Below are positions 1-64,000 of a DNA stretch of 64,000 nucleotides, piece by piece (within the stretch, counting starts at the first letter, position 1; the number at the start of each line of letters is the position of its first letter). The DNA comes from a virus (Duplodnaviria; Heunggongvirae; Uroviricota; Caudoviricetes): IMG/VR virus record IMGVR_UViG_3300036768_001066; one strand, 5' to 3'. The notes beneath the pieces are model-generated. The model saw only the letters and a list, made by a program, of their open reading frames with translations, was not told the DNA's origin and made no database searches. The position numbers were made by a program, and so were the translations under genes.

Positions 1-338
1 ACTTCCCGAGCCTTCTCGCGGATCATCACCTTGTTGACGTGATTGCCGACGTTGGATGTCTTGTGCGATCCGGTCCCACCCCAGTTCGCCATGATGTTGG
101 CTGCGGCGTTCTTGGATATTGTGGCTTGGATGCCGTGTATTCCTTTCTGTAGGTTCTCCTGTTCAGTCAACAGCGCGTTGACCTGAGAGTCGGCCTTAAG
201 ACCGTTTAGGCTCTCGAACAGCGAAGTTTCGGCGACTTTTGCAGGCTCTGCGCTCTGCAAGAAAGATTCGCAGATGGCCCTTACTTCTGCAGAAGTGGTG
301 CTGTTGCACAGAGCCTGGATTTTCTCTCTCAAATTCAT
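1..338 (-). CDS. hypothetical protein, 5' part only (gene continues past window start)
   Basis: ATG at 338..336 opens a minus-strand frame (MNLREKIQALCNSTTSAEVRAICESF...ANWGGTGSHKTSNVGNHVNKVMIREKAREV) that stays open to position 1. It is missing from the ORF track because no stop lies inside the window. It is co-oriented with its neighbours and has an AT-rich upstream region (TATATAAAAGG on the minus strand). Confidence 0.4.
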   Translation of the reverse strand, partial: MNLREKIQALCNSTTSAEVRAICESFLQSAEPAKVAETSLFESLNGLKADSQVNALLTEQENLQKGIHGIQATISKNAAANIMANWGGTGSHKTSNVGNHVNKVMIREKARE

Positions 339-409
339 CTTTTATAGAGTTTTTATTTTCCTTTTATATATATCGAGCAAACCGTCGAAAATTCCGTCCT
401 TTTACTTCA

Positions 410-1267
410 TCAGGCTGGTATTTGCGGGGGCGGCGGTCCGTTTATCCCCGATATTCCTGGTTCCACTGGGTTACCATTAGCATCGGTCTCATTCTTTATG
501 TCGGTCATTTGCGGGTCCACGTCCACAGACAACTTAGCGAACACGCCAGATACCCCAGAATACGAAAACATCTCGTTTCCAATACCGTGGTGCATTGTTT
601 TGCCCCTGAACATCTCCGTTGTGGCGTCAAGAACAGGCTGGTATGCCTCCATCTCGAGTGTGAACTTTATGGATATTGCCTTGCTGGTATCGTCCCCGTA
701 AGTGAAGGTTATCGGCTTCTCGATCGCGTAATCCTGGGAGAACCCCACCTGTAGGGGTATGCGCATTCCCTTGTAATCTACCGCGAAGGTGGCTGCCTTA
801 TAGAACGTAGCTATAGTCTCCTGAATTATCTTGTACGCCTCGACCAACGTGTTTGATAGAATCTCCACGTCGTAAGTCAAGGTCAGGGGTATGACATTCA
901 GGAAAGCCGAGAATGCCTGTATGCTGCCGTCAACCTCCTTGTTGTATGTACCGCGGTTGAACTTGTTGGTCAGGGCCGCCGTGTTTATGGTCATGGCGGT
1001 AAGATTGATGACGCCCCTCGGCACCGGATCGGTGTTGCCCTCTGTGAACGTAGGACCGTCGCAATTGGACTGGTAGTTTATGTAGAAGTCTTGCAAGAAC
1101 CTCTCGCTGCCGTACATCGCATAGAAGAACGGCACCGGGATCTGCCTCACGTCCTCGTCCGACACCACCTGGGTGATGTAGACCTTCTTATTCAGGAAGT
1201 CCAGGAGCCCAATTGCGATGCACCTAAGCAGCACATCGTCAGTATTATACTTATCATTGAATGGCAA
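410..1267 (-). CDS. hypothetical phage protein (285 aa), Pro/Gly-rich C-terminus
   Basis: Long ORF co-oriented with and immediately downstream of the gp46-like gene. No diagnostic motif recognised. C-terminus is NGNPVEPGISGINGPPPPQIPA. Confidence 0.5.
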   Translation of the reverse strand: MPFNDKYNTDDVLLRCIAIGLLDFLNKKVYITQVVSDEDVRQIPVPFFYAMYGSERFLQDFYINYQSNCDGPTFTEGNTDPVPRGVINLTAMTINTAALTNKFNRGTYNKEVDGSIQAFSAFLNVIPLTLTYDVEILSNTLVEAYKIIQETIATFYKAATFAVDYKGMRIPLQVGFSQDYAIEKPITFTYGDDTSKAISIKFTLEMEAYQPVLDATTEMFRGKTMHHGIGNEMFSYSGVSGVFAKLSVDVDPQMTDIKNETDANGNPVEPGISGINGPPPPQIPA

Positions 1268-1292
1268 GGTCTGTGAATATTTTCTTTATATA

Positions 1293-2966
1293 TCACGCCT
1301 TTTCTATTCGCAGGTTGGAGAACCCATCTTTCTTCTCTATTTCTATCTTGTAGTCGAATACCTCCTGCGGGAGCGGATTGTGTGATATTACGAAAATATT
1401 GAGGTTCAATTCGTGGCACAGCTTGTTTAAGATCTGCAAGATAGAGTGTATTCCGTCCTGGTCAACCGAGGAGAATATCTCGTCGAGGAACAACAGGTTT
1501 AGTGTCGGGAACTTCATCTTCATAAGCCTTATCCAGGCCACGAGTATTACGAAGTCCACCTTCTTACTCTCGCCGAAGCTGAGCGTCGCTGGCGAGATCT
1601 CCTCGCCGAGGTGGTACAGCTTTGCGTCGAAGTTCTCATCGAACGTCACCTGGTAGTCGAGGTGCATCTGGAGCATCATGCTGTATATCTCGTTATTGAA
1701 CGCGGGTATTATTCTCTGCATCACGAGTTTCTTTATGCCGTTCTCGCCAACCGCCTCTTCCACAACTTTGTTCCATGCGAGCTTCTCCTCGTCGATAGCT
1801 CGCTGGTCCGCCCATTCTTTCATCTCCGCTTCTACTCTCGCTATCACATTACGTAAGCCCTCTGTCGAAGTAGTCGAGTTCTTGTTAGACTCGAGATTTT
1901 TCAGCATGGTGTTAAGCCCGCTTATCTTGCTCTGAATTTTAGACCCCTTGTCCATGAGGTCACGTTCTTCCTGGTTTATTGCGTCCCTCCTCTCCTTGAC
2001 GGCCTTGGCTTCTTTTATCAGTTTGGCCTCCTCCTCTGCCGCAACGTCGCGATCCTTCTCGAGCCCATGCTTCAAAGACACATGGTATTCTGAATCGAGG
2101 TCCGCGCCACATTCTGGGCACTGATTGTTGTCGAATAACTTGAGCCTATCGTTCGCGTACTTGACAGTGCCTCTCGCCTTTGTTATCAGCTCCAGGTATT
2201 TGTTTGCTTCCTTCTCTACCTCTTCCTTTCTTATGCGAAACTCCTTGACCTTCTCCGACTGCAGGTTGAGAAGATTCTTGAAGCTCTCCAGTTGTTTTAC
2301 AACGTCCGCTATCTCCTCGTCGTTATTCTCCTGCAGCTTCTTCATCGTCTCCTCGAGCTGGGTCATCGAGCTATCGAGTGACACCTTGGCGCCTTGCAGT
2401 TTGCTGTGCAGGGAATCGATGCTGTCCTTGAGGCTCTTGCTGCTCTTGCCGAGTATCTCCTTCATCTCATTTAATATGGAGTAGCCAAGTACGCGGTCTA
2501 CTATCTCGCGCTTATCCTTGGCCCCCATGCTCATGAAACTCTTAAAGTCGTTTATGTTCAATGATATTACGTTGGTGAATACGTAGAACGGAATATCAAG
2601 CAGCTCCTCGCAGAGATACTCATTTGGTCCACGACCGCTATAGTTCGCCTTGTCGTATGCTTGTCCGTCTATGGACAGCTCCATACCGTTTGGCATAACG
2701 GTGCGTTCCGACACTATCTTGCGTCCCTTGCTGTCTATAGTTAATCTAACCCACCCGTTCTTGTTGGACCTGTTGGCGAGATCCTTCAGGCTTTTCTTGT
2801 CCACCTTGCCGTATGTACCAAACTTAATCGCATCCGATATTGTGGACTTGCCCGCGCCATTTTTGCCCAGTATCAAAAAGAACCCAGCAGGCCCACGAAG
2901 GTCTATTACCTGGTCCTTGTTGCCATAGCTTGCGAAGTTTCTGAATTCTATTGTTTCGTATCTCAT
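1293..2966 (-). CDS. sbcC: recombination/repair exonuclease ATPase subunit, SbcC/Rad50-like (T4 gp46-like)
   Basis: Walker A GKNGAGKST near the N-terminus. Long coiled-coil middle with a CPECG zinc-hook-like CxxC. C-terminal Walker B/D-loop LLFLDEIFSSVDQDG followed by the H-loop VISH. The C-terminal block aligns with the T4 gp46 tail (LILDEVFDGSFD...FIISH). Confidence 0.85.
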   Translation of the reverse strand: MRYETIEFRNFASYGNKDQVIDLRGPAGFFLILGKNGAGKSTISDAIKFGTYGKVDKKSLKDLANRSNKNGWVRLTIDSKGRKIVSERTVMPNGMELSIDGQAYDKANYSGRGPNEYLCEELLDIPFYVFTNVISLNINDFKSFMSMGAKDKREIVDRVLGYSILNEMKEILGKSSKSLKDSIDSLHSKLQGAKVSLDSSMTQLEETMKKLQENNDEEIADVVKQLESFKNLLNLQSEKVKEFRIRKEEVEKEANKYLELITKARGTVKYANDRLKLFDNNQCPECGADLDSEYHVSLKHGLEKDRDVAAEEEAKLIKEAKAVKERRDAINQEERDLMDKGSKIQSKISGLNTMLKNLESNKNSTTSTEGLRNVIARVEAEMKEWADQRAIDEEKLAWNKVVEEAVGENGIKKLVMQRIIPAFNNEIYSMMLQMHLDYQVTFDENFDAKLYHLGEEISPATLSFGESKKVDFVILVAWIRLMKMKFPTLNLLFLDEIFSSVDQDGIHSILQILNKLCHELNLNIFVISHNPLPQEVFDYKIEIEKKDGFSNLRIEKA

Positions 2967-4078
2967 AAGTCTGGCATCCTTTCTTTGTTCTTGCGTTCCT
3001 CGGCCTGGGTGTGCAAGAAATTTAGTGTGTTCAACAATCTGTTTTTTTCCGTATCACCGAATCCGGTGGCATCGACATAATTCTTTATGAGCGAGGGTAT
3101 ACTCAGTTCAGAGTCAAAGTTGTCGAGCTTATTTTCGTTCAGATCTATAAGGTTGTCCTGTGTCGGTCTGAAGTTAACCTCGCGGTAGCATCCCTCAACG
3201 TACGACAAGAACGTGCTTACCGGTACTTTGAACATATCGTTCGACTCTACGTGCAAGTCGACAAAATTATTCTTGAATCGCTGTCTCGCTTCTTCTGGCG
3301 TCATGTCAAGTAGCGAGTCCAACTTGTAAGATAAGAACCTTGGGGAATATGTGTTCTCTATCCAAGTTTCTTCGTCCGTAGATAAATCGAGAATGGTAAC
3401 ACCCTTAGCATTACCCGAGTCAGAACGCGTTAGCTGATAAGGCGCGCCAAGCATATTAACGTTTGCCTTCTTCTGTGCGAAATGTATGTGACCAGAGTAC
3501 ACGCGCTTGAACTGCTTGTACGTACTTATGTCACAACCGTGAGTGACTTCCACGTTCTTATTGAACTTCATACCGGCGATGTCTGCATGACACAATAAAA
3601 AGTCGTTTCCGATGCCGAGCTCTTGGACACACTTGCCTTCCTCCTCGTGGTTCTTCCTCCATGGCATCAATAACCATTTGGTGTGTCCGAGTTTCACAGA
3701 TACCGGCTCCTCATAAAGGTGGACGCCTGGGATGAAACCGATGGGCTTTAACGAGTTAATGTCGTTAGAAGACTTGAGGTAACAATCGTGGTTACCGAGT
3801 ATGCAGATTATGCCGTCCTTGAATATGCTGGACAGCTTCTGGAACACGGTCATGCCGAGATTGAGCACGCGCAGGTTTATGGCATTGCGGCTGTCGAACA
3901 CATCGCCGCCGACCATGAGTATGTCGCCAGGCTTATACTCGCGCTCGCACAGAGGTATGAACCAATTAAGGAAGTAGTCTTCCTGGATGTCCATCCACTC
4001 CACGAGGTTGCTCCGCACGCCAAAATGGATGTCCGTTATGAACCAGACACGCTTCGCTGCTGGGAAATTTGTAACCAT
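2963..4078 (-). CDS. sbcD: Mre11/SbcD-like nuclease subunit (T4 gp47-like)
   Basis: Calcineurin-like phosphoesterase motifs: FITDIHFG, MVGGDVFD, ILGNHD, GHIH. The start overlaps the gp46-like stop (ATGA-type coupling). Confidence 0.85.
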   Translation of the reverse strand: MVTNFPAAKRVWFITDIHFGVRSNLVEWMDIQEDYFLNWFIPLCEREYKPGDILMVGGDVFDSRNAINLRVLNLGMTVFQKLSSIFKDGIICILGNHDCYLKSSNDINSLKPIGFIPGVHLYEEPVSVKLGHTKWLLMPWRKNHEEEGKCVQELGIGNDFLLCHADIAGMKFNKNVEVTHGCDISTYKQFKRVYSGHIHFAQKKANVNMLGAPYQLTRSDSGNAKGVTILDLSTDEETWIENTYSPRFLSYKLDSLLDMTPEEARQRFKNNFVDLHVESNDMFKVPVSTFLSYVEGCYREVNFRPTQDNLIDLNENKLDNFDSELSIPSLIKNYVDATGFGDTEKNRLLNTLNFLHTQAEERKNKERMPDL

Positions 4079-4278
4079 TATTTTTCGAATATAGCTCGTC
4101 TAAGTATAGACGCGGAGTTCTTCAATGTTTCTGCCTTCGCCTCAATTTCTTCCGCGAGACGCAAAACGTCGGATTCATTTATGGCTGTCATGTAACTATC
4201 CTTTGCGGCAATGTACGAATCTTTGTCCACCACATTTACTCTCGTGATATGGTATTGTTCACCATCATTCACCATCAT
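4078..4278 (-). CDS. small hypothetical protein (66 aa)
   Basis: ORF packed tightly between neighbouring minus-strand genes and overlapping both ends. Charged helical composition. Confidence 0.35.
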   Translation of the reverse strand: MMVNDGEQYHITRVNVVDKDSYIAAKDSYMTAINESDVLRLAEEIEAKAETLKNSASILRRAIFEK

Positions 4279-4843
4279 TACTTACCTGGTACAAGTTCTC
4301 CGGCTCGCTGTTTCTATCCCAGAAATTTAGTCTGCATCTCATGTACAATTTGGGCGCGAGTGTGGTCTCAGATATTCTGCTGGATTCTGCCAGTAGGTAT
4401 ATTACTATTGTGTCAAATCTCCTTAGATTGAAGTTTATCATATCCGCCAGTTTCTTGGTCATAAGTTCTTCGGCAAGCGATGAACTAATTGGTTCTGTAA
4501 CTGGTATATTTATGGATACTTGGAATGTGTGAGTTTCACCAAATCCAATATTCTCTGTAACATCATCAATATACTCATAATTTGGTGCCGTCGTCAGCTG
4601 GACGTTTTTACCATTTATGTTAAGCATGGTAAGTATCTTAATTGCGACCGGCAACATAGATGGAGTTTCCTTTTGGTTCGAAAAAATACTGGTAGCATTA
4701 TTGTCCCTCAATGTGTGACAGTGAGCATAATTGGCGGCGAACTGCATCAAGTCCTCGCGCACTCCGGCCTTTTCCAAAACCGGTCTCCACGTATCCAGTA
4801 TCTTCGACTGGTCCCACGTGATGTTTGAATTTACCTTTATCAT
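4265..4843 (-). CDS. hypothetical protein (192 aa)
   Basis: Co-oriented ORF in the replication block. No recognised motif. Confidence 0.45.
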   Translation of the reverse strand: MIKVNSNITWDQSKILDTWRPVLEKAGVREDLMQFAANYAHCHTLRDNNATSIFSNQKETPSMLPVAIKILTMLNINGKNVQLTTAPNYEYIDDVTENIGFGETHTFQVSINIPVTEPISSSLAEELMTKKLADMINFNLRRFDTIVIYLLAESSRISETTLAPKLYMRCRLNFWDRNSEPENLYQVSNDGE

Positions 4844-5706
4844 TAGAATAGTCTGTTTCGTTTCTTTTTTGATAGTATGGCGTACTTGCCCTCGAGCTCC
4901 TGAATAACCATGGTCTTGACCTTCAGTCCTGCCGCCTCGTACACTTTCTCGTACGATGTGTCCATGAACTCGGCGATGGCTATAAACATGTCCATCGCGG
5001 AATACCCCGACCCATTGTTCAGTCCGTTCCAGAGGTCGTTGAATATGAACGGCGCCAGCTCCTTCGGGAACTTCTTGTCTTTAGGTAGTCCCTTCCACTG
5101 CGAGTTGTTGTATATCTCGTATACCTTGTTGAGCAACTCTCGCCTGACCATGTACTGTTCCGAGTTGTAGCAATCGTCGAGCCTCGCATCAGCATATTCA
5201 TCGTTGACCTTTATGTCGGGCAGTTTGTGAGTCTCAGTGCTGCCAGTGTTGTATGTGTTGCCGAAGATCTTATCCTCTTGGCGCGGCGCGGTCTTTGACG
5301 CGGTATTATTGCCCTTCTTACTTTCCTGTATATCAAACTCGTCGAAGCTAAGTTTAGAGTAGGAATACTTCTTGCCGTCCTTCATAAACTCGCGCCTGCC
5401 AGCGGAACCGCCCGACGCGGGTTCGTCGCCACCGAATACTGAGCGAGCCGTTGGCTTGGCCGGCTTCTTGTCTTTTTTGCTCTTTTTCATATTTAGGAGT
5501 ATTCCTATTCCTATTATATTTGGTTCTTCCAGATTGTTCCTTAGAACTCCATCCGGCCGCTTGCCAAATATGTGAATGGCGCCCTGATCAGATTCCAGAG
5601 CCTCCTCGAGAATCTCGTCCGAGTATGGATCGATATTGATGGCTCCGGTCTCTTCTCCGTAACCATTGTTTGCGTGCTGTTGCTTTCTGTCAGTTTCATT
5701 GTTCAT
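4843..5706 (-). CDS. hypothetical replication-module protein (287 aa), low-complexity N-half
   Basis: Sits directly downstream of the DnaB-like helicase, the position where T4-type genomes carry the primase or loader. No Toprim or zinc-finger motif visible. Lys/Gly-rich linker (KKSKKDKKPAKP). Confidence 0.45.
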   Translation of the reverse strand: MNNETDRKQQHANNGYGEETGAINIDPYSDEILEEALESDQGAIHIFGKRPDGVLRNNLEEPNIIGIGILLNMKKSKKDKKPAKPTARSVFGGDEPASGGSAGRREFMKDGKKYSYSKLSFDEFDIQESKKGNNTASKTAPRQEDKIFGNTYNTGSTETHKLPDIKVNDEYADARLDDCYNSEQYMVRRELLNKVYEIYNNSQWKGLPKDKKFPKELAPFIFNDLWNGLNNGSGYSAMDMFIAIAEFMDTSYEKVYEAAGLKVKTMVIQELEGKYAILSKKKRNRLF

Positions 5707-5716
5707 GTTGTTATTT

Positions 5717-7021
5717 TTAATCGAATGTGTCCTCCATGATACCCGTAGTAGGGTCCTCGCTTATCCTCATGTACTTGTAGTCTATGTCGAATATCTTGGA
5801 TGCGTTCTTGTACCCCTCGTGCCGGTTGGCGAGCACTTTCAGCTTGTACTTCTTGTTGGCGTACATGAGCGGGTCCTGGATTATACCCATCATGAGGTCG
5901 ACCGTGGCCACGAGCCCTGACGATTCGGACGCAGCGCCCATAGACATGTCATTGGTATCAAACACTGACTGCTTGACCTGCGTAGCCGAAATTACCGCCC
6001 ACTCGTTGGTCTGCGCCATGGCTCGCACGTCCTCCGCTATCTGCTTAATCTTCATGTAGGTGTTCTCCGTGTTAGGGTTCCGCCAGTTCTTCATGATGTT
6101 TATGTAGTCGATGATGACCACCTTGAACTTCATCTTGTAACGTTCCTCCATCCTCCTCAAGTACGCTTCGATGTCGAGCGAAGATGCGGTGGATGTCGGG
6201 AACTCCTTGATGAACAGCTTCCCCGGTAGTTGTAGCGTGTCGAAGCCCACCTGGCTTATCTTCTCCTTGATTAGTTCCTGATCCTTGGACGCCAACTTGT
6301 AGTCCGACACCGGTATGTTGAGCATGTTCGTGCCTATCCTCTTGACATAAAGAGCCTCGGACATCTCGAGCGATATTATCGCCACGTTGTGGCCGTTTTT
6401 GACGGCCTTGGCCGCAAGGTTGGCGAGCCATATAGACTTACCGACCTTGGCCTGACCGAGGAACACAGTGAGCGTTTTGGCGGAGAAACCGCCGTCGGTA
6501 ACGAGGTCTATGAACGGGTACCCAGTGGAGAACGTGTTGTACGTCGGCTGGACGTGAGAGGACGGGTTGAAGAAGTCTGAGCCCTCAGAGAAGCTGAAGT
6601 CTATATTGTTCCTGTCCACTATGAGGCTCTTCGCCTGCTGGACTATATTCTTGATGTTCTCGGAATTTACTGGCGTGGTCTTCAGGTAGTTCACCAAATC
6701 GACCGTGGATGTTTCGAGCGCCTTGTACTCGATGAACGTCTCTGTGTTGTCCGTGAGCCATTCGTCTTCATACTTCTCGAGGTTTACATCCCACAGAGTA
6801 TCTACTTGTCCAGGCGTAACGTCGACCCCCTTCAGCCTGAGTATCTCGCGTACCTGTGGTAGTGTAGGACATTCCTTGTACTTGTTCCAGAACTCCTTTA
6901 CCACGGGAAAAACTTTCTTAATTACTGGCTCCTCGAAGAACCTATTCTGCGAGGCGTCCATGTAGCCTGAATTGCGTACGATGTTGTGAAAAAATATCTT
7001 CTCTAACTGCGGGTTAACCAT
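5717..7021 (-). CDS. dnaB: DnaB-family replicative DNA helicase (T4 gp41-like)
   Basis: Walker A FLGQAKVGKS. H1a motif ISLEMS. Walker B VVIIDYINIM. RecA-like C-terminal domain with an N-terminal helical domain. Confidence 0.85.
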   Translation of the reverse strand: MVNPQLEKIFFHNIVRNSGYMDASQNRFFEEPVIKKVFPVVKEFWNKYKECPTLPQVREILRLKGVDVTPGQVDTLWDVNLEKYEDEWLTDNTETFIEYKALETSTVDLVNYLKTTPVNSENIKNIVQQAKSLIVDRNNIDFSFSEGSDFFNPSSHVQPTYNTFSTGYPFIDLVTDGGFSAKTLTVFLGQAKVGKSIWLANLAAKAVKNGHNVAIISLEMSEALYVKRIGTNMLNIPVSDYKLASKDQELIKEKISQVGFDTLQLPGKLFIKEFPTSTASSLDIEAYLRRMEERYKMKFKVVIIDYINIMKNWRNPNTENTYMKIKQIAEDVRAMAQTNEWAVISATQVKQSVFDTNDMSMGAASESSGLVATVDLMMGIIQDPLMYANKKYKLKVLANRHEGYKNASKIFDIDYKYMRISEDPTTGIMEDTFD

Positions 7022-7086
7022 CTCTAATTGTGCCTTTATTTTATCTCTTATACAGCGATGGCACTAAGATGTTTCTACGCGATGAG

Positions 7087-7114
7087 AAAATGAAAAAGGA
7101 CCCATGTGGGTCCT
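7087..7114 (-). terminator. rho-independent terminator (minus strand)
   Basis: Perfect hairpin AGGACCCA-tg-TGGGTCCT (7097-7114). On the minus-strand RNA it is followed by UUUUCAUUUU (top-strand AAAATGAAAA at 7087-7096). It lies between the small ORF 7154-7339 and the helicase start. Confidence 0.5.
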
Positions 7115-7153
7115 ATCTTCGTCTTCCTCGCCTGGGTCCTCCAGACGAATTAT

Positions 7154-7339
7154 TTATGATCGATCAACAGTATCAGTATGAAGAATATTAGTGCTGTCAT
7201 TTTGTGGAGTTTTCATTTGTGCCTCATTATTTTTAACTTCGTCGTTCACAGAGTTCCTGTATATAGTCATGCCAAACATGAACAAGAACAGCGCCACGAA
7301 GAACAGCTGTTCCGGATCTATGCGGTTTCCTTTACCCAT
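7154..7339 (-). CDS. small membrane protein (61 aa)
   Basis: Hydrophobic stretch FFVALFLFMFGMTIY. Overlaps the upstream HAD gene stop. Terminator immediately downstream. Confidence 0.35.
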   Translation of the reverse strand: MGKGNRIDPEQLFFVALFLFMFGMTIYRNSVNDEVKNNEAQMKTPQNDSTNILHTDTVDRS

Positions 7340-7920
7340 GGCGATTTAGCTTTTATTATATGGTCGTCAGTTATGTCCTGGATCTTCTTGACTATTGCGT
7401 GGATGCGCGGGTGGTGCTTTATTTTCCAGTTGTACTTAGTGTACTTATTGGACACCATTATGGTCGGCACGTGCAATGACAGCGCGTCTATTACGCCATG
7501 CGGCGCGTCGTCGACCCAGATCTCCACGCCCTTGTCCATTATCTTGTTGATCTTGGTCTCGTTAAAGTCGACGAAGTTTATGTCCTTGATCTCCGGGTAC
7601 AGCCTGTTGACCATGTCTATTGTCGGCGCGTGCAGAGCGGGGCCTCTGGCCGTTATCAACGATATGTGATGACCGGCATCGATCCAACGCTTGATGGTCT
7701 CCTGCGAGCCCTCAATCGGCTCAACAGCATCGCACATGATAACCGGATCTACAAACATCTCAAGCATGCGACGCTTCATGTCGTCCGGGAAGTTTGATTG
7801 GTACCAGTCGATAACGTCCACGTCAGTGTAGTCGTATCCAAGTTCCTTTGCGGCCTTACCGCATACAGTCATCGTTATGAGTGTCGAGTCGAGGTCGACT
7901 CCTATAATTTTTTTTTCCAT
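7318..7920 (-). CDS. HAD-superfamily 5'(3')-deoxyribonucleotidase-like phosphatase
   Basis: Motif I IIGVDLDSTL (DxDxT) at the N-terminus. HAD-like spacing with a later WVDD motif. About 200 aa, typical of NT5C-like phage nucleotidases. Confidence 0.6.
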   Translation of the reverse strand: MEKKIIGVDLDSTLITMTVCGKAAKELGYDYTDVDVIDWYQSNFPDDMKRRMLEMFVDPVIMCDAVEPIEGSQETIKRWIDAGHHISLITARGPALHAPTIDMVNRLYPEIKDINFVDFNETKINKIMDKGVEIWVDDAPHGVIDALSLHVPTIMVSNKYTKYNWKIKHHPRIHAIVKKIQDITDDHIIKAKSPWVKETA

Positions 7921-8007
7921 GTTCTTACTTATTATATTTACGGTCTTGCCTCCTTATCTTAACCTTAAGTCCGGAGTCATCGGTTATATTAAATGTAATC
8001 ATAACAA

Positions 8008-8027
8008 GTGGTGGGATTCGAACCCAC
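8008..8027 (-). other. tRNA T-arm-like perfect palindrome (GTGGG-TTCGAAT-CCCAC on minus strand); tRNA remnant or terminator hairpin
   Basis: Top strand reads GTGGGATTCGAACCCAC. The minus strand gives a canonical T-stem/T-loop (GTGGGTTCGAATCCCAC). No acceptor, D or anticodon arms could be built from flanking sequence. It lies 30 nt downstream of the stop of gene 8056-8421. Confidence 0.3.
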
Positions 8028-8055
8028 ATTTACTGCTCCGATTACGATTAACTGT

Positions 8056-8666
8056 TTAGAAAACAGACTCGGCCTCTTCAGCCTCTTTTTTAATTTGCTC
8101 CCAGGTCTTACCCGCGTGACTCATATACGTCCTCTTGAGCTTCTCGGTCTCTGCGTACTTACGCGTGTTGTAACCGTATGCTGCGTAGAGGTCGAGCTCC
8201 ACCTCGAGCAGGTCTATCAGTTTGTAGAACTGGAGTGACGTCATAGTCTTGATGTCGAGCGTCGAGTTATCGTCGTTGAGCGGGTTGTCCGACTCGAGTA
8301 TGTTGGTCTTCTTCTTGTTTTTTAATAGACCAGCAAAGAAGCCGACAGTCGATTTATCGCTGAGCCAATCAATGATCTCGTTGCGTTCATCAGCCGTGAA
8401 CTTTGTCTCATCGTATTCCATGAAAAGTTTGGTAACTTCCTTCTTGAACGACTCGACATGTGATGCAGCCTCGGTTAACGATTCTTTGACATCTGGTATC
8501 TTGTAGCCCTTGCGCTTGGCATAGCTATACGCTATGGCAGCGGCCTGTTTGGGATTCTTGCCCTCGCTTCTCAGCTTAGCTATTTTTTTTTGGATATGTA
8601 CGACTGAGCATCGGCGCTGAGCTTCTCGTCTACTTTATCAAAGTTGTTGAACTTGCCTATTGACAT
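8056..8666 (-). pseudogene. hypothetical protein gene interrupted at an A9 homopolymer (frameshift, sequencing error, or programmed slippage)
   Basis: ATG at 8666 gives MSIGKFNNFDKVDEKLSADAQSYISKKK followed by TAG, crossing the A9 run (top T9 at 8583-8591). The other frame continues protein-like with no ATG (IAKLRSEGKNPKQAAAIAYSYAKRKGYKIPDVKESLTEAASHVESFKKEVTKLF) straight into the listed ORF MEYDETKF... at 8056-8421. One extra A, or a -1 shift on A_AAA_AAA, fuses them into a single ~203-aa protein. Confidence 0.45.
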
Positions 8667-8710
8667 TTGGTGAAGATTTGTATCTCTAAAAAAGGATTTG
8701 ATGTATGATA

Positions 8711-8740
8711 AACATATCCGGCGTTGACTTTAATTCCGGC
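8711..8740. repeat. two 10-bp direct repeats TCCGGCGTTG spaced 20 bp centre-to-centre in an intergenic region
   Basis: tccggcgttg at 8711-8720 and 8731-8740. They lie upstream (minus sense) of the ATG at 8666, in the 150-bp gap before gene 8820-9347. Candidate protein-binding site. Confidence 0.4.
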
Positions 8741-8819
8741 GTTGTTTTCTTGAGGAAACGACCAAGTTTTGAGGCTTGTACGAATACCGAATAAATATAA
8801 CAATTTTTCTAACATGATG

Positions 8820-9347
8820 TTAGCTCATTTCCTCCTGTTTGACCGCGTCCCACATCGCGTGCTCCACGACAAACGGATTAACCTTGAGATACGCCTCCCT
8901 TGAAGATGTGGCCTGAACTCCTTTCACCACGTCAACCAGTTCGCCCACGCCAGAGTACAACAGCACGTTGTACATGCTGCTCTCGGTGTTCCTGCTGTAT
9001 ACAACGTGCGGATTGTCCGACCTGTCGATGTGGAGCACATCCACGTCCACGACCTCCTTGACGTGTACCTTCAGTTTGCGCTTCGCAAAATAAGCGCCCT
9101 TGGCCGGTATCGTTATATTGAACGGTCCAATGCACTGGGGGTTGTGTCCGTCGTCCACGATGATGTTGAACTCCATATAGTAGTCCTCGTCGTGTATCAG
9201 CTTGGACTCCTTGACTTTCCGCATCTTATATCGCTTGAGTCTCCACGTGCGGAACTGGTCCCGGATCTTTATTAGAAATCCGGGTGCGAGGTATGTCCAG
9301 AAAATTTCGGACAGATTTGGTACCTTATCTTTCGGTGATAGTTCCAT
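8820..9347 (-). CDS. hypothetical protein (175 aa)
   Basis: Co-oriented ORF. Overlaps the downstream HAD-like gene start. No motif recognised. Confidence 0.45.
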   Translation of the reverse strand: MELSPKDKVPNLSEIFWTYLAPGFLIKIRDQFRTWRLKRYKMRKVKESKLIHDEDYYMEFNIIVDDGHNPQCIGPFNITIPAKGAYFAKRKLKVHVKEVVDVDVLHIDRSDNPHVVYSRNTESSMYNVLLYSGVGELVDVVKGVQATSSREAYLKVNPFVVEHAMWDAVKQEEMS

Positions 9348-9861
9348 TCGGCATAACTTGAAGTATCCTTACCGTCATAGGAGACCCCCATGCTCTCCAG
9401 TCCTCGCGCATGGTGAGATAGTGCTGGATCTGGTCCTCCATGTCGTCGAGCACTATAATGTCAACGGGGTGAAATCCCTTGCCCCTGAGTTCCTCGAGAA
9501 AATATGACAGCCGTTGGGGCTTGGTCTGTCTCCCCTTCTCCGTGTCACCGAATGACTTGTTGTCGAACTTTACACCATGCTTGTCGAGATGGAACTGCAA
9601 CAGGTCCTCGAGTTTGGCGAGCCTGTTCGTCATCATTATCATTTGCGCCTCTGCGGCAACGGCCTCTCGATAGTGAGCGAGTACGGCCTCGTTCGGCTTA
9701 ATATCAAACTCCTGGTGCAAGCTTTCTCTCTTGCTCCACCATCCCTTATGTGGGTAGGCTTGTCCGAACTGTCTTTCGTACATTGCCTTGCCTTCCTCAG
9801 GCTCCGGCGATTGCATCAACGTTCCGTCGAAATCAAATACGTATACTTTTGTTTTTTTCAT
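9325..9861 (-). CDS. HAD-like hydrolase/phosphatase
   Basis: Motif I VYVFDFDGTL at the N-terminus. Later IIVLDDMEDQ resembles motif IV (DD). Confidence 0.55.
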   Translation of the reverse strand: MKKTKVYVFDFDGTLMQSPEPEEGKAMYERQFGQAYPHKGWWSKRESLHQEFDIKPNEAVLAHYREAVAAEAQMIMMTNRLAKLEDLLQFHLDKHGVKFDNKSFGDTEKGRQTKPQRLSYFLEELRGKGFHPVDIIVLDDMEDQIQHYLTMREDWRAWGSPMTVRILQVMPNGTITER

Positions 9862-10070
9862 TTTCTAAACGATAGGATCATTATGTATGACATCATAATA
9901 GCGAAGCCGGCTATGGCAATCGGGGCTATTGTCGGGGTGAATACCGCGAACCAATTCCACTCACCTATCGAGCCGACATCAAGAAGCTTAAGAATAACAA
10001 GTATTATCTGGGCTATAACCAATATGAGTAGAGTCAGCCCAAGTAAGAAATCTATATCCCGTTGCTTCAT
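9858..10070 (-). CDS. small membrane protein (70 aa, two predicted TM helices)
   Basis: Hydrophobic segments LLGLTLLILVIAQIILVILKLL and FAVFTPTIAPIAIAGFAIMMSYIMIL. Its ATG overlaps the stop of the upstream micro-ORF (ATGA). Confidence 0.45.
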   Translation of the reverse strand: MKQRDIDFLLGLTLLILVIAQIILVILKLLDVGSIGEWNWFAVFTPTIAPIAIAGFAIMMSYIMILSFRK

Positions 10071-10207
10071 CTATCAAAGATAGCAACTAATATAATTATG
10101 ATGTGCATCACCAGGAAGAATATTCCTACCAATGACAGCACCGATGCTGTGGTGCTCGTCTTCGCGCCGTTCTTGGCAAAGTTCTGGATCTTCTCTCTCT
10201 TTATCAT
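10067..10207 (-). CDS. unlisted micro-ORF, 46-aa single-TM peptide
   Basis: ATG at 10207..10205 translates to MIKREKIQNFAKNGAKTSTTASVLSLVGIFFLVMHIIIILVAIFDR then TGA. It is coupled to the genes on both sides by ATGA overlaps (10204-10207 and 10067-10070). Confidence 0.35.
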   Translation of the reverse strand: MIKREKIQNFAKNGAKTSTTASVLSLVGIFFLVMHIIIILVAIFDR

Positions 10208-10437
10208 TGTAATTGGTTTTGATAGAATTCGTCGAGCTTATTCGCCTCCTCCATTGGGAGCAAGTTGAATATAGCCGCATCGTCTGGATCCAGCACGAAT
10301 TTCTCGTCGTCTGGGCAATCCACCATCCCCTGCTTGTCGAGCTTGTAAAACATGACGAAAGAGTCCCACTCCTTCAATCTGATGAGCTCTGCCTTGGTTG
10401 TGACAACCTTCTTGACTCTGAATTCCTGTACGGTCAT
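10204..10437 (-). CDS. hypothetical protein (77 aa)
   Basis: ORF in the co-oriented operon-like array. Acidic C-terminal half. Confidence 0.45.
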   Translation of the reverse strand: MTVQEFRVKKVVTTKAELIRLKEWDSFVMFYKLDKQGMVDCPDDEKFVLDPDDAAIFNLLPMEEANKLDEFYQNQLQ

Positions 10438-10814
10438 AGCAATAAATAATATCGCCTGAACGCGTAAAGGTTTCGGATGTCGGAGTTAATTTTATCGATG
10501 TGGTGCGTTAATAAGCTGCTTATGAGTATCTGTCCGGTCCACACCAGCCGCCTCGAGGCAGCTACGTGTTTCTCGTAGAGTTTAGATATGGACGTTCCCT
10601 CACCATGAAAGTTGTCCAACCGGTTGCGCATGACAACGAACTTGTAACGGACCGGGTCCATTACTATTATCATATCGCATTCCTGGATGAAACGGTGCGG
10701 TATACTCTCGTTAGCCGCTGCCACGAGAAGAGTCAGGCGGCTCCCGAGGCCGTCGCTACCGACAACGTACTTGCGCCCTTCGGTATCATAATATGTCTTC
10801 TTCTCGTTAAACAT
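10434..10814 (-). CDS. hypothetical protein (126 aa)
   Basis: ORF whose start overlaps the upstream stop. No motif recognised. Confidence 0.45.
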   Translation of the reverse strand: MFNEKKTYYDTEGRKYVVGSDGLGSRLTLLVAAANESIPHRFIQECDMIIVMDPVRYKFVVMRNRLDNFHGEGTSISKLYEKHVAASRRLVWTGQILISSLLTHHIDKINSDIRNLYAFRRYYLLL

Positions 10815-11266
10815 TACGCGAGCACTTCTTTGAGCATTTTACTTACGAGGCTCATATCCGCGAGACCCTTGAATTTCTTCGAGAACTCGCCCATGGCTTT
10901 GCCTATGACAGCGTTCGGATTTCCACTCTTGCCCCCAACAGCCACAACTATGCATTCGAGCTCTTTGCGGATCTCATCTTCGGTCATCTGCTTCGGCAAG
11001 AACTTGTCGATATACTCCCGGATCACGGCAAGCTCGCGCCTCTCAGCTTCTGCGCGCTCGTTATCTGCGGCCAAAACAAATGCCTCTATGGACATCTTTC
11101 TCTGTGACTCAAGCGCCCGCAGAATCTTGGACTTGTCGATTTCCTGCCCCGGATTAGCTTTCTCATAATTAGTAACTGCAGTGTTTATAGACCTGATGGT
11201 CTCGAGCCTAAATTTATCACCGCTCTTCATTGCCGCTTTCAAATCGGCCATTATTGTCTCTTTCAT
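10814..11266 (-). CDS. GatB/YqeY-domain protein
   Basis: LKAAMKSGDKFRLETIRSINTAV ... QRKMSIEAFVLAADNERAEAERRELAVIREYIDKFLPKQMTEDEIRKEL ... GKAMGEFSKKFKGLADMSLVSKMLKEVL matches the YqeY/GatB C-terminal domain pattern. The start is taken at the internal ATG (11266) because the longer ORF would overlap the upstream gene by 80 nt. Confidence 0.65.
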   Translation of the reverse strand: MKETIMADLKAAMKSGDKFRLETIRSINTAVTNYEKANPGQEIDKSKILRALESQRKMSIEAFVLAADNERAEAERRELAVIREYIDKFLPKQMTEDEIRKELECIVVAVGGKSGNPNAVIGKAMGEFSKKFKGLADMSLVSKMLKEVLA

Positions 11267-11285
11267 TTCAAATTTTGTATTAAAG

Positions 11286-12200
11286 TTAATCACCGCCGCC
11301 GCCGCATCCGCCGCCGCCACACGAACTACCACACGAACTCGATCCGCCGCCGCCCGAATCCCCTCCACCTGATGATGAGGAACAACTGCTTGAACAACTG
11401 CTGTGACTTGAACAACTGCTGTGACTATGTCCGGAACACGACGAAGAACAGCTCGATATTATTGGTGACGACGAGCATCCACTATTGTTATTATCGTCAT
11501 CTTTCTTCTTTTTTTTACTCGAACACGATGAGTAGGATCTCGTGTACGAAGAGCTTCCGTACGAAGAACCGTAACTCTTGGAATTTCTGGAATTGGAACG
11601 CCTGTTGTTTCTGACGATTGAATTTATTATAGCGGCAACAATAACCCCGCCAAGTATCAACCCTAAAACGAGCATCCATGCTGTGCCGGATGTCATCAAC
11701 AGAACAGAGGAAATTCCGAGAACTGCCCTGACTCCGTTCGCGAACTTCGAGCGTTTTCTGACAGTGTCTACTATAATTTGACGCTCGTCACGCACAACCT
11801 CGTCGCCGCCCCAGATGTCAGATGGCGGAGTCTGTCCGAATTCCACCACGTAGGCTTCCTTAGTTTCCTTGTACACATCACGGAATTTAGCTTCTGCCAC
11901 CTCATTACCGTCACCTGGATTGTGGTGAATCTCGGTTCCGAGAATCCCTGCGCAGAGGTCCTTCCAGTATGATTTGGTATATTGCAGGTGCAGGTGCCAA
12001 ACCTCATCTATGCGTTTGGATGGAGTGACCTCCATAATTGTAGCCAAATACATGAACTTCTTGTATTCTTCAAATGCACGCGCAGCAAGCTCCATGCTCC
12101 ACCCGTTCTCCTTAGCGAGCTTCTTCAAGAAGCTGCGAGGAGCGCTATTGTCGTCCACCATGAACGACGCGAGCTTATCCCAGAGTTGTTTGTTTTTCAT
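11286..12200 (-). CDS. membrane protein: N-terminal conserved domain (WHLHLQYTKSYW motif), one TM helix, Ser/Cys/Gly-rich C-terminal tail
   Basis: TM segment VLGISSVLLMTSGTAWMLVLGLILGGVIVAAII. The tail is CSSSCSGHSHSSCSSHSSCSSSCSSSSGGGDSGGGGSSSCGSSCGGGGCGGGGD. The neighbouring TPM-domain protein has the same tail architecture. Confidence 0.55.
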   Translation of the reverse strand: MKNKQLWDKLASFMVDDNSAPRSFLKKLAKENGWSMELAARAFEEYKKFMYLATIMEVTPSKRIDEVWHLHLQYTKSYWKDLCAGILGTEIHHNPGDGNEVAEAKFRDVYKETKEAYVVEFGQTPPSDIWGGDEVVRDERQIIVDTVRKRSKFANGVRAVLGISSVLLMTSGTAWMLVLGLILGGVIVAAIINSIVRNNRRSNSRNSKSYGSSYGSSSYTRSYSSCSSKKKKKDDDNNNSGCSSSPIISSCSSSCSGHSHSSCSSHSSCSSSCSSSSGGGDSGGGGSSSCGSSCGGGGCGGGGD

Positions 12201-12220
12201 ATTAGGTTTTTAATAATTTT

Positions 12221-13942
12221 TTACCAATCTCCACTCGAGCTCCCACATCCAGAACTACAATCACCAAACGACGATGATGAACAGCTCGACGATGAACAGC
12301 TGCTCGAACCGAAGGAAGAACCGAACGATGAAGAAGAGCTGTTGCGTCTACGCCTGCGTTCCTCTTCCTCCCGCTTACGCTTAGCGTCAGAAATATCGGA
12401 ATCCATGGCCCTGTACGCCGAGTCAAATGCCGACAGTATAGCAAGCGCAGCTGCAGCGTCGACAAGCGGATGGCCCGTTTTTGTGAACCCCGCGTACTTG
12501 GTCTTAGCTTCGGTGAGTTTGCGCTTGGACGAGGATTCCACGTCAGAATCTTTAGACAGACGTTCCGCCTTAGTTATTTTGTTCTTGATGTCGGTTTCAA
12601 AATCCGTCATAACTTTCTCGGCCTTGTTCAATGAGTCTCTTAACTCATAAGGCGAACGTAAGTACGAATTAGACCTGCACAGTATAGAGGTCGCAGAGGT
12701 CGCACACTCGCGTGCCTGTGATATTTTACTGTCCTTCAGAAAATTGACGGCCTTCTCGTACAAGCGCTCGGCCTCCTTGAGATTGCTGTCGATGTACGAA
12801 GGTTCCTTCATGCGGCCGTCCCACACTTCACGCTTGTACTTCTTGGTGATCGAGTCGTACACAACTTTCGCGTCAAGCTGCTGCGATCTAAGCACTCCCG
12901 TCATCCGTGCAATAGAGTTTACCGCATGTTCAGTCTCTGTCGCGTTCTTCATCTTCACTTCATACTCGTGAATCGCATGTGTGGATTCCTTGACGATGTA
13001 TTTCAACCTGGTAAGAGTCTCCTGGAGTTCGAACTCTATGTCGCTGAGCTCCACAACCTCACGGTCAATCTCTTCACAGTCGGTGTTGAACACCTTCCGC
13101 ATGTTGGCCTGGCCGATGTCGTACTTGAATGATTCTATTATAGCTACCGTCGGCTCTGTGTTCCTCTTAAATTTCTTTAACTCGAGAATGTCAGACTTCA
13201 GCTTGGCAACTCTGGCCTTGCGAGCCGCTTCCTCGCGCTCTACCCGTTCGCGTTCCTCGCGCTCGCGTCTCTTTTTGCGGCGGTCGAGTGCTATCAGCAA
13301 TACGATGAAACCTATTATACCTGCAGCCCCAAGAAACCACATAAGGCCGTTGAGAAACGCCTCTTGTCTACGTTCGCTCTCTATCCTGTCTCTCTCCGCC
13401 TGTGCAGCCTGCTCGGCAGCAATTTCGGCCTGAGTCTTCTTATAGTTGGCAAGCATCAACTCGAACTTCTCGTTGCCAAGTTTGGCCATGAAGTCGCTTA
13501 ATAACGCATCCATGCCCTCGTAATATTTTTTCTGCTTGAAGTTCGGTTTAAGCAAGGCGTCACCGCGTCCCTTCGTGTAATAATCGGTCAAGAAAGGCTC
13601 AAGACCGTATCCGACCTCTATACGCCATTTCCTCTCCTTTGCACAAACCAGGAGAAGCAAACCGTTGTTGAGTTTCTTGTCGCCAATGCCCCACTTCTTG
13701 AACAGTTTGTTTCCGTAATCGGCCACATCGTATCCGTCGAGTGTCGGGACAATGGCTATGGCGAATTCGGTGGTAGTCTTCGCCCTGTAGTCGCGTATTT
13801 TCTGATCAAGAGCCACTCTCTCCTCGTACTGGAGGAGGTTGTCAAGGTCTGTCACGTAAAGTCGCGGGTCCTTTTCCGGAAGCTTTTGCGCCCACGCGAC
13901 CGCGTTAAGCAGCACCAGAAGTATCGATATAACTTTGCGCAT
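12221..13942 (-). CDS. TPM-domain (YgcG/TLP18.3-like) membrane protein with coiled coil and Ser/Cys/Gly-rich tail
   Basis: Signal peptide MRKVISILLVLLNAVAWA. TPM block YVTDLDNLL...IAIVPTLDGYDVADYGNKLFKKWGIGDKKLNNGLLLLVCAKERKWRIEVGYGLE. TM LMWFLGAAGIIGFIVLLIAL. Charged coiled-coil region. Tail SSSSSFGSSFGSSSCSSSSCSSSSFGDCSSGCGSSSGDW. Confidence 0.7.
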   Translation of the reverse strand: MRKVISILLVLLNAVAWAQKLPEKDPRLYVTDLDNLLQYEERVALDQKIRDYRAKTTTEFAIAIVPTLDGYDVADYGNKLFKKWGIGDKKLNNGLLLLVCAKERKWRIEVGYGLEPFLTDYYTKGRGDALLKPNFKQKKYYEGMDALLSDFMAKLGNEKFELMLANYKKTQAEIAAEQAAQAERDRIESERRQEAFLNGLMWFLGAAGIIGFIVLLIALDRRKKRREREERERVEREEAARKARVAKLKSDILELKKFKRNTEPTVAIIESFKYDIGQANMRKVFNTDCEEIDREVVELSDIEFELQETLTRLKYIVKESTHAIHEYEVKMKNATETEHAVNSIARMTGVLRSQQLDAKVVYDSITKKYKREVWDGRMKEPSYIDSNLKEAERLYEKAVNFLKDSKISQARECATSATSILCRSNSYLRSPYELRDSLNKAEKVMTDFETDIKNKITKAERLSKDSDVESSSKRKLTEAKTKYAGFTKTGHPLVDAAAALAILSAFDSAYRAMDSDISDAKRKREEEERRRRRNSSSSSFGSSFGSSSCSSSSCSSSSFGDCSSGCGSSSGDW

Positions 13943-13943
13943 T

Positions 13944-14441
13944 TTATCTAATTTTTAAGTTCAGCTCGTCATACGGATCGATTGCAGGCTCGAGCATCGA
14001 CATGGCGGTCTCGAGATCCGCGTACCATCTGAGTATCTTCACGTAATGAGAAGGTAAGAATTTACTTAGGTCCGCGTGCTGCATGACGAGCAAAATTTCC
14101 GAAGACTGTGTCTCCTTATCGCATGCCTCAAATTCTGCCGCGCTCCTTACGCTTGAACCAGATTGTTTAAGATTCCATATACTCTCGAATACCGTGGCCA
14201 CGGTGACTATGTTCGGATCGGAGAATCCGCCAGGTGGCGGTTTAAATTCTGGTAGAGTTGTTGATATTCTTATAGATTCTATCGGGGATAAGTCGGACGT
14301 CTTCGCCCTGACCGTCTGCTTTGGATTCACCAGCTTGGACATAACGGCTATGCCCATAGCCGCGCTGTAGCTCTTTATCTTCCACAGGCCAGGTTGCCCC
14401 GATACGGTGAATACTTCTCTTAGGCTGAATGGTTCTATCAT
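13944..14441 (-). CDS. hypothetical protein (165 aa)
   Basis: Co-oriented ORF. No motif recognised. Confidence 0.45.
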   Translation of the reverse strand: MIEPFSLREVFTVSGQPGLWKIKSYSAAMGIAVMSKLVNPKQTVRAKTSDLSPIESIRISTTLPEFKPPPGGFSDPNIVTVATVFESIWNLKQSGSSVRSAAEFEACDKETQSSEILLVMQHADLSKFLPSHYVKILRWYADLETAMSMLEPAIDPYDELNLKIR

Positions 14442-14574
14442 TTTGATACCAGGATGTCCATTTACGTTTTGTATTAGTTGTGGTTCTCTGCGAACTTCAC
14501 TTTATTCTCGAGCGACATGTTGTCCCATCCTTCCGGTTTCGTTGTTTGTTCCTCCTGTGTCTTGAGCGACTTCA

Positions 14575-15478
14575 TCATCTTGTGCACGAGCGCTCGATCT
14601 GCATCTGGTGGTACGCCTCGTTGGACAGTATGGTCTCTTCCGGATTGTCGTTGAACCAGTTCTCCTTGAATTTTTCCGCCGCTGCTTGGTCAACTACGAA
14701 CACGTTATCCACTTTATTGAGATTGATAACTGCCTGGACCTTGTCCGAATCATAGTGCCAGTTGTGATTATCCACTTTTCCGTCACCCCACTCTATCCCG
14801 CAGTAGATGAACCCGTCGTTCATCAGGCTGGCGTACTGATGATTCTTAGGCGGGGACACGCTCAAATCGAGCAACCTCCGACTCCCGTCTGTGCCATAAT
14901 TCCCATTGTGCTCCTTGCTCCTAATCCTGTTGGCCGTATCTCGGCTCACCGATGACGTGAATCGTGAACCTGCGAATATCGCATCGTGAACCTGCGAATA
15001 TCGCATTCGTGAGGTATGTCGGGTTCGGCTCGGCAAACAAGAAATGATCCACAACTTGCACTGGGTGGGACTCGATGTAGTCGAGCACATCGTAAAGGCC
15101 CTCGAGCATCTGTTTCTCCACGTACTGCAACTTGTACTCCGTTGGTTCAAACTCGCTGCCGCTCGGAAAATGACCGCGCCCCGCGTCATCGGTCGCGGTG
15201 AATATATCCCTGGTGTCAAAGTTGTACTGTAGCACGATCCTCGACTTACCGTCCATCTTGCGGTGAAAACGCTTTCCGTTTACGAACTCATTGCGATCCT
15301 TATCCCAATCATCACCACAATACACCTCCAGAGAGCCAGAGCCGTCCTCGTGCAGGCACATCTCCATGCCGCGCACGCGCATGGACCAGGAATTGATCAT
15401 GACGTCGGCGCATAGCCTGGGGTCGGTTTTTATTCTGGAGACTCTAAGCACGTGCTTATTTTTTATCAATATCGACAT
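14575..15478 (-). pseudogene. hypothetical protein gene split by a 22-bp perfect tandem duplication
   Basis: ORFs 14921-15511 and 14575-15219 overlap in different frames. Both encode the peptide AIFAGSR across the two copies of CGTGAACCTGCGAATATCGCAT (14963-14984 and 14985-15006). Removing one copy joins ...PNPTYLTNAIFAGSR to FTSSVSRDTANRIRSKEHNGNYGTDG... into a single ~300-aa ORF. The N-terminal half of ORF 14575-15219 is Arg/Ser/Cys-rich out-of-frame junk. Confidence 0.5.
14963..15006. repeat. 22-bp perfect tandem duplication (x2) inside a coding region
   Basis: CGTGAACCTGCGAATATCGCAT appears twice back-to-back. The length is not a multiple of 3, so it produces a frameshift. Confidence 0.8.
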
Positions 15479-15662
15479 CGTAAATGAATTCGACGGAGAT
15501 GCCAGGCACATTCCAGTTGCGCATTGATAGCGCGTCCTCGATACGCTTGCGCATGTCGTTGATGCGCTCAGTCAAGCAGTCTCCCTTGAACTCATAATGA
15601 AGCTTGTTGCCGTTTAGGCTACTGAGAGTAGCATCTTTGTCTTCCAGTTTAAAAAATCTCAT
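15456..15662 (-). CDS. hypothetical protein (68 aa)
   Basis: ORF whose 3' end overlaps the start of the disrupted downstream gene. Plausible composition, no motif recognised. Confidence 0.4.
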   Translation of the reverse strand: MRFFKLEDKDATLSSLNGNKLHYEFKGDCLTERINDMRKRIEDALSMRNWNVPGISVEFIYDVDIDKK

Positions 15663-15849
15663 GGTTCGTGCAATTTTATTCCGTTAACGTTTGTCTCTCC
15701 GGCGATAGCTTCTCAAAATGCTGGAACCTGTATTTTCCGGTTGTAGTGGTCTCTGGCACTTGTTGATGGTGGCAAGGGCCACCATCGAAATCGTCCGCAC
15801 CCCTGTAGACATACAGCAGACGAAAATCTTTGGCGTACTCCATCATATC

Positions 15850-16980
15850 CTACTTCTTTTTGACGATGTGAGACAACGCGTTTTTCTCATGCAAATTTGC
15901 AATCAACTCGATGTAGGTACCATACTCCGCGATCTCTTCTGCGCTGTAACCTTCGGTTTCACCGATGCTCTTGAAGTTATTTTGCCAATATTTTATAGAG
16001 TATTTCATGCAGCCGATTTGAATCTCATCTGAGCCCCAATACGACACGTGATGTCTTGATCCGTTGAAGCTGAGAGAGCGCACGATAACGCATTCCTCGA
16101 TGCTCGCGCCGTCGCCGATGATCGTGCCGTCGCCGATGATCGCGTACCGGCTGATTTTCGCGTCCCATCCGATGCTCGCGCCGTCGCCGATGATCGCGCC
16201 GTCGCCGATGCTCGCGCACCGGCCGATTTTCGCGCCTTCGCCGATTTTCGCGCCCCGGCCGATGTTCGCGCGGGGGCCGATGCTCGCGCCGTCGCCGATG
16301 ATCGCGCCGTCGCCGATGCTCGCGCGGGGGGCGATGATCGCGCCTTCGCCGATGATCGCGCGGGGGCCGATGTTCGCGCGGGGGGCGATGCTCGCGCCGT
16401 CGCCGATGCTCGCGCCCCGGCCGATGCTCGCGCCCCGGCCGATGTTCGCGCCTTCGCCGATGTTCGTGCGGGGGCCGATGCTCGCGTCCCATCCGATGTT
16501 CGCGCCGTCGCCGATGCTCGCGCCTTCGCCGATGTTCGTGCGGGGGCCGATGATCGCGCCGTCGCCGATGCTCGCGCGTGGGCCGATTTTCGCGCGTGGG
16601 GCGATGCTCGCGCCTTCGCCGATGATCGCGCCGTCGCCGATGATCGCGCCGTCGCCGATGTTCGTGCCCCGGCCGATGCTCGCGCCCCGGCCGATGCTCG
16701 CGCCTTCGCCGATGTTCGTGCGGGGGCCGATGCTCGCGTCCCATCCGATGCTCGCGCCTTCGCCGATGTTCGTGCGGGGGCCGATGCTCGCGCCTTCGCC
16801 GATGCTCGCGCCGTCGCCGATGCTCGCGCCCCGGCCGATGATCGCGCCGTCGCCGATGCTCACGCGCTGGCCGATGCTAATGCCACGCTTTTTGAACTCA
16901 GCGGAGATGTCGCTGAGTTTATCGTACTCGAATGTTTCCCACCGTGACTTTTCCAGTGTAAAAAGTTTTACCGATTTCAT
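15850..16980 (-). CDS. hexapeptide-repeat (left-handed beta-helix) protein, ~44 consecutive repeats of x-x-[SNIT]-I-G-x
   Basis: Repeats of the form GASIGD / GASIGP / RTNIGE / GASIGW / DASIGP fill ~270 aa, between a short N-terminal region (MKSVKLFTLEKSRWETFEYDKL...) and an ~80-aa non-repeat C-terminal domain. The start is set at the internal ATG 16980 because the longer ORF would overlap the upstream gene. The repeat DNA is visibly GC-richer than the flanks and has strict 18-bp periodicity. Confidence 0.7.
   Translation of the reverse strand: MKSVKLFTLEKSRWETFEYDKLSDISAEFKKRGISIGQRVSIGDGAIIGRGASIGDGASIGEGASIGPRTNIGEGASIGWDASIGPRTNIGEGASIGRGASIGRGTNIGDGAIIGDGAIIGEGASIAPRAKIGPRASIGDGAIIGPRTNIGEGASIGDGANIGWDASIGPRTNIGEGANIGRGASIGRGASIGDGASIAPRANIGPRAIIGEGAIIAPRASIGDGAIIGDGASIGPRANIGRGAKIGEGAKIGRCASIGDGAIIGDGASIGWDAKISRYAIIGDGTIIGDGASIEECVIVRSLSFNGSRHHVSYWGSDEIQIGCMKYSIKYWQNNFKSIGETEGYSAEEIAEYGTYIELIANLHEKNALSHIVKKK
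16064..16900. repeat. 18-bp periodic coding repeat array (GC-rich) underlying the hexapeptide-repeat gene
   Basis: Iterations of cgccgatgctcgcgcc[n]. The spurious long ORFs in other frames (16025-16744 minus, 16064-17140 plus) come from this periodicity. Confidence 0.7.
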
Positions 16981-17063
16981 CCTTATTGGTTTTATTGTAC
17001 AAATATACAATGAATATCTGAACGGGCGCTCAGGCCTGTTCAACTGGTCCCAAGTAACAACAT

Positions 17064-17702
17064 TCAGGGACGGACAGCTACGATTTTGCAACCGTTCTGA
17101 CGTGCAATCTCCAAGATTGGGTCGATGTTGTTCGAACTGATTTGGTTTGTAACGGCCACAACAGAACCATCCTTCAATTTGATGAACTGGTCCGCCTGGC
17201 AGAAGTAACGCTGCTTACCGCTCGCGTTCATCTTGCGGGCCGTGCTTGCCTCGGTGAACACACCGTAGTTGCGCACCAACTCAGAAGGGAAAATTTCAAG
17301 CAACTTCTTGAAACTGCATCCCTGTTTCTCAGCGATGAATTTCACAACGGCCAAAACTAATTTGCCCTTGCGAAATTCCTGTCCGTTGAATTGGTACTTG
17401 GAGAAATCGCGTCCGAAGTTCTTACCTTCCGACTTGTCGGTCTTGGCAGTTTTCTCAACCTCGGCTGCTTTTGCGGCTTTTGCGGCTTTTGCCTTTTCAA
17501 CAGAGGGCATAACTACCGAGAACAACTTCACACTCTTAGCCCCCTTTTGGAAAGTGTCAATTTGTTTACCAAGCTCACCGATAACGGCAAACACTTCGGA
17601 ACGTTTGATACCAGTTGCTTTCTCAATGGCCTTTGCATCGCTCTTCGGGTTCTTAGTTAAGAATGCTGTGACTTTAGCTTTGTTGTCTGTTGTTGTTTTC
17701 AT
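17064..17702 (-). CDS. lysine/alanine-rich putative DNA-binding protein, paralog A (shares a C-terminal ~100-aa domain with 23357-24109)
   Basis: N-terminal region then histone-H1-like AKAAKAAKAAEVEKTAKTDK. C-terminal domain YQFNGQEFRKGKLVLAVVKFIAEK...RYFCQADQFIKLKDGSVVAVTNQISSNNIDPILEIARQNGCKIV aligns with FKFNGIEYGKGPLVHAILTAHVEA...RYFLKESQIIKLADCSIAVCNQFTSDNIQAFLGAARKLGYSI of the paralog. Confidence 0.55.
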   Translation of the reverse strand: MKTTTDNKAKVTAFLTKNPKSDAKAIEKATGIKRSEVFAVIGELGKQIDTFQKGAKSVKLFSVVMPSVEKAKAAKAAKAAEVEKTAKTDKSEGKNFGRDFSKYQFNGQEFRKGKLVLAVVKFIAEKQGCSFKKLLEIFPSELVRNYGVFTEASTARKMNASGKQRYFCQADQFIKLKDGSVVAVTNQISSNNIDPILEIARQNGCKIVAVRP

Positions 17703-17786
17703 GGTCTTGTATTGATTATGGAGTAAAGTTAAGAGGTTTTTCCTATTCCGTAAAAATATTTCGGAAAATACTTACTAACAATTTCC

Positions 17787-17887
17787 GTAACTTATTGATT
17801 ATCAGCAAGATAGAGTATAAATGGAAAAGTCCTGGAAAACTTAATTTCCAGGACTTTTCCATAATGTATTGATAATCAATAAGTTAC
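17787..17887. repeat. nested inverted repeats in a 380-bp non-coding gap
   Basis: Outer 18-bp perfect IR: GTAACTTATTGATTATCA (17787-17804) and TGATAATCAATAAGTTAC (17870-17887). Inner 16-bp perfect hairpin: GGAAAAGTCCTGGAAA (17823-17838) and TTTCCAGGACTTTTCC (17845-17860). TATAAATG box at 17816-17823. Confidence 0.5.
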
Positions 17888-17935
17888 AAGTCACTCACCC
17901 TGAAGCATCTGCCGTGTGGTCACCTTTTGTTATCT

Positions 17936-18056
17936 CCTACGGTGACGGCGTACGCCGAGGTAGGAATCCACAGGTGCAAGTTCAAGGTCGGCGACCGTGA
18001 AGCCCAAGCCAAGACATTCCACAACAACAGGAACCTCGGCGTAGAGCCGCCTACGG
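17936..18056. other. GC-rich structured non-coding element (candidate small RNA or cis-regulatory structure)
   Basis: Local base composition is much GC-richer than the flanks. 12-bp palindrome CGGCGTACGCCG (17946-17957). 11-bp long-range complement TACGCCGAGGT (17951-17961) pairs with ACCTCGGCGTA (18033-18043). Repeated CCTACGG boxes. No ORF with a plausible start. Confidence 0.35.
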
Positions 18057-18080
18057 AAGGACTTGTCCACACAGATTTGT

Positions 18081-18908
18081 TTAAAGATTTTTGAATGCAC
18101 GCCGCACGTCTCTCGTGAACTTGCCGAAGTCTGTGTCGTCGAGTATCTCTGGGAATCGCCACGCGAACCCGCGGTCCATCATGTCCTCCTGGAACTTGAT
18201 GTATGCACCAGGCTCTGGGGTACCGTCCTCCCTGAAGTCATATCCCATGAACCAGAGATTGTTTGCTATGGAAGACGTAGAGTGGTAATCGTGGGATACC
18301 ACCACTATGGTGTTTAAGTCATCAAGATTTGCGACCTCCGTGATGACCTCGCATACCTCTTCAGTCATATTCGGGTCAAGTCCTGAGAACGGCTCATCCA
18401 TCAACAAGAAATTTTCCGAACACAACAACTGCTGAATAATCGCGATACGTTGCTTCTGTCCACCGGATAGTTGCGCCGGATAGAACTTATGCTTGTCGGC
18501 CAATTTGAATCGCTCGAGGTAGAACTCAATCTTATCCTTCTGCTCCGCCTTACTTAAGCGAGTGTTCTTTGCGGCCGCAAGCTGCAAGTTTCCGAGAATC
18601 GAACGATGTTGAAACAACGGATACGCTTGTGCGACTACGCCAACCATGCCAGGATAAACCGGCTTGCCATTTACGAGCACCTCGCCGGTTGTGGGTTTAC
18701 GTAATCCGGAAAGTATGTTGAACAGCATCGTCTTCCCACGACCGGATGGTCCGAGAAATCCGACGATCTGTCCGGTAGTCTTGACAGGACGTACAACGTC
18801 CTTAATCTCGAGATTTATATCTCGCAGGATTAGCTTATCGTCGAGCTTAAGCGAAACATCTGTGACCTTAAGGATAGTCTTTTCGAGTATTTGATATTCT
18901 TGCTTCAT
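18081..18908 (-). CDS. ABC transporter ATP-binding protein
   Basis: Walker A GPSGRGKT. Q-loop. ABC signature LSGGQKQR. Walker B LLMDEPFSGLD. H-loop VSHD. Stop/start overlap with the permease gene. Confidence 0.85.
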   Translation of the reverse strand: MKQEYQILEKTILKVTDVSLKLDDKLILRDINLEIKDVVRPVKTTGQIVGFLGPSGRGKTMLFNILSGLRKPTTGEVLVNGKPVYPGMVGVVAQAYPLFQHRSILGNLQLAAAKNTRLSKAEQKDKIEFYLERFKLADKHKFYPAQLSGGQKQRIAIIQQLLCSENFLLMDEPFSGLDPNMTEEVCEVITEVANLDDLNTIVVVSHDYHSTSSIANNLWFMGYDFREDGTPEPGAYIKFQEDMMDRGFAWRFPEILDDTDFGKFTRDVRRAFKNL

Positions 18909-19702
18909 TTTCTTTCAAGTGTTATGTATGCGTAAGGACAAAGAGTCTTGCGCACGAAGCCAAGCATCCAGTCAAAGAACATACCGAGTATCAAAATCAT
19001 TATCTGGATAGCGTAAACCGCATCGAGGTGGAATACTTTGTTCTGGTCGTTGAGTATCACACCGATACCGCCTTCCGACCGGCATAGGTTCTCTACCATT
19101 GCAAGCATCATCCACGCAATCGCAAAGTTCTGTCGTATCACATCAAGGACCTGGTCCGCCTTTCCGAGTATGATGACTTCCCACACCGTCTCCCACTCAC
19201 TCTTCTTGAGTGTTCTCGCGTAGTCAAGCTCCGCCTTGGTAACACTCGATATGATTGCCGAGATGGACGTAACGTGAAATACAGTTATGCCGAACACGAG
19301 CAGCGCCACCTTCTGTGACGTGGTGTCCTTGCATATAAGGGCAAATAGGAAAGTTAAGCCTATAGTTGTCATGAATCTCGCCTTACCAACGAACGCCGTG
19401 AACGGCCGGAAGAAAGGCATGACTGCCAGGTATGCTATCACCAATGATATGATGGTGGCCCAGAACATTCCCTTAGCGCATAGCCAGATACTCGACAGGA
19501 GCTCTGCGAGAAATCCGTTAGCGAATAAACCCTTGGTAGCTTCCCATATATTTGGTAAACTCGGGAGGAGTTGTGTGTGACTGAACGTCCAGTATATTAG
19601 GACGGTCGCCACCCATATTGTCAACACCAGGAGCTGCTTGTTTTGTTTGAGCTGCTTGTTTGGCGTGAATATGTCTTTGATGAATGCTGTAACTTTATTC
19701 AT
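18905..19702 (-). CDS. ABC transporter permease (binding-protein-dependent inner-membrane component)
   Basis: Six hydrophobic segments. EAA-like loop ELDYARTLKKSEWETVWEVIILGKA. The start is set at ATG 19702 (MNKVTAFIKD...) because the longer frame would run through the upstream terminator. Confidence 0.75.
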   Translation of the reverse strand: MNKVTAFIKDIFTPNKQLKQNKQLLVLTIWVATVLIYWTFSHTQLLPSLPNIWEATKGLFANGFLAELLSSIWLCAKGMFWATIISLVIAYLAVMPFFRPFTAFVGKARFMTTIGLTFLFALICKDTTSQKVALLVFGITVFHVTSISAIISSVTKAELDYARTLKKSEWETVWEVIILGKADQVLDVIRQNFAIAWMMLAMVENLCRSEGGIGVILNDQNKVFHLDAVYAIQIMILILGMFFDWMLGFVRKTLCPYAYITLERK

Positions 19703-19713
19703 GACGAATGGAT

Positions 19714-19741
19714 AAAAAAGAGCCGGTAAAATACCGGCTCT
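19714..19741 (-). terminator. rho-independent terminator (minus strand)
   Basis: Hairpin AGCCGGT-aaaat-ACCGGCT. On the minus-strand RNA it is followed by UUUUUU (top A6 at 19714-19719). It sits right after the stop of the OmpA-like gene and before the permease start. Confidence 0.55.
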
Positions 19742-19746
19742 CAATG

Positions 19747-20145
19747 TTAACGGCCAAGTTTGATTTCAACACGGCGGTTCTTCTTACGACCCGCATCAGT
19801 GTTGTTGTCCCCGATAGGAGTGGTCTCGCCAAAGCCCTGAGCAGACACCTTGTTACGGAATATCTTCTGGTCTTTGTTGATTAACCACTGACGAACCGCT
19901 TCAGCACGTTGCTGTGATAACTGCATGTTCATTCCATCGTCACCCTGATTATCCGTGTGACCCTCGATGGACACGAGGAGGTTCTCTGCGATAATCAAGT
20001 CGTTTGCCAACTGATTAAGAGTAGGGATAGATGCAGGTAAGATGGTGGCGGAGCCGGTCTGGAACTCGATAACGTACGACTTGTTAGACACAAGCTGCGA
20101 CATCTTCTGGTTCTCCGAGAACGTAGGCATAGAAGCCACTGTCAT
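19747..20145 (-). CDS. OmpA/MotB-family peptidoglycan-associated domain protein
   Basis: C-terminal OmpA-like signature: IEGHTDNQGDDGMNMQLSQQRAEAVRQWL...GFGETTPIGDNNTDAGRKKNRRVEIKL. Start ambiguous; the longer frame overlaps the upstream gene. Confidence 0.55.
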   Translation of the reverse strand: MTVASMPTFSENQKMSQLVSNKSYVIEFQTGSATILPASIPTLNQLANDLIIAENLLVSIEGHTDNQGDDGMNMQLSQQRAEAVRQWLINKDQKIFRNKVSAQGFGETTPIGDNNTDAGRKKNRRVEIKLGR

Positions 20146-21491
20146 GTTGGCGTTGTTTTTATTGTTTGTATACACTGACTGCACGTACTCAAGTCCACCA
20201 CCTCCTCGTAAGGGAAGTACGTAGGCATTACATCCGGGTATGCTTTAACACATAGGTCACCAAAAGTAACATACACGGCTTTGTACTTATCGGTGCTTCC
20301 GTTTAAGCCGTAATACTCCGCAAGGTCCGCAAGGTTGAACACGCGGGATCCACCGATTTCGTTTATGTTGCCCTGCGCATCTGTAAATTGCTTACCTACG
20401 AAGTACTGCTGCCAGTCATCAGCCGTCAAGCCAGCGTCTTGGTATATCGCATCCTGCACACGGCAAGCAAATGCCAATGCCGAAGTGTGGGACTTAACCT
20501 GGTCGCCACCTAAACAACCAGCAAGGATGAATTTCTCAACGCTCGCTTTGTTGTCCTGTAACCACTTCTTACAAGCCAACCACGTGTTAGGCATCTGCGC
20601 ACCATTATCCTTAGTCGAGAATACTGTTACACCACCACGACCCTCGAAACAGATTTTGTCTCCCGGAGTCCACGTAACGCAACCGTCCACTGTGACAGTT
20701 GTATCTCGGCCTGTCCTTTTACCATTGATAACGATAGGACGCTTCTCAGTGGTCTTAGACACGTAGATTTGGGCTGCTTTAATGTAGTCATCGATACCCA
20801 TCCAGTTGATGGCCGTAGGGTCGTACGTGGTAGGGTCGTTGTTGACGTCAATACCGTTAAGGTCGGCATACTTCATTAGAATATTCCAGTCGCCGTCACG
20901 CAACACACCAACCCAAAGGGAACCGCGCAATTTCTGCGGGTCTTGACGGAAGGAACCATCCTTATAGATGGCCTTGCCCTCACCGAATGAAGCACCGAAC
21001 GCTGTGAACGCCTGAATAATGTAATCGTCACCGAGTTGTTTTTTGATTTGGTCGTTAAGACCTGCGAGATAAGACGGAACCCCGTCTCCCATCCAAGCAA
21101 TCATGTGATAGCCCTTTGACGAGTTCTTGTTTCCGGAAGCGTAGTCCTGCGCGAAGGCGAACAATTGGTTGCCCTGCTCGGTACAGTTGTTCTGGCAGAT
21201 AAGACGCAATTTAACGCCTTGTTCCTCCATGATAGATCCCTTCATTGTTGAAGGACCACCGTTTGCGTAAGCCACACCGGCCTGCGCGTTCCAACCCATG
21301 ATACCCGCTCTCCATTCTGGAACTGCAAGGGTTGTCATTTGTGTAGTGTCGGGGAGCGCACGCTTTGGCGCGTTCGCGTTCTTGTCATACTGCAGTGGCG
21401 GAAGATCCGCTACCGTAATTTGTCCCGACTGTTTTGTTGGTTTTTGGAACCAGCCGAAGAATTTTGTATCCGACTCCAAGGGTTCCACCAA
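20142..21491 (-). CDS. putative periplasmic substrate-binding protein of the adjacent ABC transporter (assignment tentative)
   Basis: 449-aa ORF upstream of and co-oriented with the permease and ATPase. Mixed alpha/beta composition. No transmembrane segments. The listed start is a TTG. No clear signal peptide was found from either the TTG or internal ATGs, so its role is inferred from position only. Confidence 0.35.
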   Translation of the reverse strand: MVEPLESDTKFFGWFQKPTKQSGQITVADLPPLQYDKNANAPKRALPDTTQMTTLAVPEWRAGIMGWNAQAGVAYANGGPSTMKGSIMEEQGVKLRLICQNNCTEQGNQLFAFAQDYASGNKNSSKGYHMIAWMGDGVPSYLAGLNDQIKKQLGDDYIIQAFTAFGASFGEGKAIYKDGSFRQDPQKLRGSLWVGVLRDGDWNILMKYADLNGIDVNNDPTTYDPTAINWMGIDDYIKAAQIYVSKTTEKRPIVINGKRTGRDTTVTVDGCVTWTPGDKICFEGRGGVTVFSTKDNGAQMPNTWLACKKWLQDNKASVEKFILAGCLGGDQVKSHTSALAFACRVQDAIYQDAGLTADDWQQYFVGKQFTDAQGNINEIGGSRVFNLADLAEYYGLNGSTDKYKAVYVTFGDLCVKAYPDVMPTYFPYEEVVDLSTCSQCIQTIKTTPT

Positions 21492-21593
21492 CGATGATTA
21501 ACGCCAGGAAGAATATTCCCCCATTGTCAATCCTTTGAAAAAGTTACCGATTTTGCTCATAGCACTTTGTTTTTATATTTTTATTTTGTTCCA

Positions 21594-21609
21594 CAAAGTT
21601 ACAAAGTTA
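21594..21609 (-). promoter_or_regulatory. tandem TAACTTTG boxes (match to the Bacteroidota sigma-A -7 element TAnnTTTG)
   Basis: The minus strand reads GTAACTTTGTAACTTTGTGG. A TTCG box lies ~20 nt upstream (minus sense). It sits ~30-100 nt upstream of the start candidates for gene 20142-21491. Confidence 0.35.
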
Positions 21610-21635
21610 CGTAGTTTTTCTGATTTACGAAAATG

Positions 21636-22613
21636 TTATTTAAGTAAGTTGGAAAACTCCGTGTTCTTAGTTCCGCTTGCGAAAACTTCGACACTCGAGA
21701 ATTGCCTGAGGTCATCATCGTTCTCCGGGAGGAATAAGGAAGATCCGTTCGCGATGTATTGGTCGAGTAACTCGGTGCCCTCATTTTCCGTCATCTTGCG
21801 TTCAAGATCAAGTGAAGCCATGATGTTCTTCGAGTTCTTCTCGAATTCGTCAATAGCGGCAATCTTCTGAGACAACGATTCTTCGAACGCGTTAACCGAC
21901 ATGCGGTAGATTTTGGCCTCCTCTGTGTTGCCGTTGGCGAACTCCTCGGCTTGTCCAACAGCCTTGGCCATCTCAGACATGGTCTCGTACTGTGTGCGCA
22001 TGCGGTTCACCTCGTGCTTCAGCTTGTCGATACCGAGGGCCCAGTTGGTCTCAAGACGATCGAGGAAGCTGATATTGGCGTTCATCTTAGCGAGCATCGG
22101 TTTGTACACATCAAGTGTCTGCTTGTCGCTCGATGCGAGACTTGAATGGTGATTTGATAGAGTTTTGTCTCCGAGGTCCTTCGCGGCCTTCGCCTTCCTG
22201 AGATTCTCGTCGATGTTCTTAACCAGTCCGTTCATCTGATTTTCCAGCTTAACCTTCTTACCAACAAGATATGTTTTGCTCTTGCGAAGGTTAGCCAGCT
22301 TCTCGATGAGAGTGTCCACATAGCTGTCCATGTACGACAAGAAATCGAGCTTCACGAAAAAAGCTGTGATCTTGCGGCACAGGTTTGTGTATGACATCCA
22401 GATGAACTTTGGGTTCTTCATGACGTACAGCACAAGCATGGCCAACGGCACGCCTATTCCCAGGATCACCCAGATGTTTGTGAGGAAATCGATTATTGAC
22501 GGTGCGATGTAGTTGAAGAGCTTAATACCTCCCCAGATCAATCCTACCGGGATTGCAAGGCGAAGTACTTTCTCCAGCCAATGCGCTTTTTGCAGTTTAT
22601 CTAACGTTTGCAT
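21636..22613 (-). CDS. membrane-anchored coiled-coil protein (325 aa)
   Basis: Two N-terminal hydrophobic helices (LAIPVGLIWGGIKLF..., IWVILGIGVPLAMLVLYVM) followed by a long charged helical region. Confidence 0.5.
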   Translation of the reverse strand: MQTLDKLQKAHWLEKVLRLAIPVGLIWGGIKLFNYIAPSIIDFLTNIWVILGIGVPLAMLVLYVMKNPKFIWMSYTNLCRKITAFFVKLDFLSYMDSYVDTLIEKLANLRKSKTYLVGKKVKLENQMNGLVKNIDENLRKAKAAKDLGDKTLSNHHSSLASSDKQTLDVYKPMLAKMNANISFLDRLETNWALGIDKLKHEVNRMRTQYETMSEMAKAVGQAEEFANGNTEEAKIYRMSVNAFEESLSQKIAAIDEFEKNSKNIMASLDLERKMTENEGTELLDQYIANGSSLFLPENDDDLRQFSSVEVFASGTKNTEFSNLLK

Positions 22614-22634
22614 TTTTATTTATTTTAGGTTTAC

Positions 22635-23176
22635 TTACTGAATGTACTGCTCGATCTTTGTGGAGTTATCGGAAATCTCCTTCACCATGCGCTCGTACGT
22701 TGCGTTGAAGTCTGCGTGCTTCAACTTGAGACGGTTGGTCTCCTCACCAATCTCAGTTGTCAGCTTGGCGATGGTCTCGCCGTTCTTCATCTTCTTCTCG
22801 ACGAGCTTCTGCATCTCCTCGTCCAGCTTCTGGTTCTCCTCAGTCAGTCTCGCAACCTCGGTCTCGCGCTTGCCGACGGTCTCGTCGAAGCTCTGCTCGA
22901 GCGCGTCCTCAAACTTCTTCTTCTTATCAGCAAACAACCAATGTACGTCTGGGCGCTCTCGGTCAAGCGCTCTTTGGTGCATCCCTGCGCGGCGAACCCG
23001 GCAAAGATACTCACAAGCTTCATCTGCTCTGGAATGGATTTGAGCGCCGGATTTTCGAGTGCGTTGACGAACTCGAAATAATCGGGGCCCGGCAAGTTCG
23101 CCTCTTTGAATACCTCCTTGAAGTATTCTACGAATTCCGGCGGCTCTGTACCACCGCTCAGATTGCTCGGTGTCAC
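22635..23176 (-). pseudogene. coiled-coil protein gene with probable -1 frameshift near an AAG-repeat (two overlapping ORFs 22844-23176 and 22635-22982)
   Basis: The upstream ORF ends in an Arg/Ser-rich out-of-frame-looking tail (RRRSLRTRSSRASTRPSASARPRLRD). In the other frame those same nucleotides encode the protein-like ADKKKKFEDALEQSFDETVGKRETEVARL. The overlap is 139 nt around CTTCTTCTTCTT (22914-22925). Confidence 0.35.
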
Positions 23177-23195
23177 GATAGGAGTTGTGCTTACA

Positions 23196-23324
23196 TTAGT
23201 ACTTTCGAACGAGGGAATACTCTTGGATACTACCTTGCTTGAAAGAGTTCCATGCTCTGCTGAGGGTGTTCGTACCCTTCGATTCGGGCACGAACACCAC
23301 CAGTATTATGAGGAGCATCCACAT
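23196..23324 (-). CDS. small membrane peptide (start taken at MWMLLIILVVFV)
   Basis: The hydrophobic segment sits only in the C-terminal third of ORF 23196-23435. The upstream part is Arg/Gly/His-rich and probably untranslated. Confidence 0.3.
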   Translation of the reverse strand: MWMLLIILVVFVPESKGTNTLSRAWNSFKQGSIQEYSLVRKY

Positions 23325-23356
23325 TTTTGTAAAGTTAGATAAAAAACGGGCTCCTA

Positions 23357-24109
23357 TTACTGCTCTATGGAATAACCAAGCTTCCTGGCCGCGCCGAGGA
23401 ACGCCTGAATGTTGTCGCTCGTGAACTGGTTGCACACCGCGATGCTGCAGTCAGCCAACTTTATTATTTGCGACTCCTTCAAGAAATAACGCTTGCGATC
23501 CTTCGAAATCTCCTGTGCCTCTTCGAGCTTCTTGAATATCCCATAGCTGCGCAGCAATGCGTCTGGGAACGCGAGCTTCATCTGGTCGTGCTTGATGCCC
23601 TTGTTCGCCTCCACGTGGGCCGTGAGAATAGCATGGACAAGCGGGCCCTTGCCGTACTCGATGCCGTTGAATTTGAAGTTCGAGCGGTCGCGGGCGCCCT
23701 TCGGTCTCACGACCTTCGGTGTGAGGATCTTCACCTTCGCTATCCTGTCGCGGTTCACGCTTTTAGGTTTAGCGTCCGTAGGTCCTCTCTTAGAGCGCGG
23801 ACGGTCCTCGTCATCTCCGAAATCCCCCTCGTCTCCGTTGTTGTCGAGACCCGCGAGGATTCTCTCCATCTCTCTTTGAATGAGCTTCTCTTTGTTAACG
23901 CTTGACTTGTTGGGATATTTCTTGAAATACTCGGCAGCAATCGGCTTATATTCGTCAAGTAACTGGAGGTACTCCTCCTTATTGATGGACATTAGCTCAT
24001 GGAACATTCTCCCGATGCCTGAATTTTTTGGTGTGAGGTTTCCCTCTTTGATTTGAGCGATAGTGCCTGCTATCCGCTCCTTTAAGTTTGCTTCCGATGT
24101 TTCTGTCAT
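23357..24109 (-). CDS. putative DNA-binding protein, paralog B of 17064-17702
   Basis: Shares the C-terminal ~100-aa domain with paralog A. N-terminal helical region plus an acidic/basic linker (GDEGDFGDDEDRPRSKRGPTDAKPK). Confidence 0.55.
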   Translation of the reverse strand: MTETSEANLKERIAGTIAQIKEGNLTPKNSGIGRMFHELMSINKEEYLQLLDEYKPIAAEYFKKYPNKSSVNKEKLIQREMERILAGLDNNGDEGDFGDDEDRPRSKRGPTDAKPKSVNRDRIAKVKILTPKVVRPKGARDRSNFKFNGIEYGKGPLVHAILTAHVEANKGIKHDQMKLAFPDALLRSYGIFKKLEEAQEISKDRKRYFLKESQIIKLADCSIAVCNQFTSDNIQAFLGAARKLGYSIEQ

Positions 24110-24526
24110 GGTTAAATTATGTACTGCTAAATTAGAAACCGCAGATAAAATAAGTGACGGAAAACAGAATAATTACCAACGTGCATTTGTTTGAAACACT
24201 CCGTTATAATGGTGACAAGCGTTTCGGACCAAAATAAAAATTCCGACATAAATGAAAAAGCCCCGAACTGGTATCAATCGGATGTAATTTTTGGGGAGCG
24301 GCCAGGCGACTTTTTCTTTCAAGCTTTCCTTCCAGTTCTCAAATATATGAGGTTCTGCCCATTTGGGCACCAGAATGCAATTCTCCAACAACTTATTGCC
24401 GCCAGGTATCACCACGGCCTTGGTCTTCTATCGGGCGGACCTCACGGTTGTCAAAGTGTCAAGATCCGAATATCGTCTTGCGCATGACAGTGACGCTGCC
24501 GCCGCTCATTTGTGTAGTATTCCATT

Positions 24527-25522
24527 TTACATCGAGTATTTTGAGACGCACAGTCTTTGTCTGACGTGGTCCGCTATATGTTTAACTTTGAATCCGCAAT
24601 CCTTGTACACGACGAACCCCGCGATGGGCACATCCGTCTCAACGCACTTGCATATCTCGGCCATGACCTCGCGCGCCCTCGGGTGCGAGTCCGTCACCGT
24701 AATAGTCTTCACCTTGCCGGAATCGGCCATCTTCGCTACCGAGTTTCCCGGGAGCACTCCATGCGTCGCGACAACATGCACCTCCTTGGCACCTGCCTCG
24801 AGGTACTTCTCGGCCGCACCAATGACGGAACCGCCGGTGCGAATCATGTCGTCGTATATGATGACGATTCGATCCTTCACGTCAGCGTTAACGCTGGTCA
24901 CCTCGGTCTCGCTGCCGCTGATGCGGCGCTTGGTAATAATCGCGCAATTAACTTTCATGTCCTTGGCGAGAGACTCGATCCACTTGGCGCGTCCGGCATC
25001 CGTAGAGCCCAGAACGAAATCGTCTCCGGCAATCTCACGGCAAGCCTCAATAACGAGGTCCTTCGCGTACATGTGAATAGGCTGAACGTTGCCCTCGAGG
25101 TAGTGCGGGAGTCCTTCAGTATGCAGGTCGAGAAACACTATGCGATTTGGTCTTGCTCCGCTCGGAATGGTCGACAACAGCCTCGCTCTCGTCTTGGCCT
25201 TCACGATCTCCCCGGGCTTCAGCGCGCGCTCCATAGTGGAGTACCCGAAGTACGGGATGAACAGCGTGAGCGACTTCGCACCGTGCTTGACGGCAGAGCA
25301 TCCGAGGTCGTACAATTCGAGGGTCTCCTCAGCAGTATATGTGCCTCCGATTATGATGACATCCTTGTCCTCAATATCGGACAGGTTAAACTTGTGGTAG
25401 ATCTCGCCGTCGGCGAAAACTTTTCGTTCCAATCCGCCAGACATAATCGGCGCCTCAACTCTGCGGCCTACTATTTCGCCGAGGAGGTATGCGTAATTGG
25501 TTGTTGAGAAAGCTACGTACAT
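24527..25522 (-). CDS. prs: ribose-phosphate pyrophosphokinase (PRPP synthetase) homolog
   Basis: N-terminal LxxxIxxxLG...FxDGE block (YLLGEIVGRRVEAP...KVFADGEIY). Divalent-cation/ribose-5-P region VFLDLH. PRPP-binding loop IIYDDMIRTGGS. Overall ~320 aa with two Prs-type domains. Confidence 0.85.
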   Translation of the reverse strand: MYVAFSTTNYAYLLGEIVGRRVEAPIMSGGLERKVFADGEIYHKFNLSDIEDKDVIIIGGTYTAEETLELYDLGCSAVKHGAKSLTLFIPYFGYSTMERALKPGEIVKAKTRARLLSTIPSGARPNRIVFLDLHTEGLPHYLEGNVQPIHMYAKDLVIEACREIAGDDFVLGSTDAGRAKWIESLAKDMKVNCAIITKRRISGSETEVTSVNADVKDRIVIIYDDMIRTGGSVIGAAEKYLEAGAKEVHVVATHGVLPGNSVAKMADSGKVKTITVTDSHPRAREVMAEICKCVETDVPIAGFVVYKDCGFKVKHIADHVRQRLCVSKYSM

Positions 25523-25532
25523 ATTGCTGGAA

Positions 25533-25877
25533 TTATAGGTTACTTGGTATTTTGTTTACCTTGACAGTGATGTCATCGAACTTCTCGGCCGCTTTGAGGA
25601 TGCCTGTGACTATATCATTAGGTTCCCAGTAGTCGATGGTCAGTTCATAGTTTGTCAGGTGAACGTTTATTGTGTGGTCTTCCTGGAAGAAACACGCTTC
25701 TTCAAGCCACATTGGAATATCACGCGGCGGTATTTTGCTTGTACAAAGATCAATCAGCTTCTCTTTAGAAGGGTCCTTCATCATGAGCACAACCGAATCC
25801 CTGCAAACAAGCTCGATCCCAGTCTGACCAAGTAGCAACTGAGATACCCTCTCGGCGAGGCCGTTGTTTAATCCCAC
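25533..25877 (-). CDS. hypothetical protein (114 aa)
   Basis: ORF overlapping the next upstream ORF by 10 nt in a different frame. No motif recognised. Confidence 0.35.
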   Translation of the reverse strand: MGLNNGLAERVSQLLLGQTGIELVCRDSVVLMMKDPSKEKLIDLCTSKIPPRDIPMWLEEACFFQEDHTINVHLTNYELTIDYWEPNDIVTGILKAAEKFDDITVKVNKIPSNL

Positions 25878-26161
25878 GACATATTGATCTTTATGGACGA
25901 TGGTTCGGGAAGGACCGCAAGAATGCCCTTGATAGTTTCTAATGATGCTGGTTGTACCGATCTTACCATAGTTTCTAAATTATAGTTGTTTTCGTGAATG
26001 TAAATGTTGTCCTTATACTCCTGCCTGACACGGCTATTGTACATCACCAAGTAAGTTACATCCATTTTGAATTGGTCAACGATATGCTTGACGTCAGGCA
26101 TGTCAGCTATTAAGAATACGTGCTCGAACGGAGACTCCCCGCCTGGAACGGCCACGCGCAC
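25868..26161 (-). CDS. hypothetical protein (97 aa)
   Basis: ORF. Possibly the 5' part of a gene frameshifted into 25533-25877. Confidence 0.35.
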   Translation of the reverse strand: MRVAVPGGESPFEHVFLIADMPDVKHIVDQFKMDVTYLVMYNSRVRQEYKDNIYIHENNYNLETMVRSVQPASLETIKGILAVLPEPSSIKINMSWD

Positions 26162-26224
26162 CTCATCAAACTTCGAGAGTATGCGTCTGGTGATCTGTCT
26201 TCAATATGCCAGAGTCTACTTCCA

Positions 26225-26476
26225 TTACAGCATTACGTTCATGCTGGACAACGGGCCGGTCTCGTTTCTCACAGAAAATTCAACCCCCGAATACATTGTC
26301 TCTACTATAATCGGTCGGCACGCGATGCTCCACGAAAAGAAGTCGAGGCACAAAGGCCTGGACGGCTCTGACGTAAGCAGTGTACGAGGATGGTAAACCG
26401 CTTCCAGAACACCGAGCGTACTGTGATACCACAGCTCAAGGTTGTGCCCATTTATTTCGGCTTTGATTTTATTCAT
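26225..26476 (-). CDS. hypothetical protein (83 aa)
   Basis: ORF in the same frame as 25868-26161. It is separated from it by two stops (TAA at 26225, TAG at 26216). Confidence 0.3.
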   Translation of the reverse strand: MNKIKAEINGHNLELWYHSTLGVLEAVYHPRTLLTSEPSRPLCLDFFSWSIACRPIIVETMYSGVEFSVRNETGPLSSMNVML

Positions 26477-26494
26477 AGAGTAAAGTTACGAATA

Positions 26495-26523
26495 AAAATA
26501 CAAATAAAAAAGGGTCGCTGGAA
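26495..26523 (-). terminator. rho-independent terminator (minus strand)
   Basis: Hairpin GGGTCGC-tggaatt-GCGACCC (26502-26522). On the minus-strand RNA it is followed by a U7 tract (top A-run 26495-26501). Located 34 nt downstream of the stop of gene 26557-26739. Confidence 0.55.
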
Positions 26524-26556
26524 TTGCGACCCTCTTATTTCCGTACGAATAACTGC

Positions 26557-26739
26557 TTAAGAACCCTTCTTGGCATTCTTAGCTGCCTGGATGTCGGCGC
26601 GGCTCTCTTTGCAGAGAACGGCTATCTCCTGCAGGATTCCGCGCGCACGAGTTCCTGCAGAAGCGTTTCCACTTTCAAACTTAGCCACTTCCGGCTCTAA
26701 CGAAGCTACAAGCTCCTTGATCTTTTCGAACTTTTCCAT
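26557..26739 (-). CDS. small basic histone-H1-like / nucleoid-associated protein (60 aa)
   Basis: MEKFEKIKELVASLEPEVAKFESGNASAGTRARGILQEIAVLCKESRADIQAAKNAKKGS. The xGNxxAGTRAR core and Lys-rich tail match the small histone-H1-like proteins common in Bacteroidota. It has its own terminator. Confidence 0.5.
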   Translation of the reverse strand: MEKFEKIKELVASLEPEVAKFESGNASAGTRARGILQEIAVLCKESRADIQAAKNAKKGS

Positions 26740-26772
26740 TGTTTTTGTTTTTTGTTGGTTTTACTTACTTTA

Positions 26773-27660
26773 CTATATAATCGCCATAATTCGCGGCGCC
26801 CTGCGGGCCGCTACGTCGAATTCCTTAACTATCACAGACATCAACCTGCCGCCCGATCCGCACCCACATCCGCAATCGGCGAGCACCACCTGCTTGGGCA
26901 GTCCGCCGTGAACGTAGTTATGTATCCTTGGGAAGTTAATGCCCTGGCTCAACCTGTGGAAGTGCCCGTGAACGGACATCATCTTGTTGTTCGGGGTTAT
27001 GAAGCAGCCGTCGCCCTTCGGGTTGCTGTAGTCGGACTGCCTCCCCCATATAAGGCTGTTGTTCGTGTACTCATTTTTGCTCTGCGGCGCATGACTGAAG
27101 AACAGCGAGTCCGTCTCATGAAACAGCTTGGCGTGCTCTTTCAAGAACGCGTACTCCTCGCTATCGAGTATTTTTCCCCAGTAGACATTAACGTCCTCAC
27201 CGGTCGGTATTCCCATGTTCTCGTTTCTGAGCGGCTCTATATCCGTGGGCCTCGCGCCATACAGCTGGACGCAGGTCTTCCACCCGTGGTTTATCGACCA
27301 TAGGTGCGAATGATACGCCCACTTGCCGTTCTCGAACTGTGTCATCGACATGTCGCCTGTGCCAACGAGAAATGCGTCGTGATTGCCGAACAGGCATATA
27401 GCTCCGTTGTCCACGTACTCCTTAACCTTCATTATGACGGCTCGAGGCTCGGGCCCGCGGTCGATGAAGTCGCCGAGAAACACATACTGGGGGTTGTCCT
27501 TGGACACCTTGTTGTACTTGCGCCATGCCTCGATGGACGCGAGCACCCGCTCCAGCTCGCTTATCTCGCCGTGCACGTCCGCTATACATGCGTAGAACTT
27601 CCCCATCTCCCGCATGGTCTCCATCATCTTTAGCTGTTCTCTGAATTCTCTGTCTTCCAT
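26773..27660 (-). CDS. Ser/Thr protein phosphatase-family metallophosphoesterase (lambda-PPase/ApaH-like)
   Basis: Motifs ADVHG, FLGDFIDRGPE, FGNHD, HGH. C-terminal Cys/Gly cluster CGCGCGSGG. Confidence 0.75.
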   Translation of the reverse strand: MEDREFREQLKMMETMREMGKFYACIADVHGEISELERVLASIEAWRKYNKVSKDNPQYVFLGDFIDRGPEPRAVIMKVKEYVDNGAICLFGNHDAFLVGTGDMSMTQFENGKWAYHSHLWSINHGWKTCVQLYGARPTDIEPLRNENMGIPTGEDVNVYWGKILDSEEYAFLKEHAKLFHETDSLFFSHAPQSKNEYTNNSLIWGRQSDYSNPKGDGCFITPNNKMMSVHGHFHRLSQGINFPRIHNYVHGGLPKQVVLADCGCGCGSGGRLMSVIVKEFDVAARRAPRIMAII

Positions 27661-27941
27661 TACTTTATGTTGTGCACATTCGCGAGCTCTCCGAGGGTCT
27701 TCACCATCTCGTCGAACTTTGTCGGTCTTTCGTTCTTGCAGTACTCAAGGCACCTGACAGCCCTCTCGGATATTGCGCCCTCCGCGTTCTCTGATTGGAC
27801 ATGCCCAACGCACGGAATATCCACCTTTAACTCAGGGTCCGCAAGACCCATCATGGCATCCTTACCATTCGTGGTCGCGTGAAAAAAGGTATCTATCATG
27901 TGCCCGTACTTTCCAGGCGGAACGTAAACTATAGTAAGCAT
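27660..27941 (-). CDS. hypothetical protein (93 aa)
   Basis: ORF with stop/start abutting the phosphatase gene. Contains paired Cys (CVGH...CLEYC). Confidence 0.4.
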   Translation of the reverse strand: MLTIVYVPPGKYGHMIDTFFHATTNGKDAMMGLADPELKVDIPCVGHVQSENAEGAISERAVRCLEYCKNERPTKFDEMVKTLGELANVHNIK

Positions 27942-27968
27942 TTTATATCGTGTTTGTGTGTTTTAGTT

Positions 27969-28736
27969 TCAGTCCATTATCAACTCAAGTATCTGCTGAT
28001 AGTGCCACCTGCTCAGCAAGTACAGCATGTCAGTGCCGAACTGCACGCCATCCGTCGCCGAGTCTTTCAGCTCCTGGCTCTTGAACCGAATTAGCCGGAG
28101 GTTACGGTTGCTCGAGCTGAATGGGTTGCCCTCTATGGTCAACTGGTTCTCCCTGTACTTGAACGACTTCACCTTCGTCTCGCCGTCTTCGTTCCTCTCT
28201 ATGACCACGTTCTCCGGAAGTATCTCGACGAGCCTGAAGCATGCCGACGTGGGTGCGTAGTAGAAGTGCACCGGGTAATTGTTGAGCCTGCTCGCGTTTA
28301 TGTACGGGAGAACCTGCTCGAGCTTCTTGCCCTCGCCGTCTTCGAACTTGAACAGGTAGCTCTTCTCCGAGATCCTGCCGTACGCTTGCTGGAACTCCTC
28401 GACGATAAGGCTGTGCAAGCCCTCGAGTTCTGCTTCGGTGACCTCGACCGGGTCGGTGGCGCGGAACGTGTCGCCATCGCGCACCTCGTAGAGTTCGGTG
28501 CCCTTACCGTCGTCGTGCTTCATCACCAGGAATCCGCCGACGTAGTGCGAGTCGCCGTGCGATTTCATGGTGTTCACTTTGCACAGCACGTTCTTGCCGA
28601 ATTCCAGGGCGTTGTCCGCGTACACTTTGCCGGTCAGGCATCCGTACCGCTCGAACATTATTTTGCCTTGCTCCATCATTTCCGACTGGGTCAGGTGTGG
28701 TTTTGTCATTGGTGTGTCCATATCAACCTTTATCAT
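27969..28736 (-). CDS. hypothetical protein (255 aa)
   Basis: Co-oriented ORF. No motif recognised. Confidence 0.45.
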   Translation of the reverse strand: MIKVDMDTPMTKPHLTQSEMMEQGKIMFERYGCLTGKVYADNALEFGKNVLCKVNTMKSHGDSHYVGGFLVMKHDDGKGTELYEVRDGDTFRATDPVEVTEAELEGLHSLIVEEFQQAYGRISEKSYLFKFEDGEGKKLEQVLPYINASRLNNYPVHFYYAPTSACFRLVEILPENVVIERNEDGETKVKSFKYRENQLTIEGNPFSSSNRNLRLIRFKSQELKDSATDGVQFGTDMLYLLSRWHYQQILELIMD

Positions 28737-29789
28737 TTAATTACCGGCCGCAAATCCCGCTCGTCTTTTCTCTTCCAGTCCCTCGTTTTTCTGGCGCATG
28801 AACCCCACGTTTTTAATTGCGCCTCTTCCGTTCTTCGGACGCTTCATGTCCTCGAAGTGAGCTATCACCTCGTCAAACGCCTTCCCGAGTATCACCACTG
28901 ACACTATGAGTTCCTTTATGTGGGACAAACTAAGTCCGTCAGTGGCGTTCAGCCACTTCTCCATGTCGAGCTCGTCCACATCCTTCTGGTGAAGTTTGTG
29001 TCTTATGAAGTACTCACGAACCTCCCTGTTCGGCGCGTCCACGAGATACACACGGTCGAACCTGCTCGGCCTGTTCGAGATACGCTCTTGAAGTTTCTCC
29101 GGATAGTTGGTAGTTGCAAGATACACGACGTTGTCTATCTGGTTTACACCATCAAGGATGTTCATCAAGGCGGACAGCACGTTTGCACCCGCATCTATGA
29201 CGTTATCTATATCTTCAAGAATAACGACGAGCGGTCGCTCCGGTTCTATCTTCCTGAATTTCTGTGCGAATCCCACGAAAAGCTCGACGCAGTTCACGGT
29301 GTCGAGCGTGATCACGACGCCGTTCTGCTTGACGAGGTCGGATATTATTATCTGCATCATGTACGACTTGCCGTTGCCCGGAGGACCATACACTATGATG
29401 CCCCGCTTGTACACAGTATTATACTCCTTGAACTTGTGCTTGGTCGTCTCCTCCCAGAAGTTCTTGACGTCGTCTATGATCTCGTTGCATTCCTTGATCG
29501 GAAGCCTCAGCAACTTGTCGCTAAGTATAGTGTTGTTCTTGGACATGTATGTCCCAAGGTGTTGTGAGTAGCCGAGCCTGTAGACTCCTGCCGGCACTTT
29601 GCTCCTCGTCTCGTTACACGGAGAGAACACGGTCCCCGCATCGTGTACCGACCATTGCATTTCCGAGGGCTTCTGCTCGCTATCATTCTTGGACTCATCG
29701 ACCTTCCCCTCAATAGGTACTTCGTCGTTTCTTCTTGCATTTCTTCCCATGCTTTCTAATTTGAAAATAGGTTTAACAAACGATGACAT
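28737..29789 (-). CDS. AAA-family ATPase
   Basis: Walker A GIIVYGPPGNGKS. Walker B VVILEDIDN. Second region of homology NRPSRFDR. N-terminal non-ATPase domain of ~120 aa. Confidence 0.75.
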   Translation of the reverse strand: MSSFVKPIFKLESMGRNARRNDEVPIEGKVDESKNDSEQKPSEMQWSVHDAGTVFSPCNETRSKVPAGVYRLGYSQHLGTYMSKNNTILSDKLLRLPIKECNEIIDDVKNFWEETTKHKFKEYNTVYKRGIIVYGPPGNGKSYMMQIIISDLVKQNGVVITLDTVNCVELFVGFAQKFRKIEPERPLVVILEDIDNVIDAGANVLSALMNILDGVNQIDNVVYLATTNYPEKLQERISNRPSRFDRVYLVDAPNREVREYFIRHKLHQKDVDELDMEKWLNATDGLSLSHIKELIVSVVILGKAFDEVIAHFEDMKRPKNGRGAIKNVGFMRQKNEGLEEKRRAGFAAGN

Positions 29790-29932
29790 CCGCCATCACG
29801 CATAATCGTCTAACACCTACCTGGTGACCGCCGCCTCGAACTTAGGCCTTGGTGTGAAGGGCCGCGCTTCTATATCGACGCGCCACAACAATAATAACAA
29901 AAAATCAACGAATTTATTCTTGCCCTGCAGAA

Positions 29933-31174
29933 TTATTCCATCTTCCACTTTTTAAGCTGCGCATACATCTCTCTTCCGTCGTATCGCAACAAATAGTCGT
30001 ACAGATTGGCGGTCCTCGATTCCGGCGAGCGCACAGCCCTGGCGCCGCCGAGCATATTGAAGAAGTAAGCCTGGAAAGGGGTCAACCCCCTCCGCTTCGC
30101 CTCCTTTGATATAAACATTGCCGCGTCCTTTCTTGCGAGTCTCGATTCTGGAGATTCCGGGTCGCTCGCCCTCACTTTATCTGCGTGCGGCTTGACGTCC
30201 GCCGCCATCTCTTCCATCTTAGATATTAAGCTTTTCCATTTTGACTCAATATCGGACACCTCCTCCTTCCTTCCCGGGAAGTACGCGAGGTACTCGTCCA
30301 TCTCGCCGGAACGGACAACGTCGACTATCCTCCAGTAAGCGGTAGCTTTGCGCATGTGGTGAACCGATACGTATGCCGGGTTCTTCAGCTTGCGCCTGTT
30401 GAAGTTCGCGTCGCACGCCACCACGCCCTCCATGCTGAACGGCTGTTTCGCCACCATGACCATGAGCTCGTCGACATCGCTCACGTCGAACGTCCTCGGT
30501 CTAAGCACGCCAAGCGCCTCCGCCATCCTATTGAGGTCGTCGAAACCGACCTCCTCCATTGTGTCCAGCTTGCGAGCGCCGAGAAGGTACACGCGGAAAT
30601 CTGTGTGCGGCGTGACCACTATGTTGTACGGCGTGCACAGCTCGAACGCGAGCGTGTATCCGGACCACCGGGCGAACGCCTGCCTCCTGCTCTCGTATAC
30701 CATGCCGTCGGGGGCTACCGCCCGGTTGGTCTCGAGGAACGCCTTCCAGAAAAGATCGGCGAACGTGCCGAACGACCCCTCTGTCGCCCCGTCCGGGGAC
30801 CAATGGAAGTTATCCACAGATCCCTCCCCCTCAGCGGTGCCGGTTGTACCAAAACAAATATCATGGCCGTCGCTGTAGACGTGCACGAGCGTGCCGTCGA
30901 GCTTCTCGTAGATGCGCGCGGTCGACCAGTCTAATGGCTCGCCGTTGCCCTCGCCCACGTTGAAGAATTTTCTGAATGCAAGGGACAGGACGCTCCAGTC
31001 GGACTTGCGAAGAACGAGCCCCCTCGCGTCCTGCACCTCTGGCATGGACATAGGGGACTCTATCTGCTTGTACTTAAGCAGCACTTTGTGCGGATAGTCC
31101 TTGAAATCGAGCTTGAACTTCTCGATGGTCGCGTCGAGCCCGTGCTCTATTATGTGTTTCTGAATGGCGAGCAT
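29933..31174 (-). CDS. putative ATP-dependent RNA ligase-like nucleotidyltransferase
   Basis: Covalent nucleotidyltransferase motif I KLDGT in IYEKLDGTLVHVY at about residue 90. This matches the position and context of the Rnl/DNA-ligase adenylation lysine. 413 aa with a helical C-terminal domain. No other ligase motifs verified by eye. Confidence 0.5.
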   Translation of the reverse strand: MLAIQKHIIEHGLDATIEKFKLDFKDYPHKVLLKYKQIESPMSMPEVQDARGLVLRKSDWSVLSLAFRKFFNVGEGNGEPLDWSTARIYEKLDGTLVHVYSDGHDICFGTTGTAEGEGSVDNFHWSPDGATEGSFGTFADLFWKAFLETNRAVAPDGMVYESRRQAFARWSGYTLAFELCTPYNIVVTPHTDFRVYLLGARKLDTMEEVGFDDLNRMAEALGVLRPRTFDVSDVDELMVMVAKQPFSMEGVVACDANFNRRKLKNPAYVSVHHMRKATAYWRIVDVVRSGEMDEYLAYFPGRKEEVSDIESKWKSLISKMEEMAADVKPHADKVRASDPESPESRLARKDAAMFISKEAKRRGLTPFQAYFFNMLGGARAVRSPESRTANLYDYLLRYDGREMYAQLKKWKME

Positions 31175-31196
31175 GGACTTGAAAATCGTAGATCGG

Positions 31197-31550
31197 TTAG
31201 TTCTTGATCGGACCCTCTACCTCCACTTTCACGCCATAAACTCGGCTGTACACCGACTTGAGTTGGTCGTTAGACACGAAGAGGATCACCGGGCGATCCG
31301 GGTAGTTATTCATGTCCCACACCTCCTTGATGGTGTAGCAGATGGCCTCGTCCTTGTTGAAGAAAAGCGTGTCCTTCTTCATCGTCACCACAGCGATCAG
31401 CTGCGTGTCTGCCGGTATCATCTCGGCCGTCTGCTGCTCAGCGGTATTCTGCGTCACCGAGTTGATCTTCCTGGGCGACTTGGTCTCGCTCTGCGCCGAT
31501 CCAGCAGCAGCGAACGACAGCGCGAGCAGGACTAACATGAATTTTTTCAT
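31197..31550 (-). CDS. small secreted protein (signal peptide)
   Basis: Start taken at MKKFMLVLLALSFAAAGSAQS (cleavable signal peptide). The longer listed ORF adds 13 non-signal residues. Confidence 0.5.
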   Translation of the reverse strand: MKKFMLVLLALSFAAAGSAQSETKSPRKINSVTQNTAEQQTAEMIPADTQLIAVVTMKKDTLFFNKDEAICYTIKEVWDMNNYPDRPVILFVSNDQLKSVYSRVYGVKVEVEGPIKN

Positions 31551-31778
31551 GGTTATCTTTTTGTTTGTCAATCGGCCTAATATAGGCAAATTTTCGGGTC
31601 CGATCAGCGACGGCTGGAGATTCTTCCACCGCGTAAGTACTTAACCGGTTACAAACCCTGGGGTTTTTGGGATAATTTTTTTATGCGCGTTTCGAACTTT
31701 TGTTTCGGCCGAAGCGCCGTTTCGTCATTTTTTTTTAGGGACCCGCGACAAATGGGCGATCCGCCGGTAATAGATGGT

Positions 31779-33584
31779 ATGGTAGAATTCGAAAGGGTCA
31801 AGCTGCCCAAATACTCAATAATAATACCGACGTACAACCACTTCGAGGACTGCTTCAAGCCGTGCCTCGATTCGGTTATTACGTCGACCAAGGACCTGCT
31901 CGTATCCGGCGACGCCGAGGTGATAGTCGTGGCGAACGGCTGCACCGACGGAACCGTCGATTACGCGAGGGAGGCGCCGCATTACGCGGACGGGTATCGC
32001 ATAAGGATAGTCGAGATCGACGAGCCGCTCGGATACACCGTTGCAGTTAACATAGGGTTGGGGCTCGCCAGGGGCGAGTTCGTGGTTCTAATGAACAACG
32101 ATGCGCAGGTTCTCGAGTGGGGCAAGGACGGCAAGTGGCTCGAGATGCTCCGCGAGCCGTTTGACCTCGACCCGACCGTCGGCATCACCGGCCCAAAGAA
32201 GATAATGTCCAAGGAGACGGGCAGGCCATTCGTGATATTCTTCCTCGCCATGATAAGGCGCCGGACGTTCTATGAGATCGGATACCTTGACGAGACGTTC
32301 AACCCCGGTGGCGGAGAGGACATCGATTTCTGCATGAGGCTCGAGAAGAACGGGTACAGGTGCGTGTGTGTGCCGGACGACGGTCCGACGGCCGGCGATT
32401 ACGTCACGTCGTACCCGATCTACCACGTCGGCGAGGCGACGGTTCACTCAGAGGTGGCCGGTTGGGAGGAGAAGTTCGAGAGGCGCATGAAGCTGTTGGA
32501 GCATCGCACCAAGAATGCTTATTACGCTACGCACGCGGACGTGACCTGCTACATATCTACCAGGGGCAGGTACTTCTCAACGCTGCCGCTCGCCATAATG
32601 TCAGTGATAAACCAGAAGCTGAAGCCAAAGCGTCTGATCATATTCATGGACGACTACAACGAGAAGCCGGTCGACCTGCGCAAGTACAGCGTATACCAGC
32701 ATCTGTTCAAGATGCTCCTCGATGCCGGCATAAATTGGGACGTGGTGTTCGGCGAGGGAAAGGGTCAGGTGCTAAACCACCAGAAGGCCATCGACATGGC
32801 GGGCACCGAGTTTCTATGGAGGCTCGACGACGACAACTCCGCCGAGCCGGATGTCCTCGAGAAACTGATGGCATGCTTCGACGAAGGGGTAGGCGCCGTT
32901 GGGGGCAGCGTCCCGACTCCGGGGCAGAATGTGCCCGGCCCTTGCTCCACAAAAATATCGGAGATATGCTCGTCCAGCAACATACAGTGGTCTGTCGGAA
33001 CTGGCATTATACCGGCAGACCATCTGTACAGCACCTTCGTGTTCAGGAAGGTGGCAGCCGCGCACGGGTACTGTAAGGAGCTGTCTACAGTTGGCCACAG
33101 GGAGGAGACTATATTCACGCACGAGATGAAACGTGCGGGGTGGCAGCTCCTGATAGACCGCTCTGCCGTGACTCATCATTTGAGGGAGACCGTGGGTGGA
33201 ATACGCAGTTTCGACGATTCCAAACTATGGGAGGCCGACGAGGCCGTATTCAGGCGCAAGATGGAGGAGTGGGGGGTGAAGCTGAAGGGACGCAGATATA
33301 TCGTTCTCGATTGCGGGCTCGGAGATCACTGGAGCTTTAAGATGATTCTACCAGAGGTCAAGGCCAAGTACCCGGATGACCGCATAACCATAGCTGCGTG
33401 CTTCCCCCACGTGTTCGACGATTCCGGCGTGGATCTGATGAGCATCGCGGACGCCAAGCAGATGTTCGACGAAAAACGTATTAGCAAGATGAACGTGTAT
33501 CAGTTCGGGGTTGAAGAGAACTGGAACGGTACGTTGCTCGACGCATTCAGGGAGCTTTACGTGAAGGGGAGGGCCTGGTCATGA
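31779..33584 (+). CDS. multi-domain glycosyltransferase (GT2 domain + second GT2-like domain + C-terminal GT9/heptosyltransferase-like region)
   Basis: KYSIIIPTYNH then D-rich NNDAQV and GGGEDIDFCMRL (GT2 DxD/ED motifs). The second half has LIIFMDDYNE ... WRLDDDN. The C-terminal region has LDCGLGDHW. Start set at ATG 31779 (alternative 31752). The ORF-track start 31683 lies inside a poly-T/hairpin leader. Confidence 0.75.
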   Translation: MVEFERVKLPKYSIIIPTYNHFEDCFKPCLDSVITSTKDLLVSGDAEVIVVANGCTDGTVDYAREAPHYADGYRIRIVEIDEPLGYTVAVNIGLGLARGEFVVLMNNDAQVLEWGKDGKWLEMLREPFDLDPTVGITGPKKIMSKETGRPFVIFFLAMIRRRTFYEIGYLDETFNPGGGEDIDFCMRLEKNGYRCVCVPDDGPTAGDYVTSYPIYHVGEATVHSEVAGWEEKFERRMKLLEHRTKNAYYATHADVTCYISTRGRYFSTLPLAIMSVINQKLKPKRLIIFMDDYNEKPVDLRKYSVYQHLFKMLLDAGINWDVVFGEGKGQVLNHQKAIDMAGTEFLWRLDDDNSAEPDVLEKLMACFDEGVGAVGGSVPTPGQNVPGPCSTKISEICSSSNIQWSVGTGIIPADHLYSTFVFRKVAAAHGYCKELSTVGHREETIFTHEMKRAGWQLLIDRSAVTHHLRETVGGIRSFDDSKLWEADEAVFRRKMEEWGVKLKGRRYIVLDCGLGDHWSFKMILPEVKAKYPDDRITIAACFPHVFDDSGVDLMSIADAKQMFDEKRISKMNVYQFGVEENWNGTLLDAFRELYVKGRAWS

Positions 33585-35503
33585 TAAATGATATTGAGAG
33601 CCAGAGATGCGACAAGCCAGATCCGCCGTATTTTGCCGGACGCATTGCAATAGTCATGCCGTTCAAGAATACCAAAGACGCGGATGGCAACAGCCTAATT
33701 CTCAGGTCCGCCGCCGTGGCATTGAACCCCACCGAGATGCGCGGTCCGAACGAGATTATACTTCTCGCCATCGACGACGGAGCCACCGACGGGAGCCGGG
33801 AACTTCTCGAGAGTATCGTGCAAGAGCACACTCGGAGGCTCGTAATCCTTAATGGCAGCGGCCGCGGACCGGCCGCTGCACGAAATGTTGCACTCGAGTA
33901 CATAAGGAGTTTGGACAACACGCCGGAAGCTTTCACTCACGTGGCATTTTGTGATAGCGACGACATGTGGTTCCCATGGCACCTGGCCCGTAGCTTGCAG
34001 GCCATTGATGACGGGTATGATATGGTGTATTCGAACGTCGAGTGCGAGAACGAGAAGGGCGAGCCTTTGCAGATATTCGGCATACCGAATCCGGAGGAGT
34101 TCGATTATGAGTTGCTCAAGCAGGGCAATTATATCTTCATATCAACCGTGGTCATGAAGAGGGAGTGTATAGACGTCGGTCAGTTCTCCGAGGATGCCGT
34201 CCCGATGGAGGACTGGGAGTACTGGTTGCGCGTTGCCGCGAAGTATCGGGTCAAACACGTACACGCAAAGAAGCCGAGCATAATCTACACATGGAAGAGC
34301 ACGGGCTCGTACTATACGGCAGAGGACTCGCATGCCGCTAAATTAAGAATACAACGGAAGATGAATTTACAAGATCCAATGAATGTCGAGGGATGGCTCT
34401 CCAGGGCGGAGGGCGAGTTCCTCGCAAAAAACGCCGAGGGCCGCAGATGTATAGAGATAGGCTCGTACAAGGGCAAGAGCGCTTGTTTTATGGCGCCGAA
34501 GGCGACGAGCATCGTGTGCATAGACACGTTCAAGGCGGACAACGGCGGACAGACTCAGATGCAGTCGCTCACCACCTACGTTGATTTCGCAAGGAACACC
34601 GCGCATCTCAACAACGTCACACCGCTCATTGGTATGTCGCAGAACGTGCACCAGTTGCTGAAGAACGACGAGTTCGACTTCATATTCATAGATAGCATGC
34701 ACGATTACGAGTCGGTCATGAACGATGTAAAGAACTACCTGCCCAAGCTGAAGGACGGCGCCGTGATAATGTTTCACGACTACTTCGAGCGCGACTGGCC
34801 GGGTGTTGTCAGGTGCGTCAACGAGTTATTTGGCGGCCCTGACGAACTCGTCGATACAATAGCGAAGGTGACAGTTACCGCAGAGAGGAGGTTCGACCTC
34901 GCTATCAAGTTCGCTGGGATGACATCCAGCGTTGATACTATCCCGAGCAATGAACCAAAGTTAGAGTTGACTCCTGATGTATCGGATTTCGAGAAGGGCT
35001 CACTCGATGGTAAAGTCATAGTGATAGCCCCATGGGCTGCTAAGTTGCCGGGGATGGAAAACGCCAAGAATTACCAGGACTGGCCGGAGGTGGTTGGCAT
35101 GCTTCGCGCACTCGGCGCTTACACCATACAGGTAGGTGTTGCTGGCGAGAAGTTGGTCGGATGCGACGAAGTCATACTGAACGCGGCGCCCGATAAACTC
35201 CTAAAGATCCTCAACGCATGCGATACGTTCGTGTCGGTGGACTCGTTCTTCCCTCATTTTGCAGCGTACCACAACAAAAAAGGTGTGGTTATTTTTTCGA
35301 AGTCGGACCCAAAAATTTTTGGACATTCCATCCACCTAAACCTCTTAAAATCAAGAGAATATTTGCGCCCGGACCAGTTCAGATGGTGGCGCGATGTTGC
35401 CTTAGATAAATCAGCCTTTGTGACTCCAAATGAGGTAGTTGCGGGTGTTTTGGAAATCTTAAAAGATGCGGAAATATATACAGAGCTGCCCGAAAGAAAG
35501 TGA
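33581..35503 (+). CDS. tri-domain enzyme: GT2 glycosyltransferase, class-I SAM methyltransferase (TylF/MycF-like), GT9-like C-terminal domain
   Basis: N-terminus IAIVMPFKN...LAIDDGATDGS...DSDDMW (GT2). Middle CIEIGSYKGKSA...FDFIFIDSMHDYESV...MFHDY (Methyltransf_24-like). C-terminus VIVIAPWAAK...FVSVDSFFPHFAAY (heptosyltransferase-like). ATGA overlap with the upstream gene. Confidence 0.7.
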   Translation: MINDIESQRCDKPDPPYFAGRIAIVMPFKNTKDADGNSLILRSAAVALNPTEMRGPNEIILLAIDDGATDGSRELLESIVQEHTRRLVILNGSGRGPAAARNVALEYIRSLDNTPEAFTHVAFCDSDDMWFPWHLARSLQAIDDGYDMVYSNVECENEKGEPLQIFGIPNPEEFDYELLKQGNYIFISTVVMKRECIDVGQFSEDAVPMEDWEYWLRVAAKYRVKHVHAKKPSIIYTWKSTGSYYTAEDSHAAKLRIQRKMNLQDPMNVEGWLSRAEGEFLAKNAEGRRCIEIGSYKGKSACFMAPKATSIVCIDTFKADNGGQTQMQSLTTYVDFARNTAHLNNVTPLIGMSQNVHQLLKNDEFDFIFIDSMHDYESVMNDVKNYLPKLKDGAVIMFHDYFERDWPGVVRCVNELFGGPDELVDTIAKVTVTAERRFDLAIKFAGMTSSVDTIPSNEPKLELTPDVSDFEKGSLDGKVIVIAPWAAKLPGMENAKNYQDWPEVVGMLRALGAYTIQVGVAGEKLVGCDEVILNAAPDKLLKILNACDTFVSVDSFFPHFAAYHNKKGVVIFSKSDPKIFGHSIHLNLLKSREYLRPDQFRWWRDVALDKSAFVTPNEVVAGVLEILKDAEIYTELPERK

Positions 35504-35557
35504 GACTTTTTCGGGGATTGTTCTATAAAAAAAAACAAACAATTTTTCAGAAGAGAG

Positions 35558-38101
35558 ATGGAAGTAATCGAAACTAAAACAGAGAAAAAATCCTACAGCT
35601 ACGCTGAGGTGCTCGAGAAGGCAAAAAGCTACTTCGGTGGCGACGAGTTGGCGGCGAGTGTTTGGATTAACAAGTACGCATTGAAGGATTCCGATGGCAA
35701 CATCTACGAGCTGACCCCGGAGGACATGCACCGTAGGATTGCGTCGGAGATCGCCAGGGTCGAGGCCAAGTTCCCGAACCCTGTGAGTGAGGAAGAGTTC
35801 TTTTCTCTACTCGATAGGTTCAGGTACATAATACCTCAAGGCAGCCCGATGGCAGGTATCGGCAACAACCTGCAGAAGATTTCTTTGTCCAACTGTTTCG
35901 TGGTTGGTAACCCAGACGGAATGGGTGATTCTTACGGTGGCATCATGAGGATAGACGAGCGCATTGCACAGCTACAGAAGAGGCGTTGTGGCGTGGGCAC
36001 GGACTTGTCCGACATTAGGCCAGCGGGCACTGCCGTCAATAATGCAGCAATCACGTCCACTGGTATAGTTCCATTCATGCAGCGCTATTCGAACACAACC
36101 CGAGAGGTCGCGCAGGATGGGCGTCGTGGGGCACTTATGTTGTCCGTTTCTATCCGGCACCCGGAGTCCGAGGCTTTCATCGATGCTAAGATGGATAGCA
36201 CGAAGGTCACCGGAGCTAACGTTTCTGTGAAGATCCACGATGATTTCATGGATGCCGTACTTGCGGGCCGGATGTACAAGCAGCAGTGGCCGATATACGG
36301 CGATGGGCGCATTCACAAGGAGATCGACGCCGCTGCATTATGGAAGAAGATCATTCATAATGCGTGGAAGTCTGCGGAGCCGGGCGTTTTGTTCTGGGAT
36401 AAGATCATTAAGGAATCTCCGGCCGATTGCTATTCTGCATTCGGGTTCAGGACCGTATCTACTAACCCGTGTGGTGAGTTGCCATTATGTTCTGGCGATT
36501 CTTGCCGATTACTTGCTTTGAATCTTTATGCGTATGTTCGTAATCCGTTCACTCCGGATGCTTACTTCGATTTTGAGTTGTTCGACAAGCACGTTCGCAT
36601 AGCGCAGAGGATGATGGACAATATTGTCGAGCTTGAGCTCGAGAAGATTGATGATATTATAACCAAAATCAAATCTGATCCAGAGAGCGCAGAGATTAAG
36701 TTCAACGAGCTTTCTATGTGGGAGGAGATTCGTCAGAAGTGCGCTAATGGTCGCAGGACTGGAACTGGTGTTACGGCCGAGGGTGATATGCTTGCAGCGC
36801 TTGGACTTCGTTATGGTACAAAGGAGGCAACTGCATTTGCCGAGTCTGTGCACAAGGCACTCGCCATATCCGCATACAAGAGTTCGGCAATTATGGCGAA
36901 GGAACGCGGCGCGTTTCCTATTTATGATGAGAAGCTCGAGGTCAACAATCCGTTCTTGAACAGGCTCAAGGAAGCAGACCCGGAGTTGCGCGAATTGCTC
37001 GCCAAGTACGGTCGTAGAAATATCGCTCTGTTGACCATAGCTCCTACCGGCACTGTGTCTTTGATGACGCAGACAACGTCAGGTGTAGAGTGCGCGTTCA
37101 TGGCTGCGTACATGCGTCGTAAGAAGATCAACCCTAACGACAAGAGCGCGAGGGTCGATTTCGTTGATGAGGTCGGAGATAGCTGGGAGGAGTATAACGT
37201 GTTCCACCACCACTTCAAAACCTGGATGATTGTCAACGGATACGATCCAGATGCGGTTGCTCACATGTCTACCGAGGAGCTCAATAAAGTAATTGAGAAG
37301 TCACCTTACTACAAGGCCATGGCTAATGATGTTGACTGGGTGGAGAAGGTTAACATGCAGGGTGCGATACAGAAATGGATTGACCACTCAATATCGGTTA
37401 CGGTTAACCTGCCCAATCACGTGACGGAGGAACTCGTAAACGAGGTTTACGTCGCGGCTTGGAAGGCCGGCTGCAAGGGTTGCACCATATACAGGGACGG
37501 GTCACGTTCCGGAGTTCTTGTGGAGAAGAAGGAGAAGGAGGAGGACAAGCCTAAGGCCAAGGACAATAATGCGCCTCGCCGTCCGAAGACTCTCGAGTGC
37601 GACATTCACAGGTTCATGAACAAGGGCGAACAGTGGATAGGTTTTGTTGGGCTGTTTGATGGCAGACCTTATGAAGTGTTCACAGGTAAGGCCGAGCACA
37701 TAAAGGTGCCCGGAAAGATCGATACTGGCCGTATACGCAAAACCAAAACCGACAGTGGATCAAAGTACGACTTCATCTACGTGGACAAGGGTGAGGAAGT
37801 TGTGGTTGAGTGGTTGAACAAGTCTTTCGACCCGCATTACTGGAATTACGCCAAGATGCTGTCAGGAATTCTGAGGCATGGAATGCCCCTGCCTTATGTG
37901 GTAGATCTTATCACTTCATTGAATCTCGATGACGAGGTGATAACCACGTGGAAGGGTGGCATCCAGAGGATGATCAAGAAGTACATCCCGGACGGCACTC
38001 GGGCGACCGATAAGAAGTGCAAGGACTGCGGGTCCGAGTCTGTAATATTCCAGGAGGGGTGTTTGACCTGTACTTCGTGTGGAAGTTCGAAATGTTCGTA
38101 A
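35558..38101 (+). CDS. nrdJ: ribonucleotide reductase, class II (adenosylcobalamin-dependent, NrdJ-type) with C-terminal zinc ribbon
   Basis: Active-site NPCGE(L). IAPTGTVSLM block. 847 aa. C-terminus CKDCGSESVIFQEGCLTCTSCGSSKC (Cys4 ribbon). Confidence 0.85.
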   Translation: MEVIETKTEKKSYSYAEVLEKAKSYFGGDELAASVWINKYALKDSDGNIYELTPEDMHRRIASEIARVEAKFPNPVSEEEFFSLLDRFRYIIPQGSPMAGIGNNLQKISLSNCFVVGNPDGMGDSYGGIMRIDERIAQLQKRRCGVGTDLSDIRPAGTAVNNAAITSTGIVPFMQRYSNTTREVAQDGRRGALMLSVSIRHPESEAFIDAKMDSTKVTGANVSVKIHDDFMDAVLAGRMYKQQWPIYGDGRIHKEIDAAALWKKIIHNAWKSAEPGVLFWDKIIKESPADCYSAFGFRTVSTNPCGELPLCSGDSCRLLALNLYAYVRNPFTPDAYFDFELFDKHVRIAQRMMDNIVELELEKIDDIITKIKSDPESAEIKFNELSMWEEIRQKCANGRRTGTGVTAEGDMLAALGLRYGTKEATAFAESVHKALAISAYKSSAIMAKERGAFPIYDEKLEVNNPFLNRLKEADPELRELLAKYGRRNIALLTIAPTGTVSLMTQTTSGVECAFMAAYMRRKKINPNDKSARVDFVDEVGDSWEEYNVFHHHFKTWMIVNGYDPDAVAHMSTEELNKVIEKSPYYKAMANDVDWVEKVNMQGAIQKWIDHSISVTVNLPNHVTEELVNEVYVAAWKAGCKGCTIYRDGSRSGVLVEKKEKEEDKPKAKDNNAPRRPKTLECDIHRFMNKGEQWIGFVGLFDGRPYEVFTGKAEHIKVPGKIDTGRIRKTKTDSGSKYDFIYVDKGEEVVVEWLNKSFDPHYWNYAKMLSGILRHGMPLPYVVDLITSLNLDDEVITTWKGGIQRMIKKYIPDGTRATDKKCKDCGSESVIFQEGCLTCTSCGSSKCS

Positions 38102-38228
38102 AAATTATTCCATAATTTGTATGACCCTTACGGTGGCGGTGCTTAACGAAAAACGTGCCGCCGTCGATGAAACATCTAAGTTCTGCCTGCATATAATGAT
38201 CCAATAGTAACTTAAACCAAACGTTTCC

Positions 38229-38471
38229 ATGGAAAACAACGTTCAACAACCGGCGGCAAACAACCAGGTTCCTGAGAATCTGACGCCACAGCAAGCACTT
38301 GGTCTTCTTATCCAAGGCGTTCACTTCGCACAGTCTAAAGGAGTATACACCCTCAAGGATGCAGCTCTCCTCGACAAAGCGGTATCAGTGTTCGCTGTAG
38401 AGCAGAAGCCTGAGGCCACAGCAACTCCTGCGACAGCAGAAACAGCTCCTGTGGCAGAAGCTAAGGCTTAA
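38229..38471 (+). CDS. small conserved hypothetical protein (80 aa), Ala/Thr/Pro-rich C-terminus
   Basis: ORF with its own TATAAT box (38192-38197) and a strong downstream terminator. Confidence 0.45.
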   Translation: MENNVQQPAANNQVPENLTPQQALGLLIQGVHFAQSKGVYTLKDAALLDKAVSVFAVEQKPEATATPATAETAPVAEAKA

Positions 38472-38490
38472 GCGCCGGCTTTCAAGAAAC

Positions 38491-38524
38491 AAGCCCGATC
38501 TTAGCAGGTCGGGCTTTTCTCTTT
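38491..38524 (+). terminator. rho-independent terminator (plus strand)
   Basis: 8-bp stem AAGCCCGA / TCGGGCTT with a 10-nt loop. Followed by TTCTCTTTG. Confidence 0.65.
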
Positions 38525-38551
38525 GATATATAAGAAAACAAGAGTTCGTTA

Positions 38552-39688
38552 ATGAAAAAGTTGATGAAGTTTGGGGAGTATGCAACCCCGAAAGACTTGC
38601 GGAAAATATACCTGATTCCGCACTCGGATCGGTTCTCTTTCAGTCACATCGACCACCTTGTCCGACGTGTGGCGGAGAATCTGTTCGATCTCGTGATGGC
38701 GCCAGGTATTTTTAAAGACTCCATAAACTCCGAGCTGCCGGTTTACAACTATGGTAATCATGATGAGATATACGACCTGATAGAGAGCGGCGTTTTCAAA
38801 AAGAAGAACATATACAACCACCCCGATAACCTTAAGTACGCCAACGACAAGATAGAGTTCCACAAGGCGATGGATGGTCTTGACTTCGTGCCGAATACCG
38901 TGTTCAAGCAAGAGGACGTATCGAAGCTTAAGTTCCCCATAATAGCCAAACCCAAGGATGGTAGCAAAGGAGAGGGCATCACCGTATTTAAAACCAAGGA
39001 AGAACTTGACAGTTTTAAACCGGAGGACGAAGAATTCAAACTTGATTTGTTCAGCGAGAAGTTCGATCTGAAGAGGGAATTCAGGGTGATAACCGTAAAT
39101 GGCAAGAGGGTGTACATCGCCGAAAGGATCCCGATAAATGAGAAGGCCAAGAGTCTGAGGGAGAGTGCCAACATATTCCCGAGCAAGGACCTATTTGGTA
39201 AGAAGGGAACACTTGACGGTCGTAGCAGCTATAAGTGGGTCGAGATAAAGAACTCGGACCTCGACGATAAGGTGTGGAAGCAGATGGAGTCCATCATGCC
39301 GACTGTCTGTGAGAAACTGAAGCTGCAGGTTATGGGTCTCGACTTCGGTCTCGACTCGAAAGGCAAGGTGTGGATTATAGAAGCCAACACGTGCCCGGGT
39401 CTAAACAAGGACCAGATAGTCAGGATATACTTGGAGATATTTGAAGACTTCTATGGCCGCAAACCAGACGAGGTCACTATGAAGAAGATAAAGCAGATGC
39501 GCGACGAGCTTGTACGCGCGAGCAAGTCCAAGGTAAAGTTTTCGCACTCCGCATCGATGGGAAGAAGGATGGATTGGACCTATAAGGAGGACGGTCGCAA
39601 GACATCTAACGTTAAATTCGATGTTGAGAAGAGCTTTGGCCAGACGCTGAATAGTATTAAGGACCGCGCTAAAAAGAAGAAGATATGA
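38552..39688 (+). CDS. ATP-grasp domain enzyme (RimK-like ligase)
   Basis: PIIAKPKDGSKGEGI (ATP-binding loop), KREFRV, MGLDFGLD and WIIEANTCPGL (ATP-grasp C-terminal signature). Confidence 0.7.
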   Translation: MKKLMKFGEYATPKDLRKIYLIPHSDRFSFSHIDHLVRRVAENLFDLVMAPGIFKDSINSELPVYNYGNHDEIYDLIESGVFKKKNIYNHPDNLKYANDKIEFHKAMDGLDFVPNTVFKQEDVSKLKFPIIAKPKDGSKGEGITVFKTKEELDSFKPEDEEFKLDLFSEKFDLKREFRVITVNGKRVYIAERIPINEKAKSLRESANIFPSKDLFGKKGTLDGRSSYKWVEIKNSDLDDKVWKQMESIMPTVCEKLKLQVMGLDFGLDSKGKVWIIEANTCPGLNKDQIVRIYLEIFEDFYGRKPDEVTMKKIKQMRDELVRASKSKVKFSHSASMGRRMDWTYKEDGRKTSNVKFDVEKSFGQTLNSIKDRAKKKKI

Positions 39689-40371
39689 ACATTTCGGTTT
39701 TAATTCCGACCCGCGGCGACCGACCGCAATTTCTATCCAATGCACACAGGTTGCTCGAAGCTCAGACGCTGAAGCCGACCCACGTTGAAGTCGTTGACGA
39801 TCCGCCTAAGGACGCGGCCAAGAAGGATATTACCTGGAGATACCGCATTGGGTGTGAACGCATCCTCGCGGCCAACCCGAATACCGAGGCCATCGTGCTC
39901 ATAGAGGACGACGACTGGTATGCGCACAATTACATTGAGACCATGTACAACAACTGGATTAACGCAGGTCGCCCGCTCGTGTACGGCATAGGTGAGACAA
40001 TCTACTACCATCTCGGTATGCGCGCCTGGTTGAAGTACACGCATTTACCAAGGGCCTCGGCCATGAGCACGCTCATGTCTGCAGCTGGCGCCTCCAAGAT
40101 GCGGTGGCCTGATGATAACTACGTGTTCACCGACATAGAGATATGGAAGAAGTTGACTGGCAAGACATTCATTCCGGACAAGCCAATATCCATAGGTATT
40201 AAGGGATATAAAGAAGGTGCTTTATTTGGAGGTATAGGTCATAGATGGGACCTATGTCAGTATAAAATAAATGATGAAGAACTGAATTGGCTTAAAGATA
40301 AAGTAGATAGTACAAGTTTCGAGTTTTATAAAAAAATGTCCGATCTCGCCAGAAATACCGGTACCAAGTAG
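39685..40371 (+). CDS. GT2-like glycosyltransferase
   Basis: ISVLIPTRGDRPQFL ... VLIEDDDWY (DxD). ATGA overlap with the ATP-grasp gene. Confidence 0.55.
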   Translation: MNISVLIPTRGDRPQFLSNAHRLLEAQTLKPTHVEVVDDPPKDAAKKDITWRYRIGCERILAANPNTEAIVLIEDDDWYAHNYIETMYNNWINAGRPLVYGIGETIYYHLGMRAWLKYTHLPRASAMSTLMSAAGASKMRWPDDNYVFTDIEIWKKLTGKTFIPDKPISIGIKGYKEGALFGGIGHRWDLCQYKINDEELNWLKDKVDSTSFEFYKKMSDLARNTGTK

Positions 40372-40380
40372 ATATAAGAT

Positions 40381-41219
40381 ATGGAAATATATACGGGAGC
40401 AGCTGTTTATATAATTAAAAATTTAACTACCTCTAAATTTTATGTAGGTTCTGCTATAAACTATTATCAACGATTCTACCATAAAAGTTCTGGACATCTT
40501 GCTAAGTTAAATAAGGGATTACACCATAATATCTACCTACAACGTGCTTGGAACAAATACGGACAAATCGACTTCGTATTTGATATTATAGAAAAAATAG
40601 AAGATGTACATAAGTTGCTTGAACGCGAACAATTTTTTATAGATATACTGAGAGCATGTGAATATGGATATAATATAAACCCCACAGCCGGCAGCAGGTA
40701 TGGTACGATATTATCTGATGAGATAAAGAATAAAATTAGTAAATCGAGAACTGGTAAATGCGTTGGTACTGATAACGGATTTTTTGGTAAACAACATTCT
40801 GTAGAAACTAAGAAGATAATTAGTGATGCTAATAAAGGTCGGTTTATTGGTAGTGCTAATCCATTTTTGGTAAACAACATTCTGTAGAAACTAAGAAGAT
40901 AATTAGTGATGCTAATAAAGGTTGGGTTATGTCAGATGAAACAAAAACTAAAATATCAGAATCGATGTCGGGTACCAACAATCCAATGTTCGGTATTAAA
41001 AAATTTGGTAAAGCCAATCCATTTTATGGAAAAACTCATAATAAAGATACCAGAGATAAGATACGAAAAACTAAGAAAAATTTAATGCCGATTGACATGC
41101 GTACCGAAGATGACCAAATAATTCACTTCGATAGTTTAAATCTTGCTGTTAAGCACAGTGGTTTACATAAAAATACTATAAAAAATTGTGTGTTTCCGGT
41201 AAATCTAAAAATGGTATGA
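40381..41219 (+). pseudogene. GIY-YIG homing endonuclease with NUMOD3-like repeats, reading frame broken by an 83-bp insertion carrying a 59-bp direct repeat
   Basis: N-terminus VYIIKNLTTSKFYVGSAINYYQRFYHKSSGH (GIY-YIG). ORF1 stops at 40887. ORF2 (frame 0) is open from 40860 and re-encodes FGKQHSVETKKIISDANKG from the second repeat copy. Deleting 83 bp (40781-40863) restores one ~250-aa ORF with NUMOD3-type motifs (GKQHSVETKKIIS, GKTHNKDTRDKIRKT). Confidence 0.55.
40781..40922. repeat. 59-bp perfect direct repeat (40781-40839 and 40864-40922) separated by 24 bp
   Basis: TTTTTGGTAAACAACATTCTGTAGAAACTAAGAAGATAATTAGTGATGCTAATAAAGGT occurs twice. Period is 83 bp, not a multiple of 3. Confidence 0.8.
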
Positions 41220-41229
41220 CTTTTAAATT

Positions 41230-42012
41230 ATGCGTTTAGGAGTGGCATACAACGTTTTTGACGGTATCGAACTACTCGAATCGTCGATCGACAGTGTTCG
41301 TCCGGTTGCCGATTATATCTGTGTAATATACCAGACAACCTCGAACCTCGGCAATTTCATAAACGCGGATGTAGAGGCGGAAGTGCGCAGACTGAGGATG
41401 TCTGGCAAGATAGATGAGATGGCTCGGTACGTTCCTAAGGTTAATGGGGGTCACGTTAACGAACTGGCCAAGCGCAACTGGGGGCTCGACCTCGCCAAGT
41501 CAGTCGGGTGCACACACTTCATGACGATGGACGTGGACGAGCTGTACGATAAGGACGAGCTCATGTTCGCCAGGCAGATGGTCGAGGCAGGCGGGTTCCA
41601 ATCGAGCGCGTGCAAGATGCTCACGTACTACCGGTCCGGAGAGTTCATAGTGGATCCGCCCGAAGAATATTACGTCCCGCTGATATATAAAATAGACGGT
41701 CGTGTATTCTCGATGAGTTCGCGGTGGCCGGTTGCTGCAGATCCTACAAGAAGGATGCTGCCAGGCAACATCAAGCTGTTTGAGCGAAATGAGATACAGA
41801 TGCACCACTTCTCGTATGTTCGCAAGGATATACGTGCAAAGCTGATAAACTCGTCCGCTTCTGTTAATTTCAAGGACAGGATTGAGGAGATAGCCCAGCA
41901 CTACGAGAACTGGCAGTACGGGCAGAAGTGCCTGTTCGCCGGCAAGGAGAGAAGGATGTACGACGTCAAGAGAGTGGACAATAAATTCAACATACAGGAC
42001 CAATGCGCATAA
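41230..42012 (+). CDS. putative glycosyltransferase (GT-A fold, DxD)
   Basis: FMTMDVDELYD DxD-like motif. 260 aa. Sits in the glycan island. Fold assignment not certain. Confidence 0.45.
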   Translation: MRLGVAYNVFDGIELLESSIDSVRPVADYICVIYQTTSNLGNFINADVEAEVRRLRMSGKIDEMARYVPKVNGGHVNELAKRNWGLDLAKSVGCTHFMTMDVDELYDKDELMFARQMVEAGGFQSSACKMLTYYRSGEFIVDPPEEYYVPLIYKIDGRVFSMSSRWPVAADPTRRMLPGNIKLFERNEIQMHHFSYVRKDIRAKLINSSASVNFKDRIEEIAQHYENWQYGQKCLFAGKERRMYDVKRVDNKFNIQDQCA

Positions 42013-42458
42013 AAGACCTAAGAGATTTACTCGCACAGCTTCCGGCCGAACTCGACGAGAAGACCGTAGTTATACGGGAATTTGGACATCTTGACGAAGG
42101 CAAGTATTTCAAGCTTGACAAACCGATAGGCCTCGCGCACTACGACGAGGAGACCGGTGAACTCGCTGTCACAGAATCCGAAATGTTCGAGAAATTCAAG
42201 AACGAGGGATGGTTCCCAGTTAAAGAGGGATACGTGAATAAGTACGACGAAGTTAAACACGAAGTTAGCGAAGACGGAGAAGGCGGAGGTCCTGGACCAG
42301 ATTCCGGATTCGGTACTGTTGATTCAGTAAATGGAATGGGTGCTCCGGTTCTTGCATCTCGAGGCGTGACTGGTTCTGGTGACGTTCCAAGTGTTGCACC
42401 GACAAAGAAGAAGAAGAAGCGCAAGATATTGTCGTTCGACAAGTTCTTTACTCGATAA
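42003..42458 (+). CDS. hypothetical protein (151 aa) with Gly-rich linker and poly-Lys C-terminus
   Basis: ORF ending in convergent overlap with the minus-strand block. EDGEGGGPGPDSGFG linker. KKKKKRK near the C-terminus. Confidence 0.4.
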   Translation: MRIKDLRDLLAQLPAELDEKTVVIREFGHLDEGKYFKLDKPIGLAHYDEETGELAVTESEMFEKFKNEGWFPVKEGYVNKYDEVKHEVSEDGEGGGPGPDSGFGTVDSVNGMGAPVLASRGVTGSGDVPSVAPTKKKKKRKILSFDKFFTR

Positions 42459-43098
42459 TCTCTGGCACGATTTCTATGGGTTCGTCGACGCCTTTCAACC
42501 GCCATACGCCGTCGCCCTCCCACCAGTCGTTGACCGTATGGTATGCTATGAAGTCGTAGTTTTCAGATAGCAGTTCCATGAAATCTTTCATTTTGTTGCC
42601 GCCAAGCCCATCGTAAATGTTTGGCTTGTCATCCTTTTCAACCTCGCATTGTATATTCACAATGCGTTTTTCTTTTATCCAAGACTCCATGGTCTTTAGT
42701 ACGGTCAAGTCCATACCCTGTAGATCGGTGACGAGAAGGTCTATCTTCTCTATTCCACGACGCTTTAGGTACTCTGACAAGTTTATGCAAGGAACTTTCA
42801 ACTTCTTTATACCCGTATTGTATAACACCGAGTTGGGATCTTTCATGTGGTGAAACTCTGGGTTGAACGTGCCCATGGATGATGATGCGTCCCACTTCTT
42901 CATTATGTTGAACTCGATATGTCCGGTATCTTTGTCGCACAGGGCGCCGAATACCTTCTTCACCTTTGGTGGGAGTATCTTGGCTGCGCGCGCAATCTTT
43001 CGGGGATTAGCATCGAATCCAATGATGACGTCAAACTTATCTATGAGCTGCATGATGGTATTGCAATTATGAATACCACAGTAAACGAGTGTCTTCAT
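42448..43098 (-). CDS. FkbM-family methyltransferase-like protein
   Basis: VIIGFDANPRK near the N-terminus (FkbM GxDxGAN-type motif). 216 aa. Confidence 0.55.
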   Translation of the reverse strand: MKTLVYCGIHNCNTIMQLIDKFDVIIGFDANPRKIARAAKILPPKVKKVFGALCDKDTGHIEFNIMKKWDASSSMGTFNPEFHHMKDPNSVLYNTGIKKLKVPCINLSEYLKRRGIEKIDLLVTDLQGMDLTVLKTMESWIKEKRIVNIQCEVEKDDKPNIYDGLGGNKMKDFMELLSENYDFIAYHTVNDWWEGDGVWRLKGVDEPIEIVPEIIE

Positions 43099-43099
43099 A

Positions 43100-44755
43100 T
43101 TAGTAGAAATACTTGCTGACTATTTTGTAGTCGGCAAACTGGTTGGCAATATCAGAAAAGTCCTCCTTTACTTTGACCAAGAATGGTATGGTCGTATACA
43201 CCTTGTGACCAGGTTGTACCCTGTAGCACAGGTAATCGTCGAGCGTCATCTCCTCTCCCTTAGTGACTTCGTATATCCTCTGTAGCATGTGCTGACCGCG
43301 TATCAATACGCCGAACACTCCGAAGCAGTTGAGCGAATATACGTTATTGCCTATGTGTCTCGGGTTTGGTAGTCCGTGCCAGTGGCATCCAATGTACAGC
43401 ATTTCCCAGTCTTTGGGAACAGTGGACATTAGCTTCACGAATCTTTTGTTGAAGTCGGGCTGCAGTACAACGTCATCCTCAAACACACATATAGAATTGT
43501 GACCTTTGTCGAGCGCGTCCTTTATGGCATTGCGATGCGAACGCAGACATCCGACGGCACCTTTTATCTTGTCGCCTTGCATATCTCCGTGCCTCATGTG
43601 GTGCGTGCCCTCGATCTTCCATCCGTCCACCGCAAGCCAGCGCGTCACCTTGATGTTGTGCACGTCAAATTGCTGAGAAACCTCGAGCCATCTATCGTGC
43701 CTTCTCTCGAGGTTTATGCAGTACACTTCGTCCACCACATCGTTTAATGGACTTGGAGAAGACCCGAGTCCGAACAGAAGTTCAGGGTAGTTGAAGTACA
43801 TGAAGTCTTCGTATGATAGGAACTGCCTTATGCAGCGCTCATAGTTGTCCCTTATCGCCGGCAGCATCTTCTGGTACATATCAGGCGTCAGGGAGTTAAG
43901 CATCGTCTCGGCCTCGGCCAGGTTGTCTATCTGTATTATGCCGTTCGGATTAAAGAACTGAGCAATGGACGGGCATCCGTAGTATATCGGAACAGTGCCG
44001 GTCATGAAGCAATCTATCAGCTTCTCCGTGAAGTAATAATCCTCCTTCGTGTTCTCTATCGCAAAGGAGAACATGTAATCTTTCAAACCCTCTATCTTAT
44101 CCGGTATGTCGTTGAACCCGCGCCCGTATAAGTCAATCTTAGAGCGCAGGCGTTGCACGATTCTGTGGCGTAGATGATGTCCGCTTGTGAAGTTCTTGTT
44201 TGACGTTATCATCGACACCAGTTTGGTCTTGGGGTGCAGTCCCCAATCCTTCTCCTTTATCCAGCATGACCCGCCCGGAACAAACTTGAACCTGACAGGA
44301 TCGGAGTCGAGCAATGATCGCTTGAACGTAAATACCTTGTTGAACTGCGTTGCATTCTGAGCAAGCCACCCATACTCGTCTGTTGTTATCTCTGGTGACT
44401 CAATCATCCATGCGTACTTAGTCTTGCCGTTAAACATCCCGTGATTCTTGATGCTCGCATCCGTCATGAACACATAGTTGTACGCGTTAACGTTACGATC
44501 CCAGTCGAAATAACGTCTGTCGTCCGGCACGTGCCCGAACAGAGTGTCGGCAAGCGGCACCTTCTTCTTAGTTGCCGGCGGGGTTAGCGGAGCCGGCAAG
44601 CTGCCGACTACCTGCTCTGGCTTGAAATCATCCAAATCCTCCTGGCTGACTGGTGATTGTGGTGTGCTCACTTCTTCTTGTTTTTGTTGCTGGTTCAGTT
44701 TCTTCTGTACAAAATGTACCAACTTGCTTTTGTACTGTTTGCTGAAATATCCCAT
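43100..44755 (-). CDS. bifunctional glycosyltransferase: N-terminal GT10-like (alpha-1,3-fucosyltransferase motifs) + C-terminal GT25 domain
   Basis: FAIENTKEDYYFTEKLIDCFMTGTVPIYYG matches the FucT FxxEN...TEK motifs. C-terminal VYCINLERRHDRW ... GAVGCLRSH ... VFEDDVVL matches GT25 (LPS glycosyltransferase) hallmarks. Confidence 0.65.
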   Translation of the reverse strand: MGYFSKQYKSKLVHFVQKKLNQQQKQEEVSTPQSPVSQEDLDDFKPEQVVGSLPAPLTPPATKKKVPLADTLFGHVPDDRRYFDWDRNVNAYNYVFMTDASIKNHGMFNGKTKYAWMIESPEITTDEYGWLAQNATQFNKVFTFKRSLLDSDPVRFKFVPGGSCWIKEKDWGLHPKTKLVSMITSNKNFTSGHHLRHRIVQRLRSKIDLYGRGFNDIPDKIEGLKDYMFSFAIENTKEDYYFTEKLIDCFMTGTVPIYYGCPSIAQFFNPNGIIQIDNLAEAETMLNSLTPDMYQKMLPAIRDNYERCIRQFLSYEDFMYFNYPELLFGLGSSPSPLNDVVDEVYCINLERRHDRWLEVSQQFDVHNIKVTRWLAVDGWKIEGTHHMRHGDMQGDKIKGAVGCLRSHRNAIKDALDKGHNSICVFEDDVVLQPDFNKRFVKLMSTVPKDWEMLYIGCHWHGLPNPRHIGNNVYSLNCFGVFGVLIRGQHMLQRIYEVTKGEEMTLDDYLCYRVQPGHKVYTTIPFLVKVKEDFSDIANQFADYKIVSKYFY

Positions 44756-44756
44756 G

Positions 44757-45374
44757 TTATTTTAGTTTCCAATTTTCCCAAACAAAATCGTAATTGTATG
44801 TAAGTACGTGTGTCCTTGATAGGCGTGTCCTTATAGCGTCCCTGCGCTGCTGGCACTCCGGATAAAACGTATGGAATTGTACTTGAATATTATCGAGCTT
44901 CAAAAGTTCATCTGTAGTCAGGCAGTCAAGTAGGTCGTATTCGGCGCCCTCTATGTTTATCTTTATCAGGTCCACCTTCTGTATGTTTGCGAGGAACTCG
45001 TGCACCGAGTCTATAGTTATAGGCACCTTCTCGTCGCCCTCCGCGAACATGCCCGATCCATCTGCCGACATCGTTATGGTTGCATCGCTTTTCTCGTGAC
45101 CGAGCGCGGTCTGGTAAACGTGCACCTTTGGGCTGTTGGCGAACATCGCTTTGATGTTCTGGCAGAACGAGGCCACTGGCTCGAACACGTGTATCGTGCA
45201 TCCGTACATGTCGCTGATGGTCTTACCCCATTTGCCCTCGTACCCGCCGAGATCGATGACTACAGAATCCTGCGTTAGCGCATAGTTTACCCTGTGCGTC
45301 TGGTCTCCCCTGTTGTCGAACCACCTTCGTATCTCCGACATGAAGTGGTTGTGTAGCTGTTCTGGTGTCATCAT
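44757..45374 (-). CDS. FkbM-family methyltransferase
   Basis: VVIDLGGYEGKW and DLIKINIEGAEYDLL (FkbM signature). Confidence 0.65.
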   Translation of the reverse strand: MMTPEQLHNHFMSEIRRWFDNRGDQTHRVNYALTQDSVVIDLGGYEGKWGKTISDMYGCTIHVFEPVASFCQNIKAMFANSPKVHVYQTALGHEKSDATITMSADGSGMFAEGDEKVPITIDSVHEFLANIQKVDLIKINIEGAEYDLLDCLTTDELLKLDNIQVQFHTFYPECQQRRDAIRTRLSRTHVLTYNYDFVWENWKLK

Positions 45375-45892
45375 AGTTTTGCGACTAAAATATCATTCGG
45401 TATGTGTCCGTCCTCGTACGAGAATTTGTATCCTTCATTTATTTGTAGGATTTTCTCCTTTATGTCGTTCTCTCCGAACTTGATCTCCGGGTCCTCTACC
45501 TGCCAGCAGCGCATATCGTCCACGAGAATTATGTGGTTCTTGATGCCGTGCCGCTGGATCTGCTCGAACTCCTCTATGAGCGGGCAGTTCTTCTTGCCGT
45601 ACGCAGTCTCACCGGCGGACCAGTGCCCGTCGAGCCAGAACGTTATGGGAGTATCGACATCCTTTATCGCATCGTATAGCACGTCGGCGGAGTCGCCCTG
45701 CACTATCTTGACGTTTGGATTATCCTTGAATCTTGCAACGCAGTGGTTGTAGAATTTCTCGGACAGCTCTATAGATATGACCCTTTTGAACCCGGCGTCA
45801 AGCGCCCCTTGTATACCATCACCCATGTAAGAACCCGTTTCTACGAGGCAGGGATTTAGGTATTTCTTGAATGTATCTTTCTTTATTGGCAT
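45371..45892 (-). CDS. class-I SAM-dependent methyltransferase-like protein
   Basis: Motif I LVETGSYMGDG. Acidic motif ILVDD. Start set at internal ATG 45892 to avoid overlap with the upstream gene. Confidence 0.5.
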   Translation of the reverse strand: MPIKKDTFKKYLNPCLVETGSYMGDGIQGALDAGFKRVISIELSEKFYNHCVARFKDNPNVKIVQGDSADVLYDAIKDVDTPITFWLDGHWSAGETAYGKKNCPLIEEFEQIQRHGIKNHIILVDDMRCWQVEDPEIKFGENDIKEKILQINEGYKFSYEDGHIPNDILVAKL

Positions 45893-45906
45893 AGTATATT
45901 TATTCT

Positions 45907-46650
45907 TTATATTTTTGACCAGTTCTCTGGCAACAAGTCCTTTGTATCGAGGTTGTCGTACGCAGGTCCGAACCATTTGCCAGGCGCTATAACTCGTTTG
46001 TTGGGGTTTTTATTAAGGTACGCGCCCCACCAGCTGAAGCTCGAGTTTGCTATGACGTTGTGCTTGCACTTGGACATCAACATCAGGTCGTATACGTCCG
46101 GGTGCTGCTCGTCTACAAAAACAAACTTATTACCTACAAAATTCTCCCTACACCAGTTTATATCGTCAGAGAATATGACAAACGTACAATCACCCATCAC
46201 CTCCATAGCCCTGGTGTAATATGCCATGGGCATGACCGGATGGTGTTGCGACAGATTCACATAGTCCGTCCTCCTTATATGCAAAGAACAGGTATTGTCT
46301 CCGAACGATGCCGCGAGCGCGTCTATTTTTTCGGCGTGCTCTGGCTTTAGCTCGAAGTACCCGAGAGCCTCCTCTTTGTACTTGTCGAAGTACCGCCATG
46401 ACTGCAGGTATCCTACAATATCAAAGATGCCCTCGCCGACCTTTATCTCGCCGTAATGAAACCCTACCTCGTCCACCTTCGTAGCCGGCACTATTCCGGC
46501 AGGGAGCTCTTTTTTCATGTAGTGTGAGTACTTCCACTCTGGGAATATGTATTCGTGTCCGTTGGCGCGAGCTATTCCAATAACGGATGCTATCTGGAAC
46601 ATCTGGTTGCCGAGGCGGCCGTATTTGCCGAGATTGCTGAATGTTATCAT
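45907..46650 (-). CDS. alpha-1,2-fucosyltransferase (GT11 family)
   Basis: Canonical GT11 motif I GRLGNQMFQIAS at the N-terminus. HIRRTDY motif. C-terminal SSFSWWGAYL motif. Confidence 0.8.
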   Translation of the reverse strand: MITFSNLGKYGRLGNQMFQIASVIGIARANGHEYIFPEWKYSHYMKKELPAGIVPATKVDEVGFHYGEIKVGEGIFDIVGYLQSWRYFDKYKEEALGYFELKPEHAEKIDALAASFGDNTCSLHIRRTDYVNLSQHHPVMPMAYYTRAMEVMGDCTFVIFSDDINWCRENFVGNKFVFVDEQHPDVYDLMLMSKCKHNVIANSSFSWWGAYLNKNPNKRVIAPGKWFGPAYDNLDTKDLLPENWSKI

Positions 46651-47552
46651 AGACCTCTAATGTATTTCTTAGTTTTATCGTCAAGCTCTCCAGTTATGTC
46701 CATGCCGTTATCCGATTGCCACTGTATTATGGCCGCTCTTGTCTGTTCGTCGTATACACCAGTGCAGGACACGTTCATGCCGAGATGTATCATTCGGTTT
46801 TGCATTATTATTATATCGGTGTTACAGTCTCCGAACTTTGGGATGTATTCTGAAGGTTGTTCGTACGGGTAGAACTTGTAGTACGAATTGTTTATTATGC
46901 CGTCATCGTCCGGGTAGAAGTGGAAGTAGTCCCACGCGTATAATTTTTTAATTCGTTCAACCTGCTCCGGGAATGGGACGTACGAGTCCTTGTCAGATAT
47001 GTTCTCCCTGAAGTCCGGAACGTTTGTGCCGAGGATCTGGTTTATTCGTGGTATGACAGGGCCGTCTTCTATCCGCAGTATGTGGTTGAACCGGTCCCTT
47101 ATCGGTCCTTTGTGGCAGTTGTGGTTGTCCGGAAACAGGCACTGCAGATTTAGATGGTGCTCTATATTGGAGTCCATGTCCCGTTCTTCCAGAAACCTCA
47201 GCAGGTCCTCCATCCGCTCAATCTTGTGTTTGTTCAGGTTTGTCACACCGAGCACTTCAAGAACAGAATGGTTCAAAACCGACACAAGTCTGTCCACTGG
47301 GTTGCGGGTCACGAGGATGCTTACGTAGTCCTTTAAATTTTCGTCGTTGGATATTTTGAACGGGATTTCTATGTAGGGTACGACCATGTGCACCCTGTTG
47401 GAGGGCAGAGAAACCCCGTTGCCGTTTATCAATGCCACGTGCGAGTAGGTATCGCGGTCGACGAAGTAGAACCAGTTTTTGAGAGACGTGCAGGCGCACC
47501 TCGCGTTCCAGTACAGTATGAATTTTCTATTGCCGTTTATCAGTGGATACAT
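46647..47552 (-). CDS. sulfotransferase-like domain fused to a C-terminal peptidoglycan-binding (PG_binding_1-like) domain
   Basis: ILVTRNPVDRLVS matches the sulfotransferase 3'-phosphate-binding motif (RxPxxRxxS). C-terminus TGVYDEQTRAAIIQWQSDNGMDITGELDDKTKKYI matches the PG-binding helix repeats. Start at ATG 47552 overlapping the upstream stop (TAATG). Confidence 0.5.
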   Translation of the reverse strand: MYPLINGNRKFILYWNARCACTSLKNWFYFVDRDTYSHVALINGNGVSLPSNRVHMVVPYIEIPFKISNDENLKDYVSILVTRNPVDRLVSVLNHSVLEVLGVTNLNKHKIERMEDLLRFLEERDMDSNIEHHLNLQCLFPDNHNCHKGPIRDRFNHILRIEDGPVIPRINQILGTNVPDFRENISDKDSYVPFPEQVERIKKLYAWDYFHFYPDDDGIINNSYYKFYPYEQPSEYIPKFGDCNTDIIIMQNRMIHLGMNVSCTGVYDEQTRAAIIQWQSDNGMDITGELDDKTKKYIRGL

Positions 47553-48172
47553 TATTGTCCTGGAGGTTTCATTAGTCTGGTGTAGTCCATATATGCGTTC
47601 TGTATGTCGCTGTGCCCCGGCTTCTGCCACGCTATGCTCGGATTGAACACGTAGCAGTTGTGTGTTTTCTGAAAATCGGTATACGTGACGTCTATCTGGG
47701 ATTTGAACTTCTCCACCTCTGCTATCACCTCGGCCGCCATCTTCTTGGTTATGCCGTAGTGGCTCGTCGTGTACGTCCTAACTATCTTGGACACATTTTG
47801 CGTCACCGGTATCGGGTGGGCTATGTGGTTGCCCCCGAGATACAGCATGTCCCAATCGGCAGGCACCTGACCGATCCATTGGTGGAACTGGGCCGGCGCG
47901 TGCACGGAGAACTCTATGTCGTCCTCGAGGATCAGAATCCTCTCCCATCCCTCGTGCAGCATTCTCTTTAGAATGGTGGTGTGACTTAGCGAACACCCGA
48001 CTTCGCCAGGCGTTATTGCACAGTTTGGCGGCAATGCAATGGTGCTTCCGTCGACTGCGGAGAACCGTACGACGTCGATGCCGGCCTGCTCGAATTCCTT
48101 CAGGCACAGTTCCCATTTGTCAGTACGCTTATCAAGGTTGACGCAGAATATCTTGTCGAAGTACTTATTCAT
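47552..48172 (-). CDS. GT25-family glycosyltransferase
   Basis: IFCVNLDKRTDKW ... EVGCSLSHTTIL ... ILEDDIEF, typical of the GT25 family. Confidence 0.7.
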   Translation of the reverse strand: MNKYFDKIFCVNLDKRTDKWELCLKEFEQAGIDVVRFSAVDGSTIALPPNCAITPGEVGCSLSHTTILKRMLHEGWERILILEDDIEFSVHAPAQFHQWIGQVPADWDMLYLGGNHIAHPIPVTQNVSKIVRTYTTSHYGITKKMAAEVIAEVEKFKSQIDVTYTDFQKTHNCYVFNPSIAWQKPGHSDIQNAYMDYTRLMKPPGQ

Positions 48173-48482
48173 CTTTGTCTTTTATTCTTTTTATCAGATC
48201 CACCATTTTATTGACCGTATCAAAGTTCTCCGGTATCGCGAGAGCGTCCGGCACCTGTATGTCGAACTCATTCTCTATGAACACCAGCACGACCACCATC
48301 GAAAACGAGTCGATGTATCCGCCGTTTATCAGTGACGTATCATAATTGACATCGAACAAATCGTTGCACGTACACTTCTCAAATGGAGCATAGCAGTACG
48401 AGTAGTGGTGCCTCCTGTTTTCGCTGCGGTCTTGACTACCGAATTCTTTCTTTATGTAGTTAAGGATTATATCCTTCATCAC
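48165..48482 (-). CDS. acyl/aminoacyl carrier protein-like (ACP/DltC-like)
   Basis: GGYIDSFSMVVVLVFIENEFDIQVPD resembles the ACP helix-II motif with a DSxS phosphopantetheine site. Four-helix-length C-terminal 70 aa. N-terminal 35-aa extension is atypical. Confidence 0.45.
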   Translation of the reverse strand: MMKDIILNYIKKEFGSQDRSENRRHHYSYCYAPFEKCTCNDLFDVNYDTSLINGGYIDSFSMVVVLVFIENEFDIQVPDALAIPENFDTVNKMVDLIKRIKDKDE

Positions 48483-49063
48483 ACTATATTATTTTTTACG
48501 AACTCCCTTATGTACACAGGGTCTTGTATGTGTATCATGTTGTCGCTAAGTTCCTTCTGAAGGAACCCGTATTTGTCCGCATAATCATTGTAAACATCCA
48601 CAAATAAGAAATCGTTGGCGCCACACAGTTCTTTGTACCTTTCGTTCATGTACCTTATGTACTCTGCGCGCTCCGCATCTTCCCCATAAAATGGGAAATC
48701 CACGTTCTCTTTAGCATCCGCCTTCCTGAGGGTCGGAGGGATGTTGTACACCATGACCTTCACCCCTGGCATCTTTTCGATGTTGGCATTTATGGCCTCG
48801 AAGTAATTTTTTGCGATACTGTCCATCAGCATCCTGCTGCTCGACCTGAATTTGCCTATGTGGCACCTGCAGTCTATCTCTCCGAACGAGAAGCATACGT
48901 AATCGCCGGGCGCCACATTGAACCTCGGCTCGGATATATCCAGTATCTCCAATTTCTTACGGCCGAAACTCTGCGCCGTTATCGGTCCTATCCTGTTTGT
49001 AGAAACCCCCTCGATCTGGTCCCAGGCGAACCAAGCGTGACTATCTCCGAACGTATGAATCAT
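48479..49063 (-). CDS. SGNH/GDSL-family hydrolase or acyltransferase
   Basis: Block I IHTFGDSHAW (GDS-H) at the N-terminus. About 190 aa, typical of single-domain SGNH proteins. Immediately downstream of the carrier-protein gene. Confidence 0.5.
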   Translation of the reverse strand: MIHTFGDSHAWFAWDQIEGVSTNRIGPITAQSFGRKKLEILDISEPRFNVAPGDYVCFSFGEIDCRCHIGKFRSSSRMLMDSIAKNYFEAINANIEKMPGVKVMVYNIPPTLRKADAKENVDFPFYGEDAERAEYIRYMNERYKELCGANDFLFVDVYNDYADKYGFLQKELSDNMIHIQDPVYIREFVKNNIV

Positions 49064-49997
49064 TAGTTACCAGGTTTTTAATTTTGTCCGCCATGTGGTT
49101 CCACGTATAGTTGCGGTGAACCAGTTCGCAACCTGCCTGCGATATTCTTATCCTCTCGTCCTTGTTCCTCTCGTCAAGGTAGTATTCTATAAGTTCATCG
49201 AGTTCATCCAAATCGTGCCATACTCTTATATTGATCTTGTCTTCAAAATCGAGTTCTATGCCGGGGTACCACTTAGACAAGCACAGTGCCCCGCTGCCCA
49301 TTAGGCGTAGCATGCGGTCTGATGTGTACCTGAGCGCGTCGAAGTGTGACACGTTTATGGCCACCTTAGAGCTCCTGTAGCACTCGGCCTCCTTGGCCTC
49401 CCTGTACATGAAGTTACGCATGTCGTTACCCCACCCGAATCCGTACACTCCGAAATTTGTACCGTACTTGGACGACAGCGTGTTGACCATCTTGATTCTA
49501 TAGTCTGCCAGGGGGAAATCGTAGTCTTCCTTTGGGTAGTTGTTGCCCATGAAAACTATCTGTGGGTATTCTCCCACGCCACCGTCTGGCCTGAATATAT
49601 CATCGTTGAATCCGCTCTGGATGAACTCGGCGTTCATGCCGAGGGCGCGCATGAACATAACATCCTCATCGTTGGTGAACGCGGTTACGTCCACGGACCT
49701 CCCACAATCAATCATCCACTGAGGCGTAAGTTTTCGAAAGTCCCAGGTCCAGTTCACCTTAAACCCCGGTAGCTTGGCGAGCACCTCCGGCGTGTAGACA
49801 CCCGGTGATTGCACGTGCAGGAATATCAGGTCTGGTTTGAACCGCTCGGCCGTCTCTAACGTCTTCGCGTGAAGAGCCGCCGTGTTGTTGGGCACGGAGG
49901 TCCACAGAGTCCAGTCGAGGAACAGGTATTCGCTCGATGCGTCCGATAACGCCTTGCAGAGTGCGGGTACGGTAAATCCTATGTGCAGGGTCCTCAT
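49041..49997 (-). CDS. glycosyltransferase (CgeB/GT4-like C-terminal domain)
   Basis: About 320 aa. C-terminal half with ...VAINVSHFDALRYTSDRMLRLMGSGALCL... resembles CgeB-type GT-B domains. First gene of the minus-strand glycan block. Confidence 0.5.
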   Translation of the reverse strand: MRTLHIGFTVPALCKALSDASSEYLFLDWTLWTSVPNNTAALHAKTLETAERFKPDLIFLHVQSPGVYTPEVLAKLPGFKVNWTWDFRKLTPQWMIDCGRSVDVTAFTNDEDVMFMRALGMNAEFIQSGFNDDIFRPDGGVGEYPQIVFMGNNYPKEDYDFPLADYRIKMVNTLSSKYGTNFGVYGFGWGNDMRNFMYREAKEAECYRSSKVAINVSHFDALRYTSDRMLRLMGSGALCLSKWYPGIELDFEDKINIRVWHDLDELDELIEYYLDERNKDERIRISQAGCELVHRNYTWNHMADKIKNLVTNDSYVRR

Positions 49998-50004
49998 CTA
50001 TCTA

Positions 50005-50086
50005 TAAGTTATGGCTTTTATTATATACTGCTCACCAAATAAGTTACGGCTTTTATTATATACTGCTCACCAAACATTAAGTTTTA
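50005..50086. repeat. 35-bp tandem direct repeat (2.3 copies) in a divergent intergenic region
   Basis: TAAGTTA[T/C]GGCTTTTATTATATACTGCTCACCAAA at 50005-50039 and 50040-50074, then a partial CATTAAGTTTTA. It lies between the divergently oriented gene blocks, with starts at 49997 (minus) and 50138 (plus). Confidence 0.75.
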
Positions 50087-50114
50087 CAGCCGGCGCAACA
50101 AAGTTTCAAGGACA

Positions 50115-50122
50115 TGTATAAT
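50115..50122 (+). promoter_or_regulatory. extended -10-like box TGTATAAT upstream of the guanylate kinase gene
   Basis: TGTATAAT lies 16 nt upstream of ATG 50138. Sequence-only call. Confidence 0.3.
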
Positions 50123-50137
50123 ATCAAAAGCATTTAG

Positions 50138-50719
50138 ATGAAAAGGGTAATACTCATCGGTCCGGGCGCATCCGGCAAGGATTTTTTGAAACACGAGCTC
50201 GAACGGAAGGGGTTCAAGTGCTCCGTATCGTTCACGACGAGGCCGCCGAGGCCTGGCGAGGTGGAGGGCGTAAACTATTACTACATATCCGAGGAGCAGT
50301 TTCTGGGGATGATAAATAACGATGAGTTCCGTGAGTGGAACAAGTTCGCCGATAAGTGGTATTACGGCACGCCAAAGAAGCACTTCGACGGCGCCAACCT
50401 GTTCATAATGACCCCGTCGGGGATCAAGGCGTTGACCGACGAGGAGCGCTCGGAATCGTTGGTTATATACATCGACGCGCCCGAGGATGTGCGCAGACAG
50501 AGACTTGCATCAAGGAAGGACGCTGACGACCCGGAAAGGCGTCTTGCTACCGACCGTGCTGATTTTGCCGGGTTCAAGGATTTCGATTGGCACATAACGG
50601 ACCCCGAGTTCAGCGCGGACGAGATGTACGAGAAGATAGAGTCGCACAGACGCTGGTCCATGCTCGCCGACAAAGATCCAAAGGCCGGCAGCACAGTACT
50701 CACAAGACCTCGAAAATAG
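50138..50719 (+). CDS. gmk: guanylate kinase
   Basis: P-loop ILIGPGASGKDFL. Signature SVSFTTRPPRPGEVEGVNYYYIS (TTRxxRxxExxGxxYxF). Confidence 0.75.
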   Translation: MKRVILIGPGASGKDFLKHELERKGFKCSVSFTTRPPRPGEVEGVNYYYISEEQFLGMINNDEFREWNKFADKWYYGTPKKHFDGANLFIMTPSGIKALTDEERSESLVIYIDAPEDVRRQRLASRKDADDPERRLATDRADFAGFKDFDWHITDPEFSADEMYEKIESHRRWSMLADKDPKAGSTVLTRPRK

Positions 50720-50734
50720 TCTTAAACGGATAAG

Positions 50735-51301
50735 ATGAAATGGTTAAGGAATTTATTAAAAAAAGATACAAATAAGATGACGCCAGAACAATTACAATCT
50801 CTGCGCGAAACCTTATCGGCGGTGCCTCTTTACCAGTGGGTGAAGACGGAGCGCGCGGGTACGGTTTGCCGATTCCAGGATGTTATGGAGGATGATGGTC
50901 TTCTGTTCGTAGGGTTCGACGATGGCAGCAGGGTAAACTACAATCTGCTCGAGGAGATGCTCGTGAAGCTCAATTCGGAGCAAGAAGCCATGCAACTGGG
51001 AGGAGACCCAATATCTCTTGACCAGCCGTTGAACACAATAGGAAAAGCAACCATACGCAACGCGTCGGTCGCTACTGTAAAGGATAGTCCCATACACAGC
51101 CTGCTTAAGAAGCAAAAGCCAAACAGGGTGGGCGTTGACATATCGCTCGACCTCAATATGCCGCCCAAGGAGCTCTACAAGGTTTTGGAGAACTCTTTTG
51201 AGAACGCGCAGGAGGAGATAGTTGAGTACATCGTGGCCGATATAAATATAGAAAATATCCGTGCTGCGGTCAAGGACGCGATAAAAAAATTCTACGAATA
51301 A
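50735..51301 (+). CDS. hypothetical protein (188 aa)
   Basis: ORF. No motif recognised. Confidence 0.45.
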   Translation: MKWLRNLLKKDTNKMTPEQLQSLRETLSAVPLYQWVKTERAGTVCRFQDVMEDDGLLFVGFDDGSRVNYNLLEEMLVKLNSEQEAMQLGGDPISLDQPLNTIGKATIRNASVATVKDSPIHSLLKKQKPNRVGVDISLDLNMPPKELYKVLENSFENAQEEIVEYIVADINIENIRAAVKDAIKKFYE

Positions 51302-51906
51302 TGGAAAAAGAGATTTTACATTCAAACGATTGGTTCTCCGTCATAAAGAAGGACGGACGTGTTGGTACCGAGATGAACGGTCTCAGCATAGTGATAATGC
51401 CGTATACTTCTGTACGCGGGCTCCCCGCGACAATAGGCGTTGTAGAAGAGACGAACCCATTTAGGGACGGAGGTAAGTCGGTTACGCTGCTTACTGGATC
51501 GTCCACTGACGAGGACCCCGATGTATTGAGCACTGCACAGAGGATGCTCAAGGAGGACGGCGGCTTTGATGTGCTTGATCCCGATAGGTGGACGTTCCTC
51601 GGGTTTCTCACAACGAGCAAGCATGACGCATGCTCGCATCCGTGCTTCGCATGCGATGTTACCGGCCTCGAGCGTCTGGCGACAGAGGGCGAAGACAAAT
51701 CAGGTTTCAGCATGGTCCCGGTCAAGGACGCATTAAATACCGACGACTGCTTCATACCCTCGTTGTTTATGAAGGTGTTCAGGTACATATTCGGATTCAC
51801 CGGACAGCAACAGCCGGAAGAAGAAACAAAAACAAAAACAAAAACAACGGCGAAACAGCCGCTGCCTGCCGACGTAAAAGATGATGTTCTCAAGAGGGCA
51901 TCATAG
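51301..51906 (+). CDS. hypothetical protein (201 aa)
   Basis: ORF with ATG overlapping the upstream stop (TAATGG). No motif recognised. Confidence 0.45.
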   Translation: MEKEILHSNDWFSVIKKDGRVGTEMNGLSIVIMPYTSVRGLPATIGVVEETNPFRDGGKSVTLLTGSSTDEDPDVLSTAQRMLKEDGGFDVLDPDRWTFLGFLTTSKHDACSHPCFACDVTGLERLATEGEDKSGFSMVPVKDALNTDDCFIPSLFMKVFRYIFGFTGQQQPEEETKTKTKTTAKQPLPADVKDDVLKRAS

Positions 51907-52055
51907 GCGCTGGAGTAGGTATCGACAACGTGGCTGTGGTTTACTCAAAGGTGGAGCCATCCGAGGAGAACAAGGCGGCGCTCGACGGGATCTTTTCTAA
52001 ACTCGGGCAAGAATACAAGGTTGAAGTTGTAGGAGAAATTAACACTCACTAAATA

Positions 52056-52367
52056 ATGGAACAGAAAAAAGAACAGCCCAATTTCGTAGGTGGGCACGCA
52101 AACGGGGAGAAGGGGTTTGGAGATTCTGTATTTCTCGAGGGATTGATGCAGAACGACGAGAACAAGGACGGGTTCCTCGATCCGGATAAGAACGCCGCGG
52201 ACATAAACCCGCAATCTAATTTGGAGGTGCTTGCTGAGCCTAAGTCCGTGTCCTTTAATCCTTTCAGGAGGAGTGTGCCTAAAAAGCAGATGTCCAAAAA
52301 AACCGAGCAGAAGCGCAAGAAGAACCGCCGCATGCAGAAGCAAGCACGAAGAAAAAACCGTAAATAA
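52056..52367 (+). CDS. small protein with highly basic C-terminal tail
   Basis: The C-terminus KKQMSKKTEQKRKKNRRMQKQARRKNRK suggests nucleic-acid binding, possibly a virion internal or packaged protein. Confidence 0.4.
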   Translation: MEQKKEQPNFVGGHANGEKGFGDSVFLEGLMQNDENKDGFLDPDKNAADINPQSNLEVLAEPKSVSFNPFRRSVPKKQMSKKTEQKRKKNRRMQKQARRKNRK

Positions 52368-52375
52368 AGATACAG

Positions 52376-52846
52376 ATGCACTACAACAGAAGAGAACGTC
52401 GCAGATTGGCCAAGCAGCTTGGCCTCCTGTCAACTAAGAATGAAAACCAGGCGCAAGCGGCCGAGAGACGCAAGCGTTCAAGAGAGGCTGGCGACCAGAT
52501 ACACAGGCAGTTTCTGGCGGAGAACGAGGTACGCTTAAGGGAGGCCCGTGCTGACAGGGAGGCCCGCATGCTCGAGAATCTCACCGCCACGTACGGGTCC
52601 GACCGTGCCAAGGAGATAATGGCGAACAATCTCGCACACGATAGGGCGCGTCAGGAGGAGCGTTCTAAATCGAGGCAGGCGACGTTGACTCTGGCCAAAG
52701 AATCCGTCGAGAGACAGAAGGCTGCCAAGGCTGCCGAGCAGGTTAAAGCAGGCGAGAGGCGAAAGAGGGCTGTGGCAAGAAAGCGTCAGAAAGAGTCCGA
52801 GAAGAGGGACCGCATCAAAATAATGCGCGCCGGAAAGCGCAGATAA
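52376..52846 (+). CDS. highly basic, Arg/Glu-rich coiled-coil protein (156 aa)
   Basis: RERRRLAKQ...ERRKRSREAGD...RAKEIMANNLAHDRARQEERSKSRQ...KRAVARKRQKESEKRDRIKIMRAGKRR. No hydrophobic core. Histone-like or internal-protein-like composition. Confidence 0.5.
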   Translation: MHYNRRERRRLAKQLGLLSTKNENQAQAAERRKRSREAGDQIHRQFLAENEVRLREARADREARMLENLTATYGSDRAKEIMANNLAHDRARQEERSKSRQATLTLAKESVERQKAAKAAEQVKAGERRKRAVARKRQKESEKRDRIKIMRAGKRR

Positions 52847-52849
52847 ATA

Positions 52850-53251
52850 ATGTGCCGGGCGTGGATAAGGCGTCCGGCACCTATTTACATGAGATTCATA
52901 TTCACCAAGGAGGACAGGAAGACCGTCCGTAAGCAGGTCGACAACTTCAGGCAGAGCTATATCATAGATGCCCGTGAGATTATATTGGAGTCCGACTACA
53001 CGGACGCCGGCATAATATCGACGGCCCAGGACTTCATATCTAACAATGAGATAGAGAAGCGCCTGATGCAGGCCATGAATAATAAGAAGTCTACCCAGGT
53101 GATATACTTCCACTACAACATCACCGGTACCCTCGTAAAGAACGTAAAGGCCTTCTTCAGGGCCAACGGGACCAAATTCGAATATATCTTGTTCGACCCT
53201 GGACAAGAACTTAAACCCATCTACCGTCTATTCGACGAAATACAGCCTTAA
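52850..53251 (+). CDS. hypothetical protein (133 aa; start may be internal ATG 52889)
   Basis: ORF. No motif recognised. Confidence 0.4.
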   Translation: MCRAWIRRPAPIYMRFIFTKEDRKTVRKQVDNFRQSYIIDAREIILESDYTDAGIISTAQDFISNNEIEKRLMQAMNNKKSTQVIYFHYNITGTLVKNVKAFFRANGTKFEYILFDPGQELKPIYRLFDEIQP

Positions 53252-53310
53252 ATTGGTGAGAATATATAATAGTAAGGACCGCAAAGGACCCGAAATTAAA
53301 TATTTTAACC

Positions 53311-55044
53311 ATGGCAGGAGAAGGCACAAACGTAACAACAACGGCTAACGCAACCTCACCGGATCCTAAGAAGAGTGTATTCTCTTCTCAGAACTTCGAG
53401 AGCAGGAGCGTTAAGTCGCTTGATTTTTTCAGCTACGCTTACTCGGACAACCTCACTTTAAAGGAAATGCCGGGTCAAGGCACCAAGTCTTTATTTAATG
53501 ACTATTCGGTATTCAGGTACTCATCGGCAGCGGGAGATTTCAACGCCCTATACGATAAGAACAATGCCAAGCTGACACCGGTAGAATCAAGGAATCCGTC
53601 GGCAAGCCAAATAATTACTTGGTCGCAGGAGAACTCCAATGGTTACAGCCCGTTTGGCTCGACCCCGTACGCATACGCCGATTTCTTATATTGTAAATAC
53701 TACGGTCTGATCCCAAACAATTACCTGGTGACGCTCAGACGCTTCCCAATTCCGATGCTCGATAACTTGCGCACACCTGACGAGAAGAAGGTTCCGCCAA
53801 TAGCACAGGCCGTCACATGGATGGGAGAGGAGACAGGCAATAAGGTTGGGGACATTTTGAAATTTGCCGCAGGTCTTAACTGGAAGGAGATAGAGGCCAA
53901 GGTTCAGGAGGTTACCGGTAATGAACGTGGATTCGAGTCGAGCCCGTTCGCTACGGTGCCTGGCGGTAATATCCTCGCGGGTATAAAGGGGTTCCTTAAT
54001 CCGAAAGAATATTCTGGACAGGCGCAGGCCGAATCCGATTATGCTAAGCAGGTTTATGGATCGGAAGGCCCGTACGCCAATAAAGTTTACGGACCGGTTA
54101 ACTCCGTTAACAAGACTATGGCAAGAGACATGGGTCTCAAGTTCGAGCACGACATAGCGCTAAACTTCCACTATAGCTTGAAGTCTATAGGCGGCATCAA
54201 CCCGAAGGCGGCGATGCTCGACATACTCGCCAACATATTGACACTCACTTACAACAACGCCAAGTTCTGGGGCGGTGCCATCAGGTACTTCCCGCAGCAC
54301 CCCAATGTTAGTTTCTTCGGCGATCAGAAAGCGTTCTACGCCGGTGATGTCGAAGGATATATCGACTCCGTGATCAAGGAATTCAAAAGTCTCGGAAACA
54401 CATTCATGGACACCTTCTCTAAATTGCTACAGGACCCCATCAGCGCGCTCAAGGAGCTTGCGACCGGTGGAGCTAAGTTCGCTATGGGCGAGATAGCCGC
54501 TAAGGACCGTCCGCAGATCCTCGCCATGAACTCGCTGTTGACCGGTAGGCCGGTGGGCGAGTGGCACCTCGTGGTTGGTAACCCGATGAACCCGATAGCG
54601 ATGATTGGCAACCTTATATGCACAGACGTCGAGTTTGAATTCGGCGAATTGCTCGGTGCTGATGATTTCCCTACGGAGATGAAGGTCACTATAAAGCTGA
54701 AGCACGGTAAGCCGCGTGACAAGGGCGATATTGAATCTATGTTCAACCTCGGTAACGGTCGTCTATATTATGGTATCAAGGACGACTCAGTATTCTCATC
54801 CACACACAACTCTGTTATAGACACGTCCGGCACCAAGGGTGAGGTGGCCAATAATACAGAAACCGGACGCAGAGGATTCCAGACCTCTACCGCCATAAAT
54901 GAAGTTTATGCTAACGGAGGAAACAACGCCAAGATACAAGGCTCGTCAATGTACGGCAACAAGTTCGACATAACTGAGATCAACATAGCCCGCACGTGGG
55001 CTGGTGAAGGTTTCAAAGATTCTAAAACAAACGGTAACAAATAA
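53311..55044 (+). CDS. putative virion structural protein (577 aa), baseplate-type module
   Basis: Long Gly/Asn/Thr/Ser-rich ORF. First of five co-directional ATGA/TAATG-coupled genes ending with the gp5-like spike. Confidence 0.5.
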   Translation: MAGEGTNVTTTANATSPDPKKSVFSSQNFESRSVKSLDFFSYAYSDNLTLKEMPGQGTKSLFNDYSVFRYSSAAGDFNALYDKNNAKLTPVESRNPSASQIITWSQENSNGYSPFGSTPYAYADFLYCKYYGLIPNNYLVTLRRFPIPMLDNLRTPDEKKVPPIAQAVTWMGEETGNKVGDILKFAAGLNWKEIEAKVQEVTGNERGFESSPFATVPGGNILAGIKGFLNPKEYSGQAQAESDYAKQVYGSEGPYANKVYGPVNSVNKTMARDMGLKFEHDIALNFHYSLKSIGGINPKAAMLDILANILTLTYNNAKFWGGAIRYFPQHPNVSFFGDQKAFYAGDVEGYIDSVIKEFKSLGNTFMDTFSKLLQDPISALKELATGGAKFAMGEIAAKDRPQILAMNSLLTGRPVGEWHLVVGNPMNPIAMIGNLICTDVEFEFGELLGADDFPTEMKVTIKLKHGKPRDKGDIESMFNLGNGRLYYGIKDDSVFSSTHNSVIDTSGTKGEVANNTETGRRGFQTSTAINEVYANGGNNAKIQGSSMYGNKFDITEINIARTWAGEGFKDSKTNGNK

Positions 55045-55652
55045 TGCTGCTGATTGACACACTAAGAAGGAAGAGCGAGTTCACCAACCCGGTGAGCAAC
55101 GAAATAATCATAGACCTGACCGAGGCGTCTTTCAAGTTCACCGGTCAGCAGCTGATTACAGGTACCGTGCTGGTCACTGAGGATTTTGCTATGCGCCCGG
55201 ACCTGGTAGCAAAGCACGTCCTGGGCAATCAGAATAACTTTGACTACCTGTTAAAGTTTAACAGTGTATCCAATCCGTTCTCTGTTGACGCGGGTGACAT
55301 CCTGCTACTCATAGACGAATCGAGCATGAAACTTTCGAGGGCATCCACAGGAACAGAGAACAAGAAAGAGGATATAAGGAAGAGGTTCTTCGACCCTAAG
55401 AGGCTCAGCAAGAAGGACCAGAAGAGGCTCGATTTCATAAAGAAGAAATCAAGCACCTTGCCAAATGCTTCCGCCCAGGCCCTTCCGCCTAATTTTGCGG
55501 AACCGGGATCGCAGGAGATGAAGGTCGTGGACGGCAAGATAATATTTGGTGGGGATGTGGTTGTAAACAAAAACAATTGTCCGGAACCCGCATCGCGCGC
55601 CAGAGTCAAGGCCAAATTGCTCGAGAACAAGATCTTTAAGAAGAACTCATAA
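55044..55652 (+). CDS. putative structural protein (202 aa)
   Basis: Start overlaps the upstream stop (TAATG). Basic middle region (KKEDIRKRFFDPKRLSKKDQKRLDFIKKK). Confidence 0.45.
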   Translation: MLLIDTLRRKSEFTNPVSNEIIIDLTEASFKFTGQQLITGTVLVTEDFAMRPDLVAKHVLGNQNNFDYLLKFNSVSNPFSVDAGDILLLIDESSMKLSRASTGTENKKEDIRKRFFDPKRLSKKDQKRLDFIKKKSSTLPNASAQALPPNFAEPGSQEMKVVDGKIIFGGDVVVNKNNCPEPASRARVKAKLLENKIFKKNS

Positions 55653-57109
55653 TGGCAGTAGAGAAGAAAATAATAAAACTCGCCAAGCCGACCATCGCGC
55701 TTGACCAGATGGACCACATCAATACGGACGATCCAAACTCGCCCGTGCAGTCCACAGAGCGCAAGCACAAGCAGATGGGCTCGCTGTTCCCGCTCGTGCA
55801 AATAAACAAGTACAAGTTTACCGAGAACGAGCTAACGCGGTTCAGGCTCGATGAGACCGGGGAATATCCCACCTTGTCGGTGACCGTAGTGAGTTCTGAT
55901 GGTGTTTTTCTATCGAAGTCGTACCCCAAGGACGGCGACCCAATATCCATATTCGTACGAAGCAAGCTGGACGAGTTCAACCCAATACGCCTCGACTTCG
56001 AGATAACCAATGTTCAGTCAGGCAAGAGCACAGATAGTGACGGTGAGGTCGCTAAGTATACTTTTAATGGTGTGTTGCGGGTTCCGGGTTTGTATTACGA
56101 CCATTGCAGGGCTTTCAAGGATAAGGGTTCCATGGACGTGTTGATGGACGTGGCCACAGAATTGCAGCTCGGTTTCGCCTCGAATGAAACGATGACTGAT
56201 GACAAGATGACTTGGATCTGCCCGTTCGACACGTACTTGAAGTTCATAAATGACGTGACTCTGGCATCGTATAAGGACGAGGACAGCTTCTTCGATTTCT
56301 TCATAGACAAGTACTACAACCTGAACTTCGTAAACGTAAACAACCAGTTCGGCGAAGAGTTCGAGCTTGACGAAGCGCTTGATAACTTCCAGGCACAGCG
56401 TGACTATAACGCTGGCCACGTGCTTGAGAAGTTCGATACTAAGTTGCTACTGAGCAACCACAAGAATCTGAGGGGTCAGGGTAACTGGATTTCTAATTAT
56501 ACGCTTGTCAGCAATGCGGGCGAAGTGATAATAACAAACGGCTACAGGAGATACGTGCAATTCTACGATGCACATGGCTCTGCGAGTAATCCTGCGGACA
56601 AATACCAGTCGCACTTCATAGAGCCGTCCAATACTAAGAATGTGGGTGACGACAAGATACTACAGAGGGGCAGGATGAAGGAGCCGGAGATATACAAGAA
56701 CACCAACAAGTACAAGTGGCTCGGCATACACGAGTCGCTGCCGGATGGCAACGCCCATAAGAATTACATGCACGCGATTATTCAAAATTGGCAGAACCGT
56801 CAGGAGATAGACAAGTATGAACTGAGGGTGTGGTTGCCAAGATGCAACTTTAACCTTTACCGTGGCATGCGGGTTCCTGTATTGATATTGAATACGGGGT
56901 CTCAATCGAGGCTGCAGGTTACAAAGCAGCCAGAGCAGGCTGAGGAGGAGCGTTTGACATTTGATAGGTTCCTCAGCGGATACTATTACATAAAGGGTAT
57001 GACCGTATCCTGGAACGCGGACGATACTGTGTTCAGGCAAGAGCTCATACTAACAAGGAGGGAGTGGCCTATTCCGCCGCAGACCTCTGAAAATATAGCA
57101 CAAGGATAA
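55652..57109 (+). CDS. putative structural protein (485 aa)
   Basis: Translationally coupled to neighbours. No catalytic motif. Confidence 0.5.
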   Translation: MAVEKKIIKLAKPTIALDQMDHINTDDPNSPVQSTERKHKQMGSLFPLVQINKYKFTENELTRFRLDETGEYPTLSVTVVSSDGVFLSKSYPKDGDPISIFVRSKLDEFNPIRLDFEITNVQSGKSTDSDGEVAKYTFNGVLRVPGLYYDHCRAFKDKGSMDVLMDVATELQLGFASNETMTDDKMTWICPFDTYLKFINDVTLASYKDEDSFFDFFIDKYYNLNFVNVNNQFGEEFELDEALDNFQAQRDYNAGHVLEKFDTKLLLSNHKNLRGQGNWISNYTLVSNAGEVIITNGYRRYVQFYDAHGSASNPADKYQSHFIEPSNTKNVGDDKILQRGRMKEPEIYKNTNKYKWLGIHESLPDGNAHKNYMHAIIQNWQNRQEIDKYELRVWLPRCNFNLYRGMRVPVLILNTGSQSRLQVTKQPEQAEEERLTFDRFLSGYYYIKGMTVSWNADDTVFRQELILTRREWPIPPQTSENIAQG

Positions 57110-57110
57110 G

Positions 57111-58424
57111 ATGTTTGCAAGCTACGACCAAATAGTACAGAACTTTCACAAGGGGTTCAAGAATACACCACAAGGAGAGACCGAGGACCCGACTTACCTT
57201 GGGTTTAAATTCATATTTGAATTCCATCCGTCGCATAGGGATCCGCTCGATAAAATGACGCATGACGCGCTATTTGCCGAGGCTGACAACCCACACGGTC
57301 TTGAGTCCGCCGAAGAATACTTGATGAACATTGGATATGTGGAGAAGGCAAAAATGCTGAGAGCGTTCAAACAAAACCTCGAGTACATAAACAACAAGAC
57401 GCCTTATTATTTCCAATCAGTTGAGGGTGTCGGCGATCTATGGAAGGTCGAGAAGGGCGAGACGTTCAATAGTTTCAGGGGTAAGGACAAGGTGCTAACC
57501 ATCAATTGTCTGGAGAGTATAGACATGAGGATAACCTCGCTTGCCGATATGTACAGGAAAGCTACATTTGATTATGTGGCCATGAGAGAACTGCTCCCTG
57601 AAAATTTGAGGCACTTTACCATGGTGTTGCAGGTGGCGGAGATGCGTAAGTTTCACAGGATTAAGAGCGCGGTAGAAAATGTATCGACGACCGATCAGGG
57701 CGTTATAGAAAACCCAACCAATGGCACCTTACAGGTATCGCTCGAGGAGGTCACCGATCTAATATCCATATTACAGTTCAAGCTCGAGTACTGCGAGTTT
57801 GATTTCGACGAGAGCTGGCCGACCGAAAACCTTTCACATGCGGAGATGGAGATGGCAAAGCAGAAATTCAAAATCAAGGTTGGTAGAATACGCGAGTACA
57901 ACATGTATTCCCAAATAAAGAGCTTTGATGACTCATACGTGGCCCTTGCCGATTCATACGGTGTTGATGACCGAAGCCGGGTAAACATCAAGGACGGCAA
58001 CGTTCCAGATCGCACATTGCTTAAGGACCAGATCAAGAGCCCCAACGAGCTCGGCTCTGCCTTCAGTAAGTCGTCAAATTACAGCACGCTCGGCACGCTC
58101 GTCGGCGGTTCCATAAGTGACCTTCAGAAGAAACTCGAGAGAGCCCCTGGCGACTTGGTCGCGCGTGGATTGAACCAATTACAAGAGCGGGTGAGAGATC
58201 GGGTTCTCGGTAATGTATACGGCGACGCCCGCAGCCAGTCATCACTCGGCGCCATACTTAACGGGTTCCTAAATAGGGAGGATCAGTTCACGGTACCAGC
58301 AGGTGACAACGTCTATCCGGCGCAACAGCCTGTGCCGCCTACACTTGGCAAGGAGGACGTGTACCCTAACGTACCGGAACCTCCTAAGGACAGTCCGACA
58401 GATTTAGGCAACGTATTCAAATAA
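57111..58424 (+). CDS. putative baseplate hub-type protein (437 aa), immediately upstream of the gp5-like spike
   Basis: Position-based inference only. In many contractile-tail phages and T6SS the gp27-like hub gene directly precedes the gp5/VgrG spike gene. Confidence 0.5.
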   Translation: MFASYDQIVQNFHKGFKNTPQGETEDPTYLGFKFIFEFHPSHRDPLDKMTHDALFAEADNPHGLESAEEYLMNIGYVEKAKMLRAFKQNLEYINNKTPYYFQSVEGVGDLWKVEKGETFNSFRGKDKVLTINCLESIDMRITSLADMYRKATFDYVAMRELLPENLRHFTMVLQVAEMRKFHRIKSAVENVSTTDQGVIENPTNGTLQVSLEEVTDLISILQFKLEYCEFDFDESWPTENLSHAEMEMAKQKFKIKVGRIREYNMYSQIKSFDDSYVALADSYGVDDRSRVNIKDGNVPDRTLLKDQIKSPNELGSAFSKSSNYSTLGTLVGGSISDLQKKLERAPGDLVARGLNQLQERVRDRVLGNVYGDARSQSSLGAILNGFLNREDQFTVPAGDNVYPAQQPVPPTLGKEDVYPNVPEPPKDSPTDLGNVFK

Positions 58425-58430
58425 TAAATC

Positions 58431-59204
58431 ATGAAAGTAAGAGAACTAAAGAACGACGACCTCAAGAGCATGGTGTTCATGGGTGAGGTTGTGGACATAG
58501 AGGACCCCATCAAGCAGGGTCGCGCCAGGGTGCGCGTGTTCGGAAAGTTCGACGACCTCGCGGACGACGAGATACCTTGGGCCAACCAGCAGATGGGTAT
58601 AACGTTTGGGACGGCCGGCGGTAGCGGCGCCATATCCATACCGAGGAAGGGCGCTGTCGTCAACGTCATGTTCGACAACGGAAATCTGTATTCGCCATAT
58701 TTCTATAACATACAGGAGGCGTCGCCGGATCTGCTCGAAGAGATAAAGAATTCCTACGAAGGTGCGCACGCGCTCATATATGATAAAGACGAGAAGGGTC
58801 TGAAGGTTTTTTACACCAGGGAGAAGGGTCTCAATTTCATCCTCGATGAATCGAGGGTGACAATAGAGAGCGATAACGCAATAGTCATAGAGCACAAGGG
58901 CACAAGTGCTATCATAGAACTCAGGGGCAACAACATCACGATAACGGCGGATTCCGAGATAAACGCGACAGCCGGATCGAGGGTCAAGGTCACCGCCCCA
59001 GAGGTCTGGATTGACGGCAAAGAGACTAAAACCGGTCACGTTGCATCGTACAGCCAGGTTCTTGGCGAGCCTCTGTTTGCCTTTCTGAAGACGTTATCGG
59101 CAGCTGTCGACGCTAAGCTTTACCCGACACCATCGGCCATGGCCTCGGCCTGTGCCTTGGCAGAACAGCTTACTCTGTCGCAGACTTGCAAAATATCCAA
59201 ATAA
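58431..59204 (+). CDS. baseplate central spike protein, gp5-like N-terminal OB-fold (no lysozyme domain)
   Basis: The N-terminus FMGEVVDIEDPIKQGRARVRVFGKFDD...IPWA matches the gp5/VgrG OB-fold signature (GxVxDxxDPxxxGRVRVRV...LPWA). C-terminal beta-rich segment. 257 aa. Confidence 0.55.
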   Translation: MKVRELKNDDLKSMVFMGEVVDIEDPIKQGRARVRVFGKFDDLADDEIPWANQQMGITFGTAGGSGAISIPRKGAVVNVMFDNGNLYSPYFYNIQEASPDLLEEIKNSYEGAHALIYDKDEKGLKVFYTREKGLNFILDESRVTIESDNAIVIEHKGTSAIIELRGNNITITADSEINATAGSRVKVTAPEVWIDGKETKTGHVASYSQVLGEPLFAFLKTLSAAVDAKLYPTPSAMASACALAEQLTLSQTCKISK

Positions 59205-59238
59205 AGCCGGATATATAAATAAAATATCGCCACGTTCG

Positions 59239-59613
59239 ATGAAAAAAATACAATCACTTGATAAGTTTGAAACTGTCAACGAGAAAGTTAAGTCACCTAA
59301 GGTCAGCGGCAGCTTCGAGATTTCCGACAACCTGAAGAAGGTAGCCAAAATCCAGAAGACCCTCATTGACCTCTCGCAGCTCCTAACGGAGATGTCGGAC
59401 GAAATAGTCCTACTCAAGACGACTTACACCAACCTGGATCCTGAGTCTATGAATATCCTCACCAACATGAAGTACAACATAGACAATATGGTCGGCGCAC
59501 TCAAGCGCGAGCGCAAGAGCGGCACAAACACAGGGGTTATTGACAACTCCAAAAGGCTGCAGAGAAATCTGGAGCGACTCAAGAAGGACTTCCTCGAGAG
59601 AAAGTCGGTATAA
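59239..59613 (+). CDS. coiled-coil protein (124 aa), start at internal ATG after the spike gene stop
   Basis: MKKIQSLDKFETVNEKVKSPK... is helical and charged. The longer listed ORF (59152) overlaps the spike gene. Confidence 0.45.
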   Translation: MKKIQSLDKFETVNEKVKSPKVSGSFEISDNLKKVAKIQKTLIDLSQLLTEMSDEIVLLKTTYTNLDPESMNILTNMKYNIDNMVGALKRERKSGTNTGVIDNSKRLQRNLERLKKDFLERKSV

Positions 59614-59635
59614 AATCCGCGGTAATAATTCACAG

Positions 59636-59666
59636 AACCCTCGCTAAGTCGAGGGTTTTTTATTTC
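59636..59666 (+). terminator. rho-independent terminator (plus strand)
   Basis: 8-bp stem AACCCTCG / CGAGGGTT with loop ctaagt. Followed by TTTTATTTC. Confidence 0.6.
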
Positions 59667-59708
59667 TTCCATTACGAGCTTTTTGTTATTATTGTAACAA
59701 ACGCACAG

Positions 59709-60524
59709 ATGAAGAAGACTGTACTAAATAAAGCTTGGCTCACCAACGAGAAAGGTGAGTTCTGCGGGGTGGACCTTGGGTCTGACTTTTGCGCCGAGCA
59801 CGAGTCGGGCATCGACCTGATCAAGGCAGCCTTTAATATCGACGGCATCGTCAAGAAAAAGGTCACCAAGATATTCGGCCTGCCCGTGCGCACCAAGGAC
59901 GAGCCGAACTTCGGACTGTCCGCGAGATTGATAAACACCATACCAAAGCAGTTCGTCCATGGTATAGCAGGCAAGCACAGGTTCATAGGATTCTACGACT
60001 CAATGTTCGCCAAGTGGATAGATACGCTCGTCAAGGACGCGGTTCGCGACATGCGGTTGCGCAAGGGATCTGATTTCGTGGCGTACTGGTGCGACAGGGG
60101 ATTCTTAATAGTATCGGACGACCAGTCAAAAATACTCGAACTCAAAGAGGCGTTTTACGCCCGCAACATCGCGATATTTCTCGGTAACAGCAACTTCATA
60201 AGCAATCGCGGGTTCGTTATAGCAATAGCGACCAAGCTTGACAAATCTATAACGGATGCCATGTATGTGGCCGACAAATCATCGTTCGAGTTGAGTAAGA
60301 AGGTAGAGGCTATGGGAATCTACGAAAAGCTGAAGACCGCCGGCAAAGATTATTATGCGTTGTCTCCGAGTTGGAACGACGACAAAACTGACGTAATATT
60401 CTGGTTGAATCCGGTCGAGCAGAGAAAGCACCATTACGGGTGGTTCACGCTCGCGGACCTCGAAGCGTGGATAAATGATGAAGGACCTATAATTAAAAAA
60501 GATAATGAAGAAGGAAAGGATTAA
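59709..60524 (+). CDS. hypothetical protein (271 aa)
   Basis: ORF opening a new transcription unit after the terminator. No motif recognised. Confidence 0.45.
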   Translation: MKKTVLNKAWLTNEKGEFCGVDLGSDFCAEHESGIDLIKAAFNIDGIVKKKVTKIFGLPVRTKDEPNFGLSARLINTIPKQFVHGIAGKHRFIGFYDSMFAKWIDTLVKDAVRDMRLRKGSDFVAYWCDRGFLIVSDDQSKILELKEAFYARNIAIFLGNSNFISNRGFVIAIATKLDKSITDAMYVADKSSFELSKKVEAMGIYEKLKTAGKDYYALSPSWNDDKTDVIFWLNPVEQRKHHYGWFTLADLEAWINDEGPIIKKDNEEGKD

Positions 60525-61035
60525 ATACAGGATGTACGGGTTCGTCCCGTACAACATCTCCGACATACAGAAGGGGATCCAGTTCGGCCACGCGGTGGTC
60601 GAGTACGCGTTCCAATACTCCGGAACCAAGGAGTTCAAGGAGTTCGCAAGGGAAGACAAGACGTTCATCATCTTGAACGGCGGGACCACGAACAACAACG
60701 AGCCGAGCGGCATGAGCAATATCGCGGAGGAGCTGAGCCAGCTGCCTGCCAAATTCAAGTTCGCCGTGTTCAACGAACCGGACTTAAATGACGCGCTCAG
60801 TGGCATAGCGTTTCTCGTCGACTCAAGGGTGTGGGACCGCGAGACATACCCGTGTCCGGTAGACGATATTTCAGGATTCCACGGGGTGCCGTATGCGGAC
60901 CGTGAGCGCTGGCTGAAGAATCAGGTCATCGATCAGCGAGATCCTGTCGGAGAGTACAAAAATTGGGTCAAGTCGGTCGGCGGCGAGACGAACGCGTTTC
61001 TCCGTTATTTTCTATCACAGTTCAAATTAGCGTAA
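60505..61035 (+). CDS. hypothetical protein (176 aa); weak resemblance to PTH2-type hydrolase N-terminal strand (QFGHAVVE), unverified
   Basis: ORF overlapping the upstream gene by 20 nt. Sits directly upstream of the Thg1-like gene, with a 1-nt gap. Confidence 0.45.
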   Translation: MKKERIKYRMYGFVPYNISDIQKGIQFGHAVVEYAFQYSGTKEFKEFAREDKTFIILNGGTTNNNEPSGMSNIAEELSQLPAKFKFAVFNEPDLNDALSGIAFLVDSRVWDRETYPCPVDDISGFHGVPYADRERWLKNQVIDQRDPVGEYKNWVKSVGGETNAFLRYFLSQFKLA

Positions 61036-61036
61036 T

Positions 61037-61846
61037 ATGATAAACATAAGGGACGTATATACCGAGGATGAGGTGAGGGCATTGTCGCTTGGCGACAGGA
61101 TGAAGTGGTACGAGAAGAACGTTGGCAAGGTGCTCTCGGAAGGTTATCCCGCCATAATAAGAATAGACGGCAAGGCCTTCCATACATACACCAACGGGTT
61201 CGAGAAGCCGTTCGACGAGCACATATCCGGTGCTATGCTTTACACCACTATAAAATTGTGCGAGGAGATACAGAACGTTAAGATTGCGTACATGCAGTCT
61301 GACGAGATTTCCTTGCTGATGACCACGCACCAGAACCCAGAAGCGGAGCACTGGTTCAAGGGCAAGGTCGACAAGATAGTGTCAGTGTCCGCATCGATGG
61401 CATCTGCGCACTTCAACGATTACATGGACAAGATGTACTGGAACCCGCGGATACTTGCCGCCGAGGTGGTAGGTGACGCGCCGAAACGCAAGCTCGCAGT
61501 ATTCGACGCTCGCGCGTGGAGCGTCCCTTTCGACGAAGTCAACAACGTATTCGTGTGGAGGCAGCAGGACGCCATAAGAAACTCGGTTTCGGCGTTGGCA
61601 CAATCCGAATTCTCGCACAAAGAACTCAACAAAAAGAACGTGGAGACCATGAAACAGATGCTCGCGGAAAGGGGTATACTCTGGCACGAACTGCCAGAGG
61701 TTCTGCAACGCGGTCACATAGTGGAGAGAGAGTACTACGAAAAGGACGGGGCGACCAGAAGTCATTGGGTTTCAAGCAAGACGATCCCTATATTTTCCGT
61801 TGATCGTTCCAAGGTATCCAAGTTCGTGGAAGTTACCGCGACCTAA
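61037..61846 (+). CDS. Thg1-like protein (tRNA-His guanylyltransferase / 3'-5' polymerase family)
   Basis: Family hallmarks AIIRIDGKAFHTYT (vs. RxDGRxFHxF) and AYMQSDEISLLM (vs. GQSDEYSF) at the expected spacing. About 270 aa. Confidence 0.75.
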   Translation: MINIRDVYTEDEVRALSLGDRMKWYEKNVGKVLSEGYPAIIRIDGKAFHTYTNGFEKPFDEHISGAMLYTTIKLCEEIQNVKIAYMQSDEISLLMTTHQNPEAEHWFKGKVDKIVSVSASMASAHFNDYMDKMYWNPRILAAEVVGDAPKRKLAVFDARAWSVPFDEVNNVFVWRQQDAIRNSVSALAQSEFSHKELNKKNVETMKQMLAERGILWHELPEVLQRGHIVEREYYEKDGATRSHWVSSKTIPIFSVDRSKVSKFVEVTAT

Positions 61847-61883
61847 GTTTTCGTTAATCAATTTTTATTCGTACCTTTGAACC

Positions 61884-63074
61884 ATGGAGAATAATGATAA
61901 ACCTAAAGTTGCACTGGCCCTAATCATCAACAAGGATGGTCAGGTGCTGGCCGTGTCGAGGAAGAACGACCTGTACGATTTTGGATTTCCTGGAGGGAAG
62001 GCCGAACCGAATGAGACGCCTGAGGACACACTCCGCCGCGAAGTATATGAGGAGACTGGACTCCACGTGGTCAATCCGAGGTACTTGACCGAACAAACCG
62101 ATGAGCACGGGTACGTATGCGGATTGTTTGTCTGCGATTACTACGCACCCAATAACTATTTCGATCCACATTTGTGGCCGACCAAGAACAACGAGACGGG
62201 CCGTGTCAAGTGGATGGATTGGCCAGAGTTCATTAGGATGTCCAAATCTCACCCTGGATACAACAAGGACGCTTATGAATTATATCAAAAATTCATCAAC
62301 GATTCCAAGCTGCAGGCAGGCAACTACTACATTCACAAAAGAACCGGCGAACTCTACCACATTTTACACCGCACGGATAACGATTGGTTGATGGTGATGT
62401 CGAGCTTCACGTCGAGACCGATAACAATGCCGGCGCAATTCATAGAGAATCGCGTCAAGCTCGCACCCCGCGTAATGTTTGAGTACAGCGCTTCGCGTAC
62501 AGCGGACATGGAGGTGAATCCCGAAAAATACCCGGTTGACGAGCGAGCCATGGTGTTTGCCATAGGCGCGCACAACTCAGTACTTCAAGATTATGACGAC
62601 CACATGTATTCAAAACATTTGTTTGATGTGCTGGATGTCTTTGATAAGTTTTCTCATTTGATACCGGTCAAGTACCACAGGTTGGTAAAGGCTGCGTTGT
62701 GGAACCACGATGTAATTGAGGACACCCGCAAAACGTACAACGACGTCAAGAAGCGGTTTGGCGAGTTCGTTGCCGACGGCGCTTACGCCATGAGCAACGA
62801 CAAGGACAAGAACAGACAGCAGAGAGCCGGGAAGAAGTATTACGATGGCCTACTCGAGTTCGAGTTCGGTGAGTTTAAGAAATTGTGCGACCGCATAGCA
62901 AATGTAACTAACGGCTTGAGGAATGGTAAGATGATCGACGGCTACCGCAAGGAGCAGCCAGACTTCAGGAATAAGCTCAGAAGCGGCGACAAGTACAAGG
63001 AGATGTGGGACTATCTCGATAATTTACTCGAAGGAAAAATTCAACCAATCTTAGAATATGAGCAGCATAGTTAA
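61884..63074 (+). CDS. Nudix hydrolase - HD-domain phosphohydrolase fusion protein
   Basis: Perfect Nudix box GKAEPNETPEDTLRREVYEETGL (Gx5Ex7REVxEExGL) at the N-terminus. C-terminal half has H...HD motif KFSHLIPVKYHRLVKAALWNHDVIEDT plus downstream D residues. Confidence 0.7.
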   Translation: MENNDKPKVALALIINKDGQVLAVSRKNDLYDFGFPGGKAEPNETPEDTLRREVYEETGLHVVNPRYLTEQTDEHGYVCGLFVCDYYAPNNYFDPHLWPTKNNETGRVKWMDWPEFIRMSKSHPGYNKDAYELYQKFINDSKLQAGNYYIHKRTGELYHILHRTDNDWLMVMSSFTSRPITMPAQFIENRVKLAPRVMFEYSASRTADMEVNPEKYPVDERAMVFAIGAHNSVLQDYDDHMYSKHLFDVLDVFDKFSHLIPVKYHRLVKAALWNHDVIEDTRKTYNDVKKRFGEFVADGAYAMSNDKDKNRQQRAGKKYYDGLLEFEFGEFKKLCDRIANVTNGLRNGKMIDGYRKEQPDFRNKLRSGDKYKEMWDYLDNLLEGKIQPILEYEQHS

Positions 63075-63735
63075 GAACATAGACAGCATCAACAAGTTGC
63101 TTGCTGATGTATCGTACAAGAACTGGACGTTTAAGGTGCGTGAGGGCTCTGGCGGTTTCATCCTGTCCGTAATCCCTGACATGGGGACGTTGACTGAAGT
63201 CGAGCGAGTGGAACTCAGGTTCAAAAAACCGCTGGCGATAAAGGAGTGGTACATATCCAGGTTCGCCACAGACACCGAGGTTGTACGCACGGCTTACAAG
63301 GCCGTAATGTTCATCGAGATGTTCATAGTCGAACACGCCCAATTCATCGACCTCGATACGTTCACGGAGATGACTTTCGACACGGAGCTCGGTGATAAAG
63401 AGAGGACTGCGATAATGCTCGTGTCATTCAAGTACAAGAACTGGAAGGTCCGTACCGAAGAGCGCGATGGCGGCCTGATGGTGCAAATAATTTTCGAGGC
63501 GGCAGATAACGACAATCCCGAAGTCGTAGAGGAGCAACATTGCCGGAAATTCATATACAACTACGAATCCGGACTGAACGAGCTGTTCCTAACGCTCCAT
63601 TACGCGGTGAAGACCGCAGAGGAACACGAGTGCAACGAACAGTTCACATACAAGGGCAAACAGATATACAACCCGCACATGGACCTCGACGCCATTGTGG
63701 AATTCATTAACACAAACGAGTTCGACCACCGATGA
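63058..63735 (+). CDS. hypothetical protein with internal tandem domain duplication (225 aa)
   Basis: YKNWTFKVREGSGGFILSVIP repeats as YKNWKVRTEERDGGLMVQIIF about 110 aa later. Confidence 0.45.
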   Translation: MSSIVKNIDSINKLLADVSYKNWTFKVREGSGGFILSVIPDMGTLTEVERVELRFKKPLAIKEWYISRFATDTEVVRTAYKAVMFIEMFIVEHAQFIDLDTFTEMTFDTELGDKERTAIMLVSFKYKNWKVRTEERDGGLMVQIIFEAADNDNPEVVEEQHCRKFIYNYESGLNELFLTLHYAVKTAEEHECNEQFTYKGKQIYNPHMDLDAIVEFINTNEFDHR

Positions 63736-64000
63736 ATTTCAAAGAGAAGTTTAAAGACAACTCCTCACACAACGAGGACGGAACCAAGAAGTTCGAGACT
63801 TACGGTTTCAGAGAGCCTGTATCCGCCGTAGAATCATATTCTGCGGATTTCGCCATCTCCTCCGTGCTAACAAAGACGGAAGGCGGCTGGCACGGCAGCT
63901 TCAGTATAAACCTCAACAATCTCAAACTCGACGAAATGACTGTGGAGGAGGCTAAGACAGAGCTTGAGGCGCTTGTCAATCAAACATTAAAGACCCTTAG
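63732..64000 (+). CDS. hypothetical protein, N-terminal part (continues past window end)
   Basis: ATG at 63732 overlaps the upstream TGA (ATGA). The frame is open to the window end. Confidence 0.4.
   Translation, partial: MNFKEKFKDNSSHNEDGTKKFETYGFREPVSAVESYSADFAISSVLTKTEGGWHGSFSINLNNLKLDEMTVEEAKTELEALVNQTLKTL

Follow-up and report, generated by a model that had tools for sequence, protein, structure and literature searches.

A GT11-family glycosyltransferase of a large tailed phage and the putative glycan-assembly operon that encodes it

The minus-strand open reading frame at 45907–46650 of the DNA analysed here, a stretch of 64,000 nucleotides that we call the window, encodes a member of glycosyltransferase family GT11. 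Its gene lies in an operon that also encodes a GT10-like domain fused to a GT25 domain, and all the sequence, profile and fold tests that we ran agree in pointing to two GDP-fucose-type transferases, the GT11 and the GT10-like one. In the explanation that we favour, to which we give as a whole a probability of about 0.72, the GT11 protein would carry out a fucosylation step in a phage-encoded glycan assembly line. The window is phage DNA, with SbcC/gp46-like, DnaB, RNA ligase, ribonucleotide reductase (RNR), T4 gp15-like and baseplate V-like genes, and the operon core is shared with four related contigs, which belong to large phages with a distant kinship to the Lak phages.

The assignment to GT11, already made in the first-pass annotation from three short motifs, is borne out on several sides. 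All three motifs are present in the 247-aa frame, which starts with ATG: GRLGNQMFQ at aa 11–19, HIRRTDY at aa 124–130 and SSFSWWGAYL at aa 203–212. The Pfam model Glyco_transf_11 (PF01531) matches the protein at 86.4 bits (E 2.7e-24; cut-off 23.9 bits), with aa 11–222 aligned on profile positions 39–275 of 298, and phrog_2644 matches it over its full length (E 2.9e-66). Across 38 homologues, H124, R126 and D129 of motif I (HxRRxD(Y/F)), N202–S206 of motif III (NSSFSWW, aa 202–208) and G11, G14 and N15 of motif IV (GRLGNQMFQ) are invariant, while R127 and Y130 reach at least 90% conservation. The AF2 model (pLDDT 96) has a fold that fits the GT11/23/37/65/68 fucosyltransferase superfamily: all 50 best Foldseek matches in the PDB are FUT8, NodZ, POFUT1 or AtFUT1 (TM 0.5–0.6), and these four are the only proteins matched at E < 1e-4. 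Sequence searches of the PDB, with the single sequence and with a profile, found no GT11 structure; they gave a sub-threshold alignment with FUT8 across motif I. No NCBIfam family or equivalog matched either this protein or the GT10/GT25 protein. Alignment with a characterised enzyme led to the same family: what we presume to be the sequence of H. pylori FutC is 29% identical to the phage protein (E 3e-21) and aligns with it at motifs I (HIRRGDY) and III. Bacterial relatives are at most 44% identical and are scattered over many phyla. The annotation had gone further and read the motifs as diagnostic of H-type alpha-1,2-fucosyltransferases, which claims too much, as motif I is a GDP-fucose-binding motif common to alpha-1,6- and O-fucosyltransferases (PMC8439653). 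Since GT11 also includes at least one alpha-1,3 enzyme, Hh0072 (PMC8439653), the linkage is not readable from family membership. A GDP-L-fucose:beta-galactoside alpha-1,2-fucosyltransferase is nevertheless the most likely prediction for this protein.

The open reading frame at 43100–44755 (minus strand) had been described as a neighbour of the GT11 gene that carries alpha-1,3/4-fucosyltransferase motifs and a fused GT25 domain. Its composition is as described, but two genes, those for the 173-aa protein and the 205-aa FkbM-family protein of the table, separate it from the GT11 gene. It is a single uninterrupted frame of 551 aa, of which aa 1–69 are of low complexity. The Glyco_transf_10 C-terminal model (PF00852) matches at aa 174–289 and Glyco_transf_25 (PF01755) at aa 343–459, each with 48.9 bits (cut-offs 23.9 and 24, respectively). 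The donor motif, FAIEN-x7-YFTEK, fits the pattern FxxxEN...Y-x-T-E-K; its IEN and TEK align residue for residue with FEN...YVTEK of HpFucT, as well as with AtFUT11 and FUT9, and its E175, E185 and K186, numbered as in A2, our profile of the GT10-like domain, are invariant among homologues. In the PDB, profile A2 matched no structures other than those of GT10 enzymes (E 4e-16). A candidate catalytic Glu, E119 (E60 of A2) in AWMIESP, aligns with the Glu of WMNLESP in FUT9 and is invariant in 39 homologues; we take the catalytic base of GT10 enzymes to be this Glu, Glu137 in FUT9 and Glu95 in HpFucT. With the AF2 model of the two-domain GT10-like part (pLDDT 94.5), the top nine Foldseek matches were HpFucT, AtFUT11 and FUT9 (TM 0.53–0.60). 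The Pfam model of the GT10 N-terminal domain did not match the fusion protein, and the N-domain alone gave only chance matches in the PDB, to xyloglucanases. The sequence of the GT25 domain matched COLGALT1 (E ~1e-9), Mimivirus R655 (E 6e-7) and the GT25 protein 8xc8 in the PDB. The GT10 and GT25 parts are joined in nine relatives and are two separate genes in one, the sister contig L003. Judged by domain matches and the model, the 551-aa protein is a genuine GT10-like + GT25 fusion.

Table 1. Features of the glycosylation locus and its surroundings (positions in the window).
Feature	Position	Strand	Evidence
GT-B glycosyltransferase (Glyco_trans_1_2), first operon gene	49041..49997	-	Pfam PF13524, 67.3 bits
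SGNH/GDSL-like hydrolase or acyltransferase, 194 aa (weak)	48479..49063	-	PF13472, 28.2 bits, below the 32.9 cut-off
Small carrier protein (DltC/ACP-like)	48165..48482	-	Sub-threshold NCBIfam DltC/ACP, E 2e-9 to 1e-6
Stand-alone GT25 glycosyltransferase, 206 aa	47552..48172	-	PF01755, 57.5 bits (cut-off 24); phrog_2835
Sulfotransferase (Sulfotransfer_2) with C-terminal PG_binding_1, 301 aa	46647..47552	-	PF03567, 31.6 bits; PF01471, 39.8 bits
GT11-family glycosyltransferase, 247 aa	45907..46650	-	Pfam PF01531, phrog_2644, motifs, predicted fold
Conserved 173-aa protein, glycine-rich VETGSYMGDG motif	45371..45892	-	Kept at same position in L001, L003, L004, L006
FkbM-family methyltransferase, 205 aa	44757..45374	-	PF05050, 35.7 bits; phrog_8156
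GT10-like fucosyltransferase domain, aa ~70–335 of 551-aa fusion	43751..44548	-	PF00852, PDB profile match, AF2/Foldseek
GT25 domain, aa ~336–551 of fusion, predicted beta-galactosyltransferase	43100..43750	-	PF01755, PDB sequence matches
Second FkbM-family methyltransferase, 216 aa, last operon gene	42448..43098	-	PF05050, 43.3 bits
Plus-strand half of locus	38552..42458	+	Pfam
ATP-grasp	38552-39688	+	Pfam
GT2-like, 228 aa	39685-40371	+	Pfam
Split GIY-YIG/NUMOD3 homing endonuclease	40381-41219	+	Pfam
Conserved 260-aa protein	41230-42012	+	Kept directly upstream of the cassette in L006, L007
151-aa protein	42003-42458	+	Plus-strand half of locus
Two large multidomain GTs (2xGT2; GT2 + Methyltransf_24)	31683..35503	+	Pfam
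27-bp element, two perfect copies 35 bp apart	50013..50074	-	140-bp divergent intergenic region upstream of operon

The operon runs on the minus strand from 49997 to 42448, is tightly packed and has its genes in the order of Table 1, from the GT-B enzyme to the second FkbM protein. It encodes ten soluble proteins, among them the products of four glycosyltransferase genes, a sulfotransferase and two FkbM methyltransferases. The ATG of the GT11 gene overlaps the TGA of the gene upstream (ATGA), and 14 nt after its TAA comes the ATG of the next gene, at 45892. The GT-B gene heads the cassette in L002, L006 and L007 too, and in L002, L003, L006 and L007 the 205-aa FkbM gene immediately precedes the GT10 gene. 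In each of the five relatives examined, a stand-alone GT25 gene precedes the GT11 gene, directly beside it in L005 and L007 and with only the sulfotransferase gene between them in L002, L003 and L006. The sulfotransferase starts at the ATG at 47552, and the gene call in L001 is likewise of 301 aa; its homologues in L002, L003 and L006 have no PG-binding domain, its match to phrog_3347 ('galactose-3-O-sulfotransferase') is weak, and no significant match to it was found in the PDB. The carrier protein reaches 17.5 bits with the Pfam PP-binding model, below the cut-off. The 173-aa protein had no match in Pfam, PHROG, NCBIfam or the PDB, and calling it a methyltransferase would be a guess. On the plus strand, the 260-aa protein had nothing significant in the PDB; in L006 and L007 the cassette is directly preceded by the ATP-grasp, ~220-aa and ~260-aa genes, which run in the same direction. 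The gene for the RNR large subunit stands between the two large multidomain enzymes and the rest of the locus, and in L002 as well the GT2 + Methyltransf_24 protein adjoins RNR. Upstream of the operon, the 27-bp element occurs in two exact copies against 0 expected by chance; a search of the rest of the window for a shared promoter or timing class found no further copy. The pair is possibly a promoter or operator. A scan for sigma-70 promoters and terminators found nothing above shuffled expectation.

In the pathway that we propose, the GT11 protein would be a soluble, inverting GT-B enzyme that takes GDP-L-fucose from the host, or from genes beyond the 64-kb window, and puts fucose in alpha-1,2 linkage on a beta-galactoside, probably the product of the GT25 galactosyltransferase encoded just upstream. 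This would be one step of a cytoplasmic glycan assembly line encoded in a single translationally coupled operon, in which the GT10-like domain would add a second fucose in an alpha-1,3/4-type linkage and the fused GT25 domain a galactose. The plus-strand half would add its ATP-grasp enzyme and GT2 enzymes to the pathway, and GlcNAc could come from the GT2 and GT-B enzymes of the locus. The gene content suggests that the cluster builds a sugar chain that contains fucose and is methylated and probably also sulfated; donor identity, linkage and order of steps are as we infer them. Such an enzyme set would amount to the Lewis x/y toolkit of H. pylori with O-methylation and sulfation added. There, the Lewis antigens are made by GT25 (HP0826/HP0619), GT10 (FutA/FutB) and GT11 (FutC) enzymes (PMC6892558), and all three families are present in the one operon of the window. 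The H. pylori enzymes are about 18–29% identical to the window proteins, however; the heptad-repeat C terminus of HpFucT is missing from the phage GT10-like protein, no homologue of the H. pylori GT8 beta-1,3-GlcNAc transferase was identified in the window, and the Und-PP-linked O-antigen of H. pylori is exported by Wzk/WaaL, whereas the phage cassette has no such export genes.

As the acceptor we tentatively favour a phage virion protein, at slightly short of even odds, because all the enzymes are soluble, no initiating phosphoglycosyltransferase, flippase or polymerase is encoded and the lineage as a whole has kept the core. No transmembrane segment was predicted in any cluster protein, the carrier protein having one marginal hydrophobic stretch, and neither the window nor the cassettes of four relatives yielded an initiating transferase, flippase, polymerase or ligase. 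The absence of transmembrane segments is no proof of a protein acceptor, since soluble glycosyltransferases build Und-PP-linked glycans in H. pylori. There is an appreciable chance, if a minority one, that the pathway acts on lipid-linked glycans of the host (LPS O-antigen, capsule or the general O-glycan of Bacteroidota) and remodels the surface of the infected cell, where it would serve, for example, to block superinfection or to keep progeny from adsorbing to debris. The first-pass annotation had leaned towards this view. Cyanophage papers place such genes under cell-wall or LPS modification (PMC9602691), and the soluble GT25, GT10 and GT11 enzymes of H. pylori do work on Und-PP-linked O-antigen (PMC6892558); the PG-binding domain of the sulfotransferase, together with an OmpA-like protein and an ABC transporter, hints at the envelope, and a Bacteroidota host would be in keeping with the distant Lak kinship and the scarcity of Shine-Dalgarno motifs. 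Against host-surface remodelling stand the missing initiation, flipping, polymerization and ligation genes and the lack of any membrane protein in the cluster. In addition, about ten glycosyltransferase domains and four tailoring classes look like de novo synthesis rather than touching-up, and the glycosyltransferase core is conserved across phages at 50–80% identity, whereas host surface glycans differ strain by strain. An acceptor of some other kind is unlikely.

For the GT11 protein of the window, GDP-L-fucose is assumed as the donor. That no gmd or fcl gene lies in the window, as the annotation had stated, was confirmed: a Pfam scan of the ORFs of at least 250 aa gave no Epimerase or GDP_Man_Dehyd match, tblastn with Gmd and Fcl of cyanophage S-SCSM1 against all six frames gave a best E of 3.5, and gmd, fcl and fkp are all missing from the 64 kb. 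The donor would therefore come from the host or from genome outside the window; GDP-fucose is abundant in Bacteroidota. It is rather improbable that both transferases use another GDP-6-deoxyhexose (colitose, perosamine/N-acetylperosamine, D-rhamnose or 6-deoxytalose) in place of L-fucose. In the sister contig L007, Gmd (TIGR01472, 380 bits) lies inside the cassette, accompanied by a fragment of a DegT-type aminotransferase and by a hexapeptide acetyltransferase and without Fcl. These are the genes of a GDP-perosamine-type route, and the GDP-sugar there may be of the perosamine type rather than fucose. The window's own cassette, however, has neither the aminotransferase nor the acetyltransferase. 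Likewise, the clade of the window's protein has T where the family consensus of motif I (HVRRGDY in 38 homologues; HxRRGDY more generally) has G, but this variant occurs here and there throughout the GT11 homologues. Within 10 kb of the family member, Gmd (at least 46% identity) is encoded in 25 of the best 80 IMG/VR loci (21 of 43 in their subset of at least 15 kb), 14 of these 25 also with Fcl, and in S-SCSM1 the GT11 homologue (35.7% identity) is 3–5 genes from gmd and fcl (PMC9602691). Moreover, the characterised GT11 and GT10 enzymes cited here all use GDP-fucose (PMC8439653, PMC12748750, PMC6892558). Decoration of phage DNA, by glycan hypermodification of hydroxymethylated bases, is very improbable and was set aside: phage glycosyltransferases are known to do this (10.1101/2023.12.21.572611) and one cluster protein matches a PHROG labelled DNA methyltransferase, but the match falls on a Methyltransf_24 domain with a GT2 domain fused to it, the window proteins that were scanned included neither a hydroxymethylase nor a TET/JBP-type protein, and the same source nowhere mentions GT10, GT11 or GT25 enzymes, fucose or a sulfotransferase.

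The carrier is apparently a large, T4-like/Lak-related, lytic phage. Lak (Prevotella) phages are nearest, at 35–43% amino-acid identity, to the window helicase and to the major capsid protein of L003. In L003 a DnaJ gene adjoins the capsid genes, and the published description of moraphages places them nearer to Lak than to T4 phages and gives them DnaJ/DnaK and four glycosyltransferase core orthogroups (PMC12619734). The association with Bacteroidota implied in the first-pass annotation is weakly suggested by this proximity and by the scarcity of Shine-Dalgarno motifs (9 of 56 genes). The Bacteroidota -7 motif TAnnTTTG, on the other hand, was not enriched (39 found versus about 33 expected; upstream of 2 of 56 genes only), and the search with the L003 DnaJ gave no taxonomic signal, with only metagenomic relatives above ~37% identity. 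Lak phages are low in GC and recoded, whereas the window has 49% GC and the standard genetic code; recoding was rejected, as TAG ends 7 of the 56 genes and the ORFs are intact. The window also encodes a PG-binding protein that is OmpA-like and, in addition, an ABC transporter; the latter could be assigned to neither sulfate nor another substrate, and a link to the sulfotransferase is unsupported.

The GT11 protein is an ordinary member of a family already common in phages, with relatives encoded in at least 577 IMG/VR stretches. Nor are phage GT11 genes new: many cyanophages have annotated copies, a PHROG family exists for them, and enzymes from prophages have been assayed. Two distinct fucosyltransferases in one phage, which the annotation had singled out, are indeed both represented, yet T4-like cyanophages and IMG/VR contigs commonly have the combination of GT11, GT10-like and GT25 genes, and in several IMG/VR loci the three are directly adjacent. 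In T4-like cyanophages (S-SCSM1, S-SM2, S-SRM01, S-T4; phrog_2644), GT11 proteins of ~240–265 aa align over their full length at 35–39% identity; the same genomes have homologues of the GT10-like domain (36–45% identical) with GT25 adjacent, and there too the GT11 genes sit in arrays of glycosyltransferases and methyltransferases. These phages belong to the Kyanoviridae and often have gmd/fcl alongside, unlike the window, whose backbone is distantly Lak-related, whose GT10 and GT25 parts are fused and whose operon adds a sulfotransferase, two FkbM proteins, a carrier protein and an SGNH protein. The fusion, like the genes for sulfation and methylation, is an addition specific to the lineage; megablast of the cluster against deposited phages gave no match. 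The FutC-like prophage enzymes fpr and fpb of gut bacteria conserve the GDP-fucose-binding residues and make 2'-fucosyllactose (PMC12748750); they are likewise phage-borne, but as single morons in temperate prophages of Ruminococcus and Bacteroides, whereas the window gene is part of a ten-gene operon of a large phage.

By the accounts in PMC9614988 and, for Freeman et al. 2023, in PMC12619734, virus-encoded protein glycosylation has precedents. The capsid or fibril glycans of chloroviruses and mimiviruses and the virion O-glycans of mycobacteriophages are made by soluble viral glycosyltransferases and methyltransferases, with no host membrane machinery, and Mimivirus R655 is among the PDB relatives of the fused GT25 domain. 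The window cassette would be compatible with such a system in being all-soluble, free of export genes and conserved in its lineage. It is doubtful, and in our judgement quite unlikely, that in a lineage of large, Bacteroidota-associated (Lak/'moraphage'-like) phages the cassette glycosylates protein as a self-contained system independent of membranes, coating the virion with a Lewis/H-antigen-like, O-methylated, sulfated fucoglycan. If true, this would be a phage counterpart of giant-virus capsid glycosylation, with a possible role in shielding or in adhesion to mucus or polysaccharide matrices.

The enzyme assignment by itself adds little. The broader point is that the GT11 + GT10-like + GT25 module turns up repeatedly in large phages of very different kinds, often in linkage with gmd/fcl, and that the Lak-related lineage has a compact, conserved and all-soluble version of it with sulfation and methylation genes. 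The soluble enzyme of 247 aa is a potential biocatalyst for fucosylated oligosaccharides, and the lineage is a reasonable candidate for asking whether tailed phages decorate their own virions, or the surface of the host, with complex fucosylated glycans.

The GT11 reading frame opens with ATG and encodes 247 residues, among which the three motifs quoted by the first-pass annotation (GRLGNQMFQ, HIRRTDY and SSFSWWGAYL) are all present. Its ATG overlaps the stop codon of the upstream gene (ATGA), and 14 nt separate its TAA from the next ATG, at 45892, so the ORF listed at 45371-45976 (201 aa) is in fact a 173-aa gene, which is also how the source contig's genes are called. The protein scores 86.4 bits with Pfam Glyco_transf_11 (cut-off 23.9). 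Proteins of this family (PF01531) occur by the thousands among 5.8 billion proteins searched, mostly 236-265 aa long and 40-50% identical, with five close relatives at 64-78% identity. In an alignment of 38 relatives from that search, G11, G14 and N15 of the N-terminal G-x-x-G-N-Q, H124, R126 and D129 of motif I, and NSSFS (residues 202-206) are invariant, and R127 and Y130 are at least 90% conserved; the T of HIRRTDY, against the family consensus HVRRGDY, is a scattered family variant and no defect. The AlphaFold2 model built on this alignment (pLDDT 96.1, pTM 0.93) was matched by Foldseek in the PDB only to GDP-fucose fucosyltransferases of GT23, GT65 and GT37 (FUT8, NodZ, POFUT1 and AtFUT1; E 5e-7 to 5e-4, TM 0.5-0.6), while sequence and profile searches of the PDB found no GT11 structure. 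The predicted fold fits the published superfamily that unites alpha-2, alpha-6 and O-fucosyltransferases (PMC8439653). Alignment to Helicobacter pylori FutC, which serves just as a lead, spans 188 residues at 29% identity (E 3e-21), with HIRRGDY opposite HIRRTDY and IIANSTYSWWAAYL opposite VIANSSFSWWGAYL. Membership in GT11 is secure, as had been proposed; the H-type alpha-1,2 linkage read from the motifs is not, because the family also includes the alpha-1,3 enzyme Hh0072 (PMC8439653).

The GT10-like/GT25 enzyme is a single 551-residue reading frame with C-terminal Glyco_transf_10 (aa 174-289) and Glyco_transf_25 (aa 343-459) matches of 48.9 bits each. The bifunctional make-up described earlier thus stands, but the fusion gene is not the immediate neighbour of the GT11 gene, since two genes intervene. 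Among PDB sequences, the first half matches the H. pylori alpha-1,3-fucosyltransferase HpFucT (2nzw/5zoi, E 1e-11), Arabidopsis FucTA/FUT11 (9s6a), mango FUT13 and human FUT9, and the second half procollagen galactosyltransferase 1 and Mimivirus R655. A profile of 39 first-half homologues matches GT10 structures only (E 4e-16). FAIEN-x7-YFTEK pairs with FEN...YVTEK of HpFucT, whose Asn, Glu and Lys we take, from the 2NZW literature, to be donor-binding, and E119 (AWMIESP) falls on the Glu of FUT9 WMNLESP, reported to be the catalytic base of that enzyme; the family alignment shows no variation at E119, at a conserved Arg (GHxxR) or at the EN/TEK residues. The nine best PDB matches of the AlphaFold2 model of residues 60-335 (pLDDT 94.5) are to HpFucT, AtFUT11 and FUT9, with generic GT-B enzymes ranking lower. 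Because the GT10 N-terminal Pfam model was undetected in the fusion and its N-domain alone had no PDB match, we term this half GT10-like and regard its acceptor domain as divergent. The fusion is real, and nine metagenomic relatives have the same architecture. In the related contig L003 the halves are adjoining separate genes (314 and 218 aa), a classic sign that both activities belong to the same pathway. Another metagenomic protein, P0149 (796 aa), carries GT10, GT11 and GT2 domains in a single chain.

Both genes share a gap-free minus-strand array running from 49997 to 42448. No transmembrane segments were found among the cluster proteins; the carrier protein shows one marginal hydrophobic stretch. 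An initiating phosphoglycosyltransferase, a flippase, a polymerase and a ligase are all absent. The C-terminal PG_binding_1 of the sulfotransferase is absent from its homologues in L002, L003 and L006 (209-232 aa), and it is puzzling that a glycan-tailoring enzyme which seems to be cytoplasmic should bear a module that binds peptidoglycan. Two perfect copies of TTTGGTGAGCAGTATATAATAAAAGCC (minus strand), 35 bp apart and found nowhere else in the window, lie in the 140 bp that separate the operon from the divergent guanylate kinase gene, and are possibly a duplicated promoter or operator. At the other end, the last operon gene and the last plus-strand gene converge with an 11-nt overlap, with no terminator-like hairpin between them.

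Coordinates of the glycan locus and of other features in the window and related contigs
Contig	Feature	Coordinates	Strand
Window	Array 1: Glyco_trans_1_2 GT-B transferase		-
Window	Array 2: SGNH-like protein (weak assignment)		-
Window	Array 3: DltC/ACP-like carrier protein (weak assignment)		-
Window	Array 4: GT25		-
Window	Array 5: Sulfotransfer_2 fused to PG_binding_1	46647-47552	-
Window	Array 6: GT11	45907-46650	-
Window	Array 7: 173-aa protein, no assigned function	ATG at 45892	-
Window	Array 8: FkbM methyltransferase		-
Window	Array 9: GT10-like+GT25 fusion	43100-44755	-
Window	Array 10: second FkbM methyltransferase, last gene	ends 42448	-
Window	TTTGGTGAGCAGTATATAATAAAAGCC pair	50013-50074	-
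Window	Adjoining genes: ATP-grasp enzyme, GT2-like protein, split GIY-YIG/NUMOD3 homing endonuclease, conserved unknowns		+
Window	Homing endonuclease, two ORFs	40381-41219 (40381-40887, 40929-41219)	+
Window	Last plus-strand gene (overlap 42448-42458)	42003-42458	+
Window	Past RNR gene: two ~635-aa multi-GT2 proteins, one with methyltransferase domain		
Window	Hexapeptide-repeat protein	15850-17091	-
Window	ABC ATPase	18081-18908	-
Window	BPD_transp_1 permease	18905-19744	-
Window	OmpA/Pal-like protein	19747-20184	-
Window	TPM-domain protein, PRPP synthetase, Thg1-like enzyme, NUDIX hydrolase	12221-13942, 24527-25522, 61037-63074	
L003	NeuB-like synthase, PseF-like cytidylyltransferase (nonulosonic acid)	7237-7881, 14163-15062	
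L003	DnaJ	5597-6565	-
L006	Radical SAM, second sulfotransferase	4324-5052, 15581-16339	
L006	GT4		
L007	Gmd, DegT fragment, hexapeptide acetyltransferase (perosamine-like route)	6987-12162	
L007	NUMOD3 endonuclease, DegT	6373-8388	

Four related phage contigs (L002, L003, L006 and L007) keep the order GT25 - (sulfotransferase) - GT11 - ... - FkbM - GT10(+)GT25 between an ATP-grasp block, guanylate kinase and baseplate genes, at about 50-72% identity for GT11 and 49-63% for the fusion. GT25 lies upstream of GT11 in all relatives examined, and GT10, GT11 and GT25 are immediately adjacent in several IMG/VR contigs. The tailoring genes vary among the sister cassettes, and such swaps around a conserved glycosyltransferase core resemble the diversification of O-antigen loci. 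A homing endonuclease, itself split, lies within the glycan locus of the window, and in L007 another adjoins a seemingly truncated or split DegT aminotransferase; such endonucleases may drive gene turnover here.

A search of the window bore out the earlier remark that it contains neither gmd nor fcl. The link of the GT11 family to GDP-6-deoxyhexose synthesis is strong. The GT11 homologue of the T4-like cyanophage S-SCSM1 (35.7% identity) is encoded in the same array as gmd, fcl and a mannose-6-phosphate isomerase (PMC9602691). Of the 80 best IMG/VR loci that carry a homologue, Gmd (at least 46% identity) lies within 10 kb in 25 and Fcl as well in 14; in the subset of 43 loci of at least 15 kb, 21 have Gmd nearby. 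The L007 cassette includes Gmd (TIGR01472, 380 bits; 47% identity to the cyanophage enzyme) and, instead of Fcl, aminotransferase and acetyltransferase genes, so that some relatives might use a non-fucose GDP-sugar.

The window is phage DNA, encoding an SbcC/gp46-like protein, DnaB-like helicase, T4-type RNA ligase, RNR, T4 gp15-like tail sheath stabiliser, baseplate V-like protein, Thg1 and PRPP synthetase; its GC content is about 49%, and no tRNA genes were found within it. Lak megaphages of Prevotella and the huge phage LR756500 are the nearest relatives of its helicase (42%) and of the L003 MCP (35-36%). Stop codon usage (TAA 34, TGA 15, TAG 7) indicates the standard genetic code, unlike in Lak phages; a relaxed Shine-Dalgarno-like motif precedes just 9 of 56 genes, and the sequence ahead of the start codons is rich in A. 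Judged from the published description, the lineage looks similar to the 'moraphages', large aquatic phages that are described as nearer to Lak phages than to T4, that carry DnaJ/DnaK and have four core orthogroups of glycosyltransferases, and whose predicted hosts are Bacteroidota (PMC12619734). For the window phage, Bacteroidota are no more than a plausible host group; further tests for the host gave no signal. The L003 DnaJ gene, which adjoins prohead protease and gp23-like capsid genes, also recalls the moraphages; its relatives down to about 37% identity are all metagenomic, which suggests a phage-specific clade. Unusual auxiliary products of the window are a 573-aa TPM-domain membrane protein, the PRPP synthetase, the Thg1-like tRNA-His guanylyltransferase and a NUDIX hydrolase. 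Hexapeptide (left-handed beta-helix) repeats make up nearly all of a 413-aa protein that lies in a patch of GC 0.555 (versus ~0.49) where long ORFs overlap on both strands; it might serve as an acyltransferase or as a fibre-like structural component. The window also encodes an ABC transporter, with about 5-6 hydrophobic segments in its permease, followed by an OmpA/Pal-like peptidoglycan-binding protein; its substrate received no NCBIfam assignment, the best sub-threshold matches being phosphonate, SaoA and sulfate.

GT25 enzymes are beta-galactosyltransferases. The families, motifs, folds, operon structure and synteny are directly supported here, whereas we infer the donor, linkages, order of steps and product: GT25 would make a beta-Gal terminus, GT11 would add an alpha-1,2-fucose as a cap, and a second fucose would be put on a neighbouring residue by the GT10-like domain, the methyltransferases and sulfotransferase, as well as an acyl/aminoacyl branch (ATP-grasp, carrier protein, SGNH), then presumably decorating the product. 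In H. pylori, Lewis x/y is made jointly by GT25 (HP0826, HP0619), GT10 (FutA/B) and GT11 (FutC) enzymes (PMC6892558); the same three families form one operon here, with two of them fused. Our tentative reading, with a probability of roughly 45%, is that the acceptor is a phage virion protein, because the machinery is all soluble, comes without export genes and has a core conserved in the lineage. PMC9614988 and, by way of PMC12619734, Freeman et al. 2023 offer precedents for virion glycosylation in giant viruses and mycobacteriophages. The main rival, remodelling of host lipid-linked glycans as the first-pass annotation had it, is a serious though somewhat less likely possibility.

The kind of finding is already known, since the GT11 protein matches phrog_2644 end to end, has homologues in 103 deposited phage genomes (several annotated as GT11 or alpha-1,2-fucosyltransferase) and relatives in at least 577 IMG/VR stretches, and GT11 enzymes from prophages have been assayed (PMC12748750). 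The GT10-like domain also occurs in 20 phage records. One uncultured huge phage, LR756502.1 (642 kb), has four separate GT11-like places in its genome. The features that did not turn up in deposited phages are all lineage-specific, namely the joining of GT10 to GT25, that of the sulfotransferase to PG_binding, and the combination with genes for FkbM methyltransferases, a carrier protein and an SGNH protein. Coverage of the GT10-GT25 fusion reaches 80% in none of the deposited phage records, the best being huge phage LR756508 with 60% in two pieces.

Follow-up and report, generated by a model that had tools for sequence, protein, structure and literature searches.

To our knowledge, bacterial glycopolymers are O-acylated through membrane relays, in which an MBOAT or AT3 domain is followed by an SGNH enzyme, and we know of no such pathway other than Dlt that employs a carrier protein. 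In the Dlt pathway, the carrier gives D-alanine to the MBOAT protein DltB, from which it passes to a tyrosine of DltX and on to the membrane-anchored, extracytoplasmic DltD (PMC12148441). Glycan-modifying SGNH enzymes act on sugar hydroxyls by a covalent acyl-serine mechanism (PMC12148441). WcbI binds acetyl-CoA as well as CoA itself, a pantetheine-containing molecule, and its Cys14 and His201 lie at the acetyl group; it was inactive alone, and a missing partner was proposed by the authors of that study (PMC4104973).

The locus described here lies in a 64,000-nucleotide stretch of viral DNA (called the window for simplicity), within a glycan-decoration island of a T4-like huge phage. No nucleotide similarity to known phages was found, matches at the protein level were distant only and led to uncultured megaphages, and the extension of the sequence to the left of the window contained only T4-like structural genes. 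Positions 48165-49063 hold two open reading frames, both on the minus strand, which the initial annotation had read as a carrier protein immediately upstream of an SGNH-fold protein, in analogy to DltC and DltD. The coordinates and motifs were correct, but the order has to be reversed, i.e. transcription runs through the SGNH gene first and then through the carrier gene (Table 1). The junction between the two genes is the same in the closest relative, L267 (GGAATGAAGG), which keeps the order SGNH-carrier-GT25. The flanking glycosyltransferase genes overlap the pair as well, by 23 nt (GT1-like/SGNH) and 8 nt (carrier/GT25). Both reading frames are genuine genes: homologues were found for the carrier (75) and for the SGNH protein (more than 171), and the pN/pS values determined against L267 (about 0.075 for the carrier and about 0.13 for the SGNH protein, with synonymous sites saturated) indicate purifying selection. 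In the syntenic island L265, the GT25 gene directly follows the GT1-like gene and the pair is missing, which identifies SGNH and carrier as an inserted two-gene cassette.

Table 1. Coordinates of the features discussed in the text, numbered along the window.
Feature	Position	Strand	Remarks
ATP-grasp ligase	38552..39688	+	Pfam ATP-grasp families; judged to lie outside the module
GT25 glycosyltransferase, downstream operon neighbour	47552..48172	-	Pfam E=2.2e-15
Carrier protein	48165..48482	-	GTG 48482 gives 105 aa, ATG 48479 (start called by JGI) gives 104 aa
Predicted phosphopantetheine-site Ser59 codon	48306-48308	-	Numbered from the GTG start
Loop-1 insert of carrier, residues 15-41	48360..48440	-	Conserved H-x3-C-x6-C-x-C (alignment A1)
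ATGA overlap of SGNH TGA with carrier ATG	48479..48482	-	Read off the sequence; translational coupling
Soluble SGNH-fold protein, 194 aa	48479..49063	-	ORF; starts MIHTFGDSH; putative O-acyltransferase or esterase that forms an acyl-enzyme
SGNH His178 codon	48530-48532	-	
SGNH Asp174 codon	48542-48544	-	
SGNH Ser8 codon	49040-49042	-	
GT1-like glycosyltransferase (Glyco_trans_1_2), upstream operon neighbour	49041..49997	-	Pfam E=1.8e-18

By its predicted fold and its conserved serine, the smaller protein is a member of the acyl/peptidyl carrier superfamily, and profile searches, structure prediction and Foldseek agree with its annotation as a carrier of the DltC/PCP type. The single sequence matched Pfam PP-binding weakly, at a score below the gathering score (E=0.005; 17.5 bits vs 20.8), and a profile of the carrier family matched solved carriers, among them the Bmp1 carrier (6cxt) with E=1e-11 and DltC with E~7e-6. 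The AlphaFold model (AF2, pLDDT 81) displays the four-helix carrier fold, with helices at residues 2-14, 59-73, 84-87 and 90-104, and has Ser59 as the first residue of helix II; this was the arrangement that the initial annotation had suggested looking for. All 50 top Foldseek matches in the PDB were carrier proteins, among them PigG (7thn/7thq, with TM scores of 0.85-0.88), and the residues D58-S59-F60 are invariant among 26 homologues (alignment A1). DltC was the best NCBIfam match, yet the DltC equivalog models were not passed (37.2 bits for NF003464, whose cut-off is 68, and 28.3 bits for TIGR01688, whose cut-off is 52.35). Among the fold matches were also the ACP-arabinosyltransferase complexes 7bvc and 7bwr, and the literature holds precedents for such associations in AcpM with EmbA/EmbB or AftD and in acyl-ACP with WaaP. 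By this analogy the carrier might be bound to a glycan enzyme as a subunit with a structural or regulatory task, without catalysis, and be no acyl donor at all. Since Asp58-Ser59 is invariant and the protein pairs with enzymes that carry an N-terminal Ser or Cys nucleophile (see below), thioester chemistry is the simplest explanation, and we regard a purely structural or regulatory role as highly improbable.

Loop 1 of the carrier contains an insert with four conserved residues, His26, Cys30, Cys37 and Cys39. Its motif was present in all unique insert-type carriers (33/33; the strict regular expression fits 29 of them, and H-x3-C variants fit the other 4), was absent from the short forms of 76-86 aa, whether cellular or viral, and was confined to viral copies among the carriers compared. 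The confidence of the AF2 model across the insert is low (about 50); the conserved residues may form a metal-binding knuckle.

The partner was annotated correctly as an SGNH-fold enzyme, and its Ser/His(/Asp) set is intact. It is, by its modeled fold, a divergent member of the SGNH/GDSL superfamily: Pfam Lipase_GDSL_2 scored below threshold (E=3e-6, 28.2 bits vs 32.9), whereas the AF2 model (pLDDT 93) gave 63 Foldseek matches in the PDB at E<=0.001, and those listed were SGNH enzymes or SGNH-based designs, with sialate O-acetylesterase, GDSL lipases, PAF-AH and PatB at the top. In an alignment of 46 sequences (A2), G6, D7, S8, H9, G61, E62, D64, C65, R66 and H178 are invariant. At least 90% of the sequences have Asp174, and most have Asn107 (in Y-N-[IV]-P-P), which is a Cys in one subclade. 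Gly61 and Asn107 are the candidates for the block II Gly and the block III Asn of the oxyanion hole. His178 aligns with the His of the DGVH block V in solved SGNH proteins, and Asp174 lies at H-4, giving a D-x3-H spacing instead of the canonical D-x2-H (H-3). The family has in addition a motif of its own, G-E-I-D-C-R-C-H. Strand 1 of the model comprises residues 2-6 and the catalytic Ser is residue 8, which leaves no space for a signal peptide or a membrane anchor; a protein that begins with the catalytic strand and has neither of these must be cytoplasmic. The DltD model of Pfam was not matched, nor was any NCBIfam model at E<=1.

Transfer and hydrolysis would look alike in the sequence of this protein. 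Esterases make up most of the nearest solved folds (sialate O-acetylesterases, PAF-AH, GDSL lipases), and hydrolysis of acyl-ACP or acyl-CoA thioesters is established for SGNH enzymes, for example TesA of E. coli. The SGNH protein could thus be a thioesterase that, in the manner of TesA or of type II thioesterases, hydrolytically releases or proofreads a carrier-bound product, which another enzyme attaches to the glycan, and the adjacency and fusion data presented below would suit a carrier-directed hydrolase equally well. On the other hand, enzymes that could extend or alter a carrier-bound intermediate (KS, C and A domains) were found neither in the window nor in the viral loci, and the enzymes that take the place of the SGNH protein elsewhere (WcbI, DUF1796, DUF1919) belong to polysaccharide loci, for which an O-acetyl transfer function is being sought. 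We consider hydrolysis unlikely and favour transfer.

The association of the two proteins was assessed on 37 non-redundant (i.e. distinct) viral carriers, a neighbour being the next gene on the same strand. About 25 of the 37 adjoin, or are fused to, a nucleophile-first polysaccharide-modifying enzyme. The same-strand neighbour belonged to the SGNH family for 15-16 carriers, to WcbI for 5, to a DUF1919-like family for 3 and to DUF1796 for 2. Carrier and SGNH genes adjoin in both orders, and a rough binomial estimate puts the probability of this adjacency arising by chance at p~2e-7. Fusions complete the pattern: the carrier is fused in-frame to an SGNH protein in L042, to DUF1796 in L014 and L015, and to a DUF1919-like protein in L052. 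A functional link between carrier and SGNH protein is supported by these data.

Of the best 80 viral SGNH loci, a single one has a carrier within 6 kb. The carrier-less loci indicate that the SGNH family generally does not need a carrier, and we considered whether the two genes of the window might be independent, with the SGNH protein using acetyl-CoA or de-esterifying a sugar and the carrier serving another enzyme such as a radical SAM/SPASM protein or a glycosyltransferase. Besides the 79 of 80 SGNH loci without a carrier, the island L265, which has an SGNH paralogue but no carrier, is in line with such independence, as are L001-L003 and L037, in which a radical SAM/SPASM gene follows the carrier and the SGNH gene is 3.7 kb away. 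The ATGA coupling, the carrier-SGNH fusion of L042 and the adjacency in 15-16 of 37 cases and in both gene orders argue against it; moreover, where the SGNH protein is absent, another nucleophile-first enzyme stands in for it, in some cases as a fusion with the carrier, and a radical SAM homologue was not found in the window. Independent functions are in our judgement improbable, and we retain a common function of the pair.

Several candidate relationships were dropped. A clean subfamily of carrier-linked SGNH proteins that would include the protein of the window was abandoned because the latter falls outside the clade of most carrier-linked SGNH proteins, as seen in a neighbour-joining tree without support values and with biased sampling. 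A radical SAM/SPASM protein as a core partner (seen in L001 and L004) was discarded, as the window has no homologue and L265 has one without a carrier. A 102-aa reading frame preceding a second SGNH gene in L004 is not a second carrier. Common ancestry of the SGNH and WcbI-like partners is not claimed (hhalign probability 0.7%). The viral WcbI-like partners retain Cys12 and His201. What we note for the two kinds of partner is that they share the N-terminal layout of the nucleophile and the context.

The cellular relatives of the carrier bear on its cargo. Over residues 44-103 (helices II-IV), homologues in Bacteroidales share 50-58% identity with the viral carrier, and the helix II sequence G-Y-[IV]-D-S-F-S-M-V is near-identical in both. 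In every cellular locus that includes the upstream flank, a ligase gene directly precedes the carrier; AMP-binding matches were obtained for 131 ORFs over about 130 cellular loci, and the ligase of L105 (6223-7956), the sole one tested, scored 757 bits against the NCBIfam equivalog for acetate--CoA ligase, above its cut-off of 729. Downstream of the carrier lie either Kbl (glycine C-acetyltransferase) genes or genes for a DltB-like MBOAT and a DltD-like protein. We found no paper on an AcsA-carrier-MBOAT system. An AcsA-type acetate ligase next to the cellular carriers suggests a short acyl cargo, and by analogy the phage carrier probably holds a short acyl group too, most likely acetyl, an assignment that depends on the name of the HMM matched by the ligase of its cellular relatives.

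A loading enzyme was sought in the window and beyond. The initial annotation had stated that no adenylation enzyme is adjacent to the pair, which holds for the entire 64-kb window. Motif scans for adenylation motifs A3/A5/A8, phosphopantetheinyl transferases and MBOAT proteins found none in the window, and tblastn searches of the window and of 1.42 Mb of viral carrier and SGNH loci, for which the ligase, Kbl, MBOAT and DltD-like proteins of Bacteroidales served as queries, gave no match. A phmmer search with approximate AcpS and Sfp sequences gave no match, a weak negative in view of a missing positive control. Altogether, the window, about 10 kb of adjoining sequence and 1.4 Mb of viral loci yielded neither a loader nor a phosphopantetheinyl transferase, and an adenylation enzyme was near none of the distinct viral carriers (0/37). 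The search for an MBOAT or adenylation partner that had been recommended at the outset was thereby carried out over the window and the viral loci, with no such partner found.

The ATP-grasp ligase, which had been named as the only candidate loader in the island, is a genuine gene. ATP-grasp enzymes form acyl-phosphates that a thiol can attack, as in ADP-forming acyl-CoA synthetases. It is thus conceivable that the ligase loads the carrier with an amino or acyl acid and that a DltD-like SGNH protein then performs a Dlt-style aminoacylation, and both the presence of an ATP-grasp gene in the same island and DltC as the best NCBIfam match of the carrier fit this idea. Co-occurrence and synteny led us to reject the ligase as the loader: a homologue was found in none of the carrier loci, and orthologues are kept in the syntenic islands L265 (65% identical) and L266 (46%), both of which lack a carrier. 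The gene is also on the opposite strand from the pair, 9 kb away and beyond a homing endonuclease, and the GATase/peptidase C26 gene that follows it in L266 suggests amide or peptide chemistry. With MBOAT, DltX and membrane DltD found neither in the window nor in the viral loci, the carrier below the Dlt equivalog cut-offs and the SGNH protein matching no DltD model, aminoacylation in the manner of Dlt is hardly credible for this locus.

We propose that the pair performs a soluble, carrier-dependent O-acylation step for a phage-made glycan, and we put the chances of this reading at about even. The translationally coupled cassette would work inside the cytoplasmic glycan-building island. Ser59 would be phosphopantetheinylated, and a short acyl group, most likely acetyl, would be bound to the carrier as a thioester. 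From there, Ser8 of the SGNH protein would receive the acyl group directly, His178 and Asp174 serving as base and relay and Gly61 contributing to the oxyanion hole, and would pass it on to a hydroxyl of the glycan. Priming and loading would be performed by enzymes encoded elsewhere, possibly a phosphopantetheinyl transferase of the host and an AcsA-type acyl-carrier ligase of a Bacteroidota host. Of the carrier-mediated decoration step envisaged initially, the link between carrier and SGNH protein and the setting in a glycan-decoration island are thus maintained, but the Dlt mechanism and the ATP-grasp loader are not.

A broader generalisation is offered tentatively and may well prove wrong: large phages may encode a carrier class of their own, marked by a Cys3His knuckle (probably binding zinc), which delivers its short acyl group straight to O-acyltransferases that are soluble and cytoplasmic and come from at least four families (the G-E-I-D-C-R-C-H SGNH family, WcbI, DUF1796 and DUF1919). 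These families would share N-terminal nucleophiles, although the one pair tested, SGNH vs WcbI, showed no detectable relationship in sequence. The carriers would be primed and loaded by the host, through its phosphopantetheinyl transferase and a Bacteroidota AcsA-type carrier ligase. If true, there would be an MBOAT-free, carrier-dependent route to glycan O-acylation, in which a soluble hand-off from carrier to SGNH protein in a viral glycan factory achieves the same chemistry in a different arrangement; the long-sought type of partner of WcbI would be named, and DUF1796 and DUF1919 would obtain a first function. The comparative pattern already provides a testable partner hypothesis for WcbI, a virulence-linked capsule enzyme, and a first functional lead for DUF1796 and DUF1919, which are common in capsule and exopolysaccharide loci and on whose function we found no paper. 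It also flags an uncharacterised Dlt-like pathway of Bacteroidales that starts at an acetate-type ligase, and hints that phages may exploit an acyl-loading enzyme of the host by means of a look-alike carrier.

Compared with known systems, the carrier finds its best profile and structure matches among the type II carriers (the Bmp1 domain, PigG, PltL and the aminoacyl carriers of Bradyrhizobium), with which it shares the stand-alone four-helix architecture and the Ser that opens helix II. Type II carriers, however, have dedicated adenylation or aaRS-like ligases adjacent to them and serve secondary-metabolism tailoring, whereas the phage carrier has no ligase nearby and a glycan context. Its closest cellular relatives belong to the AcsA-type ligase-carrier operon of Bacteroidales found here and otherwise uncharacterised; these carriers are 81-86 aa long, lack the Cys3His insert that the phage carrier has, and feed membrane or PLP enzymes, while the phage carrier is paired with a soluble SGNH protein. 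The latter has the fold, the block I GDS and the block V His of PatB, the OatA C-domain and sialate O-acetylesterase, but with about 15% identity and a TM score of about 0.65, and it differs in its D-x3-H spacing and its own motif. The known glycan SGNH enzymes are extracytoplasmic, and an acetyl-Tyr of an MBOAT or AT3 partner supplies them with acetyl where the phage enzyme would depend on a carrier protein. The family of WcbI (Burkholderia pseudomallei capsule; PF18588) replaces the SGNH protein beside the viral carrier in 5-6 loci; it has a Cys/His pair where the phage SGNH protein has Ser/His, and the window contains no WcbI gene. As to Dlt itself, the analogy is not supported as a mechanism, given that MBOAT, DltX and membrane DltD were found neither in the window nor in 1.4 Mb of viral loci. 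The phage loci also lack a DltA-type adenylation enzyme, the SGNH protein is soluble, cytoplasmic and matched by no DltD model, DltC is devoid of the Cys3His insert, and the cargo is D-alanine in Dlt and probably a short acyl group in the phage. DltC never meets DltD directly (PMC12148441), whereas the phage pair implies a direct hand-off. The likeness to Dlt lies in a small carrier of the DltC sequence type, with DltC structures among its profile and fold matches, in Dlt-like operons (DltB-like MBOAT, DltD-like protein) around its cellular homologues, and in the decoration of a glycopolymer whose final acyl-handling step would fall to an SGNH fold with a Ser nucleophile.

Within 48165-49063 lie two open reading frames, both on the minus strand, confirming the pairing of a carrier protein with an SGNH-fold protein that the initial annotation had noticed there with correct coordinates and motifs; the gene order it gave is reversed, the carrier being downstream of the SGNH gene. 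The carrier ATG is overlapped by the SGNH TGA (ATGA junction). The SGNH start shares 23 nt with an upstream GT1-like gene, and the carrier gene at its end shares 8 nt with the start of a GT25 gene; these overlaps make the four genes a single, closely packed transcription unit. The window belongs to a T4-like huge phage (contig of 373,759 bp), with SbcCD-like, DnaB, RnlA-like and RNR genes inside the window and T4 gp15, gp2 and portal genes just outside; no nucleotide similarity to the window was found among deposited phages. The RNR large-subunit gene is placed centrally in the glycosyltransferase island, between a GT2-methyltransferase gene and the ATP-grasp gene, as it is in the syntenic phage island L265. 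The homing endonuclease region of the island is a 41% GC trough; a GIY-YIG gene occupies a similar position in a second syntenic island, L266. A sulfotransferase (PF03567) of the island carries a fused C-terminal PG_binding_1 peptidoglycan-binding domain, which is odd in an apparently cytoplasmic glycan island; the same architecture occurs in L267, the locus of the closest relative of the pair.

Features of the carrier-SGNH pair and its island (window coordinates)
Feature	Position	Strand	Remarks
RNR large subunit	35558-38101	plus	
ATP-grasp	38552-39688	plus	YheCD, sugar-transfer-associated and Ddl-like families; genuine ATP-grasp
GIY-YIG/NUMOD3 homing endonuclease and separate NUMOD3-only ORF	40381-41219	plus	inside island
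Sulfotransferase-PG_binding_1	46647-47630	minus	
Carrier	48479..48165	minus	104 aa from ATG; 105 aa from GTG at 48482
Loop-1 insert of carrier	48360-48440	minus	residues 15-41; conserved H-x3-C-x6-C-x-C
SGNH protein	49063..48479	minus	194 aa, N-terminus MIHTFGDSH, first in transcription order
G-E-I-D-C-R-(C)-H of SGNH protein	48860-48880		residues 61-68
His9 of SGNH protein	49037-49039		directly after catalytic Ser

A single-sequence search of the carrier with Pfam PP-binding gave E=0.005, which is below the cut-off and suggestive at most. Homologues were collected (n=75), and Asp58-Ser59-Phe60 proved invariant when 26 of them were aligned. The family profile matched the Bmp1 carrier domain (6cxt, E=1e-11) among solved structures as well as several peptidyl carriers and DltC (E about 1e-5 to 1e-6), aminoacyl carrier proteins also being among the matches. 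In the AlphaFold model (pLDDT 81; helices 2-14, 59-73, 84-87 and 90-104) helix II starts at residue 59, so that Ser59, the predicted phosphopantetheine site, caps it. The best 50 Foldseek matches in the PDB are all carrier proteins, with TM scores of 0.85-0.88 for PigG and about 0.75 for DltC, and the carrier fold is thus borne out by model and search alike. DltC is also the top NCBIfam match, at 37 bits versus a cut-off of 68; the protein is DltC/PCP-like and is not DltC. Loop 1 contains an insert of about 25 residues with conserved His26, Cys30, Cys37 and Cys39 (H-Y-S-Y-C-x6-C-x-C), a motif shared by all 33 unique insert-type carrier sequences examined, restricted to viral copies and missing from the 76-86-aa forms. 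Since AlphaFold confidence over the insert is low, metal binding can only be suggested, and the insert is a possible zinc knuckle. To our knowledge, a Cys/His insert in loop 1 has no precedent among carrier proteins.

The SGNH protein falls below the Pfam Lipase_GDSL_2 threshold (28 bits versus 33) and is modeled confidently (pLDDT 93), its nearest solved folds being those of SGNH enzymes, namely Bacteroides sialate O-acetylesterases, GDSL lipases, PAF acetylhydrolase and PatB (TM about 0.65, identity about 15%). Across 46 family members Gly6-Asp7-Ser8-His9, Gly61, Glu62, Asp64, Cys65, Arg66 and His178 are invariant and Asp174 is kept in at least 90%; in solved SGNH proteins the counterpart of His178 is the block V His. 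A putative catalytic triad is present, with an Asp-His spacing one residue longer (four, versus three in the solved proteins). Because the protein opens directly with the catalytic strand, there is neither a signal peptide nor an anchor, and its site of action must be cytoplasmic. The invariant G-E-I-D-C-R-(C)-H stretch after the block II Gly and the equally invariant His9 make up a second Cys/His cluster, a candidate metal site, second nucleophile or redox switch.

To examine linkage, carrier loci were gathered from viral, metagenomic and genomic collections and their neighbors classified. Among 37 non-redundant viral carriers, the directly adjoining same-strand gene encodes an SGNH family member (15-16 carriers), a WcbI-family protein (5), a DUF1919-like protein (3), a DUF1796 protein (2) or a radical SAM/SPASM protein (1); for 12, several of them at contig ends, no recognizable same-strand neighbor was found. 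SGNH and carrier genes occur in both orders, and in-frame fusions join carrier and SGNH (L042, 304 aa), DUF1796 and carrier (L014/L015, 338 aa) and carrier and DUF1919-like protein (L052, 320 aa). A rough binomial estimate for SGNH-carrier adjacency, with loci that are not fully independent, is p~2e-7. L267 (carrier 87%, SGNH 81% identical) retains the order SGNH-carrier-GT25-sulfotransferase, with pN of 0.06-0.10 and saturated synonymous sites. We are fairly confident that carrier and SGNH proteins are functionally coupled. The dependence runs one way, since the SGNH family is much larger than that of the carrier (230 relatives in IMG/VR, giant-virus bins included) and a carrier lies within 6 kb in 1 of the 80 best SGNH loci. 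Such SGNH genes are common across viral contigs (L185-L264), many of them labeled giant-virus MAGs (GVMAG), and their usual neighbors are sulfotransferases, methyltransferases and glycosyltransferases, with no carrier; a match labeled as a Nitrospina MAG (P0109, L007) has a phage-like context. Small radical SAM/SPASM genes (~240 aa; L001:10299-11024, L004:10954-11586, L265:12533-13261) recur in phage glycan islands, sometimes directly 3' of the carrier and sometimes in carrier-less islands.

In our view the most interesting part of the analysis is the comparative pattern, in which viral carriers with the insert pair with four enzyme families. The four families share an N-terminal layout of a strand followed by Ser or Cys (GDSH, [ST/TN/AN]-C-Q, G-D-[CR]-C, S-N-x-C). 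WcbI binds both CoA and acetyl-CoA, its Cys14 and His201 being located at the acetyl group, and is inactive alone, an unknown partner having been proposed (PMC4104973). The viral WcbI-like proteins next to carriers (L016:10290-11153, L025-L028, L034) retain Cys12 and His201, corresponding to the acetyl-contacting residues in the crystal structure of B. pseudomallei WcbI.

The ATP-grasp ligase, initially put forward as a candidate loader of the carrier, was rejected in this role, as no link between the two emerged: it is encoded 9 kb away on the opposite strand, past the homing endonuclease, has no homologue in any carrier locus, and is kept in L265 (65% identity) and L266 (46%), where no carrier was detected even at a permissive HMM threshold. 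A GATase/peptidase C26 gene 3' of the ATP-grasp gene in L266 fits amide chemistry. In L265 the GT25 gene directly follows the GT1-like gene, so in the phage of the window the pair is a cassette that has been inserted between them; the sole SGNH protein of L265 is a 35%-identical paralogue at another position.

Cellular carriers from Bacteroidales and related MAGs (81-86 aa, no insert; 50-58% identity to viral carriers over helices II-IV) have an AMP-forming ligase directly before them in all cases where the upstream flank is available, with AMP-binding matches in 131 ORFs across about 130 loci; one such ligase, that of L105, was tested and passes the NCBIfam acetate--CoA ligase equivalog (757 bits, cut-off 729). 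The carrier is followed either by a DltB-like MBOAT and a DltD/DUF1574-like membrane SGNH protein or by two glycine C-acetyltransferases (574 bits, cut-off 460). This operon, with an AcsA-type ligase first and a methyltransferase accompanying the two Kbl-type genes, is conserved in L106:6231-10742, L105:6223-11879 and about 130 further loci (L058-L184). These ligase-linked relatives suggest that the cargo is acetyl or a different short acyl group; acetyl specifically is a tentative and rather doubtful assignment. Ligase, phosphopantetheinyl transferase, MBOAT and DltD-like genes were not found in the window, in the 10 kb past its left end or across 1.42 Mb of viral loci, a scope outside which ~300 kb of the genome lies, and a host ligase of AcsA type may load the phage carrier.

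Carrier-mediated decoration of the glycan, as originally envisaged, is supported, whereas its Dlt mechanism is not. In the full mechanism that we regard as most likely, with about even confidence, a short acyl group would be held as a thioester on the carrier, passed directly to Ser8 of the SGNH enzyme and from there to the glycan. Within the Dlt route, D-Ala moves from DltC via DltB (MBOAT), a Tyr of DltX and a Ser of DltD to teichoic acid, and other MBOAT/SGNH pathways use acetyl-CoA and no carrier (PMC12148441). The MBOAT version of the Bacteroidales operon looks like a Gram-negative, acetate-type analogue of this relay. The phage pair has the carrier type and the predicted SGNH acyl-Ser chemistry in common with Dlt. 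Missing from it are the ligase, the membrane relay and an extracytoplasmic location, and it does not belong to the Dlt families; it would act as though both ends of Dlt had been connected directly in the cytoplasm.

Follow-up and report, generated by a model that had tools for sequence, protein, structure and literature searches.

T4 Pnkp and Rnl1 repair the anticodon loop of tRNA against PrrC, and bacterial Thg1-like proteins (TLPs) are expected to carry out templated 3'-5' nucleotide addition to 5'-truncated tRNA. The same TLP chemistry is given in PMC4820378. In 2010 Anantharaman, Iyer and Aravind (PMC2904730) predicted an RNA-repair role for Thg1-family proteins, those of large DNA viruses included. 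In the neighbourhoods they described, bacterial Thg1-family genes adjoin PNK, Macro and RNA ligase genes; large DNA viruses are noted as well, and phage 201phi2-1 is listed. The authors of jumbo-phage genomes credit the phage TLP with maturing a phage tRNA (PMC5259590). The small alarmone hydrolases (SAHs) of phages neutralise every toxSAS toxin tested (Jimmy et al. 2020, PMC7229694, Table 1), and by experiment they do so partly by removing the pyrophosphate that these toxins put on tRNA 3' ends. One of them, PaSpo of Salmonella phage SSU5, has been employed for CapRel detoxification (PMC9712102).

Here we describe a phage gene block in which a predicted TLP is followed by a protein that joins a Nudix domain to a putative SAH domain. 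The block lies in the window, by which we mean the whole 64,000-nucleotide stretch of DNA analysed, and the source is a large uncultivated myovirus, kin to Bacteroidota phages and to metagenomic 'huge phages'. The parts are known singly in phages; the Nudix-SAH fusion and the gene arrangement are new.

Results

Layout and boundaries of the block

We infer that the region 59709-63735 is a single co-transcribed auxiliary gene block. Its genes, all on the + strand, are o271 (59709-60524), a gene for a PTH2-fold protein (60505-61035, 176 aa), the TLP gene (61037-61846, 269 aa), the Nudix-SAH fusion gene (61884-63074, 396 aa, a continuous ORF) and o225 (63058-63735). The junctions measure, in order, -20, +1, +37 and -17 nt: o271 overlaps the PTH2-fold gene by 20 nt, the TLP start codon is 1 nt past the stop of the PTH2-fold gene, and the fusion gene and o225 share 17 nt. 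The three ORFs from 60505 to 63074 lie exactly where the initial annotation had placed them. The first gene of the block, o271, is conserved, with E30-H31-E32 invariant, but its function is unassigned and no recognisable fold was found for it. At the other end, o225 matches phrog_1540 (unknown function, E=1.7e-21), and L001-L004 are the only relatives to keep it downstream of the fusion.

Upstream, a 95-nt gap separates the baseplate operon from the auxiliary block. Within it sits a terminator-like hairpin on the + strand (59634-59659), a 10-bp stem and then a T-run, which probably closes off the transcription unit on its upstream side. A hairpin and T-run occupy the equivalent position in three relatives (L001, L002 and L003) with differing stem sequences; that of L002, for example, has a 12-bp stem unlike the window's. 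Since the region holds 8 terminator-like sites against 6.1 +/- 2.4 in shuffles, which is no excess, the argument for a terminator is one of position and conservation.

The Thg1-like protein

The product of 61037-61846 is predicted to be a bacterial-type TLP, that is, a 3'-5' nucleotidyltransferase. It matches Pfam PF04446 (Thg1) at 106.3 bits (cutoff 29.2, E=1.4e-30) and phrog_4717 'tRNA-His guanylyltransferase' at E=2.5e-88. Over residues 17-265 it aligns with the full length of the Bacillus thuringiensis TLP (PDB 4kgk/4kgm; PMC3701042), the 4kgk chain, deposited as a 'Thg1-like uncharacterized protein', being matched at E=3.9e-58; eukaryotic and archaeal Thg1-family structures match only at E=8e-9 to 5e-4. 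The RIDGKAFH and QSDEIS motifs, from which a Thg1-like identity had initially been proposed, are identical in 4kgk and invariant or nearly so among 11 phage TLPs. The catalytic acidic residues are present as well, the metal-binding carboxylates D44, D89 and E90 all being conserved in the 4kgk alignment and in the 11 phage TLPs. Like the B. thuringiensis enzyme, the window TLP is without the eukaryotic HINNLYN-type motif; it reads WRQQDAIRNSV where Candida Thg1 has WRQVDCHINNL. Unlike 4kgk it is phage-encoded, is extended by 16 residues at the N terminus and has an insertion of 14 residues (about 137-150). The initial annotation called such enzymes rare in phages. They are not, and in large phages they are well documented: 164 deposited phage genomes carry a TLP, as do at least 583 IMG/VR contigs, and TLPs have a PHROG family of their own.

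The Nudix-SAH fusion

The fusion protein has three parts. The Nudix domain (61905-62252, residues 8-123; Pfam NUDIX E=7.2e-18) carries a canonical Nudix box, readable in the translation as G38-x5-E44-x7-R52-E53-V-x-E56-E57-x-G59-L60. In its length of about 130 residues and its box it resembles T4 NudE.1 and MutT-type Nudix enzymes; the nearest solved structures are MutT-type (E about 1e-9), and among phage sequences it best matches the nudE/MutT genes of T4-like Acinetobacter phages (residues 2-130, 36-39% identity). It differs from these enzymes in its fusion to an SAH, and the NCBIfam MutT, RppH, YtkD and NudE-type equivalog models score it alike, all far below their cutoffs. A small beta-rich middle region, or linker (62289-62495, residues 136-204), has a conserved G-x-YY...T-G-E motif and matches DUF6906 weakly, below cutoff (E=0.0033). 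The same region stands N-terminal to the hydrolase in standalone members of this SAH family, and P0255, P0258, P0261, P0269, P0271 and P0277 match the A1 profile from position 120-135 or so, right behind its Nudix part, with no Nudix match.

The C-terminal HD domain (62526-63038, residues about 215-385) we class, from profile matches and motifs, as a putative SAH of the RelA/SpoT type. Residues 205-372 match phrog_990 'metal-dependent phosphohydrolase'. The family profile finds the SAH of Pseudomonas aeruginosa (6z3n/6yvc, E=5.2e-10; 6z3o, E=7.2e-9) and Drosophila Mesh1 (3nqw, E=4.3e-6), and also the 'GTP pyrophosphokinase' chains 7oiw, 8acu and 6yxa, which we take to be Rel-family enzymes. 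The window sequence is so remote from the P. aeruginosa SAH that it takes a profile to detect the similarity; the two do both match one HD gene of Pseudomonas phage PHB09. Single-sequence NCBIfam matches to SpoT/RelA span the HD motif alone, and a standalone homologue, P0019, passes Pfam HD_4. Invariant in the domain are H230, H245, H275-D276, E279-D280, R311, R314, K333, D336 and N340, and KLCDRIANV of the fusion aligns with KLCDRITNL of SAH. The Nudix box, the Pfam match and the invariant H275-D276-x-x-E279-D280 thus bear out the earlier description of a Nudix-HD fusion with a canonical Nudix box. The accompanying guess that the protein might degrade nucleotide messengers is strengthened by the predicted RelA/SpoT-type character of the HD domain.

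PaSpo and PbcSpo (of phage PVP-SE1) are the closest described phage counterparts. Like them, the window protein has a single RSH-type HD hydrolase with no synthetase domain and the motifs H...HD..ED...D..N, a likeness at the level of the family. In the window, by contrast, the SAH follows a Nudix domain and a small domain that serves as linker. Relatives of the SAH are encoded by at least 143 deposited phage genomes. The fused architecture is rare: 12 full-length 50%-identity clusters have it in 1.84 billion representative proteins, a search of 90% clusters gave 14 full-length fusions and one more with a degenerate Nudix box, and no deposited phage was found to cover 80% or more of the fusion protein.

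The PTH2-fold protein

The AlphaFold2 model of the 60505-61035 product (pLDDT 93.5) begins with a PTH2-like alpha/beta domain, about 110 residues long, and continues into a helical C-terminal extension. When it was compared with the PDB by Foldseek, the best 13 matches were all PTH2-family or PTH2-like chains, with probability 0.47-1.0 (0.8 or more in 11 of the 13), TM by target 0.41-0.61 and E 0.009-0.16. With these modest scores the protein is, as modelled, PTH2-like at the fold level only; a sequence-level match to Pfam or the PDB was sought and none was found. The tentative PTH2-like call of the initial annotation thus stands for the fold alone. PTH2/Bit1 structures (PDB 2zv3, 3erj, 1q7s, 1wn2, 1xty) share the N-terminal fold, and the window family keeps a Q-x-x-H-A helix motif which resembles AQxxHA of PTH2; the window protein departs from them in its 60-residue helical C-terminal extension, and profile comparison detects no relationship to them. 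The family has Gln at the position that would correspond to the catalytic Lys of archaeal Pth2.

This PTH2-like family comprises over 2,500 proteins, largely from phage-like contigs, and is without a Pfam model: a precomputed Pfam domain is found in none of 120 listed members. The window protein matches phrog_3668 'hydrolase' (E=9e-22). Family invariants are S19, I21, Q22, I25, Q26, H29, Y34, K52, G59-G60, F89, E91, D93 and G159-G160.

Relatives and tRNA context

The order o271, (PTH2-like), TLP, Nudix-SAH is kept in nine related contigs, among them seven Logan/JGI contigs and one 482-kb IMG/VR contig, even though identity of the fusion protein drops to 34% and genes in between are replaced. 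Linkage of TLP with Nudix-SAH is limited to one phage lineage. It is seen in 1 of 80 independent IMG/VR TLP loci, which comes from the same broad lineage, and is absent in the other 79; a PTH2-like gene lies within 2 kb of the TLP in 2 of the 80 (L071 and L073). One relative, L007, has a truncated TLP of 194 aa with Ser at the D44 position, and its Nudix box is gone while the SAH is intact. The decay of TLP and Nudix with retention of the SAH indicates that SAH function is independent of the other two, and that the block genes are not an obligate pathway.

The notion of a tRNA-related block gained ground from the relatives. In L005, L006, L007 and L013, arrays of tRNA genes (Glu/Asp/Ala/Cys) follow the block downstream at a distance of 2-9 kb, and L005 has a phage SmpB gene in addition. 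In Certrevirus phages, of an unrelated subfamily, PTH2-fold homologues are encoded 1-2 genes from a CCA tRNA nucleotidyltransferase. No tRNA genes were found in the window.

The RNA ligase

The initial annotation also noted a KxDG RNA ligase at 29933-31174, and this stands: the motif is E-K91-L-D-G-T, and Pfam RNA_lig_T4_1 (44.5 bits, cutoff 28.3) and phrog_562 (E=8.9e-40) agree. The ligase is of Rnl1 type, as in the T4 system, but it scores 54 bits against TIGR02308, far under the equivalog cutoff of 242, and so differs from T4 RnlA. It is on the - strand, 30 kb from the block and in a different cluster.

Discussion

What would the enzymes of the block act on? The recognisable ones would all target tRNA acceptor ends or pyrophosphorylated nucleotides. 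The TLP most likely performs templated 3'-5' nucleotide addition on tRNAs that have lost 5'-terminal residues, as do bacterial TLPs. By analogy with PaSpo and PbcSpo, the SAH half most likely strips a 3'-pyrophosphate, either from (p)ppGpp or (p)ppApp, or from tRNA 3'-CCA ends pyrophosphorylated by CapRel/FaRel2-type toxSAS toxins; either activity would sustain translation in the infected cell. The Nudix domain most likely cuts the 5'-side pyrophosphate linkage of the same or related nucleotides, and the PTH2-fold protein is probably an esterase acting at the 3' end of peptidyl- or N-blocked aminoacyl-tRNA. We think of the enzymes as acting in parallel on a common tRNA and alarmone pool, not as successive steps of a pathway. 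Substrates, like the counter-defence role, are what we infer from the enzyme families, and to the reading as a whole we give about an even chance.

Might the genes simply be unrelated neighbours? The TLP would then mature phage tRNAs, adding G-1 to a phage tRNA-His, for instance, or tidying array-derived 5' ends, while the fusion suppressed the stringent response by destroying host (p)ppGpp from both ends, and so kept transcription, translation and nucleotide synthesis on. Several Nudix enzymes (MutT, NudG, Ndx8, NahA) do degrade (p)ppGpp. No defence system would be involved, and clustering would be inherited gene order, as the TLP-SAH adjacency could be. The restriction of the linkage to one lineage, the decay in L007 and the nearby tRNA arrays all fit such an account, as do the assignment of phage TLP to tRNA maturation mentioned above and a proposal by phage-genome authors that an SAH and a pyrophosphohydrolase modulate (p)ppGpp (PMC12846349). 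However, a tRNA-His gene was found in none of the related loci scanned, and of the 28 phage tRNAs examined, all have normal acceptor stems and none has a 5' defect in need of repair. The synteny, moreover, persists to 34% identity despite turnover of intervening genes, and the tested phage SAHs neutralise toxins that modify tRNA (PMC7229694, PMC11245113). We hold it possible, though rather unlikely, that the genes are mere neighbours; an order kept across the lineage, and absent from the 79 other TLP loci, makes a shared function plausible.

It is improbable, in our judgement, that the fusion acts on dinucleotides or cofactors in place of alarmones, remodelling NAD(P)/ADPR pools or removing non-canonical RNA caps. 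Its SAH would then work like metazoan Mesh1, an NADPH 2'-phosphatase, and its Nudix like T4 NudE.1, which acts on ADP-ribose, Ap3A/Ap4A and FAD. Mesh1 is indeed among the structural relatives of the SAH domain, the Nudix half is best matched by phage nudE/ADP-ribose pyrophosphatase genes, and a hint of NAD-related metabolism comes from a Prs-like gene in another part of the window. A CoaE-family kinase is encoded downstream in relatives, and one orphan bacterial SAH is called metabolically promiscuous in PMC9765508. Yet the solved structures nearest to the domain are those of bacterial SAHs, which break down (p)ppGpp and (p)ppApp (E=5e-10 for the P. aeruginosa SAH, 4e-6 for Mesh1), and none of the sequence features tested tells the substrates apart.

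Less probable still is the initial suggestion of a toolkit against anticodon nucleases, in which the block and the distant ligase form one repair pathway with the TLP and Nudix-HD protein as end-healing enzymes; it found no specific support. An Rnl1-type ligase does exist in the window, and 2.3 kb from it is a calcineurin-type phosphoesterase, a kind of enzyme able to heal ends that carry a 2',3'-cyclic phosphate. Thg1-family genes have RNA-end-modifying neighbours in bacteria, as described in 2010, and in mycobacteriophage Yeet the TLP gene is two genes from a polynucleotide kinase. But the ligase is unlinked to the block, and a scan of 36 window ORFs turned up no Pnkp or other polynucleotide kinase. 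Relatives do encode a P-loop kinase downstream of the block, but it is a clear homologue of dephospho-CoA kinase (CoaE) and not a PNK. The described neighbourhoods have PNK and Macro; the block has neither, and its TLP is partnered by the PTH2-fold protein and the fusion. TLP chemistry, furthermore, restores 5' acceptor ends and does not seal breaks in the anticodon loop, and the HD domain belongs with the RSH hydrolases and not with the 2',3'-phosphoesterases.

The reading that we prefer is thus that of enzymes working side by side on tRNA acceptor ends and on alarmones. The gene content of the block suggests a means by which the phage may safeguard tRNA and work against host defences that rely on alarmones.

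Organisation of the gene block

Five closely packed ORFs occupy 59709-63735 on the plus strand, with junctions of -20, +1, +37 and -17 nt. In order they encode o271 (59709-60524, 271 aa), for which no fold is recognisable; a 176-aa protein with the fold of peptidyl-tRNA hydrolase 2 (PTH2; 60505-61035); a Thg1-like protein (TLP; 61037-61846, 269 aa); a 396-aa fusion of a Nudix domain to a small alarmone hydrolase (SAH) domain (61884-63074); and o225 (63058-63735, 225 aa). The window ends 926 nt past the fusion gene. Upstream of the block lies a baseplate cluster (57111-59613) with a Phage_base_V/baseplate-hub homologue at 58431-59204, and the 95 nt that separate this cluster from o271 contain, at 59634-59659, a hairpin (10-bp stem) with a T-run after it. 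A hairpin and T-run are also found at the equivalent gap in three relatives, the stem sequence differing in two of the three. On account of this hairpin and its equivalents, the genes from 59709 onward probably form a separate transcription unit; the terminator scan as a whole showed no enrichment over shuffled sequences. Sigma-70 promoters were likewise predicted in numbers not above those in shuffles, and if the host is one of the Bacteroidota, a sigma-70 model probably does not suit it. Across the whole window, Rfam gave no structured-RNA family above threshold and ARAGORN no tRNA or tmRNA.

Is o271 an obligate partner of the TLP? This was rejected: around three distant o271 homologues, encoded on contigs of huge phages (43-692 kb), neither a TLP nor an SAH or PTH2-like gene lies within 6 kb. 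In the search for anti-defence and defence genes, PADLOC gave nothing beyond a generic Nudix match (PDC-S07) and a match of o271 to DpdA that is marginal (E=0.0065, 13.9 bits).

The Nudix-SAH fusion

The initial annotation described the product of 61884-63074 as a Nudix box joined to an HD phosphohydrolase, and the fusion is real. A minimal Nudix domain of MutT-like type makes up the N-terminal 130 residues (PF00293, 65.3 bits, cutoff 21.1), and in it the canonical box GX5EX7REUXEEXGU reads G38...E44...R52-E53-V-Y-E56-E57-T-G59-L60. No substrate subfamily (MutT, RppH, NudE etc.) could be assigned, the NCBIfam equivalogs scoring 16-38 bits against cutoffs of 98-475. A linker of ~70 residues leads to the C-terminal domain, which carries the H/HD/ED/D..N signature of RelA/SpoT hydrolase domains; across the 21 aligned sequences (the window protein and 20 homologues) H230, H245, H275-D276, E279-D280, R311, R314, K333, D336 and N340 do not vary. 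We take these motifs to correspond to RelSeq and Mesh1 residue numbering.

The term HD phosphohydrolase can be sharpened. With a profile built from the alignment of the fusion-protein family (A1), the best non-Nudix PDB match is the Pseudomonas aeruginosa SAH (6z3n/6yvc, E=5.2e-10; 6z3o, E=7.2e-9). The motifs of the two domains align, HDVIED of the window with HDTLED and KLCDRIANV with KLCDRITNL. The A1 profile also matches Drosophila Mesh1 (3nqw, E=4.3e-6), as well as 7oiw (E=1.1e-7), 8acu and 6yxa, which were deposited as 'GTP pyrophosphokinase' and which we take to be Rel-family enzymes. The single fusion sequence gives weak SpoT/RelA matches that cover the HD motif, and one HD gene of Pseudomonas phage PHB09 is matched by both the P. 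aeruginosa SAH and the window C-terminal domain. At the limit of detection, the C-terminal 201 residues have no match to Pfam HD_4 (PF13328) at E<=10, though the motif is present; a standalone homologue, P0019, passes the HD_4 threshold (28.3 bits against 27.2), and P0018 falls below it (20.3 bits). No RelA_SpoT synthetase domain was found in the fusion with Pfam. By its sequence, then, the HD half is a single hydrolase domain without a synthetase domain, and a RelA/SpoT-type SAH, whose predicted activity is to take the 3'-pyrophosphate off (p)ppGpp, (p)ppApp or tRNA-pp with Mn2+ as cofactor.

How common is this architecture? Among deposited phages, none has a protein that covers >=80% of the fusion. 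Among 5.8 billion proteins, a word-indexed search turned up 14 full-length fusions and one whose Nudix box is degenerate, all metagenomic. HMMER, run exhaustively on 1.84 billion representatives, gave 12 clusters that match the whole profile, against 754 proteins at E<=1e-30; among the matches listed, nearly all were standalone SAH-like proteins of 170-290 aa. The SAH family is thus common and its fusion to Nudix rare. Its presence in independent contigs shows that the fusion is no artefact of gene calling. We found no paper describing a Nudix-SAH fusion in the open-access literature, and what is new here is this architecture, together with the lineage-specific block.

The Thg1-like protein

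The Thg1-like identity of the product of 61037-61846, for which a profile search had been proposed as a check, is confirmed by that search: the protein matches Pfam PF04446 (Thg1) with 106.3 bits (cutoff 29.2) over profile positions 2-130 of 130, and phrog_4717 with E=2.5e-88. Its best solved relative is 4kgk (200 bits, E=3.9e-58, residues 17-265), deposited as a 'Thg1-like uncharacterized protein' and reported as the Bacillus thuringiensis TLP (PMC3701042). The metal-binding carboxylates of the palm domain are D44, within RIDG, and D89-E90, within QSDEIS, and both motifs are identical in the 4kgk alignment; of 11 aligned phage TLPs, all keep D89 and E90, and nearly all keep D44. The catalytic acidic residues, on which the initial annotation had made the identity depend, are thus present. 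Likeness to the eukaryotic and archaeal Thg1-family structures is much weaker than to 4kgk. Scores are 33-39 bits for Candida Thg1, human Thg1 and the 5axk TLP (E=1e-7 to 1e-9), and 23 bits for 5xox (E=5e-4). The window protein has WRQQDAIRNSV at the place of WRQVDCHINNL in Candida Thg1, and AIRNSVS stands in for the eukaryotic HINNLYN-type segment. Judged by these alignments, the window TLP is a bona fide bacterial-type TLP, not of the eukaryotic tRNA-His-specific Thg1 type, with the 3'-5' addition of nucleotides at tRNA 5' ends as its predicted activity.

The initial annotation had called Thg1-like enzymes rare in phages, which is wrong. By tblastn, 164 of 50,697 deposited phage records have TLP homologues, and a pattern scan of IMG/VR found at least 583 confirmed TLP contigs. 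The deposited genomes are almost all >100 kb, with hosts that include Bacillus, Prevotella (Lak phages), Caulobacter, Mycobacterium, Erwinia, Vibrio and Aeromonas, and in most of them the gene already bears the annotation tRNA-His guanylyltransferase. In 2010, neighbourhoods with PNK, Macro and RNA-ligase genes led to the proposal that prokaryotic and viral Thg1 homologues act in RNA repair (PMC2904730). In the searchable literature we found no experimental study of any phage TLP.

The PTH2-fold protein

The ORF upstream of the TLP had tentatively been called PTH2-like, and here fold and sequence must be considered separately. The AlphaFold2 model of the 176-aa protein has a pLDDT of 93.5, and its 13 best Foldseek matches in the PDB are all PTH2-family or PTH2-like chains, the neighbours including MJ0051, AF2095, Bit1, PH1539, Sulfolobus Pth2, TA0108 and Atu0240. 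The 11 strongest have probabilities of 0.8-1.0 and TM scores by target of 0.50-0.61 over 99-111 aligned columns; the remaining two, the AF2095 NMR model 1rzw and Atu0240 (2gax), have TM scores of 0.41-0.46. A tie to PTH2 (PF01981) at the sequence level was rejected, there being no Pfam match at E<=10 and no phmmer match in the PDB, where the family profile found only spurious MHC matches. The family itself is large, with >2,500 matches (no Pfam domain among 120 listed), and its PHROG label is 'hydrolase' (phrog_3668). Q22, Q26, H29, E91 and D93 are invariant in it; the catalytic residues of archaeal Pth2 are Lys and Asp. In the Certrevirus phages CR3 and PcCB7V the homologue follows a CCA tRNA nucleotidyltransferase at a distance of one or two genes, and one Certrevirus depositor labelled it peptidyl-tRNA hydrolase. 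Since the fold is matched and the sequence profile is not, we file the protein as PTH2-fold and tRNA-associated, with putative catalysis, and not as PTH2.

Conservation of the block and its tRNA context

Megablast of 59700-63800 against the 50,697 phage records gave no match; the phage is not a deposited one. The relatives of the window phage are metagenomic contigs and, more distantly, Bacteroidota phages and huge phages. Seven related contigs (L001-L007) came from protein-identity look-ups and an eighth, the 482-kb L013, was added by the IMG/VR scan. All eight have the order baseplate hub, o271, X, TLP, (X), Nudix-SAH, with fusion-protein identity down to 34% across the related contigs; the PTH2-like gene is detectable only in L001-L004. 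In L006 one of the intervening ORFs, between TLP and fusion, has a weak I-HmuI-like match (E=7e-4, below cutoff) and is possibly a homing endonuclease. In L007 (7929-9572) the TLP is cut to 194 aa and has Ser at the catalytic D44 position, and the Nudix box is degenerate; the SAH domain retains full conservation, as though the block had been 'dissected' by nature. Among 80 IMG/VR TLP loci with 10-kb flanks, an SAH lies near the TLP only in L013. Together, this single linkage and the decay in L007 around an intact SAH argue against functional coupling. At the level of whole genomes, co-occurrence among TLP, SAH and PTH2-like genes was observed in BcepSauron, CBB/GAP32-like phages and Variovorax phage V45v66.

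Arrays of tRNA genes (Glu/Asp/Ala/Cys) lie 2-9 kb downstream of the block in L005, L006, L007 and L013. Editing of mismatched tRNA 5' ends is known in protist mitochondria; does the TLP edit phage tRNAs in this way? We looked at the acceptor stems of 28 tRNA genes from these four loci and from LR756500, which has no TLP nearby. Pairing at positions 1-3 is normal with few exceptions, namely the expected G3-U70 in most tRNA-Ala, G-U at positions 2-3 in two tRNA-Ala of L007, G2-U71 in one tRNA-Asp, G3-U70 in one tRNA-Glu and a position-3 mismatch in one tRNA-Cys, so that editing of mismatched 5' ends is not supported. All 10 tRNA-Glu genes (TTC, CTC) of the four block-bearing contigs have a G1-U72 wobble topping the acceptor stem, the other tRNAs of these arrays having G1-C72, and an encoded CCA is absent from most of them.

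Other genes of these neighbourhoods deserve mention. A P-loop kinase downstream in relatives was considered as the predicted PNK partner of Thg1 and rejected, being a clear dephospho-CoA kinase (CoaE) homologue; it lies 1-3 genes downstream of Nudix-SAH, in the part of the relatives that corresponds to DNA just past the end of the window, at L001 9807-10466, L002 7685-8377 and L003 10352-10969 (Pfam CoaE, E=1e-29 to 4e-33; PDB CoaE, E=1e-20). NT5C-type nucleotidases have a similar downstream position in L002, L005 and L006. L005 also encodes, at 17809-18540 and ~2 kb downstream of its 7-gene tRNA array, an SmpB homologue (Pfam SmpB, E=5.5e-49) with an N-terminal extension of ~100 residues; the ARAGORN predictions for that locus include no tmRNA gene. 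LR756500.1, a 462-kb uncultured phage, carries two genes 7 kb apart (4505-5095 and 11965-12531), one for a standalone SAH of this family and the other PTH2-like, with five tRNA genes near the pair and no TLP within 24 kb of it.

The RNA ligase and other genes of the window

The RNA ligase-like gene at 29933-31174 (-), identified earlier by its KxDG motif, is indeed of Rnl1 type: its adenylyltransferase domain matches PF09511 with 44.5 bits (cutoff 28.3) and has the motif as K91-L-D-G, its TIGR02308 score of 54 bits being below the equivalog cutoff of 242. Its inclusion with the block in one toolkit is improbable; it lies 30 kb off and on the minus strand. Compared with T4-type tRNA repair by Pnkp and Rnl1, the window has the ligase, but a Pnkp was found in none of the 36 ORFs that were searched with Pfam and/or PHROGs. 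A calcineurin-type metallophosphoesterase is encoded 2.3 kb from the ligase, at 26773-27660 (-). It matches Pfam Metallophos with E=5.6e-12 and phrog_246 (NinI-like phosphatase), and weakly a PHROG that is labelled RNA ligase. As an enzyme that heals 3' ends it could partner the ligase in place of Pnkp, and for this it is a more natural candidate than the block.

Elsewhere in the window, 24527-25522 (-) encodes a ribose-phosphate pyrophosphokinase-like protein (phrog_619, E=3.4e-26), which also weakly matches a nicotinamide phosphoribosyltransferase PHROG and may belong to a pathway by which the phage reconstitutes NAD+. Sugar-modifying genes are unusually dense at 31683-35503 (+) and 43100-49997 (-), with GT2, GT10, GT11, GT25 and GT1-like glycosyltransferases and a GT2-methyltransferase fusion; a sulfotransferase fused to a peptidoglycan-binding domain is encoded at 46647-47630. 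A 573-aa protein with an N-terminal TPM-phosphatase domain (12221-13942 (-), E=6.6e-35) and an ATP-grasp protein of RimK/TTL/YheC-D type (38552-39688 (+)) are also present, and another ATP-grasp gene stands at the end of L007.

Possible roles of the block

What might these enzymes do for the phage? The SAHs of phages SSU5 and PVP-SE1 neutralise every toxSAS toxin tested (PMC7229694), and CapRel and other toxSAS toxins act as effectors of defence against phages (PMC9712102). Putting these two findings together, our best reading is that the enzymes of the block would work side by side to safeguard the pool of tRNA and eliminate alarmones. The TLP would rebuild 5' ends, the SAH would strip 3' pyrophosphates from alarmones or tRNA, the Nudix domain would cleave a further pyrophosphate bond, and the PTH2-fold protein would clear blocked 3' esters. 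What the sequence data establish are the domains and their motifs; substrates and purpose are inferred. The initial interpretation, a nucleic-acid-end repair toolkit plausibly directed against anticodon nucleases, is upheld in part: the link to tRNA stands, but the action would be at the acceptor ends.

The main rival to this reading supposes no defence connection, the TLP just maturing phage tRNAs and the fusion suppressing the stringent response; jumbo-phage papers do ascribe the TLP gene to tRNA maturation (PMC5259590), and the activity of phage SAHs against toxSAS toxins points the other way. One can also go further than parallel action, and imagine the PTH2-fold protein, TLP and Nudix-SAH as a dedicated 'tRNA acceptor-end decontamination' system with one toxin lesion per enzyme. 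The TLP would then reverse 5'-terminal truncation, the SAH 3'-CCA pyrophosphorylation by toxSAS, and the PTH2-fold protein N-acyl-aminoacylation by GNAT-type toxins; the fused Nudix domain would make a new bifunctional enzyme, fully dismantling pyrophosphorylated nucleotides or RNA ends, and o271 might be a tRNA-binding or sensing partner. We regard so complete a system as decidedly improbable.

Hundreds of genomes have an annotated phage TLP, and phage SAHs serve as laboratory tools that detoxify toxSAS toxins; a lineage with TLP, PTH2-fold protein and Nudix-fused SAH in a tight block beside tRNA genes offers a concrete test case. If the genes are independent, there is still an upgrade of annotation, from 'HD phosphohydrolase' to SAH and, for phrog_3668, from 'hydrolase' to PTH2-fold and tRNA-associated. 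Coordinated tRNA-end counter-defence by three enzymes, if proven, would raise the weight of the finding. Should the fusion prove to take 3'-pyrophosphates off tRNA, or to break down alarmones from both ends, a new architecture would join the enzymes of phage counter-defence, and phages would then protect the acceptor ends of tRNAs too, beyond their anticodon loops.
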